NCBI GenBank assembly: GCA_045578205.1
Contig: JAZNJU010000006.1
Coordinates: 350-64,349, forward strand
Origin: Clostridia bacterium
GTDB taxonomy: Bacteria > Bacillota > Clostridia > UMGS1810
DNA length: 64,000 bases
Reading direction: 5' to 3'
In this document: positions 1 through 64,000 of the stretch, piece after piece
Layout of the letters: every line of letters begins with the position of its first letter
How positions within the stretch are numbered: position 1 is the first letter of the stretch
Program-made: the position numbers and the translations under genes
The notes under the pieces: model-generated
What the model was told of the DNA's origin: nothing
Databases searched by the model: none
Seen by the model: only the letters and a program-made list of their open reading frames with translations

Positions 1-888
1 CACGGCAATATCGCCGTCACGTCTTGGGGCGAATTCATACTTGAGAGTTTTTCCGCAGGCTTTTTCGTATGCGTGCAGAACTTCCAGCACAGAGTATCCG
101 TTTCCTGTGCCCAGGTTGTAGACATTCACACCCGTGCAGGTGTTTGCCTTTTCCAGAGCCTTTACGTGGCCTTTGCTGAGGTCAACCACGTGTATGTAAT
201 CTCTCACGCCCGTTCCGTCATCCGTCGGATAATCGTTTCCGAAAACATTGAGGTGGCTCAGTTCCCCTGTGGCAACTTTGGCAATATACGGAACAAGGTT
301 GTTTGGTATGCCGTTCGGATTTTCGCCTATAAGACCGCTTGCATGAGCGCCGATTGGGTTGAAATAACGAAGAAGAACAATTGACCACTCATTGTCGGAT
401 GTGTAGAGGTCTGTGAGTATGTCTTCAATCATTAACTTTGTGCTTCCGTAGGGGTTTGTAGTGTGTCTGGGGAAGTCTTCCTTTATCGGAACAGTGTGAG
501 GATTTCCGTACACTGTTGCAGAAGAACTGAAAACTAATTTTTTGCAGTTGTACTTGCGCATAACATCGCAGAGCACCAGTGTGCTTACGATGTTGTTTTC
601 ATAGTATTCAAGGGGCATTCTTACCGATTCACCCACTGCCTTGAGACCTGCAAAGTGGATTACCGCATCGATTTTGTTTTCTTCAAAAATCTTTTCTACA
701 CTTTCCCTGTCTCTTAAATCTTTTTCGTAGAATTTGACTTTTTTACCTGTGATTTTTTCGATTTTTTCAATGCTGTCTCTTTTGGAATTGCACAGATTGT
801 CTATAACGGCTACTTCATAGCCTGCATCAATCAGTTCAACGCAGGTGTGACTGCCGATAAAACCTGTTCCTCCTGTAACTAAAATCAT
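1..888 (-). CDS. galE: UDP-glucose 4-epimerase (3' end cut by window edge)
   Basis: Minus-strand ATG at 886-888. Hand translation gives MILVTGGTGFIGSHTCVELIDAGYEVAVIDNL...YGSTK...RYFNPIGAH, i.e. the GxxGxxG Rossmann and YxxxK SDR motifs typical of GalE. Not in the ORF track because it is open at the window edge. Confidence 0.85.
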   Translation of the reverse strand, partial: MILVTGGTGFIGSHTCVELIDAGYEVAVIDNLCNSKRDSIEKIEKITGKKVKFYEKDLRDRESVEKIFEENKIDAVIHFAGLKAVGESVRMPLEYYENNIVSTLVLCDVMRKYNCKKLVFSSSATVYGNPHTVPIKEDFPRHTTNPYGSTKLMIEDILTDLYTSDNEWSIVLLRYFNPIGAHASGLIGENPNGIPNNLVPYIAKVATGELSHLNVFGNDYPTDDGTGVRDYIHVVDLSKGHVKALEKANTCTGVNVYNLGTGNGYSVLEVLHAYEKACGKTLKYEFAPRRDGDIAV

Positions 889-1054
889 ATTAACACCGCC
901 TTTTTATAGTATATACAGTATAACGCAAAATTCATGAGAATACAAGCATGTGTAAAAATTTTATTAATTTTTCAATTTGGGGGTAGATTTTTAGCACTTT
1001 TTGTATCATAATATATATGTAGTATCATGACACAAAATATATTCGGAGGAAATT

Positions 1055-2266
1055 ATGAAACATATAGTTATTTTAGGAGACGGAATGGCAGATTACAAGG
1101 TGGATGAACTTGGCGGCAAAACTCCTCTGGAGTGTGCAGACAAACCTTGTATGGATTACATGGCAAAAAACGGTGAAACAGGACACGTGTTCAATGTGCC
1201 CGATGATTATTCGCCCGGAAGCGATGTGGCAAATCTCTCTGCTATGGGATATGACCCTGTAAAATATTATTCGGGACGTTCACCCCTTGAGGCAGTCAGT
1301 GTCGGTGTGGATATGAAAGATACCGACATCATATTCCGTTGTAATCTTGTTACCCTATCGGAAGATGAAAAATATGAGGACAAAACTGTTATAGACCACA
1401 GTTCGGACGAAATTACAACCGAAGAGGCAAGAGAACTCATATCTGCAGTAAACGAGGCTTTCTCAAATGAAATGTTCTCTTTCTATCCCGGTGTAAGTTA
1501 CAGACATATTATGGTGTGGGACAAGGGACCATATGACTTTACCCTTACACCCCCTCACGATATACTGGAAAGAAAGGTTAAGGACTACATTCCCAAAGGC
1601 GAGGGCAGTGAATACATATATGATATGATGGTGAAGAGTTTTGATATCTTAAATAACCATCCCGTCAATATAGCCAGGGCCGAAAGGGGACTTAGAAAAG
1701 CCAACTCCATATGGATATGGGGCGAGGGCAAAAAGCCTCTTCTGTCGGACTTCTTTGAAAAGTACAATATGAAAGGCACCGTTATAAGCGCTGTTGACCT
1801 CATAAAGGGAATAGGACTTTGCGCAGGACTTGATGTTGTTGAGGTAGAGGGTGCCACGGGAAATGTACACACCAACTACAAGGGCAAAGCGGATGCCGCT
1901 CTGAAAGCACTGAAAAACGGAAGCGACTATGTGTATATTCACCTGGAAGGTCCCGACGAATGCGGTCACAGACACGAAATAGAGAACAAGGTAAAGGCAA
2001 TTGAACTAATAGACGAAAAAGTTGTAAAGTACATTAAAGATGACCTGGATAAAGAGGGTATAGACTATCGGATGCTTGTGCTTCCCGATCATCCCACACC
2101 TCTGGCCCTGAGAACACACACAAGAGACAGCGTGCCCTATATTCTCTATGACAGTACAAATGAAATCCGGGGCACAGCCGATTTGTACACCGAAGATGAA
2201 GCAAAGAAAAGCGGCATAGTTATAAGGGAAGGACACACTCTTATGGAGAAATTTGTTAAAAACTAA
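1055..2266 (+). CDS. apgM: Cofactor-independent phosphoglycerate mutase, ApgM/metalloenzyme type
   Basis: 403 aa. N-terminus MKHIVILGDGMADY and ...YIHLEGPDECGH..., ...LPDHPTP... match the alkaline-phosphatase-superfamily ApgM pattern. RBS ggagga lies upstream. Confidence 0.75.
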   Translation: MKHIVILGDGMADYKVDELGGKTPLECADKPCMDYMAKNGETGHVFNVPDDYSPGSDVANLSAMGYDPVKYYSGRSPLEAVSVGVDMKDTDIIFRCNLVTLSEDEKYEDKTVIDHSSDEITTEEARELISAVNEAFSNEMFSFYPGVSYRHIMVWDKGPYDFTLTPPHDILERKVKDYIPKGEGSEYIYDMMVKSFDILNNHPVNIARAERGLRKANSIWIWGEGKKPLLSDFFEKYNMKGTVISAVDLIKGIGLCAGLDVVEVEGATGNVHTNYKGKADAALKALKNGSDYVYIHLEGPDECGHRHEIENKVKAIELIDEKVVKYIKDDLDKEGIDYRMLVLPDHPTPLALRTHTRDSVPYILYDSTNEIRGTADLYTEDEAKKSGIVIREGHTLMEKFVKN

Positions 2267-2277
2267 GGAGCAAACCT

Positions 2278-3336
2278 ATGAAAATTCCTGCAAAGGACTC
2301 TCTTTCAAGTCTTGTAAAACTCTTATACGCAATATTTGCAATTGTAGTAATAATATTTGTTTTGCCAAAAGCGGTTTCCTGTTTGCTGCCGTTTTTCTTC
2401 GCATGGATAATTTCCATGATAATAAAGCCTCTTTCAACGGTACTGGAAAAGATTGTACACAACAAACGTGTGTCGGTTCTTGTTTCAATGCTTGTTGTAC
2501 TGGGCATAATATTTGTTGTTTTATACAACCTGTCCAAGGCGATTGTGGACGAAATACAGGTTATATACGAAATGTTTTCCGACACAAAAGACGGCATTCC
2601 TGTTTTTATCTGGGACATTCTTGAATCTTTGCCGAGGAATTTAAAGGATACGCTGACAACCGCTGTTGTCAATTCGGACATGAAGGAGATTGCATATCCT
2701 GCAATACAAAGCGCACTTCCAAAAATCGGCGGTGCCGCCACCAAGATACCGTCTGCGTTTGTTTTCACGGTTATATTGCTTCTTGCAACATACTTTATGA
2801 GTTATGATGAAAAGGGTTTGAAAGAAGAACTCAAAAAGTTCATCCCCGAGCGCGGGATAGAAAAGATGAGGAAAATCCGCAGAATATTCTCTCTTGCAAT
2901 AGGCGGTTATGTAAAGGCACAACTCATAATAATGTGCATGGTGTTCACAATACTTCTTGTGGGATTTGTGATTCTGGATGTAAAGTTGGCACTTTTGCTT
3001 GCATTTGTCATAAGTCTCATAGATGCAATCCCCGTTTTGGGAACAGGCATGGTTCTGAATCCTCTTGCGGTTGTCTATCTGATACAGGGAGACTATGTAC
3101 GAGCCGTGGGTTTTGTGTGTCTTTATGTTGTGGTTCTGCTTCTTCGCAATTTTGTGGAACCCAAGGTACTTAGCGGACAACTGGGGATACACCCGATAAT
3201 AACCCTTGTTTCTATGTATGCAGGTTTGAAACTCATAGGTGTAATTGGCATGATTATAGGCCCTGTACTTGCAATAATAATCATAAATTTCTTGAAGACA
3301 GAAAAAATGGAGGCGATGACCGATGCAGGTGAATAA
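2278..3336 (+). CDS. AI-2E family transporter / YtvI-like integral membrane protein
   Basis: 352 aa with multiple TM helices; the layout resembles the UPF0118/PerM/YtvI family. Confidence 0.65.
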   Translation: MKIPAKDSLSSLVKLLYAIFAIVVIIFVLPKAVSCLLPFFFAWIISMIIKPLSTVLEKIVHNKRVSVLVSMLVVLGIIFVVLYNLSKAIVDEIQVIYEMFSDTKDGIPVFIWDILESLPRNLKDTLTTAVVNSDMKEIAYPAIQSALPKIGGAATKIPSAFVFTVILLLATYFMSYDEKGLKEELKKFIPERGIEKMRKIRRIFSLAIGGYVKAQLIIMCMVFTILLVGFVILDVKLALLLAFVISLIDAIPVLGTGMVLNPLAVVYLIQGDYVRAVGFVCLYVVVLLLRNFVEPKVLSGQLGIHPIITLVSMYAGLKLIGVIGMIIGPVLAIIIINFLKTEKMEAMTDAGE

Positions 3337-4009
3337 TACCGTTGTTATTGTGGACGATGACAAAAACATATGTGAACTTGTACGGCTTTATCTTTCCAAA
3401 GAGGGTTTTGACGCAAGATGTGTTTTTGACGGCAACAGTGCAGTAAAACTTATTGAAGAACTGAAACCCTCTGCGGTAATTCTGGACATAATGCTCCCCG
3501 GGATTGACGGAATAGAAGTTCTCAAGAGAATCCGTGCCAAATACCGTATGCCTGTTATAATGCTCACCGCAAAGGGTGAAACCATCGACAAGGTTCTCGG
3601 TCTGGAACTGGGCGCCGATGACTATGTGGTAAAACCTTTCGAACCAAAGGAACTGGTGGCAAGACTGCGCGCTGTTCTCAGACGTTCCGACGGGGGCGAT
3701 ACTCTCGGAGAAGAAATAAATTTTGACAAACTTTCTTTGAACATGTCTACATACGAACTCAAAATAGACGGGAAAGTTATCGACATTCCGCCAAAAGAAC
3801 TGGAACTTTTAAACTACCTTTGTATTCACCCGAACAAGGTGTTTACAAGAGATCAACTTCTGGACGAAGTCTGGGGTTATGAATATTTCGGCGATTCCAG
3901 AACGGTGGATGTTCATGTCAAACGTTTGAGGGAAAAGATAGAGGGAGTAAGTGACAAATGGTCGCTTAAAACCGTGTGGGGTGTAGGATACAAATTTGAG
4001 GTGAAATAG
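3323..4009 (+). CDS. OmpR/PhoB-family response regulator
   Basis: 228 aa. Receiver domain (VVIVDDD...DIMLPGIDG...LTAKG) plus winged-helix C-terminus (...VWGYEYFGDSRTVDVHVKRLREKI...WGVGYKF). Confidence 0.9.
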   Translation: MQVNNTVVIVDDDKNICELVRLYLSKEGFDARCVFDGNSAVKLIEELKPSAVILDIMLPGIDGIEVLKRIRAKYRMPVIMLTAKGETIDKVLGLELGADDYVVKPFEPKELVARLRAVLRRSDGGDTLGEEINFDKLSLNMSTYELKIDGKVIDIPPKELELLNYLCIHPNKVFTRDQLLDEVWGYEYFGDSRTVDVHVKRLREKIEGVSDKWSLKTVWGVGYKFEVK

Positions 4010-4011
4010 TT

Positions 4012-5433
4012 TTGAGAAAAAGCATAATAGGAAATCTTGTTTTCTACAGTTTTCTTACAATCGGTGCTCTGATTATAACAATATCTGTATATTTTACATC
4101 TCAGATTGAATCTATTGCGGTTAAACAGAAGTCAAAATTGCTTTTGAATAATGTAGACAACATTCAGCAAACAACATATTTTGCATATACCAATCAAAGC
4201 GAAACAATGGACATAATGCTTCAGGGAATCATAGATTCCATTGCGGCAACAACCGAATCTTCCGTTACGGTTTTTGATAACAACGGTGTTGTGCTTACCC
4301 AGTCGGGAGCAAAGGTGGATACGGATTCTTTTCAGACGGTTACAGACAGGGTTACCGATCCTGTTTTGAAAGGCGGAAGAATAACATCCAGCAATATATA
4401 CAAAGACCAGTACGGTGAAAAAATACTTACCGTCGGTGCACCTCTTGTCCATGAGGGGGAAATTTTCGGCGGTGTAATGTTCAATCAGAGAGTTCCCGAG
4501 GTAAAAGGTGTGTATGCTTTTGTTGTAAACCGTACACTCATTATGCTTATTCTGGCGATGATACTTTCTGTGATACTCTTTGGTTTTCTCACTTTCAAAA
4601 TAACCAGTCCCATGCGCAAGATAAGTGCGGCTGTAAAGGAATTTTCAAAAGGAAACTTCAAAAAACGTGTTGAATACGATTCCGACAACGAATTTGGAAA
4701 ACTTGCACGTAATATAAACGATATGGCATCTTCTCTCGACAGCCTTGAAAGTTTGCGAAAACAGTTTATCTCCGATGTATCTCACGAACTGCGCACTCCG
4801 CTTACCACTATTTCGGGCTTCACCGAGGGAATCCTGGACGGAACTATACCCGAGGAAAACCGGGATGAATATCTGGAGGTTGTGCTTTCTGAATCAAAAA
4901 GACTTTCCAGACTTATAACCAATCTTTTGCAGGTTACAAAGATGGATAACGGAGAAACTAAACTTGAGATAACAAAATTTGATATAAATGAACTTGTAAG
5001 AATAAATCTTTTGAAGTTTGAAATGATGATAACTCCAAAAAATATAGATGTATCCCTCAATATGGATGAGGAGAGACTAATCGTAAAAGCGGATAAAGAT
5101 GCCATAACCCAGGTTCTTACAAATCTTATAAACAACGCTGTGAAGTTTACTCCCGAAAATGGGGAAATCTCCATAAATATAACGCGAAAAAAGGATAAGG
5201 TATGCGTAGCGGTTGAAAATTCAGGCCACGGCATCAAAAAGGAAGATATACCATACATCTGGGACAGATTCTATAAAGCCGACAAGTCCAGAAGCGACAG
5301 CCGTAACGGAATGGGTCTTGGTCTTTACATTGTAAAGAATCTTATCAATATGCACGCAGAGACCATTACCGTATCCAGCGAACCGGGCAAGAAGACTGTG
5401 TTTGCTTTCACCTTGTCTTCGGCAAATGAATAA
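4012..5433 (+). CDS. Sensor histidine kinase (TM-sensor-TM-HAMP-HisKA-HATPase)
   Basis: 473 aa. H-box FISDVSHELRTPLT, N-box LINNAVKFT, G-box GMGLGLYIV. Adjacent to the response regulator. Confidence 0.9.
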   Translation: MRKSIIGNLVFYSFLTIGALIITISVYFTSQIESIAVKQKSKLLLNNVDNIQQTTYFAYTNQSETMDIMLQGIIDSIAATTESSVTVFDNNGVVLTQSGAKVDTDSFQTVTDRVTDPVLKGGRITSSNIYKDQYGEKILTVGAPLVHEGEIFGGVMFNQRVPEVKGVYAFVVNRTLIMLILAMILSVILFGFLTFKITSPMRKISAAVKEFSKGNFKKRVEYDSDNEFGKLARNINDMASSLDSLESLRKQFISDVSHELRTPLTTISGFTEGILDGTIPEENRDEYLEVVLSESKRLSRLITNLLQVTKMDNGETKLEITKFDINELVRINLLKFEMMITPKNIDVSLNMDEERLIVKADKDAITQVLTNLINNAVKFTPENGEISINITRKKDKVCVAVENSGHGIKKEDIPYIWDRFYKADKSRSDSRNGMGLGLYIVKNLINMHAETITVSSEPGKKTVFAFTLSSANE

Positions 5434-5447
5434 TTTTTTCTTTTTTT

Positions 5448-5468
5448 ACAGTTTATTCACAGTTTATT
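5448..5468 (+). promoter_or_regulatory. Tandem direct repeat acagtttatt (x2, 11-bp period) overlapping the -35 region of a TGnTATCAT promoter upstream of htrA
   Basis: acagtttatt at 5448-5457 and 5459-5468. Extended -10 tgatatcat at 5479-5487. Spacing is typical of OmpR-family binding sites. Confidence 0.4.
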
Positions 5469-5521
5469 AAAAAAGTTTTGATATCATATTTTCACAGAAA
5501 CAGTGAAAGGAGAAATCCCCC

Positions 5522-6898
5522 ATGGACGAATACAAATGGTTTAAAGATGATTTTCAGAATGATATGAATAAAACTTCATCCGACGGTTATGCGTCAGATG
5601 AAGATACCAAAGGATATTCCGAAGACTTTGAAAGCGAGACTGCACGGGATACCTTTGGTGAAAATGATGATGTTGTTTTTGACAGTGCGGAGACAGCGTC
5701 CTTTTACAACACAAACATAAAACACAAAAAACCAAAAAAGAGAGTGAGCGTGTTTGTTCTTGTGGCATCTGTTGCAGTAACAGCGTTCATCACGGCTGTT
5801 GCGGGTGTCTATGTTCCAAAATTCTACTCCGATATAAAGGAAGAAATCGTTAGATACAAAAACACTCAGAATTCACAGGCGGTTAATACTCCTGGCGAAA
5901 CCAATACTCCCGGAGCCAAAATAGTTGCACAGGCAACTGTGGATTCCAATGGAAACGAAGCACTCACTACACCGGAGATTGTTGACATGGTCGGTCCTGC
6001 TGTTGTGGGAATTTCGTGCAAGTCTCCCGCTTCATACTATGGCTACTACGGTTACGGTTCCCAACAGGAAAGCAGCGGTTCCGGCGTTATAATAAGTCAG
6101 GACGGCTATATCGTGACAAATAATCATGTTGTGGAAAATGCAAATGAAGTCACCGTTATATTAAACACCAGCGAAACATACAGTGCATCTATTGTTGGTA
6201 CTGACCCAAAGACAGATTTGGCAGTTCTGAAGATAGATGCTTCCGAACTTCCCTTTGCACAGATGGGACACAGTTCCGAACTTCGTGTAGGCGATACAGC
6301 CATTGCCATAGGAAATCCTTTGGGTCAGGAATTTGCAGGTACCACGACACAGGGGATAATAAGCGGTCTTAACAGAAGTATTACCATAGACAACAAACAA
6401 CTAAATCTCATACAGACAGATGCGGCGATAAACCCCGGCAACTCCGGCGGTGCTCTGGTTAATGCGTACGGACACCTCATAGGTATCAACACTGCCAAGA
6501 TTTCATCATCTTCCCTTGAGGGTCTGGGATTTGCAATCCCAATTGACGAAGCAAAACCCATAATAACCGACCTCATAGACAACGGATATGTAAAGGGACG
6601 TCCCATAATCGGAATAGGCGGACGCGCAGTAACCGAGGAAGATGCAAAGGCATATGGGCTTAAAGTCGGTGTGTATGTGGCCAGTATGACTGCCGATTCT
6701 CCTGCACAGATGGCAGGTGTTAAAATAGGCGACATCATAGTGGAATGTCAAGGCGAAAAGGTCGAAACCGTGGAAGATATAAACTTAGTTAAAAACAAAT
6801 TGCAACCGGGTGACGAACTCGAAATCAAGGTTTACCGTCAGGGTAAATACAAAAACCTGACCATTATTCTTGGTGAAGAAATACCCGATATTGAATAG
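5522..6898 (+). CDS. htrA: HtrA/DegP-family S1C serine protease with N-terminal TM anchor and C-terminal PDZ
   Basis: 458 aa. Catalytic motifs TNNHVV, DLAVLK, GNSGGAL. PDZ-like C-terminus (GVYVASMTADSPAQMAGVKIGDIIV). Confidence 0.9.
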   Translation: MDEYKWFKDDFQNDMNKTSSDGYASDEDTKGYSEDFESETARDTFGENDDVVFDSAETASFYNTNIKHKKPKKRVSVFVLVASVAVTAFITAVAGVYVPKFYSDIKEEIVRYKNTQNSQAVNTPGETNTPGAKIVAQATVDSNGNEALTTPEIVDMVGPAVVGISCKSPASYYGYYGYGSQQESSGSGVIISQDGYIVTNNHVVENANEVTVILNTSETYSASIVGTDPKTDLAVLKIDASELPFAQMGHSSELRVGDTAIAIGNPLGQEFAGTTTQGIISGLNRSITIDNKQLNLIQTDAAINPGNSGGALVNAYGHLIGINTAKISSSSLEGLGFAIPIDEAKPIITDLIDNGYVKGRPIIGIGGRAVTEEDAKAYGLKVGVYVASMTADSPAQMAGVKIGDIIVECQGEKVETVEDINLVKNKLQPGDELEIKVYRQGKYKNLTIILGEEIPDIE

Positions 6899-6905
6899 TA
6901 TTCGT

Positions 6906-6939
6906 AACCCCTGTGCTTTTTGTACGGGGGTTGCTTTTT
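6906..6939 (+). terminator. Rho-independent terminator after htrA
   Basis: Stem aacccctgt/acgggggtt (one G-U pair) followed by gcttttt. Confidence 0.6.
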
Positions 6940-6979
6940 GTTGACTAAAACATCTCTGTGTGTTAAGATTTAAAATGAG

Positions 6980-7855
6980 GTGAGAAAAGTGCCTGTTGTG
7001 AGAGAGAATGAAAAAGAAAATATTAACACTTGGGTGAGGCTTTACCGTTCGCAGATTACCAAAGACAGCATACTGTCTTACCATCACCACACGGCAGTTG
7101 AATTTTGCTGTATATTGTCAGGTTGCGGAAAACTAAGCGGAGATGACGGTGAAATCCCCGTTTCGGAGGGAGACGTTATTCTTTTTCCTCCGGGTCAGAC
7201 GCACATATTTTCTGCCCGAGAAGACAGCCTTTCCATGCTTACACTTCACTTTGAACCTCGTTATATCTGGCAATCCCAAAGCGGATTTTCGGGTGCTGAA
7301 CTTTTGGGAGCAATTTTAAATTCCGACAAAGATTATTGCCCAAGACTTTCCGTGAATATATCGGAATATGTGTTTTCTAAAATTCTTGAAACCGAACAAG
7401 AGTTAAAAAACTGTAATAGAGAATATGAGAGTGCTGTAAAAACACTTATTGTGCAGATGCTTATATTCGTTTCAAGGCAAATGAGTTACGCAAAAAGATT
7501 TAAGAACACCGATGCACGGCTTTGCAATCTTTCGGGTCTTGAGAAAACAATGGATTACATAGATGCCAACCTGAAATCGGATCTGGATTTGTATGTACTT
7601 TCGGAAATATCGGGAATGAGCAAATCCTATTTTTGCACCGTGTTCAAAAGGTACAACGGCATTAAACCGTGGGATTACATTACCATAAAGCGTATTGATA
7701 AGGCATTAAGACTTATTATGCTTTCTCCGGAAAAGAAAATGAACATAGCAGCAGACTGCGGTTTCAACAATGCTGCCAATTTTTACAGAGCATTCAAAAA
7801 AATTACGGGAAGAACACCGGGTGACTATGAAAAACTAAGTATTGCCATGTATTGA
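6980..7855 (+). CDS. AraC-family transcriptional regulator (cupin + HTH)
   Basis: 291 aa. N-terminal cupin-like region. C-terminal AraC HTH (...DCGFNNAANFYRAFKKITGRTPGDY). Confidence 0.85.
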   Translation: MRKVPVVRENEKENINTWVRLYRSQITKDSILSYHHHTAVEFCCILSGCGKLSGDDGEIPVSEGDVILFPPGQTHIFSAREDSLSMLTLHFEPRYIWQSQSGFSGAELLGAILNSDKDYCPRLSVNISEYVFSKILETEQELKNCNREYESAVKTLIVQMLIFVSRQMSYAKRFKNTDARLCNLSGLEKTMDYIDANLKSDLDLYVLSEISGMSKSYFCTVFKRYNGIKPWDYITIKRIDKALRLIMLSPEKKMNIAADCGFNNAANFYRAFKKITGRTPGDYEKLSIAMY

Positions 7856-7917
7856 CAAAAGAAATTTCATGGTATATAATCTATTGAGTAAGAATTATAT
7901 TTAACGGAGGTTTTACA

Positions 7918-8658
7918 ATGAAAAAGATTTTATCACTTGTTTTGGTTTTGGTTGCAGTTGTAGCATGTTTTGCAGGTTGCGGCGCAAAAAATGACAAACT
8001 CACAATGGCTACTAATGCCGAATTCCCTCCCTTTGAGTACCTCGAAGGCGAAGAGATTGTTGGTGCAGATGTTGAAATTGCAAAGGCAATCGCAGAAAAA
8101 TTGGGCAGAGAACTCGAAATCACAAACATAGATTTTGATGCAGCCTTAACAGGTGCAGCAACAGGTAAGTATGACATGGCTGTTGCAGGTATTACTGCAA
8201 ACGACGAGAGAAGAAAAAATATGAACTTCTCCGATGATTACTACACTGCTTCTCAGGCTATCATAGTTACTGCAGAAAGCGAAATAAAAGGTGCAGCAGA
8301 CCTTAAAGGCAAGAAAGTTTCCTGCCAGGAAGGCACAACCGGTGAACAGTATCTTCTCGATAACGGATATGAAATTCAGTCCTACAAGACAGGCGCTGAA
8401 GCAGTAAGTGCTCTTACAGCAAATAAAGTTGATGCTGTTGTAATTGACAATGCAGTTGCAGTTGCTCTTTCCCAGAAGCAGAATGGCAAAACAGTTGTTC
8501 TTGACGAAGCACTTACCAAGGAAGCATATGCTATTGCCTTAAAGAAAGGTAACGATGAACTCACAGAAGAAATCAACAAAGCACTCGCTGAACTCAAAGA
8601 AGAGGGCGTGCTCAAAAAAATATTTGAAAAGTACGATTTACCCTACGACGAGCAGTAA
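7918..8658 (+). CDS. Polar amino-acid ABC transporter substrate-binding lipoprotein
   Basis: 246 aa. Lipobox LVAVVACFAGCG. SBP family 3 pattern (DVEIAKAIAEKLG..., GITANDERRK). Confidence 0.9.
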   Translation: MKKILSLVLVLVAVVACFAGCGAKNDKLTMATNAEFPPFEYLEGEEIVGADVEIAKAIAEKLGRELEITNIDFDAALTGAATGKYDMAVAGITANDERRKNMNFSDDYYTASQAIIVTAESEIKGAADLKGKKVSCQEGTTGEQYLLDNGYEIQSYKTGAEAVSALTANKVDAVVIDNAVAVALSQKQNGKTVVLDEALTKEAYAIALKKGNDELTEEINKALAELKEEGVLKKIFEKYDLPYDEQ

Positions 8659-8669
8659 ATATTGTTTGA

Positions 8670-8699
8670 AAGCGGCGTATGAAATGCGCCGCTTTTTTT
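8670..8699 (+). terminator. Intra-operon hairpin/attenuator after the SBP gene
   Basis: 8-bp GC-rich stem aagcggcg/cgccgctt followed by a T-run, immediately before the permease gene. Confidence 0.55.
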
Positions 8700-8707
8700 A
8701 AAGAGGT

Positions 8708-9409
8708 ATGAATATGAAATGGTTTAATAATTGGCTGGATACCCTCCACAACACATTTATAGTTGACAACAGATATATGACATTGATACAGGGCTTTGAG
8801 AAAACTCTCATCATAACATTCGGTGCTCTGATTATAGGTGTCATTATAGGAACTATTGTAGCAATTATTAAAGTTTTTGCCGAGGGTAATAAAAAACTTA
8901 AATTTGCTGATGTTATCTGCAATGTGTATCTTACTGTTATAAGAGGAACTCCTGTAGTTGTACAACTTCTTATATCGTTCTTTATTATATTTGTTACTGC
9001 AAAAGACGGAACTTGGGTTGCTGTGCTGACCTTTGGTATAAACTCCGGAGCCTATGTTGCCGAAACAATCCGTTCGGGAATTCTGGCAATCGACAAGGGG
9101 CAGATGGAAGCGGGCCGTTCTTTGGGATTTAACAAAATTCAGACAATGTGGCTTATCATATTGCCACAGGCATTTAAGAACATTCTGCCTGCCATCGGAA
9201 ATGAAATGATAGCGCTTTTAAAAGAAACCTCCGTTGCCGGATATGTTGCGGTAATCGACCTTACAAAGGCAGGAAATCAAATAAAAAATACAACATACGA
9301 TCAGATAAACCCAATACTTCTTGTTGCTATTGTTTATCTGGTTCTGGTAATGCTCCTTACTAAACTTCTTGCAATAATGGAAAGGAGATTAAGAAACAGT
9401 GAAAGATAA
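8708..9409 (+). CDS. Amino-acid ABC transporter permease
   Basis: 233 aa. HisM/GlnP-type EAA loop (...[27 protein letters not shown]...). Confidence 0.9.
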
Positions 9410-10142
9410 TATACTTATTTCTGTGAAACAACTGAAAAAACACTATTTAAACGGAACCGTAAAGGCTCTTGACGATGTTTCCATAGATTTTGAAAAAGGA
9501 AAAGTTGTTGTGGTAATAGGTCCTTCGGGAAGCGGAAAATCAACACTTCTGCGTTCCTTAAATCTCCTGGAAGAGCCTACATCGGGGGATATATACATCG
9601 GTGATGATAACATAATGGATAAAGGCACCGATATAAACCTTGTAAGGCGGAAGATGGGCATGGTGTTTCAGCAGTTCAACCTCTTTCCCCATATGACCGT
9701 TCTTAAGAATCTTACTCTGGCTCCTATGAAACTTCTAAAAATGGATGAAGCAGAGGCGAACGAAAAAGCCGTTTCTCTTTTGGAAAGAGTAGGACTTGCA
9801 GATAGGGCAGATGCTTATCCTGCACAACTTTCCGGCGGTCAGAAACAGAGAGTTGCAATAGTGCGTGCTCTTATGATGAATCCCGAGGTTATGCTTTTCG
9901 ATGAACCCACATCGGCTCTTGACCCCGAAATGGTAGGCGAAGTTCTCGACGTTATGAAAGAACTTGCGTCCGAGGGTATGACTATGATTGTGGTAACACA
10001 CGAAATGGGATTTGCAAAGGAAGTTGCCGACAAGGTAATTTTTATGGACGAAGGCAAAATTGCCGAAGCGGGAACAGCAGAGGAAATATTCCTAAATCCC
10101 CAAAGTGACAGACTTAAAAACTTTTTTGCAAAACTGCTTTAA
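9399..10142 (+). CDS. Amino-acid ABC transporter ATP-binding protein (GlnQ-like)
   Basis: 247 aa. Walker [10 protein letters not shown], signature LSGGQKQRV, Walker [12 protein letters not shown]. Confidence 0.92.
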
Positions 10143-10217
10143 AAAAGTGTTGCAAAATCACTTTCTTTATGATAGAATAATTTCATATGAGAAATTTAAA
10201 TTTGGAGGTGTTTACAG

Positions 10218-10442
10218 ATGGATAAAGTCTTTACAATAGTACACGTTGTTCTTTCCCTTGTTTTAATAGCAGTTGTTCTGCTTCAGTCCGGCAAATCCGC
10301 AGGCCTTTCCGGTTCTATCGGCGGCGGTGCTGAAACATTCTTCGGTAAGAACAAAGCAGGAACTCTCGATGGTATTTTCGAAAAACTCACAGGAATTGTG
10401 GCTCTTCTCTTTATTATCACATCCATCATTCTTGCAATATAA
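10218..10442 (+). CDS. secG: Preprotein translocase subunit SecG
   Basis: 74 aa, two TM segments, LLQSGKSAGLSGSIGGG motif. Confidence 0.85.
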   Translation: MDKVFTIVHVVLSLVLIAVVLLQSGKSAGLSGSIGGGAETFFGKNKAGTLDGIFEKLTGIVALLFIITSIILAI

Positions 10443-10458
10443 TTAATATTCACAAACG

Positions 10459-10487
10459 AAAAACACACCTTGAGGTGTGTTTTTTTA
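10459..10487. terminator. Bidirectional terminator between secG and the convergent gene
   Basis: aaacacacc-ttga-ggtgtgttt stem-loop followed by a T-run. Confidence 0.7.
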
Positions 10488-10499
10488 TTTGCAATTAAT

Positions 10500-11345
10500 T
10501 CAATATTTCTTTTTCAGTATTCTCAGAATGGTTTCCTTTTCGTCGGGGGTATATATCCCCGTATCTGCAATGTGACACTCCATATTCCGATAGAATTCTT
10601 TTGTGTCGGAGTAATTAAGCCCCGAGAGAAGACGCATATCTTTACGGATTTCATTTTCGCCCTTTTTGCGGATTTTCTTTATGGGATTCTGACTTATTAC
10701 TTCTTTGACATTTTTAGATACAAACTCGCAAAAACACTCTTCATCGTACTGACCTGATATTTTGTAGAAATGTTCGGACACATTCACAATGATTTTGAGA
10801 TATTCCGTAATAACTCTTGTTGCAATCGAACCCAGTCTTTTCTCATTCTTGGTGGAGACCACGGCTTTGGGGAAAACAGTTTTCATTACTTCTTCAAATT
10901 CCTGACTTCTTTTTCCCTCACCCTCCAGGCTTATTAGTATATCATTTGTATTGGAAACACTTGCCTTGTAGGGAAAACCTATGGAATAGTATGTATTCGT
11001 GCCGGAACAACGGAGAATTGACGAATCATACTTGGTGCTGAAATGACAAAGAATTTTATTCTTTACCTGCTTTTCTTTCAGTACATCTGAAAAAGCAGAA
11101 AGTTGTGAATCATGACGGCAGACAAAAATTATATCTGCATCTTTTATGAGTGCCTCCAAAGACAAATATGCCTTTGTGTTAAGCATTATGGCAAGGTTTG
11201 TGGTGCTTTCCACCCCTGAGGAGAGTACACCGCATATTTTCAGCGGGTTGTTTTCTTTCAGATTAACTTGAAGCAATTTTGCATATGGTGTGATAATACT
11301 TTCGTTGCCAACAAAGGCGGCGTTCATTGGTGTCAGTCCTTTCAA
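10500..11345 (-). CDS. Hypothetical protein, possibly a Rossmann-like/DUF2520-type oxidoreductase-related protein
   Basis: 281 aa. Overlaps the upstream gene by 4 nt (operon). Family assignment is from overall look only. Confidence 0.45.
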   Translation of the reverse strand: MKGLTPMNAAFVGNESIITPYAKLLQVNLKENNPLKICGVLSSGVESTTNLAIMLNTKAYLSLEALIKDADIIFVCRHDSQLSAFSDVLKEKQVKNKILCHFSTKYDSSILRCSGTNTYYSIGFPYKASVSNTNDILISLEGEGKRSQEFEEVMKTVFPKAVVSTKNEKRLGSIATRVITEYLKIIVNVSEHFYKISGQYDEECFCEFVSKNVKEVISQNPIKKIRKKGENEIRKDMRLLSGLNYSDTKEFYRNMECHIADTGIYTPDEKETILRILKKKY

Positions 11346-12484
11346 ATAAGCGCACGGGGTTTAATATATGGGGATGTTGTATAGTCCAAAGATGCCTTTC
11401 CGTTTACACAAAGAGAGGCAATGTCTGTTGCGAGAATATCTTTTTTAAGCATTTCTTCGTCCGAGGATTTCGTAACCTTGGTTATAACTTCAAGGTTGCC
11501 CCGTGCTTTTATTTCTTTTATAATTTCTGCCCCTTTTGAATTCAGAGCAAGAACTCTGGCATACCGAGGCTCGGGTGCACTTGTGATACCCAAAACACAG
11601 CACAGTATGACCCGACCTATGCGGTGGGCGGTATATCGCTTTGTAACACAAGCAGATACAAACTCAGCGTAGTTTGTGCATACCTTACTTTGGTTTATGA
11701 GCCTTTTTGCAAGCCCCTCCTCCATACCCGATATATTCTCAAGGGATTTTTCGTCGGCAGTTCGGAAAAACCCGAGAATAAAAGCGGATAATTTGTTTAT
11801 ATCATAAATATTGCTGCTTGTACAGAGCGAATAAGGGCTTGTTTTGTCGCCGGAGAGTATTTTTTGACGAATAGATGTGGCAGAGGTGAATTCACCATGT
11901 GCCTCTGTGCTGTGATATTCACCTATTCTCTTTTCAATATGGACTTTCATAGTTGAGTTCAAACGAATGAGATTTGCCATGTATGCAGTAACTAAGGTTG
12001 CGTTAGGGCAAAAAACCTCGTCGGGTATATCGGGGAGTGTTTTTCTTAGCGCAAATTCACACGATGCGGGATAACTCATTCCTTTGTCCAAAGCCTCTTT
12101 CAGTGCATTGGTGTAGGTTGGACTTTCGCTGTTTTTGTTTCGGGCAATTTCCCACAATAGTTCTGCGTTGTCACACTCACTTCCGAATGCAATACCGTAG
12201 GACGCCATTGCGTGTGCAATTTCCACAGCACCTTTTGCGAATACATCTGCCGACTGAAGAACATAGCAGACGGGAAGTTCTACTATAAGGTCTGCGCCGT
12301 TGTCTATGGCGGCTTTGGCTCTTGTCCATTTGTCATATATTGCGACATCGCCTCTCTGGACCATGCTTCCGCTCATTATGCAGACTATGCCGTCGGCATC
12401 TGTTTTTTTCTTTACTTGTTCAATTAAATATCTGTGTCCTGTATGAAAAGGATTGAATTCACATACAATACTAAAAAAATTCAT
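11342..12484 (-). CDS. tmcAL: tRNA(Met) cytidine acetate ligase / UPF0348 nucleotidyltransferase (YlbM-like)
   Basis: 380 aa. N-terminal EFNPFHTGHRYL HIGH-type nucleotidyltransferase motif. Size and layout match the YlbM/TmcAL family. Confidence 0.75.
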   Translation of the reverse strand: MNFFSIVCEFNPFHTGHRYLIEQVKKKTDADGIVCIMSGSMVQRGDVAIYDKWTRAKAAIDNGADLIVELPVCYVLQSADVFAKGAVEIAHAMASYGIAFGSECDNAELLWEIARNKNSESPTYTNALKEALDKGMSYPASCEFALRKTLPDIPDEVFCPNATLVTAYMANLIRLNSTMKVHIEKRIGEYHSTEAHGEFTSATSIRQKILSGDKTSPYSLCTSSNIYDINKLSAFILGFFRTADEKSLENISGMEEGLAKRLINQSKVCTNYAEFVSACVTKRYTAHRIGRVILCCVLGITSAPEPRYARVLALNSKGAEIIKEIKARGNLEVITKVTKSSDEEMLKKDILATDIASLCVNGKASLDYTTSPYIKPRALI

Positions 12485-12512
12485 TGTTTACTCCTTTTTT
12501 TGAAAAAAAGCC

Positions 12513-12541
12513 TTGACAAAAGATGGTCAACTGTGTATAAT
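12513..12541 (+). promoter_or_regulatory. Consensus sigma-70 promoter for the tRNA
   Basis: TTGACA (12513-12518), 17-nt spacer, TATAAT (12536-12541), 19 nt upstream of the tRNA 5' end. Confidence 0.7.
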
Positions 12542-12559
12542 ATTCAATGTTGACGGTAC

Positions 12560-12635
12560 GCACCATTAGCTCAGTTGGTAGAGCACCTGACTCTTAATCA
12601 GGGTGTCCCGGGTTCGAGTCCCTGATGGTGCACCA
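12560..12635 (+). tRNA. tRNA-Lys (anticodon CUU), encoded CCA
   Basis: Acceptor stem gcaccat/atggtgc. Anticodon arm cctga-CTCTTAA-tcagg, so anticodon CTT. T-arm ggttcgagtcc. Discriminator A followed by CCA. Confidence 0.9.
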
Positions 12636-12639
12636 AACG

Positions 12640-12677
12640 AAAGCCTTGTAATTGCAACGATTACAAGGCTTTTTTTC
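12640..12677 (+). terminator. Rho-independent terminator after tRNA-Lys
   Basis: 13-bp stem aaagccttgtaat/attacaaggcttt followed by a T-run. Confidence 0.75.
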
Positions 12678-12757
12678 TTTTTGTTTAACCTTGTTTCAAA
12701 TGCAAAAAACTGCATAAAAACGCATCGAAATACATTAAAACGGGTGTCAAATTGGTG

Positions 12758-13798
12758 TCAAAATTCAGAAAGGAATGTATTTATCTTATTCACATTCTTT
12801 TCTGTGACATCTTTTGAGAATTCTGTGTAGATATTCATTGTAGTAGATATATCAGCATGTCCCAATAATCCTTGGGCGGTTTTTGCATCGACACCTGCAC
12901 GATATAAAATTTTTGCATATGTGTGCCGGAGTTGATGTTGTGTAATATCTATGCCAAGGGTATTGACTAAATTTTTCCACTTTTTAAAGATTTGTGTCTT
13001 TGAAAGAGGAGTTTTTCCACCAAAGAGGTATTCGCCTTTCTTGGTGGCATTTTTTAGTTTTGTGATAGGTTCATGCAAAACATCTAATATTGGAATGGTC
13101 CGCATTCCGTTTTCGGTTTTAGTTTGAAATTTTACCTTTGCGGTATTACCTTCAAATTCTACAGATTTATTTACGGTAATTGTTCGGGTTTCTAAATTTA
13201 TATCTTCTTTGGTGAGTGCGAGGAGTTCTCCACGGCGAAGACCTGTGTAAAGAAGTATAAAAGCATATATATCAAAATCCACATCAAGGTTTTTGGTGAT
13301 TATGTCGATGTCGCTATCTGATGCTGCGTGACGCTTTGCTTGCTTTGCTTGCTTAGGAACACGTACTACAGATGCAGAATTTTGGACTTTAATGCCATTT
13401 AACATTGCGTAGTTTGTAATAAGCCCATAAACTATTTTAACCTTTGAAATGGAAGATTTTGAATAATTCTCCGTGAGCATATCATTAAATAATTTCTGTA
13501 TTTCGTATGGCTCTATTTCTTCTATATACCTATCGTGAAATCTTGCGAGGTGTTTATATGCTATTCTGTAAGTTTCGATGGTTTTATATGATACAGTTTT
13601 TTCTTTTTCTTCTATCATTCGCTCAAATAGTTTATTTAATTTGTGTTTCTTTTCGTGAGAAATGAATTTATATTCTGCTATTTGGTTGTCGATGTCCTTT
13701 TTTGCTTTTCTTTCTGTGTATTCGGATGAGTAAAAATATACGATTTTTCCGTCAATAGTCATTTTATGACAAAATCTTCCATCTTTTCGTTTATACAT
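12758..13798 (-). CDS. int: Tyrosine recombinase / phage integrase
   Basis: 346 aa. C-terminal catalytic region ...GLRRGELLAL...HQLRHTYAKILY...LLGHADISTTMNIYTEF (R..HxxR..Y). Confidence 0.93.
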   Translation of the reverse strand: MYKRKDGRFCHKMTIDGKIVYFYSSEYTERKAKKDIDNQIAEYKFISHEKKHKLNKLFERMIEEKEKTVSYKTIETYRIAYKHLARFHDRYIEEIEPYEIQKLFNDMLTENYSKSSISKVKIVYGLITNYAMLNGIKVQNSASVVRVPKQAKQAKRHAASDSDIDIITKNLDVDFDIYAFILLYTGLRRGELLALTKEDINLETRTITVNKSVEFEGNTAKVKFQTKTENGMRTIPILDVLHEPITKLKNATKKGEYLFGGKTPLSKTQIFKKWKNLVNTLGIDITQHQLRHTYAKILYRAGVDAKTAQGLLGHADISTTMNIYTEFSKDVTEKNVNKINTFLSEF

Positions 13799-14113
13799 AA
13801 TTCATTTAACCTCTTGATTTTGTTCAAAAATTAAAATACAATATATTTGTGGGGTTTATTTGTAATGTTCTTCGCCCCACTTTATAAAAGACCGAGTATT
13901 GCCGATATAACTTGGTCTTTTTTGTATAAAATTGGCTCGACATGGTACGCATTGTTAAGAGGCGTGTCGAACCTAACGCGTACTTCCGTTATATTCGAAA
14001 ATATTTGAAAGTCAACACTTTTTCATCAAAAACACAAATTTTTGTGTAGTTTTGCGTATTTTCAAGTTGTTATATGTTTTTCGGTGTACTTTAAAATTCT
14101 TCGTATCTCTAGT

Positions 14114-14672
14114 TCATAAGATTATATCATCACAGTTCATTAGATAACTTGATTTGTAAATTATTATGTTATGCTTATAAATATTTTGTTGATACACCTT
14201 GTTAAAGGTGTTATTTTTTAAAATCACAAGTATTGTACAGATATGTAATGTTATTATATCTACAAATTGCTCGGAGCCGTCTTTTGCTAACATATGACAG
14301 GCATCCAGAACATAATCTAAAAATTCTGGAGGTACACTTTTTATGATAGTATTCAAGTAGTTCCAGTTGATATTTGCAGTTTCCAAATATACAACTATGA
14401 ATATCACCATTAACGAAGGTCTCTTTGATAACTCTTTTTGTAATCGTAACATCCCATTCGATATCTTCAAACATATATATGTGGTTGTTATATTCTTGTG
14501 GATACTTTTGTTTGAATGCTTCTTCGAGTATAACGATTTGTTCTTCTAGTTGACTTATTCTTTTTAATGGGAAATGTTCAATTAGTTTTATTACTAAAGC
14601 CATAAAAAATATAAAAAGTATACTCAACAAAGAAATTGAGAGTATTATTAATATGATTTTTATTGATATCAC
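14114..14672 (-). CDS. Small membrane protein gene with an apparent frame switch (ORFs 14211..14672 and 14114..14470 overlap)
   Basis: The N-terminal TM helix and coiled region look protein-like in the frame starting at 14672 (RBS aggtg). After about 14400 the other frame (..NINWNYLNTIIKSVPPEFLDYVLDACHMLAKDGSEQFVDII..) looks more protein-like. Very AT-rich. Confidence 0.35.
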
Positions 14673-14846
14673 CTCTTGTTATATGTTACCTCTACCCGCT
14701 ACAACTGTTCCAATAATAGCGACTGCTTTTTTATGACTCTTTAGTCCGCATAGTACATTGTTTCCTTTTGGTTGTTTTGATACTCCTAGCGCATTGACGT
14801 TTAACAGTAAAGAACAATATTAACTATAATAATTTTTTTGTTTATA

Positions 14847-15818
14847 TCACTCTATCGTAATTGGTAATTTTTTAACATCTTGGTTCAAATCTTGAATGTC
14901 TTTATATTTTTGGTTTAGTTGTTTTAATAGTTCATACTTGCTTGGAAATAATCTCAGTAATTTGTATTTGTATGTATTATTGCAAGTGAAGTGAGATTTT
15001 TTTGCATCTTCAAGATTCAATATGCAAGTTGCCCTAAGCCGATCTATTTCGTTTAAAGTTTCTTGATACTGATTATATTTGTAATACCAATCTATACAAG
15101 AAAGTGGAAATTCCATGAAACATTTACTGCATTTCAAATCGTGATTTTGTATTTCTTCCAAGGCATACATTCCAAGGTTTCTTTGACGATAAGCTCGAGA
15201 GCAACCTCTCTTTCGATGAAACTTTTTGCCGTTTGGTGCAATATAAACAGTAAACGTTCTTCCCCAACTACGTGTTAGTTTCTCTTTTGGGAGACCTTTG
15301 CTATCGATTTCGTATTCATCTGGAATAGTTGGTTTTTTCTCAATGTTTATCAAACTCTTTTTAAATAAATATGCTTGTTTGCAATCACAGTATTTTGAAA
15401 TATTATTGGCGTAGTCTGATAATAGGCGATCCAGACTGTCCTTGAATTCCGAAAAAAGCATTGTAAATATAGAGACTACAATATATGTTGTTAAAGCACA
15501 CCATACTATCAAGGATAACCACTCATTGTCTGCCCTATTGTCAGAAGCAGAAGGTGTTTTATTATTTTCGCGATAAGGATTGTTTGTTGGTGGGTCATAA
15601 GGTGGTGTGAATGGCTTGTAATCTGTGTCAGAAGAACTTCCAGATGAACTTTTTCCTGCATATTCTCCTGTATGAAAATGGTATGTTCCGGCTTTCCTAT
15701 CCCAATGACCACCGTTAGAATCTGTTCTTCCAGGGTGAGCGTTTACGCTAAAATTCAGGAGAGAAACCAAACACAACAATAAAAAAATTAGTTTTGCAAA
15801 AAACTTCTTTTTATTCAC
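14847..15818 (-). CDS. Secreted/membrane YHYH-motif protein: signal peptide, HPGRTDSNGGHWD..GTYHFH domain, Pro-rich linker, TM helix, approx. 200-aa cytoplasmic Cys/His-containing domain
   Basis: 323 aa. The motifs were read directly from the translation. Sits between integrase and repressor, the classic moron position. Confidence 0.6.
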   Translation of the reverse strand: MNKKKFFAKLIFLLLCLVSLLNFSVNAHPGRTDSNGGHWDRKAGTYHFHTGEYAGKSSSGSSSDTDYKPFTPPYDPPTNNPYRENNKTPSASDNRADNEWLSLIVWCALTTYIVVSIFTMLFSEFKDSLDRLLSDYANNISKYCDCKQAYLFKKSLINIEKKPTIPDEYEIDSKGLPKEKLTRSWGRTFTVYIAPNGKKFHRKRGCSRAYRQRNLGMYALEEIQNHDLKCSKCFMEFPLSCIDWYYKYNQYQETLNEIDRLRATCILNLEDAKKSHFTCNNTYKYKLLRLFPSKYELLKQLNQKYKDIQDLNQDVKKLPITIE

Positions 15819-15822
15819 TTTC

Positions 15823-16446
15823 TCAAAACTTTCTCTTCAAACTTTTTACAAGTCCGATTACTTTTATACGCAATACGTCATGTCCCTCAAAACGGCGAGG
15901 CGCAAACATAGGGTTTACGGATTGTAGTTGTATCCAATCATCACCGTAAACAACTCTTTTGACAACCCCTTCACAATCATCAATTAGCACAACAGCAAAA
16001 TCTCCACTATCTACGGAAGTTTGGTGTTGTACTAGAATGTAATCTCCCTCTATAAAGACAGGGTACATACTATCACCGTGTATCTTAAGGTAGAAATACT
16101 CTCTATCGGCTGTCATATCTTCAAGGTCAGCAGTTTCATAATCTATTATGTTACTTTCTGCAAACATACCCTCGCCGGCGGCAACAAAACCATATACGGG
16201 AATTTTGGCGGTATTTGCTGGGTGGTATTGAACTACATCTTTTGTATAGTTACCTTCTCCATACAACAAGCGTTCCACTGATACATCAAAATAATCTGCA
16301 ATCTTCTTTAATGTCACATCACTAGGTGTGGCATTTTTTTGTTTCCATTTGGTTACCGCACCTGAAGAAATTCCAAGCGTTGCTGCTACTGGGTTTGGTT
16401 TTGTGTTGTGCTTAGCACATAGTTCTATGAAATTCTCCCAAAACAT
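15823..16446 (-). CDS. CI/LexA-like phage repressor (XRE HTH + S24 peptidase)
   Basis: Start chosen at MFWENF (ATG 16444-16446, RBS ggaggt 7 nt upstream). HTH is ATLGISSGAVTKWK. S24 motifs are HGDSMYP and VVKRV. Confidence 0.88.
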   Translation of the reverse strand: MFWENFIELCAKHNTKPNPVAATLGISSGAVTKWKQKNATPSDVTLKKIADYFDVSVERLLYGEGNYTKDVVQYHPANTAKIPVYGFVAAGEGMFAESNIIDYETADLEDMTADREYFYLKIHGDSMYPVFIEGDYILVQHQTSVDSGDFAVVLIDDCEGVVKRVVYGDDWIQLQSVNPMFAPRRFEGHDVLRIKVIGLVKSLKRKF

Positions 16447-16534
16447 ATTTGTTACCTCCGTTGTACATTTCTCACAATTCTCACTAAAATATTTTGTAAA
16501 AGATAACAAAAAATAAGAAAAGTAAGAAAACATA

Positions 16535-16563
16535 TTGACTTAGTGAGAAAAGTAAGATATCAT
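16535..16563 (+). promoter_or_regulatory. Rightward (early lytic) promoter candidate in the cI-cro intergenic region
   Basis: TTGACT (16535-16540), 17-nt spacer, TATCAT (16558-16563). The spacer contains one copy of the 12-mer agaaaagtaaga. Confidence 0.45.
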
Positions 16564-16673
16564 ATAATTACTCCCCAAGGCGAGTAAAAATATTCGCCCT
16601 CCAAATGGGGTATAACTTAAATTTTGGCAGTGATTGATGAACTGTCAAAATAGCGAGAGACTCCTGCTCTTGC

Positions 16674-16739
16674 GACAATATAGTCGGGTGTGCAATATCA
16701 GTTGGCGCTTTTATTGTAACGCATCCGACATATATTGTC
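16674..16739. promoter_or_regulatory. Three related operator-like sites in the cI-cro intergenic region
   Basis: gacaatatagtcgg (16674-16687), tgcaatatcagttgg (16691-16705), and inverted ccgacatatattgtc (16725-16739, reverse complement gacaatatatgtcgg). Confidence 0.4.
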
Positions 16740-16781
16740 AAGCAAAATTGCATTTGAAGTGAAAAAAGAGAGAAAAGTGAG

Positions 16782-16982
16782 GTGAGGAAAGTGGGAACGA
16801 ATAACCTAAAGGAAATAAGAGAACGAAAGGGATTAACCCAGGCACAACTTGCTGACAGAACCGGACAGACTATTTCTTCTGTTTGCAGAGTTGAAAAAGG
16901 GACACTGGACTTTCCAGGAAGAGTGTGGAAGGTAATTGCACGAGTGCTTAACTGCACTACAGATGATTTATTGGGGGTGTGA
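16782..16982 (+). CDS. Cro-like XRE-family HTH protein
   Basis: 66 aa (GTG start; alternative GTG at 16791). LKEIRERKGLTQAQLADRTGQTISSVCRVEKG. Divergent from the CI-like repressor. Confidence 0.8.
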   Translation: MRKVGTNNLKEIRERKGLTQAQLADRTGQTISSVCRVEKGTLDFPGRVWKVIARVLNCTTDDLLGV

Positions 16983-16985
16983 CGG

Positions 16986-17216
16986 GTGAATGCCAATTGG
17001 GAGCCAGTATATAACAATATAAGGGCTAAATATGACAAAGAAGTACTTAATATTAAAGAAACTGCTGATGTTTTAGGTTGCGATCCGCGAACAGTTAGAA
17101 AAATAGTAACACCCATCAATAATAAGTATGTGCCGGTTGTAGCGTTAGCGATAGCACTTGTGACAGGTGAAAAGTTAGGAAAGGGTTGTGGCTATGGCAT
17201 AAGGCATCTCAGATAG
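16986..17216 (+). CDS. Small HTH DNA-binding protein (excisionase/MerR-like)
   Basis: 76 aa, GTG start. ...LNIKETADVLGCDPRTVRKIV... resembles HTH_17-type proteins. Confidence 0.5.
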   Translation: MNANWEPVYNNIRAKYDKEVLNIKETADVLGCDPRTVRKIVTPINNKYVPVVALAIALVTGEKLGKGCGYGIRHLR

Positions 17217-17228
17217 GGAGGAATCAAA

Positions 17229-17438
17229 ATGAAATACAAAGTTTGCCCGTTGTGCAATTCGGCTTTGGATTTCGGGGAAAAGTGCGAATGTCAAAATGCA
17301 AAGGAGGAAGAGCGATATGAGATTCAGAATAATAAACCCTCTGAGGTTTCAGAGGGCGGTAATAACGATTCTTGCGACAATATGTTTGTTGTGCTTCGCG
17401 GTCTTGTACAGCAACTGCGAGAAGCACAAAGCATATGA
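17229..17438 (+). CDS. Small Cys-rich (zinc-ribbon-like) protein; 3' part overlaps the next gene
   Basis: 69 aa, MKYKVCPLCNSALDFGEKCEC. Overlaps the better-supported LysM gene by about 120 nt, so its true extent is uncertain. Confidence 0.3.
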   Translation: MKYKVCPLCNSALDFGEKCECQNAKEEERYEIQNNKPSEVSEGGNNDSCDNMFVVLRGLVQQLREAQSI

Positions 17439-17616
17439 GATACAAACTGTGACGGTGTGTGATGGCGATACCGTATGGACCATTGCAGACCGCTTCAACG
17501 GTGAGAATGTAGACATAAGGTATGTCATATATACTCTGGAGGAAATAAACGGTCTTGAAAATGGTGAGATACATCCCGGAGAGGAGATATATGTTCCTGT
17601 TTACATATCAAAATAA
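17317..17616 (+). CDS. TM + LysM protein, YneA-like architecture (candidate cell-division inhibitor)
   Basis: Start at ATG 17317 with RBS aaggagg 7 nt upstream. TM helix AVITILATICLLCFAVLY. LysM region YEIQTVTVCDGDTVWTIADRF...INGLENGEIHPGEEIYVP. Confidence 0.7.
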   Translation: MRFRIINPLRFQRAVITILATICLLCFAVLYSNCEKHKAYEIQTVTVCDGDTVWTIADRFNGENVDIRYVIYTLEEINGLENGEIHPGEEIYVPVYISK

Positions 17617-17716
17617 AAGGGAAAAGCCCCGGTGCGAACACCGAGACTTTTTCAAACACACATACAGTATACCACAAGAACAGGAAAAAATCAAGAGAAA
17701 ATTGGGAGAAAACGAA

Positions 17717-17896
17717 ATGGGAAATATCCTATGTGAATGTGCACAGTGCGGACAAGATATATACAAGGGGTATCCTTTTTATAAAGACAATGAAGATAAC
17801 TACTTCTGCGACAAAGACTGTGCGGTATATTTTGCGATAGAATGTCGCGGTATTAAAGAGACAGATTATGAGGGAGAGAGACCATACTATGGGTAA
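17717..17896 (+). CDS. Small zinc-finger protein
   Basis: MGNILCECAQCGQDIYKG...YFCDKDC. The internal ATG was preferred over the long N-terminal extension of ORF 17555. Confidence 0.45.
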   Translation: MGNILCECAQCGQDIYKGYPFYKDNEDNYFCDKDCAVYFAIECRGIKETDYEGERPYYG

Positions 17897-18998
17897 ATTG
17901 ACAGTATACAATCAACTCATCCAAAGTCCGGATGAGTGTCTTAAATCAATACAAAGAGAGATAGGCTTAAAAACAAGGTGTACACCCTTTGCTATAAAGG
18001 TAATAGAAGCACTTAAAACTCTTAGTATTAAAACAGAACAGGACGGATTAAACGCAGCAAACACTTTGATGTCGGGATTACAGACATTGTGGCAGGGCGG
18101 AGTGCTTGCCGAGGACTATGACAAGATTGACTTTATAAAACGCGGGAATGTCATAGTGCCAAGTGCAAGGGTGGAGGCTTTCCTAAGAGCCGCCGCAAGA
18201 AAAGGCTACAGGATAACCGACACTATTGTGGCGGTACCCGTACCCGATGCAGACACTACATACTTCAAAGAGAATTTCTACGAGGGTGATATCGTGTACA
18301 CTCTTGAGGACAAGCGAATAGCACCCGATAGAGCCATTACGGCAGAGAGAGTCCTTGACGGATATTTCAGCAAAGTTATCTGCAGGCTTGATGTTCACGA
18401 TGTAGACAAGAACAGACGAGTAGCAATGAGTGTATGTGAAATGAGCATTTCCGAAATACTCACCGTTGCATCGGCAAGCGAACAGGGATTTTATAAATCC
18501 TACTGGGAAAAATACAATGACCCAAAATGGGGACAAAAAAACCGAAAAGTCATCACAAATGAAATAAACCCCGACAGTTTTTGGAGTAAGTGGACGGGAG
18601 AAATGGTAAACAAGACCATAATCCGCAGAGCACTAAAGAGGATAAAGGAAGTACTTCCCGAACTGCAAGAGGCTATATATGCCTTTGAACAGGAAGAAAT
18701 AGAGGACATTCCAGTAGTTGAGCCTGTAATTGATATTCCGATGGAAACCACGGAATCCGTGGTGGATTTGCACAATCTTACCGAAGAGCAAAAGGCAGAT
18801 TGCCTGGAGATGTACGAAATATTCAAGGCAAATCCCAAGCAGGCGGAGGACAAGTTCACCGAGATAAAGGAACGCATAGCAAAAGGTGACAAGAGTCAAG
18901 ATATCATAAATGATGAATATGCTTCTCTTGTGGCTCTGCAAAGGTCCAAAGCGAAGTGGGCTGAGATAGGGGGTTACTTTGATGCTAAAGAAAACTAA
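17889..18998 (+). CDS. recT: RecT-family single-strand annealing protein
   Basis: About 369 aa. C-terminal core ...WTGEMVNKTIIRRALKRI... is typical of RecT/Redbeta-type SSAPs. Followed by an exonuclease gene. Confidence 0.7.
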   Translation: MGKLTVYNQLIQSPDECLKSIQREIGLKTRCTPFAIKVIEALKTLSIKTEQDGLNAANTLMSGLQTLWQGGVLAEDYDKIDFIKRGNVIVPSARVEAFLRAAARKGYRITDTIVAVPVPDADTTYFKENFYEGDIVYTLEDKRIAPDRAITAERVLDGYFSKVICRLDVHDVDKNRRVAMSVCEMSISEILTVASASEQGFYKSYWEKYNDPKWGQKNRKVITNEINPDSFWSKWTGEMVNKTIIRRALKRIKEVLPELQEAIYAFEQEEIEDIPVVEPVIDIPMETTESVVDLHNLTEEQKADCLEMYEIFKANPKQAEDKFTEIKERIAKGDKSQDIINDEYASLVALQRSKAKWAEIGGYFDAKEN

Positions 18999-20049
18999 AC
19001 TTAAGCAGGGTACACTTGCTTGGGAAAAGGCAAGAGCCACAAGAATAGGCGGTAGTGAAGTCTTTGATATAGTACGCTATTATGCTACAGATGAAGAACT
19101 GCAGAACTGCGGTATCAATGCTGAGGATTTCAAGAGTGAGGAACCATATACAACGGCATGGGCTTTGTATCACAAGATTATAAATGACGGTGTATATAAG
19201 TCGGAAGCACTTGCACCCGAATATGCCGAGTACGGTCATGCGGTAGAGCCTTACGGAGTGTACAAACTCCAGCAGGGCAGGGGTAAAAAGTTAAGGGCCG
19301 GTGCTGTGTATGCCGATAAGCGACTTGTAGCAAGTCTTGATGTTTCGGGATTTGCAGAAGAGATTGATGCAGTAATTCCTTTTGACTATGGCAAGGGACA
19401 CCCCAAGGCGGGGCAGAGGTTTGTGTGTGAGCAAAAGTCTATGATGCCGCAGAAAGTCAAGAGAGGCGTACCTTTCAAATACATAGTGCAGGCACAGTAT
19501 CAGATAGAGCAGACGGGTGCAGACTTCTTCATATTGCAGATTATGGTCCTTAAAGAGGACACACATTTCATCCGTGGTAAGATATGCCAGATGTCTAAGC
19601 CTAAAAGATACAAGTATCTTGATGAAAATATGCGTGTAAGACACATTTACTTCAAGAGTAACGAACACCTCGGACAACTTATAAACGTCTGCCTGGAACG
19701 ATTCTTTGAGGCGGTAGACAAGGGCGAAGAACCTACGGCATATATAGAGCAGGATTCCAAGCAGAACATAATCAAGAGTATATACCTCAATAGTGCCTAC
19801 GATAAAGAAAAACGCATTGATTATGATTTGTCAAAGTTTGCTTTGCTCCGCAGTGAGTGCGAGAGTGCAGACAATATGTTGCGTGAAGAACTCCAAAAGA
19901 TTGTAGAGGTTGCCAAGGAAAATAACGCTGTTATGTTTGATAGCGGAAATGGCCTTACTGCAAAGTTTGACAAGATAGGCAGATTTTTAATTAAAGTACC
20001 GGAGGATTGGGAAAATGAAACTTCGACCTTATCAGAACAATGCGGTTGA
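18982..20049 (+). CDS. YqaJ/lambda-Exo-like PD-(D/E)xK recombination exonuclease
   Basis: N-terminal GTLAWEKARATRIGGSEVFDI (YqaJ signature). Paired with RecT. Confidence 0.7.
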   Translation: MLKKTKLKQGTLAWEKARATRIGGSEVFDIVRYYATDEELQNCGINAEDFKSEEPYTTAWALYHKIINDGVYKSEALAPEYAEYGHAVEPYGVYKLQQGRGKKLRAGAVYADKRLVASLDVSGFAEEIDAVIPFDYGKGHPKAGQRFVCEQKSMMPQKVKRGVPFKYIVQAQYQIEQTGADFFILQIMVLKEDTHFIRGKICQMSKPKRYKYLDENMRVRHIYFKSNEHLGQLINVCLERFFEAVDKGEEPTAYIEQDSKQNIIKSIYLNSAYDKEKRIDYDLSKFALLRSECESADNMLREELQKIVEVAKENNAVMFDSGNGLTAKFDKIGRFLIKVPEDWENETSTLSEQCG

Positions 20050-21571
20050 GCATGCTATAGAAATGCTCACGGACAGAGACAACTCCCTTATAGTTGCAGG
20101 TACCGGAGCAGGCAAGACCATAATGATGGCTGCTGCTATTGGAAAGTACTTCAAAGGCTTTAAGGCGGTAAAGGGAAGATATCCCCACGTGCTTGTTCTT
20201 GTTCACCGTACAGAGATACACGGACAGAATCATGGTAAGTTTTCTCTCGTGTGCCCCGAGATACCGACATCGGAAATTACACAGGTAAAGAAAAGCCTTA
20301 AGGGATATGTACACTTTGGTATGGTTCAGACGGTTGTAAACCTTCTGCCGCAGTTTGAAAAGTCAAATTGTTATTTTGACCTCATAGTAATCGACGAAGC
20401 ACATCATGCTGCTGCTTCCACATATGAAAAGATTATAGAGTGGAACACTTTGGGAAATCCCGATACGGCAGTACTTGGAGTTACGGCTACACCGAACAGA
20501 GGAGACGAACTTCCGCTTATTCACCTTTGGGATAATTACTATCAGATAACAAGTAAATTCCTCATAGACAGTCATTATCTTGTAAAGCCTACTTTTTTGG
20601 ATTTGTCTCCCGTGTTTACAAACGGGGAAAAGACAGAGAAAGGGCACCTTGGTAAATACATAAAAAACGACCTCGAGGGCAGAGAGATAATGTCAAAGTT
20701 GTGTGATGATTATCTTAAGAATAAACTACCGGGGAAAACGGTGATTTTTACTCCGTCCCATGAGTTCTGCGAAATGATATTTGATATTCTCAAGGAAAAG
20801 GGCAGAAAGCCTGCATACCTTGCACTGGGACTTGATGATGTCACAAGAAAGAATGTACTTGAAAGTTTCGAAAAAGGTGATTGCGACGAACTCATAAATG
20901 TGGATATATGCACAGAGGGATACGACTACCCCGAACTTGCAAACCTTGTGGATTTCGATACCAACGGAACACACGGCCAATGGGTACAAAAGGTCGGCAG
21001 GGTACTGCGTACTGCACCGGGTAAGGTTAAGTGTCTTGTAATGGATTTCGGTGGAAATGTGGACCTTTATCCCGACGGAGTTGAAACCGATGTGAATCTT
21101 GAGGGAGCAGTTAAAAATCCCAAGGGAAGAAAACTTACCGAGGATGATTTCTTCAAAAAGAGGAAGTTGGCAGAGAAGGTTACTGCACAGGTAATGGACC
21201 AATATGACGAGGTATTCACACCGTATCACTTGCCCGATGGCTTTGAAACTGTCAATGATGCAGACTTTGGCATTGTAACGGTAGCCTGCGGTGAAAAAAC
21301 AGATTGTCTGCTTGTAAAACATAACGAGGCATATCGTTTGCTTATGGGAGACAAAAACTCCTTAAAATCGATTTTTGAGGGTAGTTTTGATGTTTGTATG
21401 GCACAGGCGGTGAAGTATGTTGGCAAGACCACCAAAGAGGACAAGCCTATAAGCCGTATGCAGATTAAGTTGCTTGCACCCGAATACCCCACATCGGCAC
21501 TCGATTGGTACGGAGCAAACTGTTGCATATGTTGGAAGACTTGGAAAAGTACGGTTGTGAAGTTGTTGTGA
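20015..21571 (+). CDS. SF2 DEAD/DEAH-box helicase (ResIII-like)
   Basis: 518 aa. LRPYQ, Walker A AGTGAGKT, DEAH box VIDEAHHA, helicase C region (...VDICTEGYDYP...VGRVLR). Confidence 0.85.
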   Translation: MKLRPYQNNAVEHAIEMLTDRDNSLIVAGTGAGKTIMMAAAIGKYFKGFKAVKGRYPHVLVLVHRTEIHGQNHGKFSLVCPEIPTSEITQVKKSLKGYVHFGMVQTVVNLLPQFEKSNCYFDLIVIDEAHHAAASTYEKIIEWNTLGNPDTAVLGVTATPNRGDELPLIHLWDNYYQITSKFLIDSHYLVKPTFLDLSPVFTNGEKTEKGHLGKYIKNDLEGREIMSKLCDDYLKNKLPGKTVIFTPSHEFCEMIFDILKEKGRKPAYLALGLDDVTRKNVLESFEKGDCDELINVDICTEGYDYPELANLVDFDTNGTHGQWVQKVGRVLRTAPGKVKCLVMDFGGNVDLYPDGVETDVNLEGAVKNPKGRKLTEDDFFKKRKLAEKVTAQVMDQYDEVFTPYHLPDGFETVNDADFGIVTVACGEKTDCLLVKHNEAYRLLMGDKNSLKSIFEGSFDVCMAQAVKYVGKTTKEDKPISRMQIKLLAPEYPTSALDWYGANCCICWKTWKSTVVKLL

Positions 21572-21607
21572 TGTAGTTGTGATAAGTTGTGATGAAAGGA
21601 GACGGGT

Positions 21608-22246
21608 ATGACCGAAGCAGTAGGAAGTATACACAAAGTAAAAGATAATATGGCTATCATCGTGGCGCAGGTCGACCCGTATCTCATAGAACGGCAGAAC
21701 ATTACAAAGTGCCTTGTTAAGTATGATGACGGTCGACATATAACAGCCCATCAGCGCAAGAAAGCCTATGCGGTTATAGGGGATATTGCAGAATACACAG
21801 GCAATGTTCCCGAATATGAAAAGGAATTGCAGAAGTGGTTCTTTATAGAGCGATATGGCGGTGAGGATTTCAGCCTTTCCGATTGTTCTGTAAGTACTGC
21901 GAGGGATTTTATATCCTATCTCATAGACTTCTGCTTTGAGAACAACATAGGCACGAGAGATACACTTCTGAACAATACAGACGATATAAACCGATATTTG
22001 TATTCTTGCCTTGCAAACCGTAAGTGTGCGGTATGCAATAAGAAAGCAGAGATACATCACTGCGAAGGCTCAAGGGTAGGCATGGGTTTTAACCGCCGAA
22101 AAATTGACAATATAGGGCGTTACGCCATTGCATTATGCAGGAAGTGTCACAACAAGGCTCACAACGATGAAAAAGGATTTTTCGACAAATATCATATATA
22201 CGGAATTAGGCTTGATAAGTATTTGGTAGATAAACTTGGACTGTAG
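21608..22246 (+). CDS. Putative phage HNH-like nuclease (HNHc_6-like)
   Basis: 212 aa. C-terminal CAVCNKKAEIHHC...LCRKCHNKAH Cys/His cluster. Confidence 0.5.
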   Translation: MTEAVGSIHKVKDNMAIIVAQVDPYLIERQNITKCLVKYDDGRHITAHQRKKAYAVIGDIAEYTGNVPEYEKELQKWFFIERYGGEDFSLSDCSVSTARDFISYLIDFCFENNIGTRDTLLNNTDDINRYLYSCLANRKCAVCNKKAEIHHCEGSRVGMGFNRRKIDNIGRYAIALCRKCHNKAHNDEKGFFDKYHIYGIRLDKYLVDKLGL

Positions 22247-22255
22247 GAGGTAAAC

Positions 22256-22510
22256 ATGGAAAAGTTAAGTCAATGCGAAATGATTATTAAGTACATAAGG
22301 GATTTTGGAAGCATAACAACTTTGCAGGCGTTCAGAGACATAGGGTGCACGCGACTTGCATCAAGGATAAATGACCTTAAAAACCGTGGGTACAGATTCA
22401 GAGATGAATATGTAACAAGCAAGAACAGATACGGTGTTAAGGTGAGTTATAAAAAGTACTACTTGGAGGGAGCAGATGGAACCGTGGATAAAACTATACC
22501 GGAAGTTTAG
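22256..22510 (+). CDS. Small winged-helix DNA-binding protein
   Basis: 84 aa. ...GSITTLQAFRDIGCTRLASRINDLKNRGY... is a pattern common in phage HTH proteins. Confidence 0.5.
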   Translation: MEKLSQCEMIIKYIRDFGSITTLQAFRDIGCTRLASRINDLKNRGYRFRDEYVTSKNRYGVKVSYKKYYLEGADGTVDKTIPEV

Positions 22511-23306
22511 GGAGTGGGAATGGTATAACGATCCGATTGTTAAAGCGGTATTTATTGAGTTGTTGCTCACTGCGAATTGGAAGCCAACAAAATGGAAGGG
22601 CATAGAGTTGGATGTGGGGGAGACCGTTGTCGGTCGTAAAGAACTTGCCGATGCAGTTGGGATTTCGGAGCAAAATGTCAGAACTGCTCTGCGGAAATTG
22701 GAGAACACAAAGACAATTGTTAAAAAATCAACCAACAAATATACCATCGTAAAGGTGCTTAATTACTGCAATTATCAAGCATTGGCAGAGGACAATCAAC
22801 CAACAACTAACCAACAACTAACCAACAATCAACCAACAACTAACCAACAACTAACCACACCTAAAGAATATAAGAATAATATAAATAAAGAATTATATAT
22901 AGAAGAAGCCGCGCGCGTGCGCGCACGCGAGGGAATAGCCAAGGTTATAAATCTCTATGAAGAGAACATAGGAGTGCCGTCTCCTATAACAAGAGATGTT
23001 CTTGCAGACTTACTTAGTTCACACAGTGCCGACCTGGTGGAACTTGCCATAACAGAGGCTGCAAAGGCAAATGCTCATAGCGTTAAATACATAGAGGCTA
23101 TATTCCGCAAATGGGATTCTTTGGGTATCAAAGATGTAAACGGTGCTATGCACGCCATTGCAGAGCATAAGAGTAATACAACCACTTCATACTCACAGAA
23201 GCAAACCAATGGAGGCAAGCGGAATTTCTTCCAGGACTACGATAACGAAATGAGTGATTTTGAAGTGGAACTTATGAAAAAGAGAGTAGGCAACGGAAAT
23301 GATTAA
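22476..23306 (+). CDS. Phage replication initiator / replisome organizer with C-terminal DnaD-like domain
   Basis: 276 aa. N-terminal WIKLYRKFREWEWY... winged-helix-like region, repeat linker, and a C-terminal region ...VKYIEAIFRKW... like the DnaD domain. Confidence 0.7.
   Translation: MEPWIKLYRKFREWEWYNDPIVKAVFIELLLTANWKPTKWKGIELDVGETVVGRKELADAVGISEQNVRTALRKLENTKTIVKKSTNKYTIVKVLNYCNYQALAEDNQPTTNQQLTNNQPTTNQQLTTPKEYKNNINKELYIEEAARVRAREGIAKVINLYEENIGVPSPITRDVLADLLSSHSADLVELAITEAAKANAHSVKYIEAIFRKWDSLGIKDVNGAMHAIAEHKSNTTTSYSQKQTNGGKRNFFQDYDNEMSDFEVELMKKRVGNGND
22793..22858. repeat. Two 33-bp tandem units containing four copies of 11-mer ccaacaactaa (iteron-like), inside the replication gene
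   Basis: Units at 22793-22825 and 22826-22858 differ at one base. Followed by an AT-rich tract (22861-22906) and a 16-bp GC palindrome cgcgtgcgcgcacgcg (22914-22929). Confidence 0.85.
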
Positions 23307-25065
23307 CATAACGACAGGACAAACAAATTTTTTGGACGAGATTATAGTCGATAATTTTGCCGGAGGTGGTGGAGCATCTACCGGAATAGAACTTGCTACT
23401 GGCAGAATAGTAGATATAGCAATCAATCATGACCCGGATGCCGTGCGAATGCACAAGACTAACCATCCTTACACAAAACATTATTGCGAAAGTGTGTGGG
23501 AGGTAAATCCTGTAGAAATATGTCAAGGCAGACCAGTAGGACTTATGTGGCTTAGCCCGGATTGCAAACATTTTTCCAGAGCCAAAGGCGGTAAGCCTGT
23601 AAGCAAGAATGTGAGAGGGCTTGCCTGGATAGCTGTGAGGTGGGCTGCAACAGTAAAGCCAAGAGTTATAATTCTTGAAAATGTGCCGGAGTTTGTTACA
23701 TGGGGACCTCTTGATAAGAAAAATCGTCCCGATGAAAAGCAGAAAGGAAGAACTTTTAATAGTTTTGTTAATGCGCTAAAAAGACACGGCTATGATGTAG
23801 ATTGGAAAGAGATACGTTGTTGTGATATAGGTGCTCCTACAATCAGAAAGCGATTTGTACTTGTGGCAAGATGTGACGGAAGGCCGATTGTGTTCCCGAA
23901 AGCGACACACGGAGAAGGCCTTAAACCGTACAGGACAGCAGCAGAGTGTATAGATTGGTCTATACCTTGTAAGTCGATATTTGAGAGAGAAAAACCTCTC
24001 GTTGAGAAAACACTCAAAAGAATTGCACGCGGACTTGATAAATTTACAATTAACTCGGACAAGCCGTTTATAGTGACTTGCAATCACGGAGGCGATGCTT
24101 TCAGAGGTCAAGATGTGGAGAACCCTTTGAACACTGTTACACAGAAATGCACAGATGGTGTTGTGGTTCCCTTCTTTGCATCAATGCACTTTGAAAACAA
24201 AGGCACTGCGGGTAATGCACCTTTGAGTACAATAACTACCGTTAATACTCACTATGCAGTAACTCCCCATATATCAAAATACTATGGTGGTGTTATAGGT
24301 GCTGATGTAAGTACACCACTACCGACGGTTACGCAGATAGACCATAACGCATTGGTTGGAGCATCACTTATTCAGTATCATTCAGAAACTTCGGACAATG
24401 AAGTGAGGGGACAGGATTTGCAAGAACCCATTATGACGATTGATGCTTCGCCAAGATATGCACTTACATCGGCACACATTGTAAAGTATTACAGTGGAGA
24501 TGATAACTATAGCAGTGTAAAGTCTCCGCTTCATACAGTTACGGTCAAAGAGAGAAACGCCCTTGTAGAGAGTCACTTGTGTGTCCTGCGCAACAATATG
24601 GATTGTAAATCTATGACAGAACCGCTTTCAACGGTTACTACATCAGCAGGACATTTTGCCAAGATAGACACAAAAATTGTTAAATATGATGGTGGACAGA
24701 ACCTATATCATTGGCCGGAGGTAAGAGAATTACTTAACAAATATTGTGATTATAATATGGCGGATGATGAGATTTTGCTTCTTGTAATTAACGGCGAAAA
24801 CTGTTTCGTTTGTGACATAGGTATGAGAATGCTTGTGCCAAGAGAATTGTATAACGCTCACGGCTTTCCACAGGATTACATAATTGATGTGGATTACAAA
24901 GGAAATGTGTATCCAAAGAACAAGCAGGTGGCAAGGTGTGGCAATTCTGTACCGCCTCCGCTTGCAGAGGCTATGGTAAGGGCAAATTTGCCGGAGTGGT
25001 GCGATGTAAAAATTGTAAATATGGCACAGTTACAAAATAAAGTAGCTTACGGAGGTATAAGATGA
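23299..25065 (+). CDS. DNA (cytosine-5) methyltransferase with an expanded, internally repetitive target-recognition region
   Basis: 588 aa. Motif I DNFAGGGGAS, motif IV SPDCKHFS, motif VI ILENVPEF, motif VIII TIRKRFVLVA, motif X CGNSVPPPLAEAM. Six P-[LI]-x-T-[VI]-[TD] modules lie between motifs VIII and X. Confidence 0.88.
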   Translation: MINITTGQTNFLDEIIVDNFAGGGGASTGIELATGRIVDIAINHDPDAVRMHKTNHPYTKHYCESVWEVNPVEICQGRPVGLMWLSPDCKHFSRAKGGKPVSKNVRGLAWIAVRWAATVKPRVIILENVPEFVTWGPLDKKNRPDEKQKGRTFNSFVNALKRHGYDVDWKEIRCCDIGAPTIRKRFVLVARCDGRPIVFPKATHGEGLKPYRTAAECIDWSIPCKSIFEREKPLVEKTLKRIARGLDKFTINSDKPFIVTCNHGGDAFRGQDVENPLNTVTQKCTDGVVVPFFASMHFENKGTAGNAPLSTITTVNTHYAVTPHISKYYGGVIGADVSTPLPTVTQIDHNALVGASLIQYHSETSDNEVRGQDLQEPIMTIDASPRYALTSAHIVKYYSGDDNYSSVKSPLHTVTVKERNALVESHLCVLRNNMDCKSMTEPLSTVTTSAGHFAKIDTKIVKYDGGQNLYHWPEVRELLNKYCDYNMADDEILLLVINGENCFVCDIGMRMLVPRELYNAHGFPQDYIIDVDYKGNVYPKNKQVARCGNSVPPPLAEAMVRANLPEWCDVKIVNMAQLQNKVAYGGIR

Positions 25066-25415
25066 CAGGAAAAACAAAAATATGTCCCTTTTGCCAAAGG
25101 GAATTTGTACCGGAGAATAGTGCAACTGTGTACTGTAGTGCGGAGTGTCGCAAAGGGATGCGACGCAAAAGAAGTATGGATGAAAGAAAAAACAGAACAC
25201 TCATCTGTAAATATTGCGGAAAATCTTTCGTTTCGGATTGGAAACGGAAATATTGCAGTGAAAAGTGTTGCAAAAAAGCAAACGGGGGGATGAAAACGGC
25301 GGATATGCCCAAATCTGTAAAAAAAGAACGTATGAGTACTCTTGCACAAATAAATGAACTTGCAAGAGCGGCAGGTATGAACTACGGGCAGTATGTTGCA
25401 CGACATAATCTGTGA
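25062..25415 (+). CDS. Zinc-ribbon protein, basic
   Basis: 117 aa. Repeated CxxC...C..C clusters (ICPFCQ..YCSAEC; ICKYCG..YCSEKC). Confidence 0.55.
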   Translation: MTGKTKICPFCQREFVPENSATVYCSAECRKGMRRKRSMDERKNRTLICKYCGKSFVSDWKRKYCSEKCCKKANGGMKTADMPKSVKKERMSTLAQINELARAAGMNYGQYVARHNL

Positions 25416-25433
25416 GTAGCAATAAAGTAAAAC

Positions 25434-25462
25434 TTGCACTTATCTTAAAGTGTAAATATAAA
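25434..25462 (+). promoter_or_regulatory. Candidate promoter for the DGR cassette
   Basis: TTGCAC (25434-25439), 17-nt spacer, TATAAA (25457-25462), about 20 nt upstream of RBS aaaggag. Confidence 0.45.
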
Positions 25463-25482
25463 AACAACGTAAAGGAGAAAAG

Positions 25483-26097
25483 ATGATGAAAAACTACATT
25501 TGCTTTAATGGCAAAAAAATCGAACTGACCTCTGAGCAGGTCGCAGATATGAAAAAGTCTCTGGGGGTATGGGAAGTAAAATTATCCGATATTTCGATTG
25601 GGGAAACATTCAAAATAGGGGAGCATGAGTTCATAGTTCTTGAACACAGGGAAGAAGGAACAGCCGTAATACGAAAAAATCTGTTGTTTAAGGAAAAAGA
25701 GTTCGGAAAGAACAACGACTACAGAAACTCTTATGTAGATGTCTTATGTAAAGATTACGGGGCACAGATAGGAGAAATAGTCGGTCCTGACAACATCATT
25801 GAACACACGGTAGATTTGACCTCCGATGATGGTTTAAAAGACTACGGCTCTATCAGAAGAGTGATGTCATTACTTACTTGCAATCAGTACCGCAAGTATG
25901 TTGAGATACTGGACAAGCACAAGATAGATGCTTGGTGGTGGCTCTCTACGGCATACAGTACACCCAAACACGACAATAGCACTTGGGTTAAGTGCGTTTC
26001 GCCTAGTGGCGGCATCAACTACGATTGCAACTACGGCGGCGGCGTTCGCCCGTTTTGTATCTTAAAATCTGATATCTTAGTATCTAAAGGAGAATGA
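25483..26097 (+). CDS. DGR target (variable) protein 1
   Basis: 204 aa. C-terminus ...WWWLSTAYS...WVKCVSPSGGINYDCNYGGGVRPF carries VR1. Paralogous to the next ORF. No signal peptide or TM seen. Confidence 0.85.
   Translation: MMKNYICFNGKKIELTSEQVADMKKSLGVWEVKLSDISIGETFKIGEHEFIVLEHREEGTAVIRKNLLFKEKEFGKNNDYRNSYVDVLCKDYGAQIGEIVGPDNIIEHTVDLTSDDGLKDYGSIRRVMSLLTCNQYRKYVEILDKHKIDAWWWLSTAYSTPKHDNSTWVKCVSPSGGINYDCNYGGGVRPFCILKSDILVSKGE
25993..26053 (+). repeat. DGR variable region VR1
   Basis: 61 nt aligning to the TR with 10 mismatches, all at TR adenines. The flanks tgcgtttcgcct and ggcgttcgcccgt are identical. Confidence 0.9.
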
Positions 26098-26630
26098 ACA
26101 TGAAAAAGACAGAATTATTCAATATCAAGGTGGGCGATACCTTTAAAATCGGCGATGTAGAGTTTATAAAATTCGGTCAGGGAGGAGACAAAGTAACGGC
26201 AGTCACAAAAGACATTGTTTTCTCTTCGGTGTTTGGAAAAAATAACAATTTTGCTGAAAGCAAAGTTTTAAGAAGACTCGAAAATGAATTTCTCCCAAAG
26301 ATTGCAGAAGAAATCGGCATGGAGAACATATGTGATATAACAACAGATTTAACTACGCTTGACGGATTAAAACCCTATGGTGAAATGACATCAAAAATCA
26401 GTTTGCCGACCTTCGATTTTTACCGCCAGAATGTAAATGTTTTTGATAAGTACAAGCCTAATACATGGTGGTGGCTTGCTACTCCCGACACGGCTCAACC
26501 TCATTATAACCCCGTATGGGTAGTTTGCGTTTCGCCTGATGGCGACATCTACAACTATTGCAACATCGACGACGGCGTTCGCCCGTTTTTACGCTTTGAA
26601 TCTTCTATCTTTGTATCTTGTGAGGAATAA
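26094..26630 (+). CDS. DGR target (variable) protein 2
   Basis: 178 aa, overlaps target 1 by ATGA. C-terminus ...WWWLATPDT...WVVCVSPDGDIYNYCNIDDGVRPF carries VR2. Confidence 0.85.
   Translation: MNMKKTELFNIKVGDTFKIGDVEFIKFGQGGDKVTAVTKDIVFSSVFGKNNNFAESKVLRRLENEFLPKIAEEIGMENICDITTDLTTLDGLKPYGEMTSKISLPTFDFYRQNVNVFDKYKPNTWWWLATPDTAQPHYNPVWVVCVSPDGDIYNYCNIDDGVRPFLRFESSIFVSCEE
26526..26586 (+). repeat. DGR variable region VR2
   Basis: 61 nt aligning to the TR with 7 mismatches, all at TR adenines. Confidence 0.9.
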
Positions 26631-26632
26631 CA

Positions 26633-27001
26633 ATGGCTGATACGGATTTAAGAGTTATTGTGAAAGCCAAAGAACTGGCAGTTCACTCTTTCAAACTTAC
26701 AACGAATAGTAACAGATATCCAAAAAAATACAGACATTCTCTGTGCGATAAAATCCAGATTAAGAGCCTTGAAATTTACGAGTCTTTATTTGAAGCCAAC
26801 AGGATAAACAACAAAACGGATAAACAGGCAAGATGTGAAATGATAACAAAGGCCATAACTTATTGTGATGAATTGATGTTTTTTATTGAACTATCTATGA
26901 ACCTGGGATTGTTAAGCGGAGGTTCTTCTGAATATTGGACAAAAATCACATCAGATGTAAAACATATGGCTCTTGCCTGGAGAAAAACAGAAAGCAAATA
27001 A
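26633..27001 (+). CDS. avd: Avd-like four-helix-bundle DGR accessory protein
   Basis: 122 aa, helical, basic. KAKELAVHSFKLTTN..RYPKKYRHSLCDKIQ... resembles the four-helix-bundle/23S-IVS (bAvd) family. Sits directly between the targets and the TR. Confidence 0.75.
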   Translation: MADTDLRVIVKAKELAVHSFKLTTNSNRYPKKYRHSLCDKIQIKSLEIYESLFEANRINNKTDKQARCEMITKAITYCDELMFFIELSMNLGLLSGGSSEYWTKITSDVKHMALAWRKTESK

Positions 27002-27031
27002 TTTTTATGGGTTGTGCGTTGTATTTTTCTT

Positions 27032-27092
27032 TGCGTTTCGCCTAATGGCAACATCAACAACAATTACAACAACGACAACGGCGTTCGCCCGT
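27032..27092 (+). repeat. DGR template repeat (TR)
   Basis: tgcgtttcgcct AAT GGC AAC ATC AAC AAC AAT TAC AAC AAC GAC AAC ggcgttcgcccgt. 19 adenines, all in the 36-nt core. Lies between avd and the RT. Confidence 0.9.
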
Positions 27093-27196
27093 ACTGGTGG
27101 ATAGTTCGACAGAGTAGGCACAAGCCGAAATCAATGCACCACATCAAAAGAACGCACAACCTTTCCGTATGGATAAACAAAAGGGAGGAGTGCTGC

Positions 27197-28240
27197 ATGA
27201 CTGATTTTGAGAAGGTAATAGATTTTGACAATATGTACAGGGCTTATAGGAAATCAAAATGCGGTAAGGGATTCAAGAAAAGTTCGGCAAAGTTTAATAT
27301 CATGGCTTTGGACGGCATTTACACCCTTATTGAGCAGTTGAAAAATAAGACCTATACAGTATCCGATTACTCAGAATTCAAGGTATATGAGCCGAAAGAG
27401 AGGATTATAAAGACTACATCCTTCAAAGATAAAGTTGTGCAGCATAGCCTATGTGACAATGTAATCCTGCCAAGGTTAGAAAAGGTTTTTATCTACGACA
27501 ACTGTGCAGGACAAAAGGGAAAAGGGACCTTATTCGGGCTTAACAGGCTCAGTGAACAGATGCAACAGTTCTATAAGAGGTATGGTCACGCTGGATATAT
27601 CCTTAAATGCGACATTTCAAAGTTTTTCTACAGCATTCCGCACGAGCAACTGAAAGATATTGTAAACTACCATTTTTCGTATGACAAAGATATCTGCTGG
27701 CTGTGTGATTTGTTTATAGACAGCACCGATGGTAAAGGAATCCCTCTGGGAAATCAGATTAACCAGGGATTTGCTCTGCTCTATTTAGACGGTATGGATA
27801 AACTCATTACAGGGGAACTGGGAATTGAATATTACGGCAGGTATATGGATGACTTCTACTTGATACATACAAGCAAAGAGTACCTCAAATATTGCCTCGA
27901 AGTAATCAGGGAATTTCTGGAAACATTAGATTTAACCCTCAATGGCAAAACTCAGATATTTCCATTCAAAAATGGTGTAAGTTATCTCGGATTTCATACA
28001 TACATAACTTTCACAGGAAAAGCCATAAGGAAACTAAAAAACCAAAATAAGCGTAATGCTCAGAGAAAATACTTTAAAATGGCCAAGAGAGTTGCAAGTG
28101 GTGAACTCTCCATAGATAAGTTTGATGCTTCCTACACGGCTTGGAAAAACCATATGTTGCACGGTAACTGCTATAGGTTAGGAGAGGCTATGGACGAGAT
28201 GATAAGGAGAATTTTAGGAGAAAGGAAAAAAGAGACATGA
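27197..28240 (+). CDS. DGR-type reverse transcriptase
   Basis: 347 aa from ATG 27197 (RBS aagggagg). RT motifs ...IPLGNQINQ... (DGR-like [LI]GxxxSQ variant) and GRYMDDFYLIH (YxDD). The ORF-track N-terminal extension (27014-27196) is just the TR read in frame. Confidence 0.88.
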   Translation: MTDFEKVIDFDNMYRAYRKSKCGKGFKKSSAKFNIMALDGIYTLIEQLKNKTYTVSDYSEFKVYEPKERIIKTTSFKDKVVQHSLCDNVILPRLEKVFIYDNCAGQKGKGTLFGLNRLSEQMQQFYKRYGHAGYILKCDISKFFYSIPHEQLKDIVNYHFSYDKDICWLCDLFIDSTDGKGIPLGNQINQGFALLYLDGMDKLITGELGIEYYGRYMDDFYLIHTSKEYLKYCLEVIREFLETLDLTLNGKTQIFPFKNGVSYLGFHTYITFTGKAIRKLKNQNKRNAQRKYFKMAKRVASGELSIDKFDASYTAWKNHMLHGNCYRLGEAMDEMIRRILGERKKET

Positions 28241-28632
28241 CAGATAACGAGATTATAAAGGCTTTGGAGTGTTGCTCAAAAGGATTTGGAAATTGCGAGG
28301 GATGTCCCTATGATGACGATAACGCTGATTGTGTAACTCTAAAAGGCGAAACGCTTATGATGAAGGATACCATTGACCTCATCTACCGCCAAAATGCAGA
28401 GATTGAGAGGTATTTACATTCTATCAAATTGCTTGAAAAGGATGTTGCACAAGCCAAATCCGAAGCATACAGGGAGTTTGCGGAGAGGTTCAAGTGGTAT
28501 GTCACAGTGGCAGAATCAAAGCCAACAACAAGGTTAAGTTATTCGTCATTAGGCATAGTTAATATGATTGACCTTGTATACAACGAACTTACACGCAACT
28601 TACACGAAACTTGCACGGAAAGCAATGAATGA
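28237..28632 (+). CDS. Hypothetical phage protein (Cys-rich N-terminus + coiled coil)
   Basis: 131 aa. IKALECCSKGFGNCEGCPY... Overlaps the RT stop by ATGA. Confidence 0.55.
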   Translation: MTDNEIIKALECCSKGFGNCEGCPYDDDNADCVTLKGETLMMKDTIDLIYRQNAEIERYLHSIKLLEKDVAQAKSEAYREFAERFKWYVTVAESKPTTRLSYSSLGIVNMIDLVYNELTRNLHETCTESNE

Positions 28633-28824
28633 ACGATTTTAAGGAGTGAGAGTATGAAAGTTAAAGATTGTAAAACTTGTAAGTTTTGTCAAAGACGGAC
28701 ATTTTCGACATACCACACATGGGCGAGGAATACACCTGCACAGGTTGTATGATTTATTGTGAACCGTATGTTGCTGCAAAATGTGTGAGAGAAGATATTC
28801 TAAATAAGTGAGGTGTGAAATTAT

Positions 28825-29016
28825 ATGGCTAAATACAAAGTACAGTTGGGTTCATTGGTAACAAAACTTATGGAAAGAAACTTTACTGTTTCTGCTAATA
28901 GCGAAGAAGAAGCCGTTGAAAAAGCAAAGAACAGATTTCTTTATGAGTGTAGCAGACAGAGATACACCGAAGTTGGCGGTGCTATAAATGTTGATGATGT
29001 TGAGTTGGTCGAATAG
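28825..29016 (+). CDS. Hypothetical small phage protein
   Basis: 63 aa, RBS gaggtg upstream. Confidence 0.45.
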   Translation: MAKYKVQLGSLVTKLMERNFTVSANSEEEAVEKAKNRFLYECSRQRYTEVGGAINVDDVELVE

Positions 29017-29040
29017 TCAATAAAATCGCAATTCAAAGGA

Positions 29041-29232
29041 GTGAAACAGATGGCTGAATTAAAGACTTGCCCGAAATGTAGAAAACGGGAGGAAATAACA
29101 GTGTGCATTATTAAGTTTCCTAAAAAACACAAAAATAAATATGTAAAATGTTTTGCTTGTGGTTATGAAACAAAAAGAGCATTTACTCTGACGGGAGCAA
29201 TGAAGAATTGGAACAGGAGGGCAACAGTATGA
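29041..29232 (+). CDS. Lar-family-like restriction alleviation protein (zinc ribbon)
   Basis: 63 aa. MAELKTCPKC...VKCFACGYET...GAMKNWNRR matches the Lar pattern LKxCPxC...CxxCG...WNrR. Confidence 0.5.
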   Translation: MKQMAELKTCPKCRKREEITVCIIKFPKKHKNKYVKCFACGYETKRAFTLTGAMKNWNRRATV

Positions 29233-29335
29233 AAAAGATTAAATACTATATGGCTTGTATCAAATGGTTATGGAAAAATCGAGATTGGGAAAACACACGG
29301 CAGAAATTTAAGGCTATGGAACGGGAGGTAAAAGA

Positions 29336-29791
29336 ATGAACAGAGAATCAGAGCGTAAGAGGTTGACAACAGATAAAAAGAAAATATTTGTAAGAAAGTG
29401 TCCGACTATTATGTCGGTTACTAAAGCCGAGTTACACAAACTTTACATTGAAATATTTGACCGACTGCAAGAGTATGAAGTTGCCGAGGAAACGGGGCAA
29501 ATTATTGTTCCGCCTGTTAAGGTGGGGGATGTGGTATATGCACAGAAAGGGTGTTTTTACCTTCCACACGCAACGCAAATAAAATCAGATGCCATAATTA
29601 CCTGTGAAGTAATAGCAATCAAAGAAACCAAGAAAGGCAAATATATTCTTTTAAAACCTTTACTCGAAGAGACATTTGGAATGAGGTCGGCAAATGGTTG
29701 GTTTCCCTTTTCTTCACTTGGCAAAACAGTATTCACATCAAGAGAAGATGCAGTGAAGGCTTTGGAGGGAAAGGAAGATGAGGGGAAATGA
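29336..29791 (+). CDS. Hypothetical phage protein
   Basis: 151 aa, in a tightly packed same-strand array. Confidence 0.5.
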   Translation: MNRESERKRLTTDKKKIFVRKCPTIMSVTKAELHKLYIEIFDRLQEYEVAEETGQIIVPPVKVGDVVYAQKGCFYLPHATQIKSDAIITCEVIAIKETKKGKYILLKPLLEETFGMRSANGWFPFSSLGKTVFTSREDAVKALEGKEDEGK

Positions 29792-30012
29792 CAGCCAAAA
29801 CTTTGAGAGAAATTCTTATTGAAAAAAAGCGAGATATAAAATTAGATGAATTACCCGAAGTTTTAGAATACCTTAAAGTTTGTAATGAATTTTTTGAAAT
29901 ATTGAAAGAAGATGAGTTTAGAAGAACGAAGTTAAAAGAAATTTATGGGGATAAGTTGTACAAATTATTGTGTGCTATCGACCACCCAACCGAGAAAGGC
30001 GGTGAGGGGTGA
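29788..30012 (+). CDS. Hypothetical phage protein
   Basis: 74 aa, start overlaps the previous stop. Confidence 0.45.
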   Translation: MTAKTLREILIEKKRDIKLDELPEVLEYLKVCNEFFEILKEDEFRRTKLKEIYGDKLYKLLCAIDHPTEKGGEG

Positions 30013-30347
30013 TGGCTTATATTGACAAGGAACTTTTCAAGCAAGATATTAAAATGCGATACTGCAATAATTGTGCAAGACCAAATGAAATAAAATGCAG
30101 AGTTTGTCACGTTGACGATATGCTTGGCGAAATTGAAGATGCACCCACAGCAGATGTTGTGGAAGTGAAACATGGGGAGTGGATTAAAACAGACCGTGGA
30201 ATTCGCAAAAGTATAAATACAGGACAACCAATGCGAGTATATGCGTGTGATTGTTCTTGCTGTGGATATCATACAGGAAATCAAGGAACAGAGTTTAAGT
30301 ATTGCCCCCATTGCGGTGCAAAAATGGACGGAGTAAAGGAGGAATAA
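30009..30347 (+). CDS. Hypothetical zinc-ribbon phage protein
   Basis: 112 aa. CNNC...CRVC and CSCCGY...CPHCG clusters. Confidence 0.5.
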   Translation: MMAYIDKELFKQDIKMRYCNNCARPNEIKCRVCHVDDMLGEIEDAPTADVVEVKHGEWIKTDRGIRKSINTGQPMRVYACDCSCCGYHTGNQGTEFKYCPHCGAKMDGVKEE

Positions 30348-30351
30348 ACCT

Positions 30352-30897
30352 ATGAACAAAGCGATACCTTCAAAAGAGGTCTTGCATAAAAAATATATTG
30401 ACGAAAACAAACCCATACACAAAATTGCAAAAGAATTGGGCATGTCTGTTGGGAAAGTTTTTAATTATATCAAAAAATATAATATCCCCACAAGAGACCA
30501 AAAATCAACTTTTACTATGCAAGGCCACCGATTATCACAGGAACAGTGTATGGCTATATCAAAAAGAAATAAAGGCAGAAAATTCAGTCAAGAAACGAAA
30601 CAACGCATGTCCGCTTCTGCAAAAAAAGGTGGGATAGGACATAAAAAGAAAAGAAGTGACGGGTATGTTGCCATTTATTTCCCTGACCATCCTAATAGTT
30701 CTAAAGACGGATATGTGATGGAGCATATTCTCGTTATGGAATGCGTAGTTGGTAGGCGATTGTACGGTGAAGAATGTGTACACCACAAGAATGGGAAAAG
30801 GAATGACAACAGGATAGAGAATTTACAGTTAATGACGAAGTCAGAGCACATGAGACATCATATGAAAATAAGATGGGAGGAAAAAAGGAATGCTTAA
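30352..30897 (+). CDS. HNH (homing-type) endonuclease with N-terminal HTH
   Basis: 181 aa. ...DGYVMEHILVME...VHHKNGKRNDNRIENLQLMTKSEHMRHH. Confidence 0.85.
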   Translation: MNKAIPSKEVLHKKYIDENKPIHKIAKELGMSVGKVFNYIKKYNIPTRDQKSTFTMQGHRLSQEQCMAISKRNKGRKFSQETKQRMSASAKKGGIGHKKKRSDGYVAIYFPDHPNSSKDGYVMEHILVMECVVGRRLYGEECVHHKNGKRNDNRIENLQLMTKSEHMRHHMKIRWEEKRNA

Positions 30898-31273
30898 CAA
30901 ATTTATCGGAGTCGGCAGACTAACCCGAGATGCAGAATTAAAAACCACAGCAGGCGGTACAAGCGTATGCAGTTTCACCCTTGCCGTAAACAGACGATTT
31001 AAGAACGCAGAGGGCAACTACGATGCAGACTTTATAAACTGTGTGGCGTGGAGAGGTCAAGCAGAACTCATATCCAAGCAGTTTAAAAAGGGCGATATGT
31101 TCGGCATAGTAGGCAGTCTGCAGACAAGGACATACGAAAAGGACGGCAGTAAGACATACATAACAGAGGTAGTGGTGGAGGAAGTAAACTTCGTGGGCGG
31201 AAAGAAGTCGGACAAGGGTGGGACCACAGACGATATTCTTCCTATGCCTGCGGATGATGAACTTCCGTATTGA
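30890..31273 (+). CDS. ssb: Single-stranded DNA-binding protein
   Basis: 127 aa. OB-fold pattern NKFIGVGRLTRDAELKTT..G..V..FTLAVNR. Acidic C-terminal tail DDELPY. Confidence 0.9.
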   Translation: MLNKFIGVGRLTRDAELKTTAGGTSVCSFTLAVNRRFKNAEGNYDADFINCVAWRGQAELISKQFKKGDMFGIVGSLQTRTYEKDGSKTYITEVVVEEVNFVGGKKSDKGGTTDDILPMPADDELPY

Positions 31274-31289
31274 AAGTCGGGTGTAAAAG

Positions 31290-31574
31290 ATGTTTCGGAA
31301 GTTAAGAGGGGTTAAACTATCGTACATCGAGCAGGGAGTCATATATTTTACCTGTATGAACTACAAAAATCTTTCGGAGCCTACAAGAGAAAAAATACAC
31401 AATCTATGTGAGGAGGTTTGCAAAGTATGTGGAGAAGAAGCAGAACTCTATGAGAAGGCGCTGCTTGAGTTCGTTACCAATCAATACGTAGGTGTTACAG
31501 GTATTGTCATGAAGTATTATGTGAGCGACAAGTTACTTTATAAACTCAGAAGAAAATTTTATGAATCATGGTAG
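31290..31574 (+). CDS. Hypothetical protein; candidate late-gene regulator by position
   Basis: 94 aa. It is the last gene before a terminator and the packaging module. The C-terminal ...YYVSDKLLYKLRRKFY loosely resembles a sigma region-4/ArpU-type HTH. Confidence 0.4.
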   Translation: MFRKLRGVKLSYIEQGVIYFTCMNYKNLSEPTREKIHNLCEEVCKVCGEEAELYEKALLEFVTNQYVGVTGIVMKYYVSDKLLYKLRRKFYESW

Positions 31575-31575
31575 A

Positions 31576-31607
31576 GTAAAACCTCGGACGATAATCCGAG
31601 GTTTTAC
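31576..31607. terminator. Bidirectional terminator between convergent genes
   Basis: 13-bp stem gtaaaacctcgga/tccgaggttttac with A/T runs on both sides. Confidence 0.75.
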
Positions 31608-31615
31608 TTGTAAGA

Positions 31616-31918
31616 TTATAAAACTATTTCCGTTACTTTTTCGATAATAAACTCTGCATCGGGAATTTCCGGGGAATCCTCTGCTTCGTTAATTTTTTCC
31701 AAATACTCTCGTTTGATTTTTAAGAGAATTGCCTTTACTGCTTCAGAGTATTCAGGGGTGTTAAGGAAAATAGATTCTAATTCTGATTTGTAAGAATATC
31801 CATTTGTGGCAAAGAATTTGTACATCCATTGATTATCGTTTGCCGTGAAGCGTTTGATGACCACAAAAAAATCCTCTGTGATTGGGTAGTTGGGAATAAC
31901 TCCTGTGAATAGTTTCAT
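31616..31918 (-). CDS. Reverse-oriented moron, hypothetical 100-aa acidic protein
   Basis: The only minus-strand gene between 16.5 kb and the window end. It has its own promoter, operator-like palindromes and terminator. Confidence 0.6.
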   Translation of the reverse strand: MKLFTGVIPNYPITEDFFVVIKRFTANDNQWMYKFFATNGYSYKSELESIFLNTPEYSEAVKAILLKIKREYLEKINEAEDSPEIPDAEFIIEKVTEIVL

Positions 31919-31979
31919 ACTTGGTATTTCCTCCTCGAAATTTGATATTTAATAACAAATTTTGTTATTATTTGCATAC

Positions 31980-32008
31980 ATAATACCACGAAATCCGTGG
32001 TATTTCAA
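31980..32008 (-). promoter_or_regulatory. Promoter of the reverse moron, with an inverted repeat in the spacer
   Basis: On the minus strand: TTGAAA, 17-nt spacer (taccacggatttcgtgg, containing ccacg/cgtgg), TATTAT. A 19-bp perfect palindrome aataacaaattttgttatt (31951-31969) lies in the leader. Confidence 0.55.
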
Positions 32009-32046
32009 GAGGATTTTTGTCGTAAAATGTCTTGACTTAAAAAATA

Positions 32047-32064
32047 ATTGTCCGATAACAGACG
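32047..32064 (+). promoter_or_regulatory. Conserved motif aattgtccgataacNgac, copy 1 (upstream of the packaging operon)
   Basis: The 14 nt aattgtccgataac are identical to 51869-51882. About 35 nt upstream of the terS start. TTGACT at 32033-32038, but no good -10. Confidence 0.45.
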
Positions 32065-32096
32065 CTACTTTCGTTTTAAAATAATAAAAATGGATT

Positions 32097-32642
32097 TTGA
32101 AGGAGGTGGCAAAAACGAGAGGAAAGAAAACGGCTCCTGAAACTATATTTGCAATTATGGCAGTGTGGTCTATAACTAACAATTATGCTGAAACGGCAAA
32201 AAGGTTAAATATACCAGAAAAAACAGTAGAGAAGATTGTGAAAGAAAATAAAGACAAAGATGAGTTTGCGGAACTTTGCGGTAATACAAGAAAAGATTTT
32301 GCCACCAGGGCAACTGGGATTATAGATAAAGCAGTAACTTTGCTTGAAAAGAGATTTAACAGGGCTCTTGAAGAAGAGAACGAGTTAGATATGTTAATAG
32401 ATGAAATTTGGGATTCTGATAAAGAAGAACTTTCCCGAGAAGAGAGAAACAAACTGGTTAACAAAATTCGTTCTTTGCAGTTGTATGACATCACGGCAGT
32501 AAGCAAAACTCTTGCTACTTTGTACGATAAGAGAGCATTGGCAAGGGGAGAGGCTACGGAATCTATTCACATTGTTGAAGAGGGCAAACTGGACAAACTT
32601 GCAAAATTGGCGGGGTACAAAAAAGATGTCAAAAAAAGATGA
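32097..32642 (+). CDS. Terminase small subunit (putative)
   Basis: 181 aa. N-terminal HTH-like region (NYAETAKRLNIPEKTVEKIV). Immediately precedes and overlaps terL. Confidence 0.6.
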   Translation: MKEVAKTRGKKTAPETIFAIMAVWSITNNYAETAKRLNIPEKTVEKIVKENKDKDEFAELCGNTRKDFATRATGIIDKAVTLLEKRFNRALEEENELDMLIDEIWDSDKEELSREERNKLVNKIRSLQLYDITAVSKTLATLYDKRALARGEATESIHIVEEGKLDKLAKLAGYKKDVKKR

Positions 32643-34068
32643 TTTTGCTATTGAACTGATGAGAGAGAGTTATGCATCGTACTGTTACTTCGTTCATCAG
32701 GACAACTGGATAGATACAGAGTTTCACACATTTCTTGCAAACAAGGTACAGGAATTTGTGGAAACTGATACCGGTAATCCTTACGACGTACTTGTATTAT
32801 CTTGTCCTCCGCAGCATGGAAAGAGTATGACTGTGACAGAAACATTTCCCAGTTGGTATATAGGCAAATATCCGGACAAGCGAGTGATCGTTGCTTGCTA
32901 TAACGATGAATTTGCCCGAAAGTTCGGAAGAAGAAACAAAAATAAAATAGATGAATACGGACAGTTCATATTTGGTATCAACCTTTCCAAGTCTTCTGAC
33001 AGGGAGTTCGAGTTGGACGGACATCAGGGAAGTATGATAACAAGAGGTATTCTTGCTGGTATTACAGGTAATGCAGGAGACTTAATTATCATAGATGACC
33101 CGGTAAAAACGAGAGAGGAAGCGGATAGCCTTACGCACCGTAACAAAGTGTGGGACGAATGGGAATCGTCAATCAGAACAAGAACCCAGGCGGGCAGTAA
33201 GATAATAGTCATTCAGACACGATGGCACGAAGATGATTTGGCAGGGAGATTGGCTACCAGAGAGAGGAATGTGGAAGTAATTAACATTCCAGTTGAAGCC
33301 GAAGAGGGAGATATCCTCGGAAGAAAGCCCGGCGATGCACTTTGTCCTGAAATAGGTAAAGATAATAAGTGGCTTGCAAGTTTTAAAGAAAACTATAAAG
33401 ATGGTATGCGAGCATGGAATGCATTGTATCAAGGCAGACCAACAAGTGCCGAAGGAAATATGTTCAAGCGGGAGTGGTGGAAATACTATACTGTTCTCCC
33501 AGAGTATTTTCCGCTGAAAGTAATCTCCGTAGACGCAACCTTTAAGGATAATGACGATAATGATTTTGTTGCTATCGAAGTATGGGGAAAGGTCAATGCA
33601 GATTTTTATCTAATTGATTTAATCAAAAAGAGAATGGATTTTCCTGCCACTGTTGATGCAATAAGAACCATAAACGCAAAATATCCGGACAGGCATTGCA
33701 TATTGATTGAGGACAAGGCAAACGGACCTGCAATTATATCGTCACTTCGGCACGAGATAAGCGGAATTGTAGCAATTACTCCCAAAGATAGTAAAGTCGG
33801 ACGTGCCAATGCGTGCACTGGAATTATTGAAGCAGGGAATGTATATCTGCCTCAATATGCATCTTTTACGGATGAATTTGTGGAGGAATTTGCATCGTTT
33901 CCGAATGGTGCCCACGATGATATGGTGGATAGTGCAACGCAGTTCTTTAATAAGTTTATGTTCTGGGATGCAACTTACAAAGAGGACAAAAGAACCCAAT
34001 TTGAAAAAGACCTGGAAAGATATAAAAACCGTGTGGTGAACGGAAAAAACAGAAGGAGGACTTACTAA
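32626..34068 (+). CDS. terL: Terminase large subunit
   Basis: Start at ATG 32626 (MSKKDDF...). Walker A-like CPPQHGKS, Walker B LIIIDDP, C-terminal nuclease ...GAHDDMVDS. Confidence 0.88.
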   Translation: MSKKDDFAIELMRESYASYCYFVHQDNWIDTEFHTFLANKVQEFVETDTGNPYDVLVLSCPPQHGKSMTVTETFPSWYIGKYPDKRVIVACYNDEFARKFGRRNKNKIDEYGQFIFGINLSKSSDREFELDGHQGSMITRGILAGITGNAGDLIIIDDPVKTREEADSLTHRNKVWDEWESSIRTRTQAGSKIIVIQTRWHEDDLAGRLATRERNVEVINIPVEAEEGDILGRKPGDALCPEIGKDNKWLASFKENYKDGMRAWNALYQGRPTSAEGNMFKREWWKYYTVLPEYFPLKVISVDATFKDNDDNDFVAIEVWGKVNADFYLIDLIKKRMDFPATVDAIRTINAKYPDRHCILIEDKANGPAIISSLRHEISGIVAITPKDSKVGRANACTGIIEAGNVYLPQYASFTDEFVEEFASFPNGAHDDMVDSATQFFNKFMFWDATYKEDKRTQFEKDLERYKNRVVNGKNRRRTY

Positions 34069-34069
34069 T

Positions 34070-34405
34070 ATGGCGTACTACGCAAGAAGAGTAAAAAGAA
34101 AATGTGAAATCAGAGGTTGTAAGAACACAGATTGTTTTGCAATATCCAAGTCCAGGGAGCCGGGAAACTCGGTAATAATGTGCGGTGAGTGTATAAAAGC
34201 ATTTGCCTTGGAGGTGGATAACGTTCCGGTGGTAAAGAAAAAGACACCTTCTGCTCCACCTCCCTTGTTCTTTGGTGATGCTTTGAAAAAAGCAGAAAAG
34301 GATGAGAACAAGACATCAGGAGAGACGGTATTGGAAGATAAATCGCCCGACATAAAGACGGACGGCAAGAAGAAAACTGTTGACAACAAAAAGAGTAGCA
34401 AGTAA
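34070..34405 (+). CDS. Hypothetical protein, zinc-ribbon N-terminus + Lys-rich tail
   Basis: 111 aa. CEIRGC...CGEC. Confidence 0.45.
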   Translation: MAYYARRVKRKCEIRGCKNTDCFAISKSREPGNSVIMCGECIKAFALEVDNVPVVKKKTPSAPPPLFFGDALKKAEKDENKTSGETVLEDKSPDIKTDGKKKTVDNKKSSK

Positions 34406-34419
34406 GGGGGCATAATGCA

Positions 34420-34653
34420 ATGATAAGTATGAATTCGGTACTTCTCTTTTTTATGATAATGCTTGTCGGATTGTTTTTGCTTGTTGTTGCAATGCTGTTT
34501 ATCCAGCATGTAGAGCGAAAAGACCTCTACACAAGGATAATGAGCAAAAATCTTGCTGAATACAACAAGAGTGATAATGAGGCTCCAATACAACCAAAAA
34601 GCGCTCATGATAGGGTGCTTGAACGGTGGCGGAAGGGGCGTGACAGTAATTGA
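34420..34653 (+). CDS. Small membrane protein
   Basis: 77 aa, one N-terminal TM helix. Confidence 0.4.
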   Translation: MISMNSVLLFFMIMLVGLFLLVVAMLFIQHVERKDLYTRIMSKNLAEYNKSDNEAPIQPKSAHDRVLERWRKGRDSN

Positions 34654-36671
34654 GCGTTTTGAACGGTATAAAAAAACTTCTTGGTGTCGCTGACGCAGAT
34701 ATGCATAAACTGGATGATAGCACTGTCATCGATATCGGCGATAAGGGAGAGAAACTTTACAAGGACAACATCATAGCCTTTGTCAAAGAGGAACTTGAGC
34801 GAAGAAGGGCGGAGAAGTTGCCATTGGAGAATCAGTGGAACCTCAATGCTAACTTTCTGGCAGGTAACCAATATTGTGAGATAAACCCATACAGAGGGGA
34901 CATTGAGCAACTGGAGCCTGTATATGATTGGCTTGAGAGAGAGGCTTTTAATCAGATATCTCCTCTTGTGGAAACCAGAATTGCCAATCTCAAGAAGATT
35001 AACTATATGATGAAGGTCAATCCCAGAACAAACGAATTGGATGACTATGCAAAAGCGGATATATCCACAACCATACTCCAGTACATACAGAAAGTCAGTG
35101 ATTTTGAAAAACAGAAAAACACAATGATATTGTGGAATGAACTGTGCGGAAGTTGTTACTGGATTGCATGGTGGGACAGTGCAGCAGGTGAGTATCTGGG
35201 TTCTGTTAAGGAAATGGATATAGGTACGGAAAGTGTTGAAACAAAAAAAGAAACGGCATATTTCGAAGGTGATGTGAAGTATGGTCTTATAACACCCTAT
35301 GAGGTATTCCCCGAGAGTATATTCCGCCAGGGAATAGAAGGGCAGAGAACTATCATACTGGAACAGGTAAAGACCGTAGAAGAGATATACGACCTTTACG
35401 GAATAGAGGTTGAAGGTAGAGAAGTTGAGAGTTTTCAACTTACGCCCCTTGTTTCCGGTGGCGGTTTTGGTTATGAGAGTACAAGGTTAGGCCTTACCAA
35501 GACAACAGTCAAGGGTTCGGAAAAGGTTATAACCTATTTTGAAAAACCCGGCAGAAAAAGACCTCACGGCAGAATGATAATCATCGTAGGTGATGATAAC
35601 CTTGTATATTACGGAGATCTACCATATGACGAGATACCAATAGTACAGTGCTTATGCAGAGAGGTTGCGGGACAGTTCTTTGGAAAATCCGCCATTGAGG
35701 ACCTTATTCCACGGCAGATAGCCTACAACGGATGCTTAAACAGAATACACGAATATATAAAAACCATTGCCATAGGACGTTATATCGCACAGGACGGGGC
35801 AATTGACATAGATGAGTATGAACAGAATGGTGTAGCACCGGGTGCGGTTCTTACATATCGTGTTGGTGCGGAGCCTCCTGTACCTATGCCAAACGGACAG
35901 TTGCCCCAGGAAATAATGACAGAGAGATATAACCTTAAAACTGATATGGAGTATGTAGCAGGTACATCTCAACTTATGGTAAGCGGAAATGTACCCTCTG
36001 GAGTAGTAAGCGGTGCTGCTATTAACAATCTAATGGAGATTGACAACACGAGATTATCGCTGACGGGAGACTATATTCGCAATTCGGTAAGAGACCTTGC
36101 AAAGATGCTCCTTAAAATCACCAAGAAATACGCCACAAGTAAGAGGGTGCTGGATTGTGCAGGGCTTAATAGCATCGGACACGCCATAGTGTGGTGCAGT
36201 GAAGATATTAATTCCTATGATGTGGAGTTTACCACAGAAAATGAACTACTTATGAGTGAGGATGTACAGAGAGAGAATTTCTTCAATGCATTTAATATGG
36301 GATTTTACACAGATGAAAACGGCAATGTACCCCAACGGGTAAAGCAGATGGGCCTTGAGTATATGAAACTTGGCAAGTATACAGAACTTATGAATATAAA
36401 TCATCTCCATATGCAGGTGGCACAACGAGAAAATAGTTTCTTTGAAAAGGGAGTAATTTCCGATGTGGGTAGTTTAGATGACCATGATATCCACATAGAG
36501 GAACATACGAGGTACGCACTGCAGATGCGCTTCCGGGTATTAAAGCAGAGAAAACCGGAATATGCCTTGGCGCTTGAAAAGCATATAGAAGATCATAAAG
36601 CAGAAAAAGAACGAAAGAAAATGGAAGAAATACAAAAAATCCGGGCAATGCAAGCCGGGATGATTCAATAA
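34650..36671 (+). CDS. Portal protein
   Basis: 673 aa. Positioned after the terminase and before the scaffold and capsid genes. Size and composition fit a portal. Confidence 0.75.
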   Translation: MSVLNGIKKLLGVADADMHKLDDSTVIDIGDKGEKLYKDNIIAFVKEELERRRAEKLPLENQWNLNANFLAGNQYCEINPYRGDIEQLEPVYDWLEREAFNQISPLVETRIANLKKINYMMKVNPRTNELDDYAKADISTTILQYIQKVSDFEKQKNTMILWNELCGSCYWIAWWDSAAGEYLGSVKEMDIGTESVETKKETAYFEGDVKYGLITPYEVFPESIFRQGIEGQRTIILEQVKTVEEIYDLYGIEVEGREVESFQLTPLVSGGGFGYESTRLGLTKTTVKGSEKVITYFEKPGRKRPHGRMIIIVGDDNLVYYGDLPYDEIPIVQCLCREVAGQFFGKSAIEDLIPRQIAYNGCLNRIHEYIKTIAIGRYIAQDGAIDIDEYEQNGVAPGAVLTYRVGAEPPVPMPNGQLPQEIMTERYNLKTDMEYVAGTSQLMVSGNVPSGVVSGAAINNLMEIDNTRLSLTGDYIRNSVRDLAKMLLKITKKYATSKRVLDCAGLNSIGHAIVWCSEDINSYDVEFTTENELLMSEDVQRENFFNAFNMGFYTDENGNVPQRVKQMGLEYMKLGKYTELMNINHLHMQVAQRENSFFEKGVISDVGSLDDHDIHIEEHTRYALQMRFRVLKQRKPEYALALEKHIEDHKAEKERKKMEEIQKIRAMQAGMIQ

Positions 36672-36693
36672 TGGTATTTGAAAGGAGAAACAT

Positions 36694-37653
36694 ATGTCTA
36701 GTTTGGAAGATGCACGCATTAAGGCGGCAGAAATGTTTGAGCAGGGTAACGATTCTATAGGGGAGTCTGCTCCTGGCGATGATGTACAGGCAGATAATCC
36801 TGCAGGAGAGGTGACGGCAGAGAGCGTGCCTGCACCGGAGGTTACATCTGAGAGTGTACCTGCTTCAATGACAGAAGAGGCTCTGGCAACGGCGGAGGTG
36901 GCTGCACAGGCGGCACAGCAAAGGGACACTGAACTTGCTGAGGTTACTGAAAAACTCGGAGAAATATCAAGGCAGAACGAAGAACTCAAGAGCACGATAG
37001 AGCAGATGTCAAGGCAACAGGAAGAGACCATCGTTAATGATATGCTGGAGCCTCCGGTACTTAACGCGGAGCAGGTTTTATATGGTGACGCAGAAAGTCA
37101 GTCTAAAGCATTGGCGGACTATCAGCAGAAGGTTAACGAATATAACAAGGCTATTCTTCGTAGGGAGATGGAGGAAGAGTTAAAACCTTTGATGGAGTTT
37201 GCTCGCGAAGGTATGGCGATGAAGGAAAAGGCTGAGGCTTTGAAAGCCATAAAAGAAACGGTGCCGGAACTTTCGGACATTGATTCTAAGGCGCCAGTGC
37301 TTGATGCTATAATTGAACAGAATCCGTTTTTATCCGCGTCGGACAAGCCCATGGAAGAAAAATACATAATGGCATATATGCTTTCAAGAGGTTTAGATGC
37401 AGTAAAAAATCCACCTGTACCTCCGGAGCCTCCCAAGGCACCCACGGCACAGGAACTTATGGAATATGCCAAAAATAACAAAGAATTCGCAGAGATGTTG
37501 GCGATGGAGAAAATCGCAGCAGTACAAAGCGGTCAGCAAGTGCCTCCGTTTTCCGCAAGCAGCGGTGCGGTAAACGCAGCACCTACTATACAAAATACAC
37601 CAACAAATCTTGATGAAGCAAAGGAACAGTTCAAAAAGATGTTCCGTGCTTAA
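36694..37653 (+). CDS. Scaffolding protein
   Basis: 319 aa, acidic, Ala/Glu-rich, predicted helical. Lies between the portal and major capsid genes. Confidence 0.65.
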   Translation: MSSLEDARIKAAEMFEQGNDSIGESAPGDDVQADNPAGEVTAESVPAPEVTSESVPASMTEEALATAEVAAQAAQQRDTELAEVTEKLGEISRQNEELKSTIEQMSRQQEETIVNDMLEPPVLNAEQVLYGDAESQSKALADYQQKVNEYNKAILRREMEEELKPLMEFAREGMAMKEKAEALKAIKETVPELSDIDSKAPVLDAIIEQNPFLSASDKPMEEKYIMAYMLSRGLDAVKNPPVPPEPPKAPTAQELMEYAKNNKEFAEMLAMEKIAAVQSGQQVPPFSASSGAVNAAPTIQNTPTNLDEAKEQFKKMFRA

Positions 37654-37679
37654 AATGAGAAAGGAGATATGATTTATCT

Positions 37680-38858
37680 ATGGAACAGAATTTAAAAACA
37701 TTAGAAAATGCCCTGAGAGTCTGTTATTTACCTGCTCTGCAGAATCAACTCGGTATAGAGCCTGCTGCGATTCTCGGAAAGATTGAGCAGACACAACTTC
37801 AGGGACACTATGTGGAGACTACGGCTCCCATCGGGTTATCCGGTGGCTTCGGATACGGCGCAGAGGGTGCGGCAACACCTATATCCGGTGCACAGAGATA
37901 TGAGAAGTTTAAAACTGAGTCCAGAGACCTCTATGTGAACATCGAGATCTCGGAAAAGGCTCAGAGACTTGGTACTACTTCCAAGGGTGCTCTGGTAAAT
38001 GCACTCGATAGCGAAGTTAAGGCGGCATATGCTACTGCTAAGTGGAATGTTGGCCGTTCACTTTACGGTAACGGTACAGGTATCCTTACTACCTGCAGTG
38101 CGGTAAACAACTCTGCTACTGTAACAGTTGCAGATACTAAGTTCCTCAAGGAAGGTCTCATTGTAGACTTTTACTTAGAAGATGCTGTTGTGGGTTCTGC
38201 ACCTGCCAAGGCAGCAGTAAGAATTAAGGCGGTAGACCGCGTAGGTAAGAAGGTAGTTCTCTACGATGCAATTACTGTTGGTGACGGATTTATCACTGTA
38301 CAGAATTCCTACGGCAGAGAAATCACCGGTATAGGTACTATCTTTGATGATAACATCACTTCCATCTACGGATTATCCAAGGAGGACAACCCCTTCCTTA
38401 AACCTTCTGTGTACAGCGCGGAGAATGATATCCATGACGGTGTTATTACCGAAGCATTAAGAGCATCCGATAACTACCATGGTGGCGCAATTGATACACT
38501 CGTGTTCGGTGACAGGGCATATGATGCCTACGTGGCATACCTCAGAACCAATAACATTCGCGTTGAAACCAAGACTCTCAAGGGTGGCTTCAAGGCAATT
38601 AAGTACGATTTCGGCAACAGAGAGATTGATGTAATCAATGAAAGTTTCGTTCCCGAAAATGAAATCTGGGGTATTGATTGTAAGTCCTTTGAACTCCAAA
38701 CGTCTGGTTGGGATTTCGCAAGAGACAAGGACGGTGCGGCATTTACACTTGTACCCGGTACAAGCAACCACAGAGCACTCCTCGCTAATTACGGCGACCT
38801 TGTATGCAAGAACCCCGGTGCTTGCATCAGAATCACAGATGTTGCGTATACTGCGTAA
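37680..38858 (+). CDS. Major capsid protein
   Basis: 392 aa. Position after the scaffold gene. Followed by a strong stem-loop. Strong RBS aaaggag. Confidence 0.7.
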   Translation: MEQNLKTLENALRVCYLPALQNQLGIEPAAILGKIEQTQLQGHYVETTAPIGLSGGFGYGAEGAATPISGAQRYEKFKTESRDLYVNIEISEKAQRLGTTSKGALVNALDSEVKAAYATAKWNVGRSLYGNGTGILTTCSAVNNSATVTVADTKFLKEGLIVDFYLEDAVVGSAPAKAAVRIKAVDRVGKKVVLYDAITVGDGFITVQNSYGREITGIGTIFDDNITSIYGLSKEDNPFLKPSVYSAENDIHDGVITEALRASDNYHGGAIDTLVFGDRAYDAYVAYLRTNNIRVETKTLKGGFKAIKYDFGNREIDVINESFVPENEIWGIDCKSFELQTSGWDFARDKDGAAFTLVPGTSNHRALLANYGDLVCKNPGACIRITDVAYTA

Positions 38859-38870
38859 CTGAAAATGTCA

Positions 38871-38944
38871 AAAAGGACAATCACTATAATGAAATGTTTG
38901 CAAGTACATAGGATTGAGGCATTCAATGGTGATTGTCCTTTTTT
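38871..38944 (+). terminator. Long stem-loop with T-run downstream of the capsid gene
   Basis: aaaaggacaatcac (38871-38884) pairs with gtgattgtcctttt (38929-38942), followed by more T residues. A second small hairpin gtgccgttggcac follows. Confidence 0.5.
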
Positions 38945-38993
38945 AAACGTGCCGTTGGCACTTGCTGATTTATTGTTCAAGGAGTGATATAAA

Positions 38994-39329
38994 TTGAACT
39001 ATAAGAAGATGTATGAAAAGGTTAATATGGCTGTAAAGTTGGAAGAAAGAAGATTTCTGAATTATTTTGATGAAACGGTGGGGGAACTTGTGGCAGCATA
39101 CGGCAATTTCCTGTTTGAAGATAATGCGAGATATAAGGCCCCCGAAAGCCTTGATGATAAATGCGTGTTACTTCCGCTATATCACAATGCAATTATAGAC
39201 AACATATTGTTTATGGCAGACCAGGGAGAAGAATATAAAAGCGAATTTATTAGAAAAGCTCGTAATGCCTACAACAAATACTGGCACGACAATTCCAAGG
39301 GAAGAAGAATCCGGAGAGCGAGGTGGTAG
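38994..39329 (+). CDS. Virion structural protein (head completion/adaptor candidate)
   Basis: 111 aa, position only. Confidence 0.45.
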   Translation: MNYKKMYEKVNMAVKLEERRFLNYFDETVGELVAAYGNFLFEDNARYKAPESLDDKCVLLPLYHNAIIDNILFMADQGEEYKSEFIRKARNAYNKYWHDNSKGRRIRRARW

Positions 39330-39934
39330 AAATGTTTGAGTCGGGAATAACCGCAAAAGCATTTATTGAAAATTTAAAAATAGAGATAGATGTGGCACTT
39401 CCTATATCGGATGAAACCTATCTTGCGTGGTTAAATGCCACAGAACAGTTTCTGTACGGCTCTGTGATAAAAGAAGAGGGCTTACACCGCTTTTCGGGAA
39501 CAGAAATAGAATTGCCGATTAAGAGAACAAATGAAGCGGGAATATGCTCACACGATATAGTTACGGTGTATGCAGTGTTAACTCCGGTTCGGAGAGTACA
39601 ACTTTTGCACGTGACACCTGCAAACGCAGAGACCTTTAAAGATGTGTATTATGTTCTTGACGAAAATTTGTGTACAAGTTTGTCTTTCCCTTGCGAAGAT
39701 ATAGATTTGGTATATACCAAGAGACCTACTATAAAGACAGAGGAAAATTACACAAGTGAAACTGTAAAAATTCCCGTTGAGTTTATTGAACTTATCGCTT
39801 CAAAACTACGGGGTGAAGCATACAAACTTGCAAACGAGGATTCTATTGCCGGTAAGTGGCTCAATGATTACAATGCACATTTACAGGATTTCAGTGCTTG
39901 GTGCGTTTCCAAAAGAGCAGACATCGGAATGTGA
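39323..39934 (+). CDS. Virion structural protein (adaptor candidate)
   Basis: 203 aa, position only. Confidence 0.45.
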   Translation: MVEMFESGITAKAFIENLKIEIDVALPISDETYLAWLNATEQFLYGSVIKEEGLHRFSGTEIELPIKRTNEAGICSHDIVTVYAVLTPVRRVQLLHVTPANAETFKDVYYVLDENLCTSLSFPCEDIDLVYTKRPTIKTEENYTSETVKIPVEFIELIASKLRGEAYKLANEDSIAGKWLNDYNAHLQDFSAWCVSKRADIGM

Positions 39935-39942
39935 GGTGTCAT

Positions 39943-41760
39943 ATGGCTAAAAAAAAGAAAGAGGAACAGCGATTCTTCGGGCAGATGCCAATTCCCAACA
40001 GTCGCAAGCGGTACAAGGCTGTTAAAAAGGCTTGGAATGGACTTAATCGCAGGATTACCACTGACAGTGGTGGGCTATCTGATATGGCAGGTATGTCTAC
40101 AATAGAGTATCCATATTTGGTACCTGCAAAGGTGTTGAGTGAACATAACAGAATAATGTGGAATTGCAACGAGAGAGAAGCAGTGGGCATATTCAGTTTT
40201 GATGACTTTCTTTTGGTTATCTACAAGGAAGTTGACAAAATTAAAATTGATTATATAAATGAAACCGGGGATATATATACCGGAACACTAAAAGAAGATA
40301 CCGATAATGTTGATGAACTAAAAGTAGCAGATGACAACAGACAAAGGTGTGTAGTTCAATTCAATGTATTGGATGATATTCTAAATCCTGTAGGAAGCGG
40401 TATTACGAGAAAACTTATTATACTTCCTGATAAGAAGGTAATAGATTATGAAAATGATGCAGATTTTATTCCTATGTCCTTGGAAGTAGAGACAAAGGAA
40501 TTTACCTATCCCACCGTTGAGCAGATTGACGAGAAACTCAAAGTAGATGGAATTGAAGATGAAGAAGATGCGATATCCGCCATTATAGCGGAAACATCGG
40601 TATGTGATTATCTTAAGAACGAATTGAAAGCAAGCAGGCGTTATGTGTACAGGAACACACGAGACGGGAATTGTTATGAATGGATAAGAGATACCGAGGC
40701 TGAAATAGCCCAGTGGCAGTATTGCGTATCACCTGTATTTCCTGATTTGGATTACGCTACAGTAAGTCACGGTAGACTCTTTGGCGTAGGAAGAGGAAGA
40801 ATTTACGCAAGCGGATATAATGACTATGCCAACTGGACATTTGACTCTGTTGATGAGTACAACGAGAGCAACGCTTGGTGCTCAAGTGCTCAGGCAAACA
40901 CAAAGTATGACGGAGAGTTTACAGGTATAACATCTTATCAGGGACACGTTATCGCATTTAAAAGAGATATTGCGCACGAAATATACAATACTAAAAATCC
41001 ATTCAGAGTGCTTGATTTATACGGTGACGGTACAATCGACAACAGAACCATTCAAGAGGTTAACGGATTACTGCTTTTTGTGTCAAAGGGTGCGGTGCAC
41101 GTGTACAACACATCTACACTCAAGGATGTAGGTTATAATCTCGGCATAGATGTATATATGGAGGAACGCGAGAAGGATGATGTAATTGTAAGCGGTACCG
41201 ATGGCAGAAATTATTATCTTTGGATTTCAAGGTGGGACAGTCAGGCAAAAGGTGACAGGGAGATAATATATGTCTATGATACATTCTGTGGTCAATGGTC
41301 GGTGCTTCTTGATAATAGGGAAAATACTATAAAGGCACACCCTGTTGGTATTGCTGCAAATAAAAATGGAGTTTTCTTTTTGCGCAGTGTTTATGATGAT
41401 ATCGATGCCGATTACGGCCATGTTATGACACTTATTGATGTGCGCGACACAGATGACTGGCATTTTGAAACCGACCTTATGACAAACGAAGAATATGACA
41501 TAAAGCATCTCAAAAAGGTTCAAGTCCGTACACGCATAGATGAGGGTGCAGGCTACACAATAAAAGTCATCTTATCTGATGAAACAGAGCAGGAAGTGTT
41601 TAGTTCTGGCGGAAAGGATGGGGATGTTGTCGCTCGGTTTATCTTACGAAAAACGGCGGCATACGGAGTGAAACTCAAATTTGAGGGACAAGGCTTTGTA
41701 CGGTTCTACAATATGGAACTAATCTACGAGGACGGAGGCGAGGTCAATGTCACAATATAA
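39943..41760 (+). CDS. Large virion structural protein (tail tube/nozzle-like candidate)
   Basis: About 605 aa from ATG 39943 (RBS gaggtg). No family recognised. Confidence 0.5.
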   Translation: MAKKKKEEQRFFGQMPIPNSRKRYKAVKKAWNGLNRRITTDSGGLSDMAGMSTIEYPYLVPAKVLSEHNRIMWNCNEREAVGIFSFDDFLLVIYKEVDKIKIDYINETGDIYTGTLKEDTDNVDELKVADDNRQRCVVQFNVLDDILNPVGSGITRKLIILPDKKVIDYENDADFIPMSLEVETKEFTYPTVEQIDEKLKVDGIEDEEDAISAIIAETSVCDYLKNELKASRRYVYRNTRDGNCYEWIRDTEAEIAQWQYCVSPVFPDLDYATVSHGRLFGVGRGRIYASGYNDYANWTFDSVDEYNESNAWCSSAQANTKYDGEFTGITSYQGHVIAFKRDIAHEIYNTKNPFRVLDLYGDGTIDNRTIQEVNGLLLFVSKGAVHVYNTSTLKDVGYNLGIDVYMEEREKDDVIVSGTDGRNYYLWISRWDSQAKGDREIIYVYDTFCGQWSVLLDNRENTIKAHPVGIAANKNGVFFLRSVYDDIDADYGHVMTLIDVRDTDDWHFETDLMTNEEYDIKHLKKVQVRTRIDEGAGYTIKVILSDETEQEVFSSGGKDGDVVARFILRKTAAYGVKLKFEGQGFVRFYNMELIYEDGGEVNVTI

Positions 41761-42679
41761 TCAAAAAAATATTGAAGATATGGATTTTAAAGAACTTCGC
41801 CAAACAGTTGCAGATTTAAGTGCAGATTTGTCCAAATACAAAAGACTTCTTGATGTGTATATGGAAGATGCCGAAAGTTCTGGTTTGAGAAAAACACTCA
41901 AACTAGAGAATGGCAGGCTGAAAACCGAGATTAAGACAGTGGCAGGAGAGATAGCCACCAAAGTGTCCGACAAGGATATGGAGAGTGCTATAACACAAAA
42001 AGCGGCAAACATTGTTGCATATGTCGCAAAAGCCGCCAAATTGTCAGAGGCGATAGAAGTTGATGAAATTCCGGAAGATGCGGATATAAATGAAATATAT
42101 GTCGTATGTGATTACGATGCTGACGGCAACAAGATTTCGGAAACATATTACTATTACAACAATATATCCGAAAATTGGGAGGAGGCTGTCGGTGAAACAA
42201 TATATAGCGTATTTGAACAAGACGGCCACGGTTTCAGATTGAAAGGAAATGTGAAAATAAGCGGAGACCTTATAACGGAAGGAACTATATCCGGAATAAC
42301 AATAGAGAGCGAGGATGAAAATGGCAACATTGTCCGTATGGAAGATGGCTTTTTACGTATTGTACGTGGTGAAAAATTAAAAGCTGTTTTAGGAACAGCA
42401 GATGATGACGTTTATTCTCCCTATATGGTTTTTGGTGCAGGAACAGATGACATAAATCCTACTATAGTCGGAATACCCTACGCTAAAGGGACAATGCTAC
42501 TTTTAAAATCGGAAAGTGGGTTTGAATTACAATTTACCCCGACGCTTTCAAAAACTCCCCAAGGGATATGGTTTTATGATGATAATGATGGTAAGACAGA
42601 AGCACGAATAGGATTTGGAAACAGTACGGTGGATTTCAGCAATGCAACTGTAAAAGGTTTTAAAATTACGTTTGGTTGA
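41747..42679 (+). CDS. Tail-associated protein with N-terminal coiled coil
   Basis: 310 aa. Coiled-coil N-terminus and beta-rich C-terminus. Confidence 0.5.
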   Translation: MSQYNQKNIEDMDFKELRQTVADLSADLSKYKRLLDVYMEDAESSGLRKTLKLENGRLKTEIKTVAGEIATKVSDKDMESAITQKAANIVAYVAKAAKLSEAIEVDEIPEDADINEIYVVCDYDADGNKISETYYYYNNISENWEEAVGETIYSVFEQDGHGFRLKGNVKISGDLITEGTISGITIESEDENGNIVRMEDGFLRIVRGEKLKAVLGTADDDVYSPYMVFGAGTDDINPTIVGIPYAKGTMLLLKSESGFELQFTPTLSKTPQGIWFYDDNDGKTEARIGFGNSTVDFSNATVKGFKITFG

Positions 42680-44034
42680 GGTGGTATATGGCAATATCAA
42701 TAAGAGCAACAAGGGATGAACACAGTATTACAGTGTGGCTCACGGGACTTAATCCTGAATATAACTTTGATGACCGATATCTTGAGTATTTTATTTGTGA
42801 AACAGGCACGAACGCTTGGGAGTCTGACGGAACGCTGTATCAGATAAAAAGGGGGATAACTACAACTCCAAAGCACAAATTTTACAATCTTGAATCGAGC
42901 ACAGAGTATGACATCAAGATTATTATAGGATTTTTGGGAGATACAAGTCCCGATCAGGAATATACTCTGACAAAATGGACTGCTGATCCAAAACCGATAC
43001 TCCAAAAGTTTAACTGTTTTAGTGATATAAATGCCGATGATGATTGGCTTAGAGCATCTTGCCATTTTTCACTTGATAATATTTCGGAAGGCAATACAGA
43101 ATATAGTATATCTGCACGACAAAGCGGTACTGAATATTGGTATCCGAAGGAAGAAGATAACATTTACAAATATAGTGTTACGGAAAGTGGTGATAGTGCG
43201 AGAGGAACTATTATTGTAAGACTGAATTCAGTATCTGAGTCTGAAGAAAGCAGAATGTTTGATTTTCGTCTCACCGTAAAAACAGGAGCATTAGAAACAC
43301 ATTTTTTTGTGTACGATGTGGAAATAATGTATAACCCTATAGACTATTTAGAGGTGAAACAAGGTTCTCGTAATTCTGATGGAACATATTTTGTTAAAGT
43401 TTGTTGTTACTTGAAAAAAGAAGGTTTTTATTCTTTTAACATGAGTTTTATAAATAATAATACGGGGCAGGGGTTCACGCATGATAGAGAGACTGATTAT
43501 GCTATTGGAGATGCTATTCCTTTTTGGGATGATTTGCCGATTGGGAATTATACAATAACAGTAAATGTGAATGCTTATAACAGTAAGGAAGATTATGAAA
43601 ACGATATTTGGAACACTACAGCAACGGGATATAAGAATACGTATATTGATGTAGTAGGTCCTGCAGTAGACTATTTTGAGTGGGATACAGAGATAACTCC
43701 AACTAGGCTTATGGCAAATTGTATAAACAAGGAAATACATCCGGTTACTGCGACGGAGTGGAAAAGGTTCATATCAAGGATAACAGAACTCAAGGATTTT
43801 CTAATGAGGCATAACATGTCATTTATTGGATTTCCGGATTCGTTTACAAAGGTCATTCCCGGTATGAATTTTTCTCCTGCAATATATAACGAGGTTGCAT
43901 ATGCGTTAAAAATATTAAGTTATGCCGCGGGTGAAAAGTATTCAATTATGCAAATTGACGATGACACGGTATTAACTGCAAGTCTTTTTTCGAATTTACG
44001 AGATCAGTTTAATTTTTTAGTTGATAATATATAG
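42676..44034 (+). CDS. Tail-associated structural protein
   Basis: 452 aa. Overlapping start/stop with its neighbours. Confidence 0.5.
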   Translation: MRWYMAISIRATRDEHSITVWLTGLNPEYNFDDRYLEYFICETGTNAWESDGTLYQIKRGITTTPKHKFYNLESSTEYDIKIIIGFLGDTSPDQEYTLTKWTADPKPILQKFNCFSDINADDDWLRASCHFSLDNISEGNTEYSISARQSGTEYWYPKEEDNIYKYSVTESGDSARGTIIVRLNSVSESEESRMFDFRLTVKTGALETHFFVYDVEIMYNPIDYLEVKQGSRNSDGTYFVKVCCYLKKEGFYSFNMSFINNNTGQGFTHDRETDYAIGDAIPFWDDLPIGNYTITVNVNAYNSKEDYENDIWNTTATGYKNTYIDVVGPAVDYFEWDTEITPTRLMANCINKEIHPVTATEWKRFISRITELKDFLMRHNMSFIGFPDSFTKVIPGMNFSPAIYNEVAYALKILSYAAGEKYSIMQIDDDTVLTASLFSNLRDQFNFLVDNI

Positions 44035-44056
44035 TATTTTAAACGGAGGTGTTTAT

Positions 44057-47000
44057 ATGTCACACGTACATAACATTACAGATACGGGCAGTATATTTGT
44101 TATTGATGCGACCACAAAGACAATAAAAAAACCTGCTGATGTGCCAAGAGTGGTGCAGGGAGACCACAACAGTGAGATACTTAGTTTTTCACTTAATGCG
44201 GTGTTGATTGAGGGTCATAATATGGCAGAATGTGACCGTTGTGAAATTCATTTTACCAACTTCAATCCCGAAACCGAAGAAAAGACAGAGGGAGTATATA
44301 AGGTTGAAGATTTAATGGTGAGCGAAGATGGTAGCAAGGTATTATTCTCTTGGAAAATATCAGATGAAGCCACGTGGATTTGGGGGGCACTTAGTTTTTC
44401 GGTAAAGTTCTTGTGCTTTGCAGAAGACGGAACAGTTTCATATGAGTGGAATACACTTACATCGGGTGGTATTCCCATTTATCCTGGCAAGAGCAATACG
44501 AGAACCGTTTTAGAAAAATACCCCGACTTCATAGAAAAGATAAAATTAACGGCAGATAAGTGTTATGAGACAGTAAACAAGACTTTGACTTATGAAATGA
44601 TTGGTGTAGTTCCTTCGCATAACGAATGGTTTACATTCACTCTTAATGCAGATGGAACAGGATATTCTGTTAAAGCCAATTTTGATAATGAAGATACAGA
44701 GAAAACGGATATTGTTATACCCTATAAGTACAAAGGTCTACCTGTTAATACAATATCAGCAGGTGCATTTGCAGATAAGGTTGGAGTGGTAAGTGTTGTA
44801 ATTCCGAATACAGTATCGACCATCGGAAGTAAAGCATTTCAAGGATGCTCAAGTCTTCAGAATGTTATATTGCCCAAAAACATTGCGGTTCTGAATTCTT
44901 CATTGTTTCAAGGCTGTACAGGGCTTACACATATTGACTTGCCAAAAGGCATAAAGGAAATTCAATACGATGTATTCCGTGAAACTGCAATCACACATAT
45001 GGATTTACCATACGGTATTGAGTATGTGGGCGAAACGCTTTTCTTTGGTTGTACCGCACTAAAAAGTGTCAACATTCCCAATTCTGTTAAGGAAATAAGA
45101 CCCCAAGCATTTGGGAAATGTTCAAGCCTTGTGGAAATAGTCATTCCAAACAGTGTTACTTCTATGGGAATTGGAATGTTCTCGCAATGTTCAAATTTGC
45201 GGTCAATGGTTATAGGAAACGGCATAACGACACTTGGTGGGCATTTTGCCTTGTATTGTGACAAATTAGAGCGAGTTGTTATTCCGTCATCGGTGACAAG
45301 CATAGAAAGTAATGCTTTTTGGAATAGAAGTTATGTGCCCAATCCAAACGTTACTTTGTATGTAGAGCAGGGCTCATATGCTGAGGAATATGCAAAGCAG
45401 TATAAGATGAAATATGTGTATAGTGAAGTTGGCAAAGATGCTATATCAGACAAGATAGCCGAAAGTCTTGAAGACGGTGGCACTGTCAATGAGTTTCTAA
45501 AGAATAATCAACCAGACTATAATCAAAATGATGAAACTAAGATTGACTATATTAAAAATAGACCATTTTATGAATATGTAGAGGAAACTACAAACGAGAC
45601 TATAGCATGTGAATTTACTCTCGGCGATTTTGCTTACTCTAATAAAACATATTTCTTGGGGCTAAAACCCGGGAACCCATATCAAATAAATCTTAAATGC
45701 TATAAAGATGATGAACTAATGAGTACTACAGAGGCTGAGTCAAAGGCAAGTTCTGTGGTTAAAGGTTATGGCGTATCTCTTACTTTGGATACAGATGATT
45801 ATTATATTAATATAGACGATAAAAGTGCTTCAGCATATCATAACAAATTTCCAGAACAATTCAACGGCATATATTTAAGTCAATACTGGAATTGGGTAGA
45901 GCATGAAATATTTGTATATGTAGACGGCATTGACCGATGTGTTCTGACAATAACAGGTGATTTTAGTAGAGTAAAGCCAAAATATCTTCCCACAAAGTTC
46001 ATAGAAGAGGGAGAAATATGTCCTCGACATTTAGGGAATTCAAATATACAAGCGATATTGTCTGGTTTATCCAAAGGGGCTGGGAATAACTGGCTTAGTT
46101 CACTGCGTTTGAAGAAAGACAGTGTCCCCTACATACTCGATGTAGATGAAAATGGTTTATTACGCACACGGCGTGAAAATGGTGATGGTTCTACATTTGA
46201 ATATGCAACAAGAGACGATGTCAAAAAATTGGCGCCACTGTCTGACTGGAATCAAGTTGACCCAACACAACCCGACTACATCAAGGGCAGACCTTTTTAT
46301 GAATCAAAGGTTGTTTTAATTGACGTCGATATACCACCTCATGACAACATAGATGAAACCGCTCTTTATTTTGATGTTGATAAGACGCTGCTGGCTGATG
46401 GTGCTATAGTGAGTTTTGAACTATTTGACGATGATGGCACTTATGGTGCGACACGAACTCTTACAGAAAACGACGAATTTCTCCAAGGAGCCCATTGGTA
46501 TGATGAACAGGTACAAGTGTTTTTTGTCTTCGTGACCGAAACAGGAATTTGTCTGCAAACACCTCTAATGATAAAACCTTTCAAATTCAAATTTACTGTT
46601 GTGACAAGAAAACTCCTGGACGAAAAATTCATTCCCGACACCATCGCAAGAACGGCAGATGTAGAAGGGTTAGAGAGCGTAGCAAAAGGTGCTGCAAGGT
46701 CTCATGTATATAAAACATATAAAGAAATGGCAGAGGCATTTGCGACTATGACCGCTGACGATGTAAGGGTTGGTGACCACATATATATTGAGCAATTAGG
46801 TGTTCCTGACTTGTGGATAAGCAAAGTGCACGAAACGCAACTTGAGGGCTATTATTATTACAATACTGATGAATCACTCATCCTAACGTTCGACGCGAAT
46901 GGAAGCGTGCCCGTTAATACTCCTTGGTTTGAAGTTTCTATGTCGGAATCCTCTAAGTTGAACACAGAGAATTCCACGCTAAAAGTTAAAATACCAGACG

Positions 47001-47146
47001 AATTTAGTGGCAACGTAACATTGGATAGTGAGCAACATTACCCATCAATGGCTATTATGAGTTATTACATTAACAAAGCAATTGAAGAAGCAATCGGTAC
47101 AGCAAACGCAGAACTTGAAAGCATACTCGCAGGAGGTGTTGACTAA
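44057..47146 (+). CDS. Multi-module receptor-binding/tail protein with BspA-type leucine-rich repeats
   Basis: About 1029 aa from ATG 44057 (RBS ggaggtg). The N-terminus VVQGDHNSEILSFSL is tentatively BppU_N-like. LRR_5-type repeats lie at approx. 44711-45325 (IPNTVSTIGSKAFQGCSSL..., IPNSVKEIRPQAFGKCSSL...). Two D[YW]NQ.D....DYIK.RPFYE junction motifs. Confidence 0.75.
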   Translation: MSHVHNITDTGSIFVIDATTKTIKKPADVPRVVQGDHNSEILSFSLNAVLIEGHNMAECDRCEIHFTNFNPETEEKTEGVYKVEDLMVSEDGSKVLFSWKISDEATWIWGALSFSVKFLCFAEDGTVSYEWNTLTSGGIPIYPGKSNTRTVLEKYPDFIEKIKLTADKCYETVNKTLTYEMIGVVPSHNEWFTFTLNADGTGYSVKANFDNEDTEKTDIVIPYKYKGLPVNTISAGAFADKVGVVSVVIPNTVSTIGSKAFQGCSSLQNVILPKNIAVLNSSLFQGCTGLTHIDLPKGIKEIQYDVFRETAITHMDLPYGIEYVGETLFFGCTALKSVNIPNSVKEIRPQAFGKCSSLVEIVIPNSVTSMGIGMFSQCSNLRSMVIGNGITTLGGHFALYCDKLERVVIPSSVTSIESNAFWNRSYVPNPNVTLYVEQGSYAEEYAKQYKMKYVYSEVGKDAISDKIAESLEDGGTVNEFLKNNQPDYNQNDETKIDYIKNRPFYEYVEETTNETIACEFTLGDFAYSNKTYFLGLKPGNPYQINLKCYKDDELMSTTEAESKASSVVKGYGVSLTLDTDDYYINIDDKSASAYHNKFPEQFNGIYLSQYWNWVEHEIFVYVDGIDRCVLTITGDFSRVKPKYLPTKFIEEGEICPRHLGNSNIQAILSGLSKGAGNNWLSSLRLKKDSVPYILDVDENGLLRTRRENGDGSTFEYATRDDVKKLAPLSDWNQVDPTQPDYIKGRPFYESKVVLIDVDIPPHDNIDETALYFDVDKTLLADGAIVSFELFDDDGTYGATRTLTENDEFLQGAHWYDEQVQVFFVFVTETGICLQTPLMIKPFKFKFTVVTRKLLDEKFIPDTIARTADVEGLESVAKGAARSHVYKTYKEMAEAFATMTADDVRVGDHIYIEQLGVPDLWISKVHETQLEGYYYYNTDESLILTFDANGSVPVNTPWFEVSMSESSKLNTENSTLKVKIPDEFSGNVTLDSEQHYPSMAIMSYYINKAIEEAIGTANAELESILAGGVD

Positions 47147-48660
47147 TGGCTACACTGAATGAGAATATTGCGAATGTTAAAAAGGATTTTGGTAGAATAA
47201 AAGGAACTGTAAACAACTTTTATGCTGAGTATGGCGAAGACCCTATTATTATGAGCGACACACCTACTTCCATGTATGGGGAAATAATCGGAACGCAATT
47301 TGCCGAACGTTTGGCGGAAATGGGCTATCAAGATGGACGTGAAGAGGGTGTCGAGGTTGGAAAATACGAAATCCTCTCCAACTCCAAATACATCCCCAAG
47401 TCTGCCATAGGCAAATTCATAAGCCTAACCGATGTCAGCGAAGTTGCACATAAGGTTAAGGTGTATGGTGATAACCAAGAGGTTGAGGTTTATGGGAAGA
47501 ATTTGTTGCCGTATCCGTATGCTCATACAACGAGAACGACGGAAGGTATTACTTTCACGGACAATGGTAATGGTACAATTACTGCCAATGGAACAGCCAC
47601 GGGAAATGCTTATTTTAGTTTAACAGAAACAAGCAGAGGAGTTGGGTTTAATGTTAAAGCAGGAGAGCAATATGTTCTCCGTGGTTGCCCTGATGGTGGC
47701 TCAACGTCAACATATATGGTCTATTCACAAAGTATTGGTGCACAAGATTATGGTAATGGAGCAATCTCAACCGTTTCGACAGAGGATAAATCCGTAAATG
47801 TTGCTATTGTTATATATAAGGGTGTTACAGTCTCAAATTTGATATTCAAACCTATGATTAGTCTTGCAAACATTTTCGATAAGACATACGAACCCTACAC
47901 CCACCAAACCATAACCGCAACATACACAGGAACAGAGATAGATTCTATGTGTCCTAATATGACTTTTATAACATATTCAGATGCGGAAGCGAATCTCCTT
48001 GTGGAATATTATTCTTCGTTTGGTATGGCTGAAAAAGATTTGGAAATGTGGAATGCGTTTACGAATTCGGGAGCAAGAGATGTTTATGACAGGGCGTTTT
48101 CATATTCCAACTATAGTGGTAAAACAATACCCAATGGATTGTGCAGACCAACACGCTCGTTTGGGTATATGTTCTATGCCTATGCAGGTGCAGAATTGCC
48201 TAAAGGCGTTGATTGTTCAGACTTTGATGTTACACAAACTGCAACGAATATTTTTGGATATGCTTCATACGTAAAGCACATATATGACATGGGTATTCCC
48301 GCACTAAAGTCATATAATGCTTGTTATAGAAATTGTAACGCCCTTAAAACAATAGACATTATAAGAGTGAATGAAGGAACAACATTTGACAACAACAGTT
48401 TCATTGATTGTATCAAACTTACCCACGTCATCTTCAGCGGAGTAATAGCATCCGACATAAACCTGCAATGGAGTCCGTTGTTGGATGATGAGAGTGCTGT
48501 ATCTCTTTTGAAGTGCTTAAAAGAGAACAATAATTATGTTGCCACTGTTACGTTACATCCTGATGTATGGGCGAGATTGGATGCAATGCCTGCCGAAACT
48601 TGGGGAGAAGCAGGAAACGCAAAGTCATACATAGCAAACAAAGGTTGGTTTTTTGCATAA
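47146..48660 (+). CDS. Tail fibre/receptor-binding protein
   Basis: 504 aa. The C-terminal half has LRR-like periodicity (..CYRNCNALKTIDIIRV..NNSFIDCIKLTHVIFSG..). Confidence 0.55.
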   Translation: MATLNENIANVKKDFGRIKGTVNNFYAEYGEDPIIMSDTPTSMYGEIIGTQFAERLAEMGYQDGREEGVEVGKYEILSNSKYIPKSAIGKFISLTDVSEVAHKVKVYGDNQEVEVYGKNLLPYPYAHTTRTTEGITFTDNGNGTITANGTATGNAYFSLTETSRGVGFNVKAGEQYVLRGCPDGGSTSTYMVYSQSIGAQDYGNGAISTVSTEDKSVNVAIVIYKGVTVSNLIFKPMISLANIFDKTYEPYTHQTITATYTGTEIDSMCPNMTFITYSDAEANLLVEYYSSFGMAEKDLEMWNAFTNSGARDVYDRAFSYSNYSGKTIPNGLCRPTRSFGYMFYAYAGAELPKGVDCSDFDVTQTATNIFGYASYVKHIYDMGIPALKSYNACYRNCNALKTIDIIRVNEGTTFDNNSFIDCIKLTHVIFSGVIASDINLQWSPLLDDESAVSLLKCLKENNNYVATVTLHPDVWARLDAMPAETWGEAGNAKSYIANKGWFFA

Positions 48661-48669
48661 GAAAGGAGA

Positions 48670-48975
48670 ATGTGTATGTATAAAGATATTGAAAGTAAAA
48701 TACCAAATACCACAATGCGAAAAATTGTCAACAATGATGGAGTGGAATTGTGCATAGAGATAACACCTATCGAGGGGTACGAAACACACCACTGTGCAAG
48801 ATGTTGGGAAGATGAAGATATAGAAACGGGCGAAAAAACCTTTGTACACGGCTACAGCACGGCTTCTTGTACCGTTCCGATTGATTATGACTTCGAGAAC
48901 ACCAAAGAAATTGACGGTCACACCGCCTATGGAGAAAAGGAGATATTTGCAAGAAGCATAAAAGAGAGAGGATGA
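48670..48975 (+). CDS. Hypothetical tail-module protein
   Basis: 101 aa. Confidence 0.45.
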   Translation: MCMYKDIESKIPNTTMRKIVNNDGVELCIEITPIEGYETHHCARCWEDEDIETGEKTFVHGYSTASCTVPIDYDFENTKEIDGHTAYGEKEIFARSIKERG

Positions 48976-48980
48976 TTTAA

Positions 48981-49937
48981 ATGAAACCAAGAATTTCGGG
49001 ACCATATCCCGTGCTTAATGTGCGAGGCAAAATACCTCAGAGGTATTTTGACGAGAATAATAGTCACGTCGACTACAACCAAAACGACCCAACACAACCC
49101 GACTATATGAAGAACAGACCGTTTTACGCACAACAACAAATAGTTGCTCAAGCGAACCTATCTGAACTCACTCTTGAAGAAACAGGCGAATATTTTATAC
49201 CCAACACAGACATTTCTTTTCTTCAAGATGGTGATGTTCTGCACATTGAGGTAAACGATAACGGTACCGTGTACAAAACCGAAGGAACTATTGAGTTTTA
49301 CAATGATATCCCTGCGTTTGTCGATGTACACATAAGCGTTCGTGATTACACGTGGCTTGTAGGATTCGATGACGATAAGCGGGTTTTTGTTGTTGCCGAC
49401 GTTGTTGATGGCGTATCTCTTAAGATATATAAGGAATCTGTTAAGAAACTTGATGAAAAATTCTTGCCTGAATGCACAGTCCCTTATATTTATAATGAAT
49501 ACGGAGTACAAATAGAGACGTTACCTTCAGGAGCATATGTTTTACACGGGTGGCTTATAACACATTTAGGGACGCTAATTCATAATTTCGACAGTCCTAC
49601 GCTTTGCCAGATATACAAACACACAGATTATATGTCCCAACTTGTTTGGACTAGTGTTTCAGGTCTGGAGGATTATTCTGTAAATCTCATGACTATCATG
49701 AATGGTGAAATAGCAGACACACAAAAAGTCAATTTATACGGAGGTATTCCAGAAGTTACTAATGTAATGGGTACGTATGATTATACCGCTTACAATGATA
49801 TGATTCCGACTGTAGGTACTATTAAAGACTATATAGCCTATTTGCCACAACCTCAGATAACATTAGCATCTGAAGACGGCAAATACTATGTAATAACCGT
49901 CGGTACAGACGGGAACCTGAAAGCAACACCTATGTAA
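48981..49937 (+). CDS. Tail fibre protein carrying the DYNQND..PDYMKNRPFY junction motif near its N-terminus
   Basis: 318 aa. Motif at 49071-49130. Confidence 0.55.
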   Translation: MKPRISGPYPVLNVRGKIPQRYFDENNSHVDYNQNDPTQPDYMKNRPFYAQQQIVAQANLSELTLEETGEYFIPNTDISFLQDGDVLHIEVNDNGTVYKTEGTIEFYNDIPAFVDVHISVRDYTWLVGFDDDKRVFVVADVVDGVSLKIYKESVKKLDEKFLPECTVPYIYNEYGVQIETLPSGAYVLHGWLITHLGTLIHNFDSPTLCQIYKHTDYMSQLVWTSVSGLEDYSVNLMTIMNGEIADTQKVNLYGGIPEVTNVMGTYDYTAYNDMIPTVGTIKDYIAYLPQPQITLASEDGKYYVITVGTDGNLKATPM

Positions 49938-49959
49938 TAAATAAAAGGAGTGTATTTAA

Positions 49960-50256
49960 ATGGGATTTAAAACAACAAACTACGAGGCAAAGGCTTACGG
50001 AATAACTATTCCCGAAGCATATGCAAGAATAACAAATGTAAATGTAAATGTAGACGGCACGGCTGATGCAATGTTCGAAATACAGCAGAACAGAGAGAAT
50101 GTCGGTACAAAGAAATCTCTTTCATTAGTTCCTTTCAGATGTGAAATTGATAAGGAACAGCCTCTCCACAAGCAAATTTATGAAAAAGCAAAAGAGGGTT
50201 ATTTCAAAGAGTGGGAAGATGATATTGTGGAGGTGACAGGAGATGCTGGTATCTGA
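49960..50256 (+). CDS. Hypothetical phage protein
   Basis: 98 aa. Confidence 0.45.
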   Translation: MGFKTTNYEAKAYGITIPEAYARITNVNVNVDGTADAMFEIQQNRENVGTKKSLSLVPFRCEIDKEQPLHKQIYEKAKEGYFKEWEDDIVEVTGDAGI

Positions 50257-50560
50257 CCTTATTTCCAAAATAATTCTTATAGGCTCGCTCATAACGGCTC
50301 TTAGCGTGATTATAGGGGTTTTCACAGTAGCAATGAACCTTGTGCTTAAGCCTATTAAAAAGGATATGCGAAAAAATGACGTGAGGCAGTGCAGGATATT
50401 TCTTGTTGATTTCCTTTGTGATGTGGAGGCTGGTGTGTCAAAGGACGAAGCACAGTGGAAGTTGGCACATGAGATATATGACCATTACGAAAAGGACCTT
50501 AAGGAAAATTCATATGTCCACGACAAATGGGAGCGCGTTGTAGGGCACGGAAACAACTAA
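50243..50560 (+). CDS. Single-TM membrane protein (lysis-associated candidate)
   Basis: 105 aa, N-terminal TM helix. Immediately upstream of the holin. Confidence 0.45.
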   Translation: MLVSDLISKIILIGSLITALSVIIGVFTVAMNLVLKPIKKDMRKNDVRQCRIFLVDFLCDVEAGVSKDEAQWKLAHEIYDHYEKDLKENSYVHDKWERVVGHGNN

Positions 50561-50580
50561 ATTACGGAGGTAAAATACAT

Positions 50581-50901
50581 ATGGACAAGTTTATTTGTGT
50601 AATCATTTTTCTGCTCGGATTTGTGGCATTTTTTGTGTCTGTAGTTACCGAACTTACAAAAGAGATGTCGCTCTTAAAAAGGATACCTACAATATGGCAG
50701 GTGGTGGTACTATCTGTTAATGTATGGATTTTGATATTCTTCACTGCCTGCAGTCTGGGATATTGCCAAAGAGAATGGTATTTGCTTGTGGCTTCCGTAA
50801 TGGCAGGGTTTATGAGTGCGTTTATTGCTTCGTACGGTTGGGAGAAATTATATGTAAGATTTAAAGAGTATGTAAGAGGAGCGGATTCCAATGGTAAATA
50901 A
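50581..50901 (+). CDS. Holin
   Basis: 106 aa from ATG 50581 (RBS ggaggt). Three hydrophobic helices and a charged C-terminus. Directly precedes the endolysin. Confidence 0.7.
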   Translation: MDKFICVIIFLLGFVAFFVSVVTELTKEMSLLKRIPTIWQVVVLSVNVWILIFFTACSLGYCQREWYLLVASVMAGFMSAFIASYGWEKLYVRFKEYVRGADSNGK

Positions 50902-51601
50902 ACTCATACAAATCGCCCTTGCCGAAGTTGGATATCTTGAGAAGCGAAGTGCCGCTTCTCTTGATTCCAAAATCGACAATGCAGGGAGTAAGAATTACAC
51001 CAAGTATGCAAGGGATATGTGCAAATGCCACGCAGGAATATATGTCAACGGTTATGCCTGGTGTGACACCTTTGTAGACTGGTGCATGGTACAAGCCTTT
51101 GGTGTGGACAAGGCTCTGGAACTCATACACGGTTGGAGTGCATATACGCCTACATCTGCTTCGTACTATAAGCAACATGGCGAATGGCACAGCACACCTA
51201 AAAAGGGCGACCAGATATTTTTTAAAGACAGCACCGGCACTATATGTCACACGGGCATAGTTTACGATGTAGACAGTAACTATGTTTACACTGTAGAGGG
51301 TAACACCTCAACACAAAGCGGTGTTGTGGCAAACGGCGGTGCAGTCGCAAAGAAAAAATATGCTCTAACCTATAACAGAATAGCAGGATATGGAAGACCG
51401 AAGTATCCTGTTGCAAAGGAGGAAACAAAGAAGATGATTTATAACACTGTTAACGATTGCCCGGCATGGGCGAGACCTTATGTGCAGAAAGCCGTAGACA
51501 ATGGGTACATAAAAGGAGATGGCACAGGCAGTCTTAATCTCAACGATATGAAGATATGGTGCCTTGTGGTAATGCTCCGAATGTGCGGCATAATGGAGTG
51601 A
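50891..51601 (+). CDS. Endolysin: CHAP-type amidase/peptidase + C-terminal wall-binding (SLH-like) segment
   Basis: 236 aa. ...NGYAWCDTFVDWC... (Cys), ...ICHTGIVYDV...EGNTS (His). C-terminus WARPYVQKAVDNGYIKGDGTGSLNLND. Confidence 0.8.
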   Translation: MVNKLIQIALAEVGYLEKRSAASLDSKIDNAGSKNYTKYARDMCKCHAGIYVNGYAWCDTFVDWCMVQAFGVDKALELIHGWSAYTPTSASYYKQHGEWHSTPKKGDQIFFKDSTGTICHTGIVYDVDSNYVYTVEGNTSTQSGVVANGGAVAKKKYALTYNRIAGYGRPKYPVAKEETKKMIYNTVNDCPAWARPYVQKAVDNGYIKGDGTGSLNLNDMKIWCLVVMLRMCGIME

Positions 51602-51605
51602 TACC

Positions 51606-51821
51606 ATGAGCGAAAAGAAAAAAGGCAGATTCAGTAAGGTTATAGTAGTTTTCTGCATACTCGAAATGGCATTTATGCAAATATGGGCCATGCGGATTGC
51701 AAGCCACAATTCATTCCTTACGGACGGCCTTATAGTTGCAAATCACGCAGTGTTCGGAGGGGAACTTCTGATGCTGTGTGTTAAGAGGATATTTGCAGGA
51801 AGAGAAAATAAAGATAAATGA
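51606..51821 (+). CDS. Small two-TM membrane protein (second holin/antiholin candidate)
   Basis: 71 aa. Confidence 0.4.
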   Translation: MSEKKKGRFSKVIVVFCILEMAFMQIWAMRIASHNSFLTDGLIVANHAVFGGELLMLCVKRIFAGRENKDK

Positions 51822-51824
51822 GAG

Positions 51825-51855
51825 AAATGCCGAGGTTGAAGCCTCGGCATTTTTA
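51825..51855 (+). terminator. Rho-independent terminator closing the lysis cassette
   Basis: 11-bp stem aaatgccgagg/cctcggcattt followed by a T-run. Confidence 0.75.
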
Positions 51856-51868
51856 TGCGTAACTGTTC

Positions 51869-51886
51869 AAATTGTCCGATAACCGA
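51869..51886 (+). promoter_or_regulatory. Conserved motif aattgtccgataacNgac, copy 2 (upstream of the post-lysis operon)
   Basis: The 14 nt are identical to 32047-32060. Its 3' half forms the left arm of a 13-bp hairpin (gataaccgactat 51877-51889 with atagtcggttatt 51914-51926) ending just before RBS gggagg. Confidence 0.45.
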
Positions 51887-51943
51887 CTATGCAAACTGAG
51901 ATAATTGATTTAGAATAGTCGGTTATTTTCGGGAGGTGGTTTA

Positions 51944-52615
51944 GTGCCGGATATTTCAAGGAGTAAATTCAGAAGTTTAATTCCCGATATCTCACTAAAA
52001 ACAAACTATGAGAGTCCTCTTAAAAAGTTGGGATTTTCTGCTGTGTCGGGAGCAGATGAACGCAAGAATGCATTGTTAAGCAAGTATAAGGCATATGCAG
52101 GCATGGGTCAGCAAAATTCAAATGCTACATCGGTGTCAACTATTACAAGGCAAGGTGCTGTATCGTCAAGTTATACTCCCGGCAGCAGGGTGGCTAATTC
52201 GGCTTCATACAATAACGATGCCGCCAAAGGACAATGTGTTTGGTATGTGCGAGGACGGGCAAAAGAAAAACTTGGTGTAGACACAGGTGCTATTGGTAAT
52301 GCAAATGAAATGTATTATAACGCAAAAGACTCTGCAAAGGTCTCTGCGAGTGCTGAGAACATAAAACCCAATATGATTGTTTCTTACAGTAAAGGTACAG
52401 GCTCTGCAGGTCAGACATACGGGCACGTAATATTCATTGAAGATGTTGTTGGAGATACGGTGTACTACACAGAAGGTGGAAGCGGATACTATCAAAATGG
52501 TACAGACGGAGTGGTAAAAACTGCAACAAAACAGGGTATTCTCGATGGCGTGAACACTTCGGGTGCAAGAATGGGAAGCGGAGTGTTGGGATTTATTGAT
52601 TTGACTAAATATTAA
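51944..52615 (+). CDS. CHAP-domain peptidoglycan hydrolase (virion-associated candidate)
   Basis: 223 aa, GTG start with RBS gggaggtgg. ...AAKGQCVWYVRGR... (Cys), ...YGHVIFIEDV... (His). Confidence 0.75.
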   Translation: MPDISRSKFRSLIPDISLKTNYESPLKKLGFSAVSGADERKNALLSKYKAYAGMGQQNSNATSVSTITRQGAVSSSYTPGSRVANSASYNNDAAKGQCVWYVRGRAKEKLGVDTGAIGNANEMYYNAKDSAKVSASAENIKPNMIVSYSKGTGSAGQTYGHVIFIEDVVGDTVYYTEGGSGYYQNGTDGVVKTATKQGILDGVNTSGARMGSGVLGFIDLTKY

Positions 52616-52632
52616 AAGAGGAGTGAAGAGGA

Positions 52633-54081
52633 ATGGCTACAAAATATAGTCCATATGAATCTATCAAAAGTATTTATGACTTAAAAAAACAATGGGATGA
52701 CGAAAACAAGGCGGGAAACAGAAGCGGTGCAAGTGCTGTGGCACAAAACGCACAGCGATATTACAACGACCTAAAAAACAATGGATATGCTGATGTGGCA
52801 GAACAATTAAGTAAGGTCGATTATACCGGGGCAAAAGGCATACTTGATAAATATGCCGGAACTGGAGGCAAAACGGCAATAAGACCGTTTTTTCAAACAC
52901 TTGCTAAGTCTGCGAACCTTTCCGGAGATGAAGTAAACAATCTCATAAAATATGATGATAAGACAGGACACGTTTCATTTGCAGGAACTGACATTGGAAG
53001 ACCTGATGCGGCATCAGACGGTGTTTCTTACTGGGACAAAGACTATCTTAAGGGTGTTTGGGACAATTATGTGAAGAACAGCAAAGCAAACGACTACAAC
53101 GGTGTAAAAGGAAATGCCACTTACAACGATAGAATGGAAAGTTCTTCTAAAAAGAGCGATGAACAATATAATCAACTCAATGAACACAATGCATATGTCA
53201 GGAATGAATATGAAAAACTTCTGGCTCTTGCAAATACACCTTACTCAGAAAGTGAAGAGTACAAGACGGCTATGAAGGCAGTAATGCCGTATTACGATTA
53301 CGCCGGATACAAAGCATCTTATGGCGTCGCTGCCGATGGTGCTTCAACAAATAGCGGAAATGTGGACACATTTGCGGCTGCAAATGCAGCAAGACAACGT
53401 AATGCGCAGATATCGCAGGGAGCACAGATGGCATACCAACTTGGGTTGGCGCCTTATCAACAGAGGATTGAAAATATAAATAATATACTTTCTTCAATAG
53501 GTGCACAGAGAGAATCAATTACAGGTCAGCAGAATTCCAATATTACCAACGATATGACAATGGCGCAGATGGCATTTGATAACGGAGAGACACAGAGAAT
53601 AAACGAACACACTATGAACGAAGAGAAGTTGAATAATGCTACTGCAAGGAAAGAGGTTGATGCCGGTATAGAACTTGCTAAGGATACGCTTGCTGTGAAT
53701 AAGGAAGTTGATATGGCAAAGATTAATTCAAGTTCAAAACTCCAAGAACTTTCGAATGCATTGAACTTATCGCAAGAAGAGGCTAGACAAGCCATGTTTA
53801 CACTTTATGATAATTATTTGAAACACTGGGCGGTAGGCGATAAGGTGAGAAACTATATGGATGATGTAGTATTGCCTATTCTCATGGGTGAAAAAGAGAT
53901 GACACCCGCACAATTACAAACTGATATTGTTGCTAATACAGAAAAATACAATATTGATGTCGATGATGCAAAATATATATTGGGCGAGATATTTGGAGTG
54001 ACAGATTTATCTTGGTTAGATGATTATGAGGACAGGACCGGTGATGACCAATATAAAGGTATGCGTCCAAAGAGTAATTAG
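52633..54081 (+). CDS. Helical Asn/Gln/Ala-rich protein (internal virion/ejection protein candidate)
   Basis: 482 aa. No motif recognised. Confidence 0.5.
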   Translation: MATKYSPYESIKSIYDLKKQWDDENKAGNRSGASAVAQNAQRYYNDLKNNGYADVAEQLSKVDYTGAKGILDKYAGTGGKTAIRPFFQTLAKSANLSGDEVNNLIKYDDKTGHVSFAGTDIGRPDAASDGVSYWDKDYLKGVWDNYVKNSKANDYNGVKGNATYNDRMESSSKKSDEQYNQLNEHNAYVRNEYEKLLALANTPYSESEEYKTAMKAVMPYYDYAGYKASYGVAADGASTNSGNVDTFAAANAARQRNAQISQGAQMAYQLGLAPYQQRIENINNILSSIGAQRESITGQQNSNITNDMTMAQMAFDNGETQRINEHTMNEEKLNNATARKEVDAGIELAKDTLAVNKEVDMAKINSSSKLQELSNALNLSQEEARQAMFTLYDNYLKHWAVGDKVRNYMDDVVLPILMGEKEMTPAQLQTDIVANTEKYNIDVDDAKYILGEIFGVTDLSWLDDYEDRTGDDQYKGMRPKSN

Positions 54082-54098
54082 TTATTGGGGGTACAGAT

Positions 54099-57000
54099 AT
54101 GTCAAATACAAAAAAACCAAACTTTTTGCGCCTTGCCGGAACAAAATCAAAGTATGGTCCGTATTTGCTTCCCGATGATAGTGTTTTGTGGGAGTTGCGC
54201 TCAGCAGATGGTAAATATTTTGGTGATGTCAGTTATGATGCTTATAAGGCTGTCGAGAATGGTACTCTTGACAGTTACACACCCAAAACCGACGAGGAAA
54301 GAAGAATAATAACGGAGTTTAGGCAACATCCGGGTATTGCATTGAAAATAGATGGGGCCAAGGCGCCTTGGAGAAGTGATTTTGGGAAAATAAGTTATGA
54401 CGGATATCACGCTTTATTAAGTGGCAAAGAGGGGGAATTTACACCATATACAGATTCAGAAAAAAAGGCAATAACAGATTTTAAAAATTATGTTGAGCGT
54501 CAAACCGGTCCCCGTTCTTCTGTTGTTATTAAAACGCCAAGTGGAACTGAGGATTATGTTACACGTGCTACTGCTAATGCTATTGCACGAGGTCCTTTGA
54601 TATCACCGAATTTACGTTCTTCTATTGGAGTTGACCGCGATTATGTGTCGAATTACTACTCACAAGCGAAAAAAATTGAAGATGAAGAAAAAGCAAAAGA
54701 ACGGCAGAAAAGGGTGGATAGTAATCCAACATACAAAAGATATGATATTGATCCTGCTGAATTCACTGAGAGTGATTTGGATGAATGGGCGAAAGAACAT
54801 AACTTTGAAAAAAAGTTTTTACCTTCTGACGCCGAAGCATCGTATGCCGGTAAATATGATTTAGGATATGTATATGTACCAAAACGTGAGGGTGGTTTTT
54901 GGGGAATTGGTAGCAAAAAACTAACTACAAAACAGGATGAAGAGGACCTTGATGTCTTATTTAAACTTGTAAATGATAGAATCAGGCAGGAAGGAATAGA
55001 TACAGATAAGTATGTGGCAGAACAAGCGTGGCTTACAACAAAGGGCATAGGCAGAAGTTTTCTCAATACTATAGATGATGCTTATATGCGAGAACAAGAA
55101 GAGTTTAGGCGAATGACATCTTCTATGAAAAATATAGATCCATATTTTGCTAGCGATAAAATTAAATACCATGATGAGCAAATCTCTACGACTACCAAGG
55201 CTATAAAAGACCGTACAACTAAACAGACAGTGGAGGGTTCGAAACTTGATACTAAATATTCACATTTATCCGAAGATACGCGAACTGTCGGGAAGGTAAT
55301 AGGTGGTTCGGTACAGGTCGTACCGTTGGTATTAACTTCAGCAATAAATCCCGCGTTGGGAACAGCAGTATTTGCTACACAAGTTTATGGAGGAAGTTTA
55401 GGGCAGGCGCTTGTGGAAGGCGCATCCATTAAAGATGCACGAACATATGCTGGTGCAGAAACTACAAAAGAGATATTGATAGAAAAGTTGTTCGGAGGAC
55501 TTCCTTTTACGAAAAGTGTTTCTAAAAAGTTTTTAAATCCTGTTGTAAATAAAATTTTCTCTAATCCATTTGCTAGGGAAATAGTTAAAAAAGGTGCCGA
55601 TATACTTGGTGAAGGATTTGAAGAGGCAGCATCTGAATTTATAAGCCCATATATAAAAAGGGCTATATATGACAAAAATGCTCCTAATGCAACCAAAGAA
55701 GAACTCGGGTTTGCGTTTTTCAGTGGTGTTGTTCCGTCAATGCTATTAAATGTTCCAGTGACTATAAATACTGTAAAAGCATATGGTGGGTTGGAAGAAA
55801 AAATAAACCAGTATAATAAGTGGATAGATGTTTTGCCGGAAACTGTGCGACCTGAATATCTTGATGTAAAAAAAACCACCATTGATGATTACAATAGTGC
55901 TGTAGACAATATGATAGTTGCGTCGTCAAAACATCATATTCAAGCAGAAAAAGAAGCAACAGAAGCGGCGGTGAAGTATTTTAATAGTGAGATAGAGAAA
56001 CTTCAAAAATTAAATTTAGACAATGCTGAAAATCAGGAACTTATAACTGGTTTCTCAAGGCATATTAATGCAAATAATGATTATGTCAATGACTTGGAAC
56101 ATCAGTTGAAAGAACTTGATTTAATCGAGCGCGGAAAAGATGATGGTACACTCATTCAAAAATACAAGAGTGAAAGTGTTGCATTAAAGGAATTGAATCC
56201 TACGCATATAGACATTGCGGTGGGTGCCAACAATGAAAAAGGGTTTGTGAACGTAACAAAGTTATCTGATAATACATATGCCGTCAAGACTGTTGATGGT
56301 AACACACTGTATAAATCCGATGTTCAATTTTCGGATAGATATGTTGAGTTAGAGGAAGCAAATATATCAAAAAAACATTTAGAAAAGTTTCTCGGTTCAG
56401 ACATAATAAAAACAGACGACGCAAAATCCTCTTCAACCATTGAGTCGAAGGAAGATGATATCGATGGCGTTTCGGAAGTAGAATTAAGTCTTCCACAAAA
56501 AGTTAATGAACAAGTTTTAAAAACTCTTCAAAGTAGTGACATCTCGAAAGGTGAAGCACGTATCCCGGTTGAAAACGTTATTAATCTTGTGAAATATCGA
56601 ACTGAAATCATTTCTGAAAAATATAGGTTAAAACCCGAAAATTTGTATGATGCTAATCTAGAAACTGTGTCAAGTAAAGACGGCATAATGATTACGGAAA
56701 ATGTCAAAATGCAATATGCCGATGCACTTGTACAGTCTATAAGACCGAACACAAATCTGTATTTGGAACTTACAGAAATTAGCGACGATGTAGGACAGTT
56801 CATATACGATACATACAAGCAAGGTGCAAAAGTTCAAATTTCCCCCAAAATTGACAATCTAATAAAAAGGTATGAGGACATATTGGGGGACGTGTCGAAA
56901 ACCGCTGTCGATATGCATCGAATTATATACGGAGATGTGTCAAATAATGTCGAGGGTGCAAATTCGACAAAATTTGTTTTGACAGGTGAAGGTACTGTAC

Positions 57001-60000
57001 CTAAAATGAGGGTAGAACCGAGCCAAAAGGACGTAGATGACGTTGTTTCTGCCATAAACGACACGCTTAAACAAAATTCGCTGCAAAGCCTTAGCGGTTA
57101 TATGAAAAAAGGCGGAAATATGTCGGATTTTGACGAACTTGGACGATTGTTAATAAATGGTTATTTGGAAAGCGGCAATATTGGAGATATCGGTAAATAC
57201 TTGCAAGATGGTGGACTAACAGTAATAAATGCCATAAAAAGAGTTGGAGGAAATGATTATGAATCTGAGAGAATTGCTCAAGGACGAGCCTTTCGTGACA
57301 CTTCCGATGTGGAACGGGCAGTTAGCGAGCGTGCCCAAGAACATAGCGAAGGAATTTCAAGAGAGACAGGAGATGCTCAAGGCCCAGTACCGGAAGGAAC
57401 AATCCGAAAACAGATAGATGATATAGTCTACAATGAGGTGCAAAGGGAATTCTATACAAAGGGTATGGTAGCTCTTGAAAATTTGAATAAAGATAAATAT
57501 AGTGTAGATACTATATACTTCTCCGGTACTGCGATTGACAGTGTCGGTACAAGATTAAACGGATTTTATTTCGAGGGTGTGCTTTATCTGCAAATCGATT
57601 CTGCTCATTCATTAAAGAGTATAAGGGATCATGAAGTAACACATCATTTCGGAAAAAGTAAAGCATATGAAAACTTCCGTAAGGCAGTTAAAGCCAAAAT
57701 GTCTGTTGAGAAATTCAATGAGTGGAAAGCTGAGGTTCGCCTTGCATACAGAGATTTGGTTACAGATTATCTTGCAAAAAAATTTAAAAAGTCCGGAAGG
57801 ACACTTACCAATGAGCAACTGCAGGAACTTATGGACAATTATCTCGAAGAAGAAATGATGGCCAATCTCAATGCGGAAACCGTTAATTTTGCAAAAGAGT
57901 ATGCAAAGGAAATTGCCGATTTCCGAAACGGAATTGAAATGACAACCGATAACTCTAACACGAAAGTTTCTTCTGAGAGTAAGGCAGAAAACAAACCTGG
58001 TGAGTATGTAAGGCAAATCGATGCAGGAGGAGATGTAAAGTATAGTTTCTCCGAAAGAGAAGAGGGAATGTTATACACCTTGGATGATCTAAAGGGGAAT
58101 GCCGGTATTCTTTATAATAACGGGAAAACCATAAGAATTCCCGATACAGATATGGGTGTTTTGCTTCACACATATAAAACGGAAGAACACTATTCTAACA
58201 GAACAGAAGGAATAATTGATTGCATATCTTGTTCGGGAAGAGGAGACACAAAACATTATTTCTATGTGTTTTATAAGGGAGAAGACGGTCGTGTAGCACC
58301 TATATTTAGACTTGATTATTCATATTTGAACAACTACATTGATGAAGTAAGAAAAATATCGGAAGAATTGGGGTATGACAGAAATGAATTTGTCAATGGA
58401 AATGAAAGAATTCGTGGTCAGTTTACTAAAGTTAAGAGTGTCGGAGGAAACGGTAGCTTTGATGCTGATGCTTCTACCAGAGGAAGAACAGAAACGGAAA
58501 CTAGCTCGCTATCTAACGACCTTCGAGGAAGAAGTAGTGGAGAAGTACGAGACCAATCCCAATATAGTGAACGAGATAGTTTTGGATTATCTGATGAACA
58601 ACATAAAAGGAACGGGGATAGGGATTCCAACGGAAGATTAAGCAAATTACCTGATAGTGAAAATGCATCGGATAAGGTTGATAATAGTGATGTTCCTCGC
58701 CGTAGCATAGTTGGTATAAAATCACTTACGGCAGACAAGGAAGCATACAATAAGGCTGTCGAAATGGATAAACAAGGCTATGACATTGAGGAACTATGGA
58801 AAGAAACCGGATGGTCTAAAGGCGTAGACGGGCATTTCAAGACCGAACTTGATGATAGTAAATATGAATTTACGATGCCCTCTACCGCAAAAGAAAATCT
58901 GTATGTAAAAGACTTCGTAAAGCATGACGAACTTTTTGCGGCATATCCACAAATAAAAGATATTCCTGTTTTATATGATGAAAATATGGATGACGATGGC
59001 GAAGCATCGTATTTGCCAAATATAGGAGAACATATAGCTGGTGTGGGTGACCTTGGTATTATACGCATAAATCCTCAAAAGAGTATATATGAATTGAAAA
59101 AAAGCATGCTTCATGAATTACAACATGTTATTCAATTTATAGAGGGATTTGAACAAGGTGCATCAGAAAGTTATTGGCGCCAAAGAATAAAAGAGGGTTA
59201 TGACATTGGTAATATCGATGACTATCTTCAGTTAAATGTTTCCCCGGCACATCAGCTATACGAAGATACCGCGGGAGAAAGAGAAGCTCGCGATGTAGTA
59301 GACAGAATGAATTTTACACTTGAACAAAGAAAAAATACTTTTCCTTATTCCATGGACGATTCTGAGGGAGTTGTTTTTGCAGATGGTTCATCTGTGGCGG
59401 CATTTAAAAAGGAAACAAAACAGAACGGTGTTATGTGGACTATACAGCAAGGCATACTTGACAAAAAAGAGGTTGCTGCGTTTTATTCAAAGGTGTCGGA
59501 ACTTAGGAATAATAAGTATCGTACATTTAGACAAAGCTCAGATGGTGACTATATCTTTTCTGTTGACAATAAGCTAATATATTCAGATGCAGATTATGAA
59601 TATCCGAAAATTAAGACAGTCATAACATTTGAGACAGATGATGAAAATTTGATCGATTATGCAAGGGAGTGTTTCTATGAAGGAGAAACTTACGGACGAA
59701 GGATTGAAGATACTAAAAAGATTGCTGAAATTATGCTCGGAGAAGGAACTATCAAGCGAGCAAATTATAATCCTAATGGAACCGATGAAAGAGTGTCAAA
59801 CTATAGCAGAGAAAGTGAAAGTGGCACAACGGCTGATAGCAGAAGTGGAGAAGATGTAAGGCGTTCCATTTCCACCGACACTCAAGATCGCATTGAGAAG
59901 ATAGCCAAAGAAGAAGTATTCCACGAAGAGCTTACAGAACTTGCGAGGAAGAACAAGCAGGAATTTATATCCCGTATTCGTCATAATGAGCAACTCCAAA

Positions 60001-63000
60001 AGAGACTTGATAATGCTCAAAGGCAGATGCGCCTTACAAAAGTGCCCTTGGCAGACAGGGCAAAGGTAGAAAAGTTCATAAAGAGCATTGTTACCAATAT
60101 GCATTCTGTAATAAATCCTAGGGATATTCACGCAGAAGTGCTGAGTATATACGACGAGTATATTGCTGCAGTTAAAAAAGCAGGCAATGTTCCTGAAAGT
60201 GTACAGAGTGCTACCGACAATATGGTTAAGCGGTTTACCGATGTGGCAGCAGATATTATTGATAATGCGCAGGATGTTGCAGTAGACGAGGATTTTGCAA
60301 GGCTCAAAGGGTGGTTAAAGAACACGGATATCAAATTTCCGGATGACGCAAAGGCGGAGGCACATTTTGCAGAATTCCGTAAAAAGCATTTTGGCTCAAT
60401 TAGTCTTACTAACGACGGACTGCCTATTGACATGGCATATAATGAGTTATGCGAAGTATTCCCATATATCTTCAACAAATCTGTTACTGCACCTGCAGAC
60501 CAGTTAAATGCTATTGCAGATGCTTTGCAGGCATTAAAGCCGGAAACATATAACCCGCATGCAGAATACATAGAGGATGCTATTGAGCATGTTGTCAGTC
60601 TCTTTGTATTGGAAGCAGATGGTATATCCGTAACCAAAGACACACGCGCAGACAGGCTTGTAAAAAAAGCAGAGAGCCAAAAAGCGACGGCCCTTGAAAA
60701 GCAAAAAGAAGCTTTCAAAAGACAGTATGATAGGCACAAAGAAAAATCGGATGAGCAGATAAATAAGCTTAAGGAACAGCTTAAGGCTCATAGCTATACT
60801 CAGTACTGGGAACGCAGATTATCTTCCGAAGAAAAATCCGCAGCAATCAAAACCGTACGCCAAAGACAAAAGATTTCTATGGCAAAGGCACATATCCGCA
60901 AAATGGTATCTGAACTAAAACACGGTCTTGATACCACAGAAAAAAGCGGTGGTATTCCCAAGGAGCTTGTCAAGGCAATAGCTGAGGTGTGTTCTGTAAT
61001 TGATTTCCATACCGACCGTACCACACCAGAGGGCGATGTAACAAAGGCAAGTCTTAAACTGGATGCTCTGCAGGTACAGTATGACAACCTTAAAAACAAT
61101 ACTGATTACGACATTCAGAGCGAGTGGCACGAGGAAATAAGCGAATACATAAGACAACTGAATGATACTGTGCGCAATAAATGCGTTGTTGACTTAAATC
61201 TTATGGAACTGTCTGCTTTGGAAGATATACTTGTGCAGATACGCCATACCATATCCAATGCCAAAAAACAGATTGGTATAGATTCTGCTTTGGAAAACAG
61301 AGAGATAGGCATGAAGATATGTGAAGACTTAAATGGCAAGGAGGATTTCATTGCTCCTACCAAAAAGATGCTTGTCAAAAGACTTGGCACAAATGTCTTT
61401 GCAGCAAACACTCTTAGTCCCATGCGTGTTGCGGAAATGATTTCCGGATATAACAGAGATGGAGAATTCTATAAGCTTTTCCGTCAGCTCAACGATGGCG
61501 TCCACAAAGGGGATATGTTTAAAATGGATGCCACAAAGCCATTTAATGTGCTTATGGAAGGCCCTGGAAACCAAGCGCTTATGTATGATTTCCTTATACA
61601 GTTGCACGATACAGGAATTAAAGATACAAAGGGAAATATTGTAATGTTATCCAAAAACATGATATGCGAGGTTATAATGCTCTGGGAGCGTAAGCAGGGA
61701 AGAGAGCACCTTGGGACTGGGGGCATGACAATCCCGAATATCAAGTTATTTAATACCGGCAAAACACAGGAAGCCTATACCGAGGGTGCTGTGAGGACCG
61801 TGGCAATTACAGAACGGGACATAACAAGACTTCGTTCAATGCTCGACTCTTATGACAAAGCCTGGATAGAAGAAGCAAGAATATTGTTTAACGAAAAATC
61901 ACAAAAGGCAATTAACGAGACTTCACTTCAGTTGGTCGGAAGAACAATTGCTAATGCGAAGAACTATATACCCATACATACTGACACGAAATTTGTACGC
62001 ACAGATATAGAAGGACTCAAGGTTGATGCAACTTTGGAAGGTGCAGGTTCTCTTAAAGCGGTGGTAGAAAACGCGAAGCAGCCTATACTTATAACAGGAA
62101 TATCCTATTCAACGAGTGAACACATAGATTTTGTGGCGAAATACCACGGACTTGCAATTCCCATAAGAAACTTCAACAAAGTTTACAATGTGACGTTTGC
62201 TGATGAAAACGATACCACGCAGAGCGTGAAGGACACAATCGGTCACAAGTGGGGTGCCAAGATACAAAAGGGAGTTATAGAACAGACATTAAAGGATTTG
62301 CAGACTACCAGAAACAGAGAGAGGGATGTATTCAACAAGGTAATGGGTACCATACAGAGTAATTGGGTAGGGGCTACTTTGAATTCTAATCCTTCTGTAG
62401 CACTTAAACAGCTTACATCTTATGTTACTGCAAGTTCTGTGCTCGGAAGTACGCCTCTTGTAAAGGCTCTGCCGTATTTTTCAAATACAAAAGCTACTGT
62501 AGAAGAGATAGATCGTTACACGGGGATACACTTTAAACGAAGATTGGGATATTCTACCCAGGAACTTGGAGACCGTGCAAACCGAAAAACAGGACAAGGA
62601 CTTGCAAATAAGGCTCGTAAGGCAATGAGCCAATCTCAAATAACAGCGTGGGTTAATCATCTTCCGAAGGGCTTTTTCCCGACTAACTGGATGCAGTCTG
62701 TAGATTGTAGGGTGGCAGCTGTTTTGTGGGAGGCTTCCAAGTATTATGTAAGCGACACTCTTGGTATTGCAAAGGAAAGTGAAAATTACTGGAAAGAGGT
62801 AACGCGGATTTATGAGTGCACCATAGAAGAGACACAGTCAAATTATGACATACTTCATAAACCGGAAGTGTTAAAGAGTACAAGCGAGATGACAAGGCTC
62901 ATATCAATGTTCCAAAATGATGCCCTACAGGGTTCGGGACTTTTGTGGACGGCGTTTAATGATTGGAATACAAAGCATCACAGCTACAAGTCGGACTCCA

Positions 63001-64000
63001 CCGCCGAAAACAAAAAAGACTTGGAAATGGCTCAAGAACGCTTCAAAAAAGTTGCTTTTGCACAGATTTCCTCCGCTCTTACTCTCGCAACACTAACACT
63101 TGTTGCAAGGGCGCTTCTCCGAAAAGTCAAGCCATATAAAGATGAGGAAAAGAACGAAGTTAATGCTGGCAGTATATCCAAGCAGGTGGGAATGGATACT
63201 CTTGAAAATCTTTTTACTAACGCTATTCCAGTGCTCGGTAATTTGCTTGTTTCAGCAAAAGATACATTCGTATACGGCTATGACTTTGCATCGGTACCCA
63301 CTTTTGACACTGTGCAGAATTTGATTGATTCGATATCCGGTGTGTACGATGTTATTGACAAGTGGGATATAACCGCAGGTGAAGATAAATGGAACAAGGT
63401 CCGCGGGGCTCTTAATGAACTTGCTATAAGTGCGGCAACCTCATTTGGTATACCAGCACAGAATGTAATTAATATGTTTAATGGCGTAAAAGGATATGTC
63501 GGAGATATTAAAGAGGGAGATTTCTTCCATGATATAAACGAGATTATTGCCACGAATCGCAGGGTGTTCTCTTATGCCGATCTTGCTTCGGCCGTTGCAA
63601 CAGGTGACCGTAAGAAAGAACAGAAAATTCTGGAGTACTACAAAAACATTGGTGTAGAGGTGCAAAAGAGTTCCCTTACGACACAACTTAAGCCTGCATA
63701 TGTTAAGTGTTTTGTAGATGAGCCGGAAAAGGCCTATGCTATCCGAAAATCGCTGGTCCTCAGGTACGATTATAGTGATGATGTGTTCGATGAATGGATT
63801 TATGATGATTATGTGAATGCGCTATTGTCAGATAAAGAAGAATATGCTGCAGAGTTGGAAAACGCCACAAAACACCATGGAATTTCCTTAAAGTACGAAG
63901 ATATCCGTTCATCTCTTGGTAAAGCCTACCGTGATGTATATGCAAACAATCCCGAAGAAGCAACGAAAGTTCGAAATTTACTGTCTAAAAAGTATTGCAA
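54099..64000 (+). CDS. Giant multi-domain protein (>3,300 aa, 3' end outside the window) with two HExxH zincin modules; polyvalent-protein-like
   Basis: Hand-translated from ATG 54099 to the window end with no stop, which is why it is absent from the ORF track. Gly-zipper/hydrophobic segment at approx. 55296-55430. HEVTH at 57630-57644. WKETGWSKGVDGHFKTEL...MLHELQHVIQFIEGF...GEREARD with HELQH at 59112-59126. Long coiled-coil stretches. Confidence 0.8.
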   Translation, partial: MSNTKKPNFLRLAGTKSKYGPYLLPDDSVLWELRSADGKYFGDVSYDAYKAVENGTLDSYTPKTDEERRIITEFRQHPGIALKIDGAKAPWRSDFGKISYDGYHALLSGKEGEFTPYTDSEKKAITDFKNYVERQTGPRSSVVIKTPSGTEDYVTRATANAIARGPLISPNLRSSIGVDRDYVSNYYSQAKKIEDEEKAKERQKRVDSNPTYKRYDIDPAEFTESDLDEWAKEHNFEKKFLPSDAEASYAGKYDLGYVYVPKREGGFWGIGSKKLTTKQDEEDLDVLFKLVNDRIRQEGIDTDKYVAEQAWLTTKGIGRSFLNTIDDAYMREQEEFRRMTSSMKNIDPYFASDKIKYHDEQISTTTKAIKDRTTKQTVEGSKLDTKYSHLSEDTRTVGKVIGGSVQVVPLVLTSAINPALGTAVFATQVYGGSLGQALVEGASIKDARTYAGAETTKEILIEKLFGGLPFTKSVSKKFLNPVVNKIFSNPFAREIVKKGADILGEGFEEAASEFISPYIKRAIYDKNAPNATKEELGFAFFSGVVPSMLLNVPVTINTVKAYGGLEEKINQYNKWIDVLPETVRPEYLDVKKTTIDDYNSAVDNMIVASSKHHIQAEKEATEAAVKYFNSEIEKLQKLNLDNAENQELITGFSRHINANNDYVNDLEHQLKELDLIERGKDDGTLIQKYKSESVALKELNPTHIDIAVGANNEKGFVNVTKLSDNTYAVKTVDGNTLYKSDVQFSDRYVELEEANISKKHLEKFLGSDIIKTDDAKSSSTIESKEDDIDGVSEVELSLPQKVNEQVLKTLQSSDISKGEARIPVENVINLVKYRTEIISEKYRLKPENLYDANLETVSSKDGIMITENVKMQYADALVQSIRPNTNLYLELTEISDDVGQFIYDTYKQGAKVQISPKIDNLIKRYEDILGDVSKTAVDMHRIIYGDVSNNVEGANSTKFVLTGEGTVPKMRVEPSQKDVDDVVSAINDTLKQNSLQSLSGYMKKGGNMSDFDELGRLLINGYLESGNIGDIGKYLQDGGLTVINAIKRVGGNDYESERIAQGRAFRDTSDVERAVSERAQEHSEGISRETGDAQGPVPEGTIRKQIDDIVYNEVQREFYTKGMVALENLNKDKYSVDTIYFSGTAIDSVGTRLNGFYFEGVLYLQIDSAHSLKSIRDHEVTHHFGKSKAYENFRKAVKAKMSVEKFNEWKAEVRLAYRDLVTDYLAKKFKKSGRTLTNEQLQELMDNYLEEEMMANLNAETVNFAKEYAKEIADFRNGIEMTTDNSNTKVSSESKAENKPGEYVRQIDAGGDVKYSFSEREEGMLYTLDDLKGNAGILYNNGKTIRIPDTDMGVLLHTYKTEEHYSNRTEGIIDCISCSGRGDTKHYFYVFYKGEDGRVAPIFRLDYSYLNNYIDEVRKISEELGYDRNEFVNGNERIRGQFTKVKSVGGNGSFDADASTRGRTETETSSLSNDLRGRSSGEVRDQSQYSERDSFGLSDEQHKRNGDRDSNGRLSKLPDSENASDKVDNSDVPRRSIVGIKSLTADKEAYNKAVEMDKQGYDIEELWKETGWSKGVDGHFKTELDDSKYEFTMPSTAKENLYVKDFVKHDELFAAYPQIKDIPVLYDENMDDDGEASYLPNIGEHIAGVGDLGIIRINPQKSIYELKKSMLHELQHVIQFIEGFEQGASESYWRQRIKEGYDIGNIDDYLQLNVSPAHQLYEDTAGEREARDVVDRMNFTLEQRKNTFPYSMDDSEGVVFADGSSVAAFKKETKQNGVMWTIQQGILDKKEVAAFYSKVSELRNNKYRTFRQSSDGDYIFSVDNKLIYSDADYEYPKIKTVITFETDDENLIDYARECFYEGETYGRRIEDTKKIAEIMLGEGTIKRANYNPNGTDERVSNYSRESESGTTADSRSGEDVRRSISTDTQDRIEKIAKEEVFHEELTELARKNKQEFISRIRHNEQLQKRLDNAQRQMRLTKVPLADRAKVEKFIKSIVTNMHSVINPRDIHAEVLSIYDEYIAAVKKAGNVPESVQSATDNMVKRFTDVAADIIDNAQDVAVDEDFARLKGWLKNTDIKFPDDAKAEAHFAEFRKKHFGSISLTNDGLPIDMAYNELCEVFPYIFNKSVTAPADQLNAIADALQALKPETYNPHAEYIEDAIEHVVSLFVLEADGISVTKDTRADRLVKKAESQKATALEKQKEAFKRQYDRHKEKSDEQINKLKEQLKAHSYTQYWERRLSSEEKSAAIKTVRQRQKISMAKAHIRKMVSELKHGLDTTEKSGGIPKELVKAIAEVCSVIDFHTDRTTPEGDVTKASLKLDALQVQYDNLKNNTDYDIQSEWHEEISEYIRQLNDTVRNKCVVDLNLMELSALEDILVQIRHTISNAKKQIGIDSALENREIGMKICEDLNGKEDFIAPTKKMLVKRLGTNVFAANTLSPMRVAEMISGYNRDGEFYKLFRQLNDGVHKGDMFKMDATKPFNVLMEGPGNQALMYDFLIQLHDTGIKDTKGNIVMLSKNMICEVIMLWERKQGREHLGTGGMTIPNIKLFNTGKTQEAYTEGAVRTVAITERDITRLRSMLDSYDKAWIEEARILFNEKSQKAINETSLQLVGRTIANAKNYIPIHTDTKFVRTDIEGLKVDATLEGAGSLKAVVENAKQPILITGISYSTSEHIDFVAKYHGLAIPIRNFNKVYNVTFADENDTTQSVKDTIGHKWGAKIQKGVIEQTLKDLQTTRNRERDVFNKVMGTIQSNWVGATLNSNPSVALKQLTSYVTASSVLGSTPLVKALPYFSNTKATVEEIDRYTGIHFKRRLGYSTQELGDRANRKTGQGLANKARKAMSQSQITAWVNHLPKGFFPTNWMQSVDCRVAAVLWEASKYYVSDTLGIAKESENYWKEVTRIYECTIEETQSNYDILHKPEVLKSTSEMTRLISMFQNDALQGSGLLWTAFNDWNTKHHSYKSDSTAENKKDLEMAQERFKKVAFAQISSALTLATLTLVARALLRKVKPYKDEEKNEVNAGSISKQVGMDTLENLFTNAIPVLGNLLVSAKDTFVYGYDFASVPTFDTVQNLIDSISGVYDVIDKWDITAGEDKWNKVRGALNELAISAATSFGIPAQNVINMFNGVKGYVGDIKEGDFFHDINEIIATNRRVFSYADLASAVATGDRKKEQKILEYYKNIGVEVQKSSLTTQLKPAYVKCFVDEPEKAYAIRKSLVLRYDYSDDVFDEWIYDDYVNALLSDKEEYAAELENATKHHGISLKYEDIRSSLGKAYRDVYANNPEEATKVRNLLSKKYC

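Follow-up and report, generated by a model that had tools for sequence, protein, structure and literature searches.

The window analysed here is a stretch of 64,000 nucleotides from the genome of a gut Clostridia (Oscillospirales-like) bacterium, in which a temperate phage is integrated beside tRNA-Lys. Within this prophage, a group of small genes and three repeats of 61 nt raised the question of whether they make up a complete diversity-generating retroelement (DGR) and, if so, what is being diversified. All features described below are on the forward strand. The locus is very probably a complete prophage DGR, with two lectin-like DUF6273 targets diversified from a single template repeat (TR). 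The completeness proposed in the initial annotation was upheld: both targets, the accessory variability determinant (Avd), the TR, the reverse transcriptase (RT) and an RNA supported by covariation are all present. Of the conditions named there as refuting a DGR, none was borne out as far as they could be checked. With a TR of 61 nt, a spacer of 104 nt and a total length of 2.8 kb, the cassette is a clean and compact example of its kind.

Repeats and target genes

The TR (27032..27092, 61 nt) contains 19 adenines and eight AAY codons, and reads CVSPNGNINNNYNNDNGVRP when translated in the frame of the variable repeats (VRs). VR1 (25993..26053, residues CVSPSGGINYDCNYGGGVRP) and VR2 (26526..26586, residues CVSPDGDIYNYCNIDDGVRP) belong to target genes 1 and 2, respectively, and each is placed 14 codons 5' of the stop codon of its gene. 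The coordinates and codon lists first given for the three copies proved correct, and their flanks of 12 nt (5') and 13 nt (3') are identical. The claim that all substitutions fall on TR adenines was also borne out: the 10 mismatches of VR1 and seven of VR2 (A>G 12, A>T 5) are all at the 19 adenines (17/17) and none is at the 42 other positions, with hypergeometric P values of 1.0e-6 for VR1, 1.2e-4 for VR2 and 1.2e-10 jointly. Since the TR adenines are confined to codon positions 1 or 2, stop codons cannot arise in the VRs. In theory, each VR can encode 1.6e11 peptides.

The flank pattern of the repeats was found three times in the 64-kb window against 0 expected, with no fourth copy within the 64 kb, and its exact form is absent from IMG/VR, the GTDB representative genomes and the JGI metagenomes. 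As annotated, the TR is short (approximately 61 nt) and homology ends at both sides; VR2 matches two further bases on the 5' side, from 27030. A GC-rich segment of 13 nt, GGCGTTCGCCCGT, closes TR, VR1 and VR2 and is identical in all three, and is followed directly by ACTGG in the TR and by TTTTG or TTTTT in the VRs. Wu et al. 2018 (PMC5758913), in a survey earlier than DUF6273 and than the large metagenomic clade found here, likewise described two-target cassettes and a 3' boundary of mutagenesis adjoining a conserved GC-rich segment. No pair of distinct IMH and IMH* sequences could be defined, the 3' flank being the same in the TR and both VRs, and no hairpin or cruciform was found downstream of VR1 or VR2; in the prototype, BPP-1 (mtd-avd-TR-brt), by contrast, IMH and IMH* can be told apart and a hairpin is located downstream of VR.

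Target gene 1 was called at 25483..26097 (204 aa from the first ATG; the database protein, P0001, starts at 25486 and has 203 aa), and target gene 2 at 26094..26630 (178 aa as called mechanically, but probably starting at 26100, which gives 176 aa; P0121). Of their initial description as overlapping paralogous ORFs, the paralogy stands (BLASTP 4e-43, 41% identity), but the overlap of 4 nt rests on the mechanical ATG at 26094 and falls away with the starts of the database proteins, 25486 and 26100. Both products are bare DUF6273 domains, C-type-lectin-like and 178-204 aa in length, and no signal peptide or attachment domain was found in either. Their matches to Pfam DUF6273 (PF19789) were below the gathering threshold of 23.5 bits (target 1, E 0.0017, 18.6 bits; target 2, E 8.6e-5, 22.9 bits) and covered the C-terminal third only, while phrog_9958 matched both proteins full length (1.5e-37 and 8e-33, respectively). 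Target 1 has more than 4286 homologues, many with precomputed PF19789, and target 2 more than 2992; many target homologues at 60-80% identity carry this annotation. Based on the precomputed PF19789 of the homologues and on the full-length phrog_9958 matches, the targets were assigned as divergent DUF6273 relatives just under the Pfam cut-off.

The fold of target 1 was investigated with an AF2 model (pLDDT 90). The top Foldseek match was the DUF6273-containing IgA peptidase of T. ramosa (3e-4), with C-type lectins of the PDB coming next, weakly (E 0.3-1, TMt 0.4-0.5), and a BFVD search returned DUF6273 viral proteins at 3e-9. DUF6273 has been called C-lec-like and a DGR target in the literature (PMC10743442, PMC11792537, bioRxiv 10.1101/2024.10.15.618418), and the arrangement seen here, a lectin-like DUF6273 with its VR near the C-terminus, agrees with the published DUF6273 targets.

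Phages with DGRs diversifying DUF6273 include nd4 and nd12 (PMC10743442), the Faecalibacterium phages Lelie, CP11, Roos and Pioen (PMC11792537), and Toutatisvirus (bioRxiv 10.1101/2024.10.15.618418). They resemble the present locus in carrying the VR in the C-terminal part of DUF6273, in the frequent use of one TR for two targets, and in their small single-domain proteins of the "target 2" type, Avd and gut Clostridia hosts. They are unlike it in that one of their targets is, as a rule, a large protein (a tentaclin, or Hoc-like with Ig domains). In Toutatisvirus the second target is approximately 17 kb remote, whereas here two small paralogues are in tandem directly 5' of avd. DGRs targeting DUF6273, two-target ones included, are thus already published from gut Clostridia phages, and a single locus adds little.

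Phage setting and role of the targets

The targets are located in the early region, approximately 18 kb away from the tail genes, a position which is a poor fit to a receptor-binding role. By analogy with other DUF6273 targets, the ligand would most likely be a cell-surface structure bound by a virion-associated or released protein. The setting differs from that of BPP-1, which has a single target in a tail-fibre locus, and in which Mtd has beta-prism and beta-sandwich attachment domains, in contrast to the bare DUF6273 here.

These features could also indicate that the DGR works but that both small DUF6273 proteins are early, intracellular or lysis-released binders rather than receptor-binding proteins of the virion. 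The diversified surface would then recognise variable molecules of the host or of competitors, e.g. defence or exclusion factors. Such a role would suit two bare single-domain proteins, and a cassette which, here and in relatives, is co-transcribed amid genes for lysogeny control, recombination and replication and is never beside tail genes. The flanking genes are not conserved, as in a moron-like module, and the tail module of the phage already has a separate, undiversified BspA-LRR protein of 1041 aa. Against this, DUF6273 domains occur inside tail-annotated proteins (BFVD) and "tentaclin" receptor-binding proteins (PMC10743442), gene position does not fix the time of expression, a signal peptide is not required of virion proteins, and no homology was found to known intracellular or anti-defence proteins. 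We regard a role outside the virion as unlikely for this pair of proteins. A wider version, in which tandem bare DUF6273 proteins are early and non-structural throughout and the DGRs of the clade diversify intracellular or lysis-released recognition (directed, for instance, at the defences of the host, at superinfecting phages or at ligands in the gut), is suggested by the constant early position, the portable four-gene module and the separate LRR tail protein, and appears somewhat more doubtful still. If true, it would represent use of a DGR outside tropism switching.

RNA around the template repeat

The spacer (Sp) RNA between TR and RT gene occupies 27093..27196 (104 nt). From 5' to 3' it consists of a template-side strand TGGTG (27095-27099), a hairpin GGC/GCC (27117-27119 / 27124-27126), a primer-side strand CATCA (27142-27146) followed by AAAG, the stop-duplex strand AACGCACAACCT (27151-27162), a hairpin UCC-GUAU-GGA (27164-27173), an A-rich run (27175-27182) and the RBS GGGAGGAG (27183-27190). 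The stop-duplex strand pairs with GGGTTGTGCGTT (27009..27020), forming a long-range duplex of 12 bp which brackets the TR. Among 34 relatives, compensatory changes were present in 10 of the 12 pairs of this duplex and 96.8% of cells were paired. The pairings are conserved over the whole region: alignment A3 comprises 22 pairs in four helices with 96.5% of cells paired, and 17 of the 22 pairs are changed on both sides. None of 500 shuffles reached the observed values, and slid controls gave 31-44%. Folded as a single sequence, the TR region was no stabler than its shuffles (z -0.6), and the duplexes were not recovered.

The architecture of the BPP-1 DGR RNA has been described (bioRxiv 10.1101/2023.10.23.563531), and the 12-bp duplex is the counterpart of its "cPRT Stop" avd:Sp duplex; the stop-duplex strand corresponds to Sp59-70 (Sp1 = 27093), the same span as in BPP-1. 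Both RNAs have a duplex around the TR, a short template:primer duplex by the 3' end of the TR and, after the stop duplex, a short stem-loop and then adenosines. They differ in length, the TR being approximately 134 nt in BPP-1 versus 61 nt here and the spacer approximately 140 nt versus 104 nt. The covarying primer and TR-bracketing duplexes support the generality of the BPP-1 priming and stop architecture, and the clade represents a rich comparative data set for DGR RNA.

The spacer RNA of the window and its relatives also has in common with the RT-2 RNA motif (RF03077; Weinberg et al. 2017, PMC5737381) the consensus AGUAG-hairpin-CGAAAUCA, AAAAG and hairpin-UAAA, directly 5' of the RT. The RT-2 model scored 17.2 bits on the spacer of the window and 23.5-26.5 bits on those of relatives L001, L007 and L078; as these scores of 17-26 bits compare with a gathering score of 40, the spacer RNA is not a member of RT-2 by the Rfam criterion. 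The strand 5' of the TR lies outside the RT-2 model. The shared consensus suggests that RT-2, an orphan motif in Rfam, may be a DGR spacer RNA.

Based on these pairings and on BPP-1, the following course of events can be proposed. A transcript running from the end of avd through the TR and spacer would fold so that the 12-bp duplex brackets the TR, and the short duplex 27095-27099/27142-27146, just 3' of the TR, would position one adenosine within the conserved CAUCAAAAG run to act as primer. A complex of RT and Avd would make TR cDNA from approximately 27094 toward the 5' duplex, the probable stop point, misincorporating opposite the 19 template adenines. The cDNA would then replace the homologous 61 nt in either tandem paralogue (VR1 or VR2), so that as many as 11 residues in a loop or hairpin at the surface of the DUF6273 domain are recoded.

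Reverse transcriptase, Avd and related cassettes

The gene for the RT is located at 27197..28240 (347 aa). Its product matched RVT_1 (5e-16) and phrog_1423 (1e-104), and its best solved relative was the DGR RT of BPP-1 (bRT, 8ub7_A; 9.9e-33, 117 bits), with homology over the full length. Similarity to group II maturases (5e-12, 49 bits) and to retron-type and Cas-associated RTs (approximately 1e-5) was lower. The catalytic YMDD aligns with D215/D216 of bRT and the motif-3 aspartate, in LKCDISKFF, with D138. The initial assignment as a DGR-type RT, not one of the group II, retron or Abi types, is thus supported by the match scores, which place it closest to bRT. By RT, the nearest deposited phages (nd12, nd4, FP_Brigit, Toutatis and Lelie) are known to carry DGRs, the RTs of the DUF6273-diversifying phages being 37-51% identical, i.e. 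51% at best; no match to any deposited phage was found at the DNA level.

The gene avd (26633..27001) encodes a protein of 122 aa, which matched phrog_3206, "Avd protein of DGR", at 8.4e-21. Matches to NCBIfam DivGenRetAVD (3e-8) and Pfam bAvd (0.0026) were both under the curated cut-offs. An AF2 model (pLDDT 86) showed four helices, and Foldseek superposed it on 2rld/2gsc and on the Avd of BPP-1 (4dwl, 8ub7_B-E) with TM 0.72-0.81. With the phrog_3206 match, this bears out the Avd-like four-helix-bundle ORF first annotated. The cassette is like that of BPP-1 in its order (target-avd-TR-RT), its adenine-specific differences, the C-terminal VR in a lectin fold, the four-helix bundle of Avd and the homologous RT.

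The clade of related cassettes, most of it from Oscillospiraceae and allied MAGs, was represented by 553 viral contigs and 418 genomes at species level. Of the 74 viral loci compared, 42 had the order T1-T2-Avd-TR-RT, as did 62 of the 71 genomic ones, and a TR of approximately 61-70 nt is usual. The rarity that the initial annotation implied for a short TR with two tandem targets did not hold: such a layout is standard across this very large clade. The cassette type is very common in Oscillospirales prophages of the animal gut, and the present element is an ordinary further member of a large, partly described family.

In the nearest relatives (L081-L083), TRs and VRs have 21 codons versus 20 in the window, which is the only 20-codon locus among 46 with concordant TR/VR triplets. 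Three TR-specific changes (the codon deletion, AAC>AAT and CGT>CGC) were found in both VRs. TR and VRs have thus evolved in concert, and the copying of these changes into both VRs points to TR-to-VR transfer since this lineage diverged from the closest relatives sampled. In eight groups of relatives with one shared TR, the VRs differ at 211 TR-adenine positions versus four others. For the clade as a whole, the adenine to non-adenine counts were 1290:48 and 1418:31, figures inflated by the TR/VR scan, which penalised mismatches at positions other than adenine.

The TR changes copied into both VRs and the adenine bias among relatives with one TR, together with the intact ORFs and the conserved catalytic residues and RNA helices, suggest that the DGR is probably active at present. 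A rival reading is a relic, active in the past, which would explain the adenine-only differences, but no longer diversifying its targets in this lysogen. In the published Faecalibacterium prophages Lelie and CP11, each with two VRs, reads showed no variation at the time they were sampled (PMC11792537), and the RT motif LGNQINQ departs from the (I/L)GxxxSQ of bRT. The motif aligns with IGSLTSQ of bRT, however, with the Q of (I/L)GxxxxQ kept and N in place of S, and NQ is the commonest state of the clade (90 of 161 RT motif matches; Q kept in 160 of 161). With the lineage-specific transfer also standing against it, loss of activity seems unlikely, and a functional DGR is preferred. The chance that this is no DGR at all, but a retron, group II or Abi/DRT RT fortuitously beside a coding repeat from duplication of paralogous gene ends, is negligible and the reading effectively refuted: the top NCBIfam match of the RT is indeed a group II intron RT/maturase, yet it scores 82 bits where the cut-off is 300 (62 against 200 for Drt3a, 36 against 235 for retron St85), and PADLOC and defence-RT models gave generic RT similarity with no class-specific fit. 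No defence partner was found, and Rfam gave no intron RNA or retron msr/msd. The third repeat copy, situated between avd and the RT gene, does not encode protein and is distinguished from the two coding copies at its adenines alone, and the arrangement recurs in hundreds of relatives.

The stretch 5' of target 1 (25434..25462) was considered a candidate regulatory region. The letters of the promoter proposed in the initial annotation, TTGCAC (25434-25439) and TATAAA (25457-25462) with a spacing of 17, are present. That the cassette has its own promoter was not sustained: the promoter scan does not call this pair, because the second hexamer lacks T at position 6, and promoter-like matches in the region (13 versus 10.9 +/- 3.0 expected) are not over chance. 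Conservation also extends no further than L081-L083, the three closest relatives; in more distant ones the stretch of approximately 55 nt is absent. Between the hexamers and overlapping the first is a palindrome, CACTT/AAGTG (25437-25441 / 25448-25452), which is kept despite base changes as CACTCAT/ATGAGTG in L082 and CACTTAA/TTAAGTG in L083.

Repeats and adenine-specific variation

Three copies of a 61-nt repeat were identified on the forward strand of the window: the template repeat (TR, 27032-27092), which contains 19 adenines, and the variable repeats VR1 (25993-26053) and VR2 (26526-26586) of two target genes. The 12-nt 5' flank (TGCGTTTCGCCT) and 13-nt 3' flank (GGCGTTCGCCCGT) are identical in all three, the 36-nt cores read exactly as in the initial annotation, and the copies are unrelated beyond the 61 nt, confirming that homology ends at the repeat borders. 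The flank pattern was observed three times against zero expected, and no further copy was present in the 64 kb.

VR1 differs from TR at 10 positions and VR2 at seven, and the proposal that only TR adenines vary was borne out in 17 of 17 cases (hypergeometric probability 1.0e-6 for VR1, 1.2e-4 for VR2 and 1.2e-10 jointly). Twelve of the substitutions are A>G and five are A>T. All of the TR adenines occupy codon position 1 or 2, eight codons are AAY, and a stop codon is impossible by substitution; in theory, each VR could encode 1.6e11 peptides. The testable features that define a diversity-generating retroelement (DGR) were found, with the exception of a separable IMH/IMH* pair (the 3'-end elements of VR and TR that give transfer its direction), the 13-nt 3' flank being the same in each repeat. 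This is a genuine DGR and probably a functional one; the initial annotation is supported, apart from its promoter and the rarity that it implied.

Cassette genes and prophage setting

The cassette consists of four genes in the same orientation. Targets 1 (25483-26097) and 2 (26094-26630), both on the forward strand, have full-length matches to phrog_9958, and matches to Pfam DUF6273 that fall just short of its threshold. They are tandem paralogues (41% identity), as had been claimed, but the 4-nt overlap between their ORFs is probably not real, since the database proteins begin at 25486 and 26100. Homologues of each number in the thousands, many of them carrying PF19789. A sequence search of the PDB with target 1 gave no meaningful match, and structure comparison alone succeeded. 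The closest likeness to its AlphaFold model (pLDDT 90) was a Thomasclavelia IgA peptidase containing DUF6273 (E 3e-4), followed by numerous C-type lectin domains at weak E-values. Comparison to viral models returned DUF6273 proteins (3e-9), some embedded in proteins annotated as tail proteins. DUF6273 has been described as a C-type-lectin-like DGR target domain in which the VR forms a surface hairpin (PMC10743442, PMC11792537, bioRxiv 10.1101/2024.10.15.618418).

The third gene (26633-27001, forward strand) encodes a 122-aa homolog of the accessory variability determinant, Avd. The expectation of a four-helix bundle was upheld by a match to PHROG "Avd protein of DGR" (8e-21) and by the model (four helices, pLDDT 86), which superposes on two bundles of the 23S-IVP type, 2rld and 2gsc, and on the Avd of Bordetella phage BPP-1 (4dwl; 8ub7 chains B-E) with TM 0.72-0.81. 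Here, too, searching the PDB by sequence, profile included, gave no meaningful match, and only structure comparison succeeded.

The reverse transcriptase (RT) gene occupies 27197-28240 on the forward strand. Its assignment to the DGR kind holds, the RT of the prototype BPP-1 DGR (325 residues aligned, E 9.9e-33) scoring far above group II, retron-type and Cas-linked RTs; models of defence RTs showed generic similarity and nothing more. The YMDD motif, the motif-3 aspartate and the fingertip arginine are retained. LGNQINQ aligns with IGSLTSQ of the BPP-1 enzyme; across the clade this motif has N, S or A as its penultimate residue, and 160 of 161 motif matches retain the Q. The nearest RT in a deposited phage is that of nd12, at 51% identity. 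A mechanically called GTG ORF (27014-28240, forward strand, 408 aa), running in frame through TR and spacer, was considered as an N-terminally extended RT and rejected. The frame is open to that point in only 57 of 145 relatives, with the bimodal distribution expected from spacer length modulo 3, and is therefore no evidence for such an extension.

The cassette lies in the early region of a prophage. Host genes occupy the first 12.5 kb, and tRNA-Lys(CTT) (12560-12635), adjoining a tyrosine integrase gene on the reverse strand (12758-13798), marks the left prophage end. Genes for RecT/RecE-like, helicase, DnaD-like and C5-methylase proteins follow at 17.8-25.1 kb; the 588-aa C5 cytosine DNA methylase and a 117-aa zinc-ribbon protein with Ecl1/NinG-like matches (together 23299-25415, forward strand) are directly upstream of the cassette. 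Downstream of it are small ORFs and an HNH endonuclease gene, then terminase at 32.5 kb, portal and major capsid protein genes, and an endolysin gene (50891-51601). A search for an att repeat shared by the tRNA-Lys region and other parts of the window gave none above 12 nt, so that the prophage is delimited on the left only. Among 162 related loci, homologues of the flanking genes were rare (C5-methylase 11, zinc-ribbon protein five, downstream ORF two), and the four-gene cassette therefore behaves as a portable module. A Cys-rich ORF of 131 aa (28237-28632, forward strand), which is without family match and has a 4-nt overlap (ATGA) with the RT stop, was rejected as a fifth cassette gene, being present in two of the 162.

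The cassette is about 18 kb from the tail genes, and its relatives are alike in this. The tail region encodes a 1041-aa BspA-LRR protein (44021-47146, forward strand; LRR_5 1.3e-51), which is a plausible candidate for a receptor-binding protein outside DGR targeting. The hallmarks of the clade are tandem bare single-domain targets, a compact TR and spacer, and early-region location; in view of them, a role of the diversified proteins other than receptor binding on the virion is retained as an unlikely reading.

A promoter of the cassette's own had been proposed. The sequence TTGCAC-17-TATAAA is indeed present (25434-25462), but it was not picked up by a consensus scan, and the region has no excess of promoter-like sites. 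The cassette may be expressed on its own, but this is not supported. About 55 nt around this site are conserved in the three closest related loci (L081-L083) only and are absent from more distant relatives. This stretch includes a palindrome upstream of target 1, CACTT-N6-AAGTG (25437-25452, within 25416-25482), which the same three loci retain and which is followed by an invariant TAAATATAAAAA. Its arms co-vary (CACTCAT/ATGAGTG in L082, CACTTAA/TTAAGTG in L083), and it may act as an operator or form a hairpin in RNA.

Structured RNA around the template repeat

Relatives show strong conservation of the 30 nt that separate avd from TR and of the 104 nt that separate TR from RT. A complementarity scan paired 27009-27020 (GGGTTGTGCGTT) with 27151-27162 (AACGCACAACCT) in a putative stop duplex, the strands of which change together in relatives, e.g. 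AGGTTATACGTT/AATGTATAACCT and AGGATATCTGAT/ATCAGATATCCT. A short duplex joins TGGTG (27095-27099), just 3' of TR, to CATCA (27142-27146), which is followed by an invariant AAAAG; other sub-clades have TGTATC/GATACA or TGATAA/TTATCA in its place. Two small hairpins (27117-27126 and 27164-27173) complete the set, all elements being on the forward strand. The long-range helices were proposed by eye and with a complementarity script, and were afterwards tested by pair counts. Over 22 pairs in an alignment of 34 sequences, 96.5% were paired and 17 had both sides changed; none of 500 shuffles reached the observed values, and slid partners were 31-44% paired. RNAalifold on the spacer alone recovered the two small hairpins and nothing else, and single-sequence MFE folding of the TR region was uninformative (z -0.6).

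Cryo-EM of the BPP-1 ribonucleoprotein revealed a template:primer duplex at the TR 3' end and a "cPRT Stop" duplex of the avd end with the spacer, after which come a short stem-loop and adenosines that are unpaired (bioRxiv 10.1101/2023.10.23.563531). The helices of the window element match this architecture, the spacer strand of the stop duplex being Sp59-70 counted from 27093, the same span as in BPP-1. Restoring the BPP-1 stop duplex after its disruption reportedly failed. Based on this match, cDNA synthesis would be primed from an adenosine around 27146, start at about 27094 and end just before 27020. A hairpin or cruciform was sought downstream of the VRs and none was found.

No Rfam family reached threshold for the DGR RNA. 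RT-2 (RF03077) matched below threshold (17-26 bits against a gathering score of 40) on the spacers of the window (27093-27196) and three relatives (L001 4904-5032, L007 672-813 and L078 4875-4995). Its consensus has in common with the DGR spacer the elements AGUAG-hairpin-CGAAAUCA, AAAAG and hairpin-UAAA. RT-2 is an orphan motif, "near RT genes, function unknown"; given these likenesses, it probably represents the spacer RNA in a related clade of DGRs.

Relatives and homing

A protein-guided scan identified 553 RT relatives in IMG/VR, the best of them 85% identical, and another 418 among species-representative genomes. Almost all of these genomes are MAGs that carry the names Oscillospiraceae, Acutalibacteraceae, Faecousia, Ruminococcus or Clostridia and come from the guts of humans and animals. 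The implied rarity of two tandem targets with a short TR was not upheld. Among loci with enough upstream DNA, a TR/VR scan located two tandem VRs ahead of a 61-80-nt TR, at distances of about 510 and 1040-1150 nt, in 42 of 74 viral loci and in 62 of 71 from genomes; these totals are not unbiased because the scoring favoured A mismatches. In an independent check of eight locus groups with identical TR, VRs differed from one another at 211 TR-A positions and four others. Cassettes with two targets account for about 13% of the DGRs surveyed in PMC5758913, and gut Bacillota phages were already reported to have DUF6273 targets, including pairs on one TR.

No deposited phage matched at the DNA level. 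Near-identical DNA was absent from INPHARED phages and the exact TR/VR flank pattern from IMG/VR, GTDB genomes and JGI metagenomes, hence no population sample of the exact element was available. In L081, L082 and L083 (Avd 92-95% identical) TRs and VRs are longer by one codon, and the window stands alone among 46 concordant-triplet loci in its Cys-to-VRP spacing of 20 codons. Loss of this codon, AAC>AAT, and CGT>CGC in the 3' flank are each shared by the window TR and both VRs, despite the 41% target identity, as TR-to-VR transfer predicts. These concerted changes, the best available evidence on this point, suggest homing into both targets after divergence from the sampled relatives.

Counting TR/VR codon lengths by regex flagged 14 loci as "discordant", but extra Cys residues made most of these artefacts. 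L013, L117 and L124 alone look real, one VR being 1-2 codons longer or shorter than TR (24, 23 and 22 codons in L124), which suggests that indels arose in the course of homing or later, or that targets escaped from the TR. In L081, the closest relative, VR1 (1586-1650) has one extra base (GACTCCGGGCG against GACAACGGCG in TR) that would shift the frame six codons before the repeat end, and may reflect an assembly error or a damaged target.

Follow-up and report, generated by a model that had tools for sequence, protein, structure and literature searches.

What does a phage diversity-generating retroelement (DGR) do when the genes that it diversifies lie among early genes? The usual interpretation of phage DGRs is that they switch tropism by altering tail proteins, and recent surveys of the gut virome tie them to host-range breadth via adsorption. 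The window analyzed here, a stretch of 64,000 nucleotides from a Clostridia bacterium, carries a DGR for which the original prediction proposed two small, apparently cytoplasmic paralogs in an early, anti-restriction neighbourhood as targets.

By its sequence, the region from 25483 to 28240 of the window is a canonical and intact DGR, in the order target 1, target 2, accessory protein (Avd), 61-nt template repeat (TR) and reverse transcriptase (RT). Its parts, including the two variable repeats (VRs), are as follows:

25483..26097, + strand: DGR target 1, a 204-aa ORF, stand-alone DUF6273/PHROG 9958 protein
25993..26053, + strand: VR1, at the 3' end of target 1; encodes CVSPSGGINYDCNYGGGVRP
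26094..26630, + strand: DGR target 2, a 178-aa ORF, paralogue of target 1
26526..26586, + strand: VR2, at the 3' end of target 2; encodes CVSPDGDIYNYCNIDDGVRP
26633..27001, + strand: Avd accessory protein, 122 aa (PHROG 3206 'Avd protein of DGR', 8.4e-21)
27032..27092, + strand: TR, non-coding, 61 nt (direct-repeat family D2 and register alignment)
27197..28240, + strand: DGR reverse transcriptase, 347 aa (PHROG 1423, 1e-104; PF00078, 5.2e-16)

Within the 61-nt core, VR1 differs from the TR at 10 positions (8 A>G, 2 A>T) and VR2 at 7 (4 A>G, 3 A>T). All 17 of the 17 mismatches fall on TR adenines and none on another base. Adenines make up 19 of the 61 TR bases, and the chance of placing 17/17 mismatches on them is about 0.31^17, or roughly 2e-9. 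Each VR ends 44 nt ahead of the stop codon of its own ORF. The 19 adenines are distributed over 8 AAY, 1 ATC, 1 TAC and 1 GAC codon equivalents, which by our own count (15^8 x 4^3) permit about 1.6e11 protein variants per target. Across the lineage, in 134 unique TR/VR pairs, 53% of the TR adenine sites were altered in the VR (1448/2725) as against 0.68% of the non-adenine sites (42/6137). Following the established DGR mechanism, an RT-Avd complex would copy the TR RNA into cDNA with misincorporation opposite adenines, and the mutagenized cDNA would replace the 61-nt VR at the 3' end of both tandem paralogous genes.

The RT gene adjoins the TR and its catalytic YMDD is intact. RTs of the DGR clade carry the motif 4 signature [ILV]GxxxSQ; the motif here, read from this single sequence, is LGNQINQ, with N in place of S. 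PADLOC returned only a generic RT call for this protein. For Avd, weak Pfam matches to bAvd and 23S_rRNA_IVP and an NCBIfam match to DivGenRetAVD (33.9 bits) all lay under the curated cut-offs. No inverted repeats of note were found 3' of the VRs, where a hairpin or cruciform was looked for, or in the TR-RT spacer, and an Rfam search returned tRNA only.

Both VRs carry TAC->TGC at TR position 27066, as originally noted, but the hint of selection or shared history drawn from this change was not borne out. Lineage-wide, the A>G rate is 27% at Tyr codons and 28% at Asn/Asp codons (Fisher p = 0.78), and at the former rate both VRs would carry the change about 7% of the time anyway. Mutated sites common to VR1 and VR2 number 4, with 3.7 expected, and among mutated sites there is a modest preference for Cys over Phe (p = 0.025). 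A disulfide argument for an extracellular location was also considered and found uninformative, the hosts being strict gut anaerobes.

The two target ORFs have the predicted lengths, although database gene calls and ribosome-binding-site spacing favour a start at 25486 for target 1, giving 203 aa, and at 26100 for target 2, giving 176 aa; the start of target 2 abuts or overlaps the stop of target 1. Their paralogy was confirmed (41% identity over 172 aa, E 4e-43), and all of the shared blocks quoted earlier are present (FKIG..EFI, FGKNN, DLT..DGLK.YG, WWWL and CVSP...GVRPF). At its N-terminus target 1 has a conserved 28-residue hairpin and helix (MxNYIxxNGxKIELTxEQV) that is absent from target 2. 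The suggested search against DUF6273-like families succeeded with PHROG 9958, matched over the full length of target 1 (1.5e-37) and target 2 (8.2e-33), and fell short with PF19789, for which the scores of 18.6 and 22.9 bits lie below the gathering score of 23.5 and the matches reach the C-terminal third alone. A precomputed PF19789 match is nevertheless present in many homologues that are 62-80% identical. Homologues number 4286 for target 1 and 2992 for target 2, and the nearest relative of target 1 in the genome collection is 74% identical. The best 150 profile matches are mostly 170-230 aa long, with the domain running to the C-terminus. The C-terminal part of both targets, VR included (residues 149-201 of target 1), also matches PHROG 10993 'Hoc-like head decoration' (3e-7).

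AF2 models of the targets are single-domain (pLDDT 85.8 for target 1 and 91.8 for target 2), with lower values (54-85) over residues 161-190 of target 1, the VR region. Foldseek matched the target 1 model to DUF6273 phage proteins in BFVD (E 1e-8 to 1e-6, TM 0.56-0.64) and to PDB entry 9qa6, which has DUF6273 as its N-terminal domain (E 1e-3, probability 1.00). The target 2 model gave nothing significant in the PDB, and neither model matched Mtd in the PDB fold searches. Taken from the profile matches and the predicted models, both targets are stand-alone, single-domain DUF6273 proteins of PHROG 9958; the DUF6273 fold is classed in the literature as C-type-lectin-like.

In agreement with the original prediction, no signal peptide, lipobox or TM helix was found in either target. 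Both N-termini are polar and there is no hydrophobic segment, the maximal 19-residue Kyte-Doolittle means being 0.66 (target 1) and 0.51 (target 2). Pfam, the AF2 models and the fold searches likewise revealed no Ig, Fn3, tail-fibre adaptor or other anchor domain. The description of the proteins as apparently cytoplasmic does not follow from these observations, however, because virion proteins also lack signal peptides. PADLOC and NCBIfam gave no match to a defence or anti-defence family for either target, a negative that carries little weight.

The genes surrounding the cassette that bear on its position are these:

23299-25065, + strand: C5 DNA methyltransferase (PF00145, 3.7e-26)
25062-25415, + strand: NinG-like zinc-ribbon ORF, 117 aa (Ecl1, 32.3 bits, cut-off 28.3; weak NinG match)
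29041-29232, + strand: Lar-like restriction-alleviation protein (PF14354, 30.2 bits, gathering score 28.6)
30352-30897, + strand: HNH endonuclease (PF13392, 2.3e-12)
30890-31273, + strand: SSB (PF00436, 6.2e-30)
from 32512: large terminase (PHROG 38, 6e-105)
44021-47146: BspA-type LRR protein, 1041 aa, about 18 kb downstream of the targets

The delayed-early genes run in the order DnaD, C5 methylase, zinc ribbon, DGR, Lar-like protein, HNH endonuclease and SSB, followed by the terminase, and the target genes lie amid them, 6.4 kb upstream of the terminase. The neighbours had thus been named correctly, save that the zinc-ribbon ORF between the methylase and target 1 had been left out, and the BspA-type LRR protein lies about 18 kb downstream, where the receptor-binding genes had been placed. 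A moron-like cassette with its own promoter and terminator found no support: the promoter scan was at background (32 promoter-like sites compared with 29.4 +/- 4.9 in shuffled sequences), and no convincing terminator was seen on either side of the cassette. Elsewhere in the window a tRNA-Lys adjoins the integrase; an attL/attR search starting from this tRNA found no direct repeat of at least 12 nt past 45 kb.

Related loci, which belong to Oscillospirales gut prophages, show the same arrangement. The target-target-Avd-RT layout is present in 116/166 of them, and the early, anti-restriction neighbourhood is conserved lineage-wide (147 non-redundant loci). In the 74 loci whose flanks extend 5 kb or more on each side of the cassette, replication, recombination or lysogeny markers occur near the cassette in 66 and on both sides of it in 37. 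Every non-lysogeny early marker is co-oriented with the cassette (254/254), which was never seen inside a head-tail gene string among the loci examined. Wherever a terminase is seen, its start lies 1.5-5.7 kb downstream of the RT, two loci excepted. These terminases come from at least three families unrelated to one another: Terminase_6N (15 loci), PF03354 (14 loci) and the window's own type, with virion architecture proxied here by the family of a terminase within 10 kb and nothing else. Target 1 of one Terminase_6N locus (L141) is 78% identical to that of a PF03354 locus (L035) and at most 55% identical to those of other 6N loci. This decoupling of target 1 similarity from terminase family makes a fixed docking partner on the virion unlikely. 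In one type of prophage (L004-type) about 2 kb separate the cassette from the cI/cro switch, and no conserved effector partner adjoins the cassette in the related loci. A phage DGR that diversifies two small early-region paralogs is real, widespread and, as discussed below, partly described already.

As to where the proteins act, we prefer, at a probability of roughly 0.4, the reading in which the targets would be early-expressed, non-virion binders inside the cell. They would be made together with the delayed-early genes, in a tightly packed, co-oriented string with the replication, methylase and Lar-like genes, and would act as free hypervariable binders in the infected or lysogenic cell. 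Their partner would be some variable factor of the host or of a competitor, such as a defence protein, and progeny with differing VRs would differ in the hosts open to takeover. Since an intracellular protein is expressed by the infecting genome itself, genotype and phenotype would be directly linked, as a diversified gene needs. The lack of an anchor, Ig or tail-fibre domain, the embedding of the conserved cassette in early genes and the unrelated terminase families downstream, from which target 1 similarity is decoupled, all point this way. So does Toutatisvirus, in which the DGR and an Ig-anchored target lie by the tail genes and the small DUF6273 target is an early-placed core gene. Nearly as likely is that the targets are virion-associated accessory adhesins, held non-covalently on the capsid or tail in the manner of decoration proteins or of an Mtd-like tip. 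Such adhesins would bind variable glycans or proteins of the host surface or mucosa, and the DGR would be an ordinary one of tropism or adherence with a cassette that happens to be placed away from the structural module. Every DUF6273 domain of known location is extracellular (the Ig-anchored tentaclins and Hoc-like targets, the Pioen target, which has a tail-fibre N-terminus, and the IgA peptidase secreted by T. ramosa), and receptor binding is the published view for the small DUF6273 targets. In related phages DUF6273 VR domains are fused to Ig anchors or tail-fibre N-termini, and in nd4/nd12, Lelie/CP11 and Toutatis one TR serves both the small target and a presumed virion protein, a sign that their ligands may be of similar class. 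The Hoc-like match fits an adhesin as well, and the hairpin and helix of target 1 could be a docking element, although target 2 has no such N-terminal element. Small capsid decoration proteins likewise lack recognisable anchors, which weakens the argument from the anchor-less AF2 models. Position is weak evidence too, because the nd4 cassette, presumed virion tentaclin included, is itself next to replication genes. Against an adhesin stand the lack of an anchor domain in either model, the absence of the cassette from any head-tail gene string, its co-orientation with early genes in all loci, the terminase decoupling across at least three packaging modules, and the small target of Toutatis, which stays early even though its DGR adjoins tail genes. 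Against the intracellular reading, terminase family is a mere proxy for virion architecture, the timing of expression is drawn from gene order while promoter and terminator scans were at background, and the targets match no known defence or anti-defence family in PADLOC or NCBIfam.

Two further explanations carry much less weight. The targets might be binders expressed from the prophage that benefit host and prophage together, for example by acting against superinfecting phages and other mobile elements as hypervariable sensors or decoys. This would resemble cellular DGR targets linked to conflict systems, and the work cited in PMC8008677 includes cellular targets tied to defence or signalling systems. 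The cassettes near the cI/cro switch would suit such a role, as would a Faecalibacterium prophage DGR whose VR variation appears in ordinary bacterial genome reads and after induction. We consider it improbable, given that the cassette of the window is on the lytic-direction strand downstream of the replication genes, that it has no conserved adjoining effector partner and no promoter signal above background, and that PADLOC gave no match for the targets. Least probable is that the VR/TR pattern is a relic of an inactive DGR in this prophage with drifting targets. A megablast search with 24 kb against 50,697 phage records, meant to show live VR variation, returned no near-identical genome; but the two target ORFs are intact, as are the RT, Avd and TR, and the adenine-specific pattern is free of other mismatches in the core and strong throughout the lineage.

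The sole diversified proteins of this lineage are small, anchor-less and early-encoded, whatever virion module the phage carries. Were the preferred intracellular reading true, DGRs would also be a device for diversifying counter-defence or host takeover, so far suggested for Quimbyvirus alone. It is conceivable, if somewhat doubtful, that the whole DGR lineage, at more than 100 Oscillospirales prophage loci, is devoted to non-structural targets, its tandem stand-alone lectin-like proteins being early-expressed, antibody-like intracellular binders that are diversified to neutralise or hijack variable host factors such as defence proteins; the host-range breadth that DGRs drive would in that case take effect once the DNA is inside the cell, not at adsorption. 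If the targets are instead add-ons to the virion, they amount to a portable adhesin able to attach to very dissimilar particles.

The arrangement is not novel. PMC10743442, PMC11792537 and bioRxiv 10.1101/2024.10.15.618418 report DGR targets that consist of DUF6273 alone and are encoded away from the structural module, and PMC8008677 has a phage DGR target beside methylases that was proposed to be non-structural. The pair in the window belongs to the published class of small stand-alone targets. In tblastn comparisons with the described small targets we obtained matches to nd4 (31%, 5e-20), nd12 (36%, 2e-15), Lelie (32%, 2e-11) and Toutatis gp24 (31%, 1e-9); identities to the small targets of nd4, Lelie and Toutatis span 31-35%. 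The nd4_tgt2 and nd12_tgt2 proteins of gut myoviruses (Baykov et al. 2023, PMC10743442) share with the window targets a single DUF6273 domain, of a fold classed as C-lectin-like, with a C-terminal VR and the lack of a signal peptide and anchor, are 31-36% identical to target 1, and have Tyr-to-Cys changes noted in their VRs as well. In nd4 and nd12, however, the small target shares its TR with a large Ig-anchored tentaclin, which the single-target MAGs keep, whereas in the window both targets are small and stand-alone, the tentaclin is absent, the structural module has a podovirus-like look and the hosts belong to other Oscillospirales.

The tentaclins and Hoc-like targets themselves (FP_Mushu, FP_Brigit, nd4_tgt1) have the same DUF6273 variable domain, and it is in their C-terminal part that the window targets match the Hoc-like PHROG 10993. 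In tentaclins, however, the VR domain comes first, at the N-terminus, ahead of Ig-like domains and an Ig anchor conserved at the C-terminus; the window targets have a C-terminal VR and no Ig domains. Mtd of Bordetella phage BPP-1 resembles the window in its target-Avd-TR-RT order, C-terminal VR and adenine mutagenesis, and its variable domain is of C-type-lectin type according to the literature. It differs in its length of 381 aa, in the N-terminal beta-prism and beta-sandwich through which it docks to the tail fibre, and in having its gene at the end of the tail module. The window targets have no such extra domains, lie outside the tail module and match Mtd neither in sequence nor by Foldseek.

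The Faecalibacterium phage targets of Lelie/CP11 and Toutatis gp24 (PMC11792537; bioRxiv 10.1101/2024.10.15.618418) are DUF6273-only, about 215 aa long and DGR-diversified, with genes amid early genes (methylases, replication initiator); the source calls the function of the small target unclear. The TR and RT of Toutatis lie by the tail genes, about 17.5 kb from the small target, whereas the targets in the window are tandem-duplicated immediately upstream of Avd-TR-RT. The second target of Quimbyvirus (Benler et al. 2021, PMC8008677) belongs to Bacteroidetes phages, in which the first target is by the tail fibres and the second is far from the RT on the opposite strand. Like the window targets, that second target lies distal to the structural module among methyltransferases and counter-defence-type genes, and it has been proposed to be non-structural and to act in phage-host conflict.

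The original prediction of a diversity-generating retroelement (DGR) acting on two target paralogues was upheld. The target 1-target 2-Avd-TR-RT cassette, in which a template repeat (TR) corresponds to one variable repeat (VR) in each target and is followed by a reverse transcriptase (RT), is an intact DGR.

Components of the DGR cassette
25483-26097: target 1
25993-26053: VR1, gapless against TR, 10 mismatches
26094-26630: target 2
26526-26586: VR2, gapless against TR, 7 mismatches
26633-27001: Avd
27032-27092: TR
27197-28240: RT

The cassette genes are tightly packed, with gaps of 0 to 3 nt or overlaps except around the TR. All VR mismatches (17/17) fall on TR adenines and, with A making up just 19 of 61 bases in the TR, the probability of this by chance is about 2e-9. 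The TR could encode about 1.6e11 variants per target (8 AAY, 1 ATC, 1 TAC and 1 GAC codon). As judged from this anatomy, the mechanism of diversification would be that of the established DGR pathway. The TR/VR homology is short, at about 61-63 nt, and stops at CCGTAC in the TR versus CCGTTT in the VRs, whereas 100-135 bp have been reported for other Faecalibacterium phage DGRs. DGR RTs usually carry the motif [ILV]GxxxSQ; at this site the window RT reads LGNQINQ, with Asn replacing Ser.

The targets are paralogous ORFs (41% identity, E 4e-43), as had been claimed, while the lengths of 204 and 178 aa were adjusted: the likely starts at 25486 and 26100 give 203 and 176 aa, in agreement with database gene calls. 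The claim that they carry no TM helix was borne out, as no hydrophobic stretch is present in either. PHROG 9958, a family of unknown function, matches each of them along its entire length (1.5e-37 and 8.2e-33). Both also score slightly under the gathering score of Pfam DUF6273 and match a "Hoc-like head decoration" PHROG with their C-terminal part, including the VR. Confident AlphaFold2 models (pLDDT 85.8 and pTM 0.80 for target 1; 91.8 and 0.87 for target 2) predict one globular domain each, with an additional N-terminal beta-hairpin and helix modeled for residues 1-28 of target 1, where the element MxNYIxxNGxKIELTxEQV is kept among orthologues. As anticipated, neither target has a tail-fibre adaptor; Ig domains and anchors of any other kind are absent too. 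In the fold check that had been proposed, the target 1 model matched gut-phage DUF6273 proteins (E 1e-8, TM about 0.6) and the IgA peptidase of Thomasclavelia ramosa, which has a DUF6273 domain at its N-terminus. Classical C-type lectins matched the target models weakly (E 0.15-1), and the C-lectin fold is therefore credited to the literature, from which we adopted it, and not to our own test.

Homologues are numerous in databases (4286 for target 1 and 2992 for target 2), the closest being nearly all 176-205 aa. Searching 1.84 billion cluster representatives with a profile yielded 1395 relatives, the best 150 of which were mostly 170-230 aa with the domain reaching the protein C-terminus. We compared 166 loci, comprising 80 from IMG/VR, 80 from genomes, five metagenome contigs and the window. 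The target-target-Avd-RT layout was present in 116 of these; most others were broken off by contig ends, and a few had one or three targets. In two IMG/VR loci (L033 and L039) the paralogue of the target 2 type is not in tandem but sits some 6 kb upstream of target1-Avd-RT, so remote small targets exist inside the lineage too. The host bacteria, from the guts of animals and humans, comprise Oscillospiraceae, Acutalibacteraceae, Faecousia, Ruminococcus and related Clostridia MAGs. Across 134 unique TR/VR pairs, the VR differs from the TR at 53% of adenine sites versus 0.68% of other sites, from which we read the lineage as actively diversified.

A TAC to TGC change in both VRs had been taken to hint at selection or a shared history, a suggestion to which we now give no weight. 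TR Tyr codons are read in VR cores as Tyr (104), Cys (45) or Phe (14) among 170, and the A>G rate is ordinary, at 27% for Tyr codons versus 28% for Asn and Asp codons (Fisher p = 0.78). The expected frequency of TGC in both VRs is about 7%, and VR1 and VR2 have 4 mutated sites in common versus 3.7 expected. Cys is mildly favoured over Phe at TR Tyr codons (p = 0.025); a Cys tendency in the same motif was remarked on earlier by Baykov et al. (PMC10743442). In 124-134 unique TR/VR pairs from the comparison loci (L004-L168) and the window, A>C at the second codon position is nearly absent (2/834 AAC, 1/168 TAC and 0/69 GAC), and therefore Thr, Ala, Pro and Ser (TCC) hardly ever occur in VRs. Selection is one explanation for this, and a context-dependent bias of the RT is the other. 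A>C at the first position is not rare, with 73 of 904 AAC codons changed to CGC, CTC or CAC.

The cassette lies within a prophage contained in the window.

Principal features of the prophage
12560-12635, plus strand: tRNA-Lys (CTT) gene
12758-13798, minus strand: tyrosine integrase
15823-16533, minus strand: cI-like S24 repressor
23299-25065, plus strand: C5 methyltransferase
25062-25415, in the rightward early operon: NinG-like zinc ribbon
29041-29232: Lar-like protein, above Pfam's gathering score
from 32512: large terminase, first of the late genes
44021-47146, plus strand: BspA-type leucine-rich repeat (LRR) protein, 1041 aa (PF13306, 1.3e-51; weak match to the LRR adhesin HupY)
50891-51601 and 51944-52615, plus strand: two separate CHAP-domain proteins, lysis region

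Since the tRNA-Lys gene directly adjoins the integrase, it is the probable attachment site. Direct repeats of at least 12 nt from this region were not found beyond position 45 kb of the window, and the right end of the prophage is placed only roughly, at about 54 kb. The rightward early operon runs from a weak RecT-like match through a helicase, HNHc_6, HTH_39 and a DnaD-like loader to the C5 methyltransferase and the zinc ribbon. The C5 methyltransferase and Lar-like neighbours named previously were recovered, and the zinc-ribbon ORF between the methylase and target 1 is an addition. The methyltransferase is unusually long (588 aa), with Pfam and PHROG matches split between residues 13-197 and about 399-574; the insert of some 200 residues possibly represents one large target-recognition region or several. 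Downstream of the DGR come small ORFs, the Lar-like protein, an HNH endonuclease and SSB, followed by late genes in the order large terminase, portal, major capsid protein, LRR protein and CHAP lysins. Located some 18 kb downstream of the targets, as stated originally, the LRR protein probably serves as the receptor-binding protein of the phage. Neither a tape-measure-like gene nor a recognisable tail-tube protein was noticed in the prophage, and the portal of L008, a relative that carries the cassette, is of the P22 type; together these hint at a podovirus-like tail. The first CHAP protein also has a weak SLH-domain match, suggesting that the host envelope bears an S-layer. Right of the prophage (54600-64000, mostly minus strand), some 25 small ORFs of 50-200 aa follow one another and might belong to a second mobile element; the seven compared with Pfam had no match (0/7).

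ORFs neighbouring the cassettes were clustered across loci and their representatives annotated. The commonest were SSB, Sak annealing protein, DnaB-type helicase, replication initiator, SMC/AAA_23 ATPase, metallo-beta-lactamase-fold protein, YopX, GIY-YIG, Bro-N/ORF6C, integrase and cI repressor. Early-type markers occurred in 117 of 147 non-redundant loci and, where at least 5 kb was available on each side, in 66 of 74, with 37 of the 74 having them on both sides; every non-lysogeny marker (254/254) had the orientation of the cassette. Visible terminases start 1.5-5.7 kb after the RT, with two loci as exceptions, and belong to at least three unrelated families: PF03354, Terminase_6N (accompanied by a P22-type portal) and the type present in the window, for which the compared loci offered no relative. 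Target 1 similarity is independent of terminase family; in one 6N-type locus, target 1 is 78% identical to that of a PF03354-type locus and at most 55% identical to those of other 6N loci. This makes the cassette a portable module of the early region.

The observation behind the original prediction was confirmed, and its interpretation is supported in part. We favour, at a rough probability of 40%, early-expressed, non-virion intracellular binders. The conserved early, co-oriented position of the cassette, its independence of the packaging module and the lack of an anchor domain would all fit such a role, as would the small target of Toutatisvirus, which remains in the early region though the DGR adjoins tail genes, and the direct genotype-phenotype linkage that a diversified gene needs. 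That linkage would break for a free lectin released by lysis, which therefore seems unlikely.

Nearly as likely as intracellular binding is that the targets are virion adhesins. All DUF6273 domains whose location is known are extracellular, and presumed virion proteins of related phages are diversified from the same TR as well. The nd4 cassette, which contains a tentaclin (a presumed virion target with Ig-like domains), likewise adjoins replication genes, and the conserved N-terminal element of target 1 could dock. A sensor expressed from the prophage is an improbable minor rival, and a dead element a still more improbable one.

In large surveys, the targets of phage DGRs are still presented mainly as proteins of the tail. 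Baykov et al. 2023 (PMC10743442) described nd4_tgt2 and nd12_tgt2 as DUF6273-only, C-lec-like proteins with a C-terminal VR and without an Mtd-type adaptor, and proposed receptor binding. Gulyaeva et al. 2024 reported "large and small" DUF6273 targets, whose function they described as unclear, in the Faecalibacterium prophages Lelie and CP11. Egorov et al. 2024 found that the small target of Toutatisvirus belongs to the core genes and is separated from the TR by 17,480 nt. Our inspection of the genome record placed it among methylases and replication genes. The Quimbyvirus target also lies amid methylases and other counter-defence-type genes, and a non-structural role was suggested (Benler et al. 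2021, PMC8008677). The role of non-structural phage DGR targets is a real question that has been posed before, to which the window brings breadth and not resolution. Its targets belong to an already described class, with the local peculiarity that, without a virion-anchored partner, both are small and in tandem.

Follow-up and report, generated by a model that had tools for sequence, protein, structure and literature searches.

The window, by which we mean the whole 64,000-nucleotide stretch of DNA analysed here, stems from a gut Clostridia bacterium and carries a roughly 52-kb prophage integrated at tRNA-Lys. A tyrosine integrase gene and the intact tRNA-Lys mark the left end of the prophage, and its last late gene is a giant open reading frame that runs out of the window. 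On the same strand upstream of this gene lie those for TerL, a P22/SU10 portal, the major capsid protein, a BspA-LRR protein and an endolysin, and the giant gene follows the capsid, tail and lysis genes of the late strand. In a related Clostridia MAG contig (L009), a terminator hairpin directly follows the stop codon of the giant gene, a small minus-strand ORF is also present beyond it, and attR, consisting of the 3' portion of this tRNA, is found about 500 nt downstream of the giant gene. The late end of the prophage and the giant protein have the following features.

50891-51601, plus strand: endolysin, separate from the CHAP hydrolase below, so that the phage has two peptidoglycan hydrolases
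51825-51858, plus strand: GC-rich hairpin with a T-run after it (terminator-like), separating the lysis cassette from the next three genes
51944-52615, plus strand: CHAP-domain peptidoglycan hydrolase, 223 aa (Pfam CHAP, E 9e-12)
52633-54081, plus strand: upstream partner gene, 482 aa, no known family, conserved in position
54099-64000, plus strand: giant ORF, 3,300 codons in the window, expected total about 3,330-3,350 aa
54156-54488 (aa 20-130), plus strand: N-terminal region with two copies of SYDAY..NGTLDSYTPKT..E..II..F, delimited by BLAST to relatives
55287-55778 (aa 397-560), plus strand: Gly/Ala-rich hydrophobic block with hydrophobic 19-mers at aa 407 and 536
57216-57386 (aa 1040-1096), plus strand: low-complexity charged linker 1, by composition; aligns with a similar linker in relative L001
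57396-57953 (aa 1100-1285), plus strand: module 1, predicted gluzincin-like metallopeptidase, from invariant residues and an AlphaFold2 model
58068-58418 (aa 1324-1440), plus strand: module X (GILYNNG...HYFYVFYKGEDGRVAPIFRLDY), a mobile domain with no Pfam family
58419-58688 (aa 1441-1530), plus strand: low-complexity Ser/Arg/Asp/Gly linker 2, by composition
58713-58871 (aa 1539-1591), plus strand: LPD23 domain (Pfam PF18838, E 6e-14, 52 bits against a cut-off of 27)
58896-59333 (aa 1600-1745), plus strand: module 2, predicted zincin-like metallopeptidase, from homolog conservation and family matches
59415-59876 (aa 1773-1926), plus strand: module Y, no known family, followed by a short charged linker; homologs in relatives P0015 and P0020
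59877-63998 (aa 1927-3300), plus strand: conserved C-terminal region (phrog_22978, E 1e-61)

The initial annotation, made from the letters alone, described one frame as open from the ATG at 54099 to the window edge, and translation bears this out: the frame comprises 3,300 codons with zero stops and is still open where the window ends. As the other five frames of the same 9.9 kb contain 96, 103, 189, 193 and 337 stops, the open frame is not due to chance. A TAA at 54075-54077 closes the frame upstream, and ATG 54099 is the first start codon thereafter; it is preceded by a Shine-Dalgarno-like GGGGG run 7 nt on its 5' side, and the TAG stop of the preceding gene (54079-54081) lies just before it. 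Alignment to L009 and to three database relatives (P0001, P0002, P0017) indicates that the gene is nearly complete, with only about 30-50 codons missing. Stops or frameshifts that would split it into ordinary-sized genes are not seen in the independent L009 contig either, where the same uninterrupted ORF has 3,370 codons and ends about 30 codons past the equivalent of the window edge. The L009 and window proteins are about 90% identical over aa 1530-3299, and dN/dS is 0.11, with values of 0.07-0.16 along aa 1540-3299. The giant ORF is real and under purifying selection. Two antisense ORFs (55385-55882 and 60128-60739, minus strand) were dismissed as genes; dS is not depressed over the second, the only one checked. 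The nucleotide sequence of the giant ORF found no match among annotated phages and plasmids, nor did the whole protein among PDB sequences and NCBIfam models.

The peptides quoted in the initial annotation are all present (VIGGSVQVV at aa 400, HEVTH at aa 1178, WKETGWSKG at aa 1567, SMLHELQH at aa 1669 and GEREARD at aa 1726), and the protein contains exactly two HExxH motifs, as had been noted. The low-complexity Ser/Arg/Asp linkers are equally evident, since the content of S, R, D, G, N and E reaches 54% in aa 1001-1100 and 61% in aa 1401-1500. Linker 2 coincides with a recombination breakpoint relative to L009. The N-terminal region (aa 20-130) is kept, according to BLAST, at the N-terminus of relatives, namely the upstream ORFs of L001 and L002 and the proteins P0017, P0018 and P0020, and is possibly a virion-targeting signal. 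The Gly/Ala-rich block is weakly conserved even in distant members of the family (33% identity to aa 123-243 of P0006/P0008; matches in P0015 and P0024).

Module 1 contains the first HExxH (HEVTH, aa 1178-1182, nt 57630-57644) and a candidate third ligand, E1252 (nt 57852-57854). In an alignment with 9 divergent homologs (16-59% identity), H1178, E1179, H1182 and E1252 are the sole invariant columns. The AlphaFold2 model (pLDDT 83.5, pTM 0.78) arranges a helix, three strands, the HExxH helix and the Glu helix in this order, in agreement with the zincin MPTase core described for polyvalent proteins (PMC5512222), and its matches in a viral fold library are other polyvalent proteins. Searches of general resources gave little. 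Foldseek against the PDB returned neither a zincin nor any other fold (best E 0.35), a module 1 profile against PDB sequences produced nothing significant (selecase only, E 0.9), and Pfam gave nothing significant beyond faint M78 and eCIS_core hits of single members at E 0.016-0.03; no curated peptidase family in Pfam and no solved structure in the PDB is matched. Pattern scans of IMG/VR and JGI metagenomes for module 1 recovered no loci. Conservation of the active-site residues and the model support the prediction that module 1 is a zincin-type peptidase conserved across the family, and it represents a putative peptidase clade invisible to current family models.

The second HExxH belongs to module 2 (HELQH, aa 1672-1676, nt 59112-59126), and the GEREAR motif of the same module includes E1727. 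H1609, HExQH and GExEAR are invariant across 10 homologs, nine of which match DUF6782 (best E 4e-8) and three Peptidase_M78; the copy in P0021 scores 30.8 bits on DUF6782, above the cut-off of 27. Because the window copy by itself stays below threshold on DUF6782 (E about 0.03), family membership is assigned by transitive homology, and on these grounds module 2 is predicted to be a DUF6782/M78-like metallopeptidase. A module 2 profile found nothing significant among PDB sequences (IrrE, E 1.1), and an indexed protein search with module 2 alone found no match. The initial annotation had likened the second module as a whole to the metallopeptidase-type modules of polyvalent proteins. The metallopeptidase character stands, and the WKETGW part of the region proves to be LPD23, but the LPD23 match does not lie on the HExxH; it lies about 80 residues upstream of it. 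Conservation supports the view that both HExxH sites behave as gluzincin/zincin-type active sites.

The two remaining modules of the middle part have no known family but are found elsewhere. Module X occurs in P0012-P0014, P0019 and P0021-P0027, alone or beside LPD3, LPD23, ART-PolyVal or PBECR5; it is absent from L009, and in P0012 module X and LPD23 come in reversed order. Module Y is present as three tandem copies in P0015 and as one copy in P0020.

The C-terminal region is 40-45% identical to its counterparts in P0001, P0002, P0017 and P0018, and 20-23% identical to those in P0003-P0011 and P0024; the core common to distant relatives is aa 2430-3130 (nt 61386-63488). It contains one hydrophobic helix (aa 2985-3003, nt 63051-63107). 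The AlphaFold2 model of the C-terminal 1,011 residues is almost entirely helical but of low confidence (pLDDT 47.5), and only its secondary-structure trend is used here. In the viral library BFVD, Foldseek matched this model to numerous phage polyvalent proteins, in their C-terminal segments, with E down to 2e-28; because the TM-scores are only 0.17-0.19, we take these matches as homology and not as a fold assignment. A C-terminal profile found no match among all PDB chains, the C-terminal family HMM gave no score against H66 gp60 and Dartukuta gp57, and pattern scans of IMG/VR and JGI metagenomes for the C-terminus yielded no loci.

Comparison of the relatives shows what is kept and what varies. 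They retain the N-terminus, module 1 and the helical C-terminus of about 1,400 residues, and differ in their middle domains. ART-PolyVal, LPD3, MuF_C (in P0006, P0008, P0015 and P0016), MutS_I or PBECR5 are found in homologs that have module 1, module X or the C-terminus in common with the window protein. P0017 (3,325 aa) is collinear with the window protein except for aa 1313-1918, which are replaced by ART-PolyVal; P0015 has aa 798-1939 in common with it and a different C-terminus that contains MuF_C; and L009, so similar downstream, is 48% identical over aa 800-1310 and about 20% identical before aa 800. As far as sequence comparison can tell, modules have been shuffled or swapped between relatives as cassettes. 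Modules X and Y and the C-terminal scaffold are three newly delimited modules without a Pfam family. In the databases, six relatives occur as one undivided protein each, 2,653-3,512 aa long. The giant genes of L001 and L002 each contain one in-frame TAG and have been split by gene callers. Stop-codon recoding was not adopted as an explanation: each gene has just one TAG, both the window and L002 use this codon as an ordinary stop, and the available DNA yielded no suppressor tRNA. Opposite the L001 TAG, P0017 has a Tyr codon, consistent with a point mutation or a mistake in the assembly.

The giant gene has constant company. The CHAP gene, the 482-aa gene and the giant gene form, in this order, a conserved trio with internal gaps of 17 nt, located just before attR. 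The 482-aa protein is 80% identical to its counterpart in L009 and 32-36% identical to those in L001 and L002, and is encoded directly upstream of the giant gene each time; the CHAP protein is 64% identical to its L002 counterpart and 78% to that of L009, and we regard it as a candidate virion-associated lysin. Holin and endolysin genes directly adjoin the trio in L001 and L002. The giant gene of the distant relative P0010 is situated within the structural module, after a P22/SU10 portal gene; in L011, the homolog is found amid structural genes. No tape-measure gene was identified in the prophage, whose lineage is one where most structural genes lack any family match, and the PADLOC defence library returned zero families for the giant protein and its 482-aa and CHAP partners. 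The nearest annotated portals are those of Arthrobacter and Microbacterium phages, at only 21-25% identity. The portal family, together with the lack of matches to tail-tube and tape-measure families, makes the phage appear podovirus-like.

The best precedent for such a protein is a class described by Iyer, Burroughs, Anand, de Souza & Aravind (2017, PMC5512222), the phage-type polyvalent proteins, which presumably travel in the virion and enter the cell along with the phage DNA. Like these, the window protein is a giant multidomain protein encoded beside late or virion genes, with LPD23, two zincin-like MPTase-type modules and low-complexity linkers, and its relatives join the same chassis to ART-PolyVal, LPD3, MuF_C, MutS-I and PBECR5. 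It differs in that no Pfam polyvalent-protein domain is matched by its first 1,000 aa, by module X or Y, or by the C-terminus of 1,400 aa, and no curated MPTase model by module 1. By LPD23 and its prophage context the giant protein can be placed in the polyvalent family, of which it is a fairly typical representative, of a kind already known. This agrees with the initial annotation, which had proposed a giant polyvalent-protein-like phage protein with two zincin modules: the LPD23 match, the polyvalent domains in homologs, the module shuffling and the gluzincin-type conservation all point the same way. The description "multi-effector" applies to the family, given the enzymes of the relatives; in the window protein the two peptidases are the only recognisable enzymes, whereas ART and nuclease domains are found in relatives only. 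The domain search that had been recommended places LPD23 above its cut-off and gives no Pfam match to Phage_Mu_F or MuF_C in the window protein at E up to 1. Neither a regular expression nor the NCBIfam model finds PLxRFG in the window protein, whereas H66 gp60 has one such motif at aa 3108; no methylase site was found either.

Three annotated phage proteins, H66 gp60 (3,787 aa), Dartukuta gp57 (4,203 aa) and USP_25 gp31 (4,899 aa), have the LPD23 plus HExQH peptidase module in common with the window protein, at 25-27% identity over about 215 aa. In H66 (a Pseudomonas phage, as is USP_25) and Dartukuta (a Bacillus podophage), the giant gene is likewise beside or close to lysis genes, and H66 gp60, which shares module 2 with the window protein, is annotated as a virion component verified by mass spectrometry. 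It has been described as a homolog of internal virion protein D that hosts domains destined for the cytoplasm, and its F116 counterpart is divided between two genes (Hardies et al. 2016, PMC4819975), which resembles the split giant genes of L001 and L002. However, no similarity of H66 or Dartukuta to the window protein is detectable outside module 2, and the hosts of these phages are Gram-negative or Bacillus, as opposed to gut Clostridia for the window phage. Membership in the IVP-D group (the T7 gp16 / H66 gp60 region) was rejected, as the C-terminal HMM gave no score and the PDB profile was empty; IVP-D proteins share only general properties (size, helicity, virus type) with the window protein.

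P1 DarB and MuF-fused toxins are large phage proteins that are packaged and injected. The N4 virion RNA polymerase gp50 and P1 DdrB represent the same concept of large, capsid-internal, MPTase-carrying proteins delivered with the DNA, and the C-terminal MPTase of DdrB is predicted to perform the known proteolytic processing of DdrB before packaging (PMC5512222). Unlike these proteins, the window protein has, according to Pfam, no RNA polymerase, methylase/helicase, ParB or MuF N-terminal domain. Very large genes are also known from other phages in which no tape measure is annotated, namely Microbacterium cluster EK2 podoviruses, where one gene of 13,464 bp makes up 25% of the genome (PMC8281081), and Arthrobacter phage Adat, whose gp26 (1,803 aa) is encoded directly before the lysis genes. 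The Adat and EK2 genes are likened to the window gene by size and context.

Could the giant protein be chiefly structural, an ejection protein in the manner of T7 gp15/gp16, P22 gp16/gp20 or a tape measure, which forms a trans-envelope conduit for DNA and uses its peptidases for maturation only? The very large, predicted all-helical C-terminus, the hydrophobic segments at aa 407, 536 and 2985, the linkage to a CHAP hydrolase and the lack of any other recognised candidate for an ejection protein or tape measure speak for it, and such proteins host extra domains in N4 and H66 (PMC4819975). We nevertheless consider this rather unlikely, as the protein is similar neither to the IVP-D-containing H66 gp60 outside module 2 nor to solved ejection proteins, and as the exchange of the middle for enzymatic cassettes (ART, LPD3, others) argues for cargo delivery besides structure. 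The structural role moreover overlaps with that of a packaged polyvalent protein and does not exclude it. An ordinary tape measure of a long-tailed phage, suggested by the Gly/Ala-rich hydrophobic segments, the long helices and weak, non-significant Foldseek matches to tape-measure proteins (E 0.02-0.2, probability about 0.1), is highly improbable. No such family is found in Pfam, PHROGs or NCBIfam, the gene comes after the lysis cassette and not between tail chaperones and baseplate or distal-tail genes, the portal is of the P22/SU10 type, and LPD23 and two peptidase modules lie inside the protein. Tape-measure proteins account for about 0.15 nm of tail per residue, and by this rule 3,330 aa would imply an estimated tail of about 500 nm.

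The position last before attR, the usual place for accessory genes, and the terminator-like hairpin upstream of the trio would fit a gene that is expressed from the prophage and never packaged, serving superinfection exclusion, defence, toxicity or lysogenic conversion, and hosts may indeed keep polyvalent proteins to target incoming elements (PMC5512222). We think this improbable in view of the late-gene strand, the tight 17-nt gaps, the holin and endolysin genes that adjoin the trio of L001 and L002, the L011 homolog amid structural genes, and the absence of PADLOC defence-family matches and of any recognised signal peptide or toxin domain in the giant protein. It is scarcely credible that the long frame, as an assembly artefact or decaying pseudogene, fails to give a single protein. 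The in-frame TAG that L001 and L002 each have and the split F116 counterpart of H66 gp60 would be in keeping with this, but the intact ORF in an independent MAG contig, the six relatives that are single proteins, the low dN/dS and the zero stops in this frame against 96-337 in the others all contradict it.

We propose that the giant protein, of about 3,330 aa, is probably a packaged and ejected polyvalent protein with self-processing peptidases, encoded by the last late gene of a temperate phage. Its chassis would consist of the N-terminal motif, the Gly/Ala-rich block, module 1 and the C-terminus of about 1,400 aa, helical and with one hydrophobic helix, and would carry exchangeable middle cassettes flanked by low-complexity linkers, here module X, LPD23 with the second zincin, and module Y. 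The protein would be made late, although a terminator-like hairpin separates the trio from the lysis genes, and would share the capsid with the CHAP hydrolase and the 482-aa partner. On its ejection, before or along with the DNA, its hydrophobic and helical parts may help it to cross or span the envelope, in the manner of podovirus internal virion proteins. Cleavage of the polyprotein at the linkers, by one peptidase or both, might then free the cassettes in the cell. We infer packaging and ejection from the comparison with known systems, and the ejection role is drawn by analogy because the C-terminus has no detectable homology to the H66 and Dartukuta giants or to PDB chains; autoprocessing and any effect on host defences are likewise only proposed. 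A more far-reaching possibility, which we put forward tentatively, is that the chassis, the CHAP protein and the 482-aa partner constitute a previously undescribed ejection and cargo-delivery system of a Clostridia podovirus-like lineage that would functionally replace T7/P22-type internal virion proteins, with linker recombination swapping the effector cassettes and a built-in peptidase freeing them. If so, the single amber codons in L001 and L002 might yield two products per gene.

The gene seems to matter to the phage, judging by the fact that about a fifth of the prophage genome is spent on it. Nothing known is overturned by our data, but the delimitation of its modules helps to annotate the large number of giant "hypothetical" genes in gut phages. 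Related gut phages (the window, L009, P0015 and P0017) combine a near-identical chassis with differing middle cassettes, which amounts to a natural experiment and makes testable the central idea of the polyvalent-protein hypothesis, that a built-in zincin cuts an injected polyprotein into separate effectors.

The reading frame that the initial annotation had followed from ATG 54099 to the window edge is indeed open: its translation runs for 3,300 codons without a stop, and contains all the peptide strings quoted there as well as exactly two HExxH motifs (aa 1178 and aa 1672). An in-frame TAA stands at 54075-54077, and no start codon comes between it and ATG 54099, which has GGGGG 7 nt upstream; the preceding gene ends at 54081. 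The remaining five frames over the same 9.9 kb have 96-337 stops. At locus L009 (Clostridia MAG contig JAZURE010000067.1), a single 3,370-codon ORF in the matching three-gene arrangement ends 31 residues beyond window aa 3299, where the alignment stops. The dN/dS ratio between the two is 0.11 overall, and 0.07-0.16 in each segment from aa 1540 to 3299. Searching exhaustively with aa 1090-1430, HMMER retrieved only 16 representatives among 1.84 billion, six of them single proteins themselves (2,653-3,512 aa). The intact L009 ORF, the low dN/dS, the single-protein relatives and the stops in the other frames mark the giant ORF as a real gene under selection, of about 3,330-3,350 codons; an artefact is effectively excluded.

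At two other loci, L001 and L002, the giant gene homolog has exactly one in-frame TAG each (9959-9961 and 9998-10000, respectively), because of which gene callers split it into two (1207+2208 aa and 2063+2038 aa). The L001 TAG interrupts the module-1 peptidase 19 residues ahead of HExxH, where FY*TGVLYIQ stands against FYFEGVLYLQ in the window and the related database protein P0017 has Tyr; the other L001 genes all stop with TAA (9/9). In L002, an ATG directly follows the TAG. A point mutation or an error of assembly could account for these TAGs, as could amber suppression or a true two-gene form (compare F116 against H66). Two minus-strand ORFs within the giant gene (55385-55882, 165 aa; 60128-60739, 203 aa) were considered as genes, and a 218-aa antisense ORF in L009 corresponds in position to the second. 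As dS across the stretch with the second ORF, the only one checked, is not reduced (0.38), the antisense ORFs probably arise instead as by-products of the sense strand, which is purine-rich and highly conserved.

The gene stands in the following neighbourhood.

Features of the window
Left part of the window: host genes, including one for a HIGH_NTase1 protein at 11342-12484
12560-12635: intact tRNA-Lys(CTT), left prophage end, adjoining the tyrosine integrase
12758-13798, minus: tyrosine integrase
32512-34068, plus: large terminase
34650-36671, plus: portal, P22/SU10-type
37680-38858, plus: major capsid protein
44021-47146, plus: 1,041-aa BspA-type leucine-rich-repeat (LRR) protein in the tail region (LRR_5, E 1e-51)
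50891-51601, plus: endolysin
51825-51858: terminator-like hairpin and T-run, between the lysis cassette and the trio of CHAP, 482-aa and giant genes
51944-52615, plus: CHAP hydrolase
52633-54081, plus: 482-aa protein with no assigned family

The genes of the trio are separated by 17-nt gaps. In L001 and L002 the order is holin, amidase, NlpC/P60 or CHAP, a ~550-aa gene, the giant gene and a serine recombinase, and the trio is placed before a recombinase or attachment site in relatives too. Past the giant gene, L009 has first a hairpin and T-run, then a 121-aa minus-strand ORF and finally attR, where the 3' 26 nt of the tRNA-Lys in the window recur exactly; the tRNA-Lys 3' portion there (12965-13021) comes about 500 nt after the giant gene. 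With tRNA-Lys and integrase at the left and, in L009, attR past the giant gene, the element is a ~52-kb prophage whose last late gene, the giant one, takes up about 19% of the genome.

The integration module has been exchanged, since at the corresponding place past the giant gene the close relatives L001 and L002 carry serine recombinases instead. Two direct copies of a 116-nt element in L009 (13008-13282; 92% identical, 159-nt spacing), beginning in the tRNA 3' end at attR, are possibly tandem att-like remnants from successive integrations. The hairpin and T-run after the lysis cassette (51825-51943 region), AAATGCCGAGG-TTGAAG-CCTCGGCATTTTT, is strong, and another inverted repeat, AACCGACTAT ... 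ATAGTCGGTT, is found directly upstream of the CHAP gene's ribosome-binding site GGGAGGTGG. The trio may be a separately regulated unit.

Tape-measure, tail-tube and sheath families were not detected among the prophage genes. The closest annotated relatives of the portal belong to Arthrobacter and Microbacterium phages (21-25% identity), one of which, Adat, has no annotated tape measure and a 1,803-aa gene immediately before its lysis genes. The virion would be podovirus-like, and the reading of the giant protein as a tape-measure protein is effectively excluded. From the capsid gene to the lysis genes (39323-49937), almost no gene has a PHROG or Pfam family, the exception being the LRR protein, which matches two unknown-function PHROGs in addition to LRR_5 and is probably the receptor-binding protein of this gut phage. 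A 620-aa protein (39898-41760) is 26% identical to one of 670 aa at the corresponding place in L011, a distantly related prophage. The virion module is that of a poorly described lineage. L011 also carries a group II intron-type reverse transcriptase (RVT_1 and GIIM; 21363-22631) at the end of its late region.

LPD23 (aa 1539-1591; 52 bits, cut-off 27) is the sole Pfam domain above threshold in the window protein, and phrog_22978, an uncharacterised family with a 3,513-position profile, covers aa 1891-3129. By BLAST, the window protein's N-terminus (aa 5-101), module 1 (aa 1058-1312) and C-terminus (aa 1919-3279, 45% identity) have collinear counterparts in P0017 (3,325 aa), which departs from the window protein in the middle, with MutS_I and ART-PolyVal there. 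Another relative, P0015 (3,272 aa), matches aa 798-1939 at 44-49% identity, LPD23 included, and has three copies of module Y (aa 1773-1926, no known family) and an unrelated C-terminus with MuF_C. Module X (aa 1324-1440, likewise of no known family) is in reverse order with the LPD23/peptidase module in P0012, is missing from L009, and occurs alongside PBECR5, LPD3, LPD23 and ART-PolyVal in other proteins. Identity with L009 is above 90% from aa 1530 on (about 90% over aa 1530-3299), 48% over aa 800-1310 and about 20% N-terminal to aa 800. Distant relatives (P0003-P0011, the P0010 gene being at L011, and P0024) share 20-23% identity over aa 2430-3130, with LPD3, ART-PolyVal and MuF_C upstream of this common C-terminal core. 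The mosaic breaks at S/R/D/G/N/E low-complexity linkers (aa 1040-1096, 1441-1530 and 1891-1926), and mosaicism with linker breakpoints is among the hallmarks of polyvalent proteins as defined by Iyer et al. (PMC5512222). By sequence comparison, the window protein is a member of this family with cassette exchange.

Module 1 (aa 1100-1285) has H1178, E1179, H1182 and E1252 as sole invariant columns among nine homologs (16-59% identity). The AlphaFold2 model on this alignment is confident (pLDDT 83.5, pTM 0.78), and its order of helix, three strands, HExxH helix, helical insert and E1252-bearing helix agrees with the zincin core as described (PMC5512222). No member is significant against any Pfam family, the profile finds selecase alone among PDB sequences (E 0.9), and Foldseek matches the model to no solved structure. 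In the viral predicted-structure library, the best matches (E 2e-4 to 0.08) are segments of other phage polyvalent proteins, annotated LPD, MuF_C, PolyVal ART, SNF2 or IrrE-like. As motif and topology fit, yet no Pfam or PDB match is significant, the first zincin proposed in the initial annotation is retained, on motif and predicted topology only, as a probable gluzincin from a clade outside current models.

Module 2 (aa 1600-1745) lies C-terminal to LPD23, so that this domain precedes the second HExxH instead of covering it. H1609, HExQH (1672-1676), EGF and GExEAR (E1727) are conserved in ten homologs, among them Pseudomonas phage H66 gp60, Bacillus phage Dartukuta gp57, USP_25 gp31 and phage AF. 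Of the ten, nine match both LPD23 and DUF6782, a metallopeptidase family of Pfam (best E 4e-8), and three have a match to Peptidase_M78; P0021 is above the DUF6782 cut-off. Since the window's own copy is below threshold (E 0.03), its membership in the DUF6782-type metallopeptidases, which agrees with the metallopeptidase-like character first suggested, goes by transitive homology. Two predicted zincin-type active sites are thus conserved in the window protein.

A motif that relatives conserve at their own N-termini occurs twice within the first 130 aa, and a Gly/Ala-rich, hydrophobic block (aa 397-560) shows weak conservation reaching distant members. The last 1,011 aa are poorly modelled (pLDDT 47.5) and predicted to be nearly all-helical. 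By combined 3Di and amino-acid score, Foldseek matches them (down to E 2e-28, about 1,000 columns, 13-27% identity) to the final segments of many large proteins from uncultured phages, which bear the annotations PolyVal ART, LPD-containing, MuF_C or nuclease; for several of these proteins, first segments had matched module 1. With TM-scores of only 0.17-0.19, we read these matches as homology, not fold assignment. On this homology, the C-terminal scaffold is a widespread phage polyvalent-protein module without a Pfam family. It shows no relationship to any PDB chain, nor to the giant proteins of H66 and Dartukuta.

The giant gene is single, late and under selection. From its late position, the MuF_C fusions in relatives and the module 2 held in common with H66 gp60, we infer that the protein is packaged in the virion. 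H66 gp60 is annotated in GenBank as a mass-spectrometry-verified virion protein, is classed as an internal virion protein D homolog by Hardies et al. (PMC4819975) and, like N4 gp50, hosts cytoplasm-destined domains (PMC4819975). The packaged protein would be ejected along with the DNA, its hydrophobic and helical parts and the CHAP hydrolase may aid passage through the envelope, and the peptidases would finally cleave at the linkers, as has been proposed for MPTases (PMC5512222). A purely structural ejection protein is compatible with much of the same evidence, and overlaps this model. The evidence weighs against an accessory or defence gene expressed from the prophage: the operon structure argues otherwise, the L011 homolog sits in the middle of the structural module, and PADLOC gives zero matches. 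As no non-peptidase enzyme is recognisable in the window copy, an anti-defence function of the ejected protein is a family-level expectation only.

The interpretation as a giant polyvalent-protein-like phage protein is thus supported, with three corrections, on the position of LPD23, on the basis for module 1, and on effector activity and injection, which we, like the initial annotation, infer rather than observe. What gives the protein moderate interest is its well-delimited organisation as a chassis with cassettes, together with three modules that have no Pfam family.
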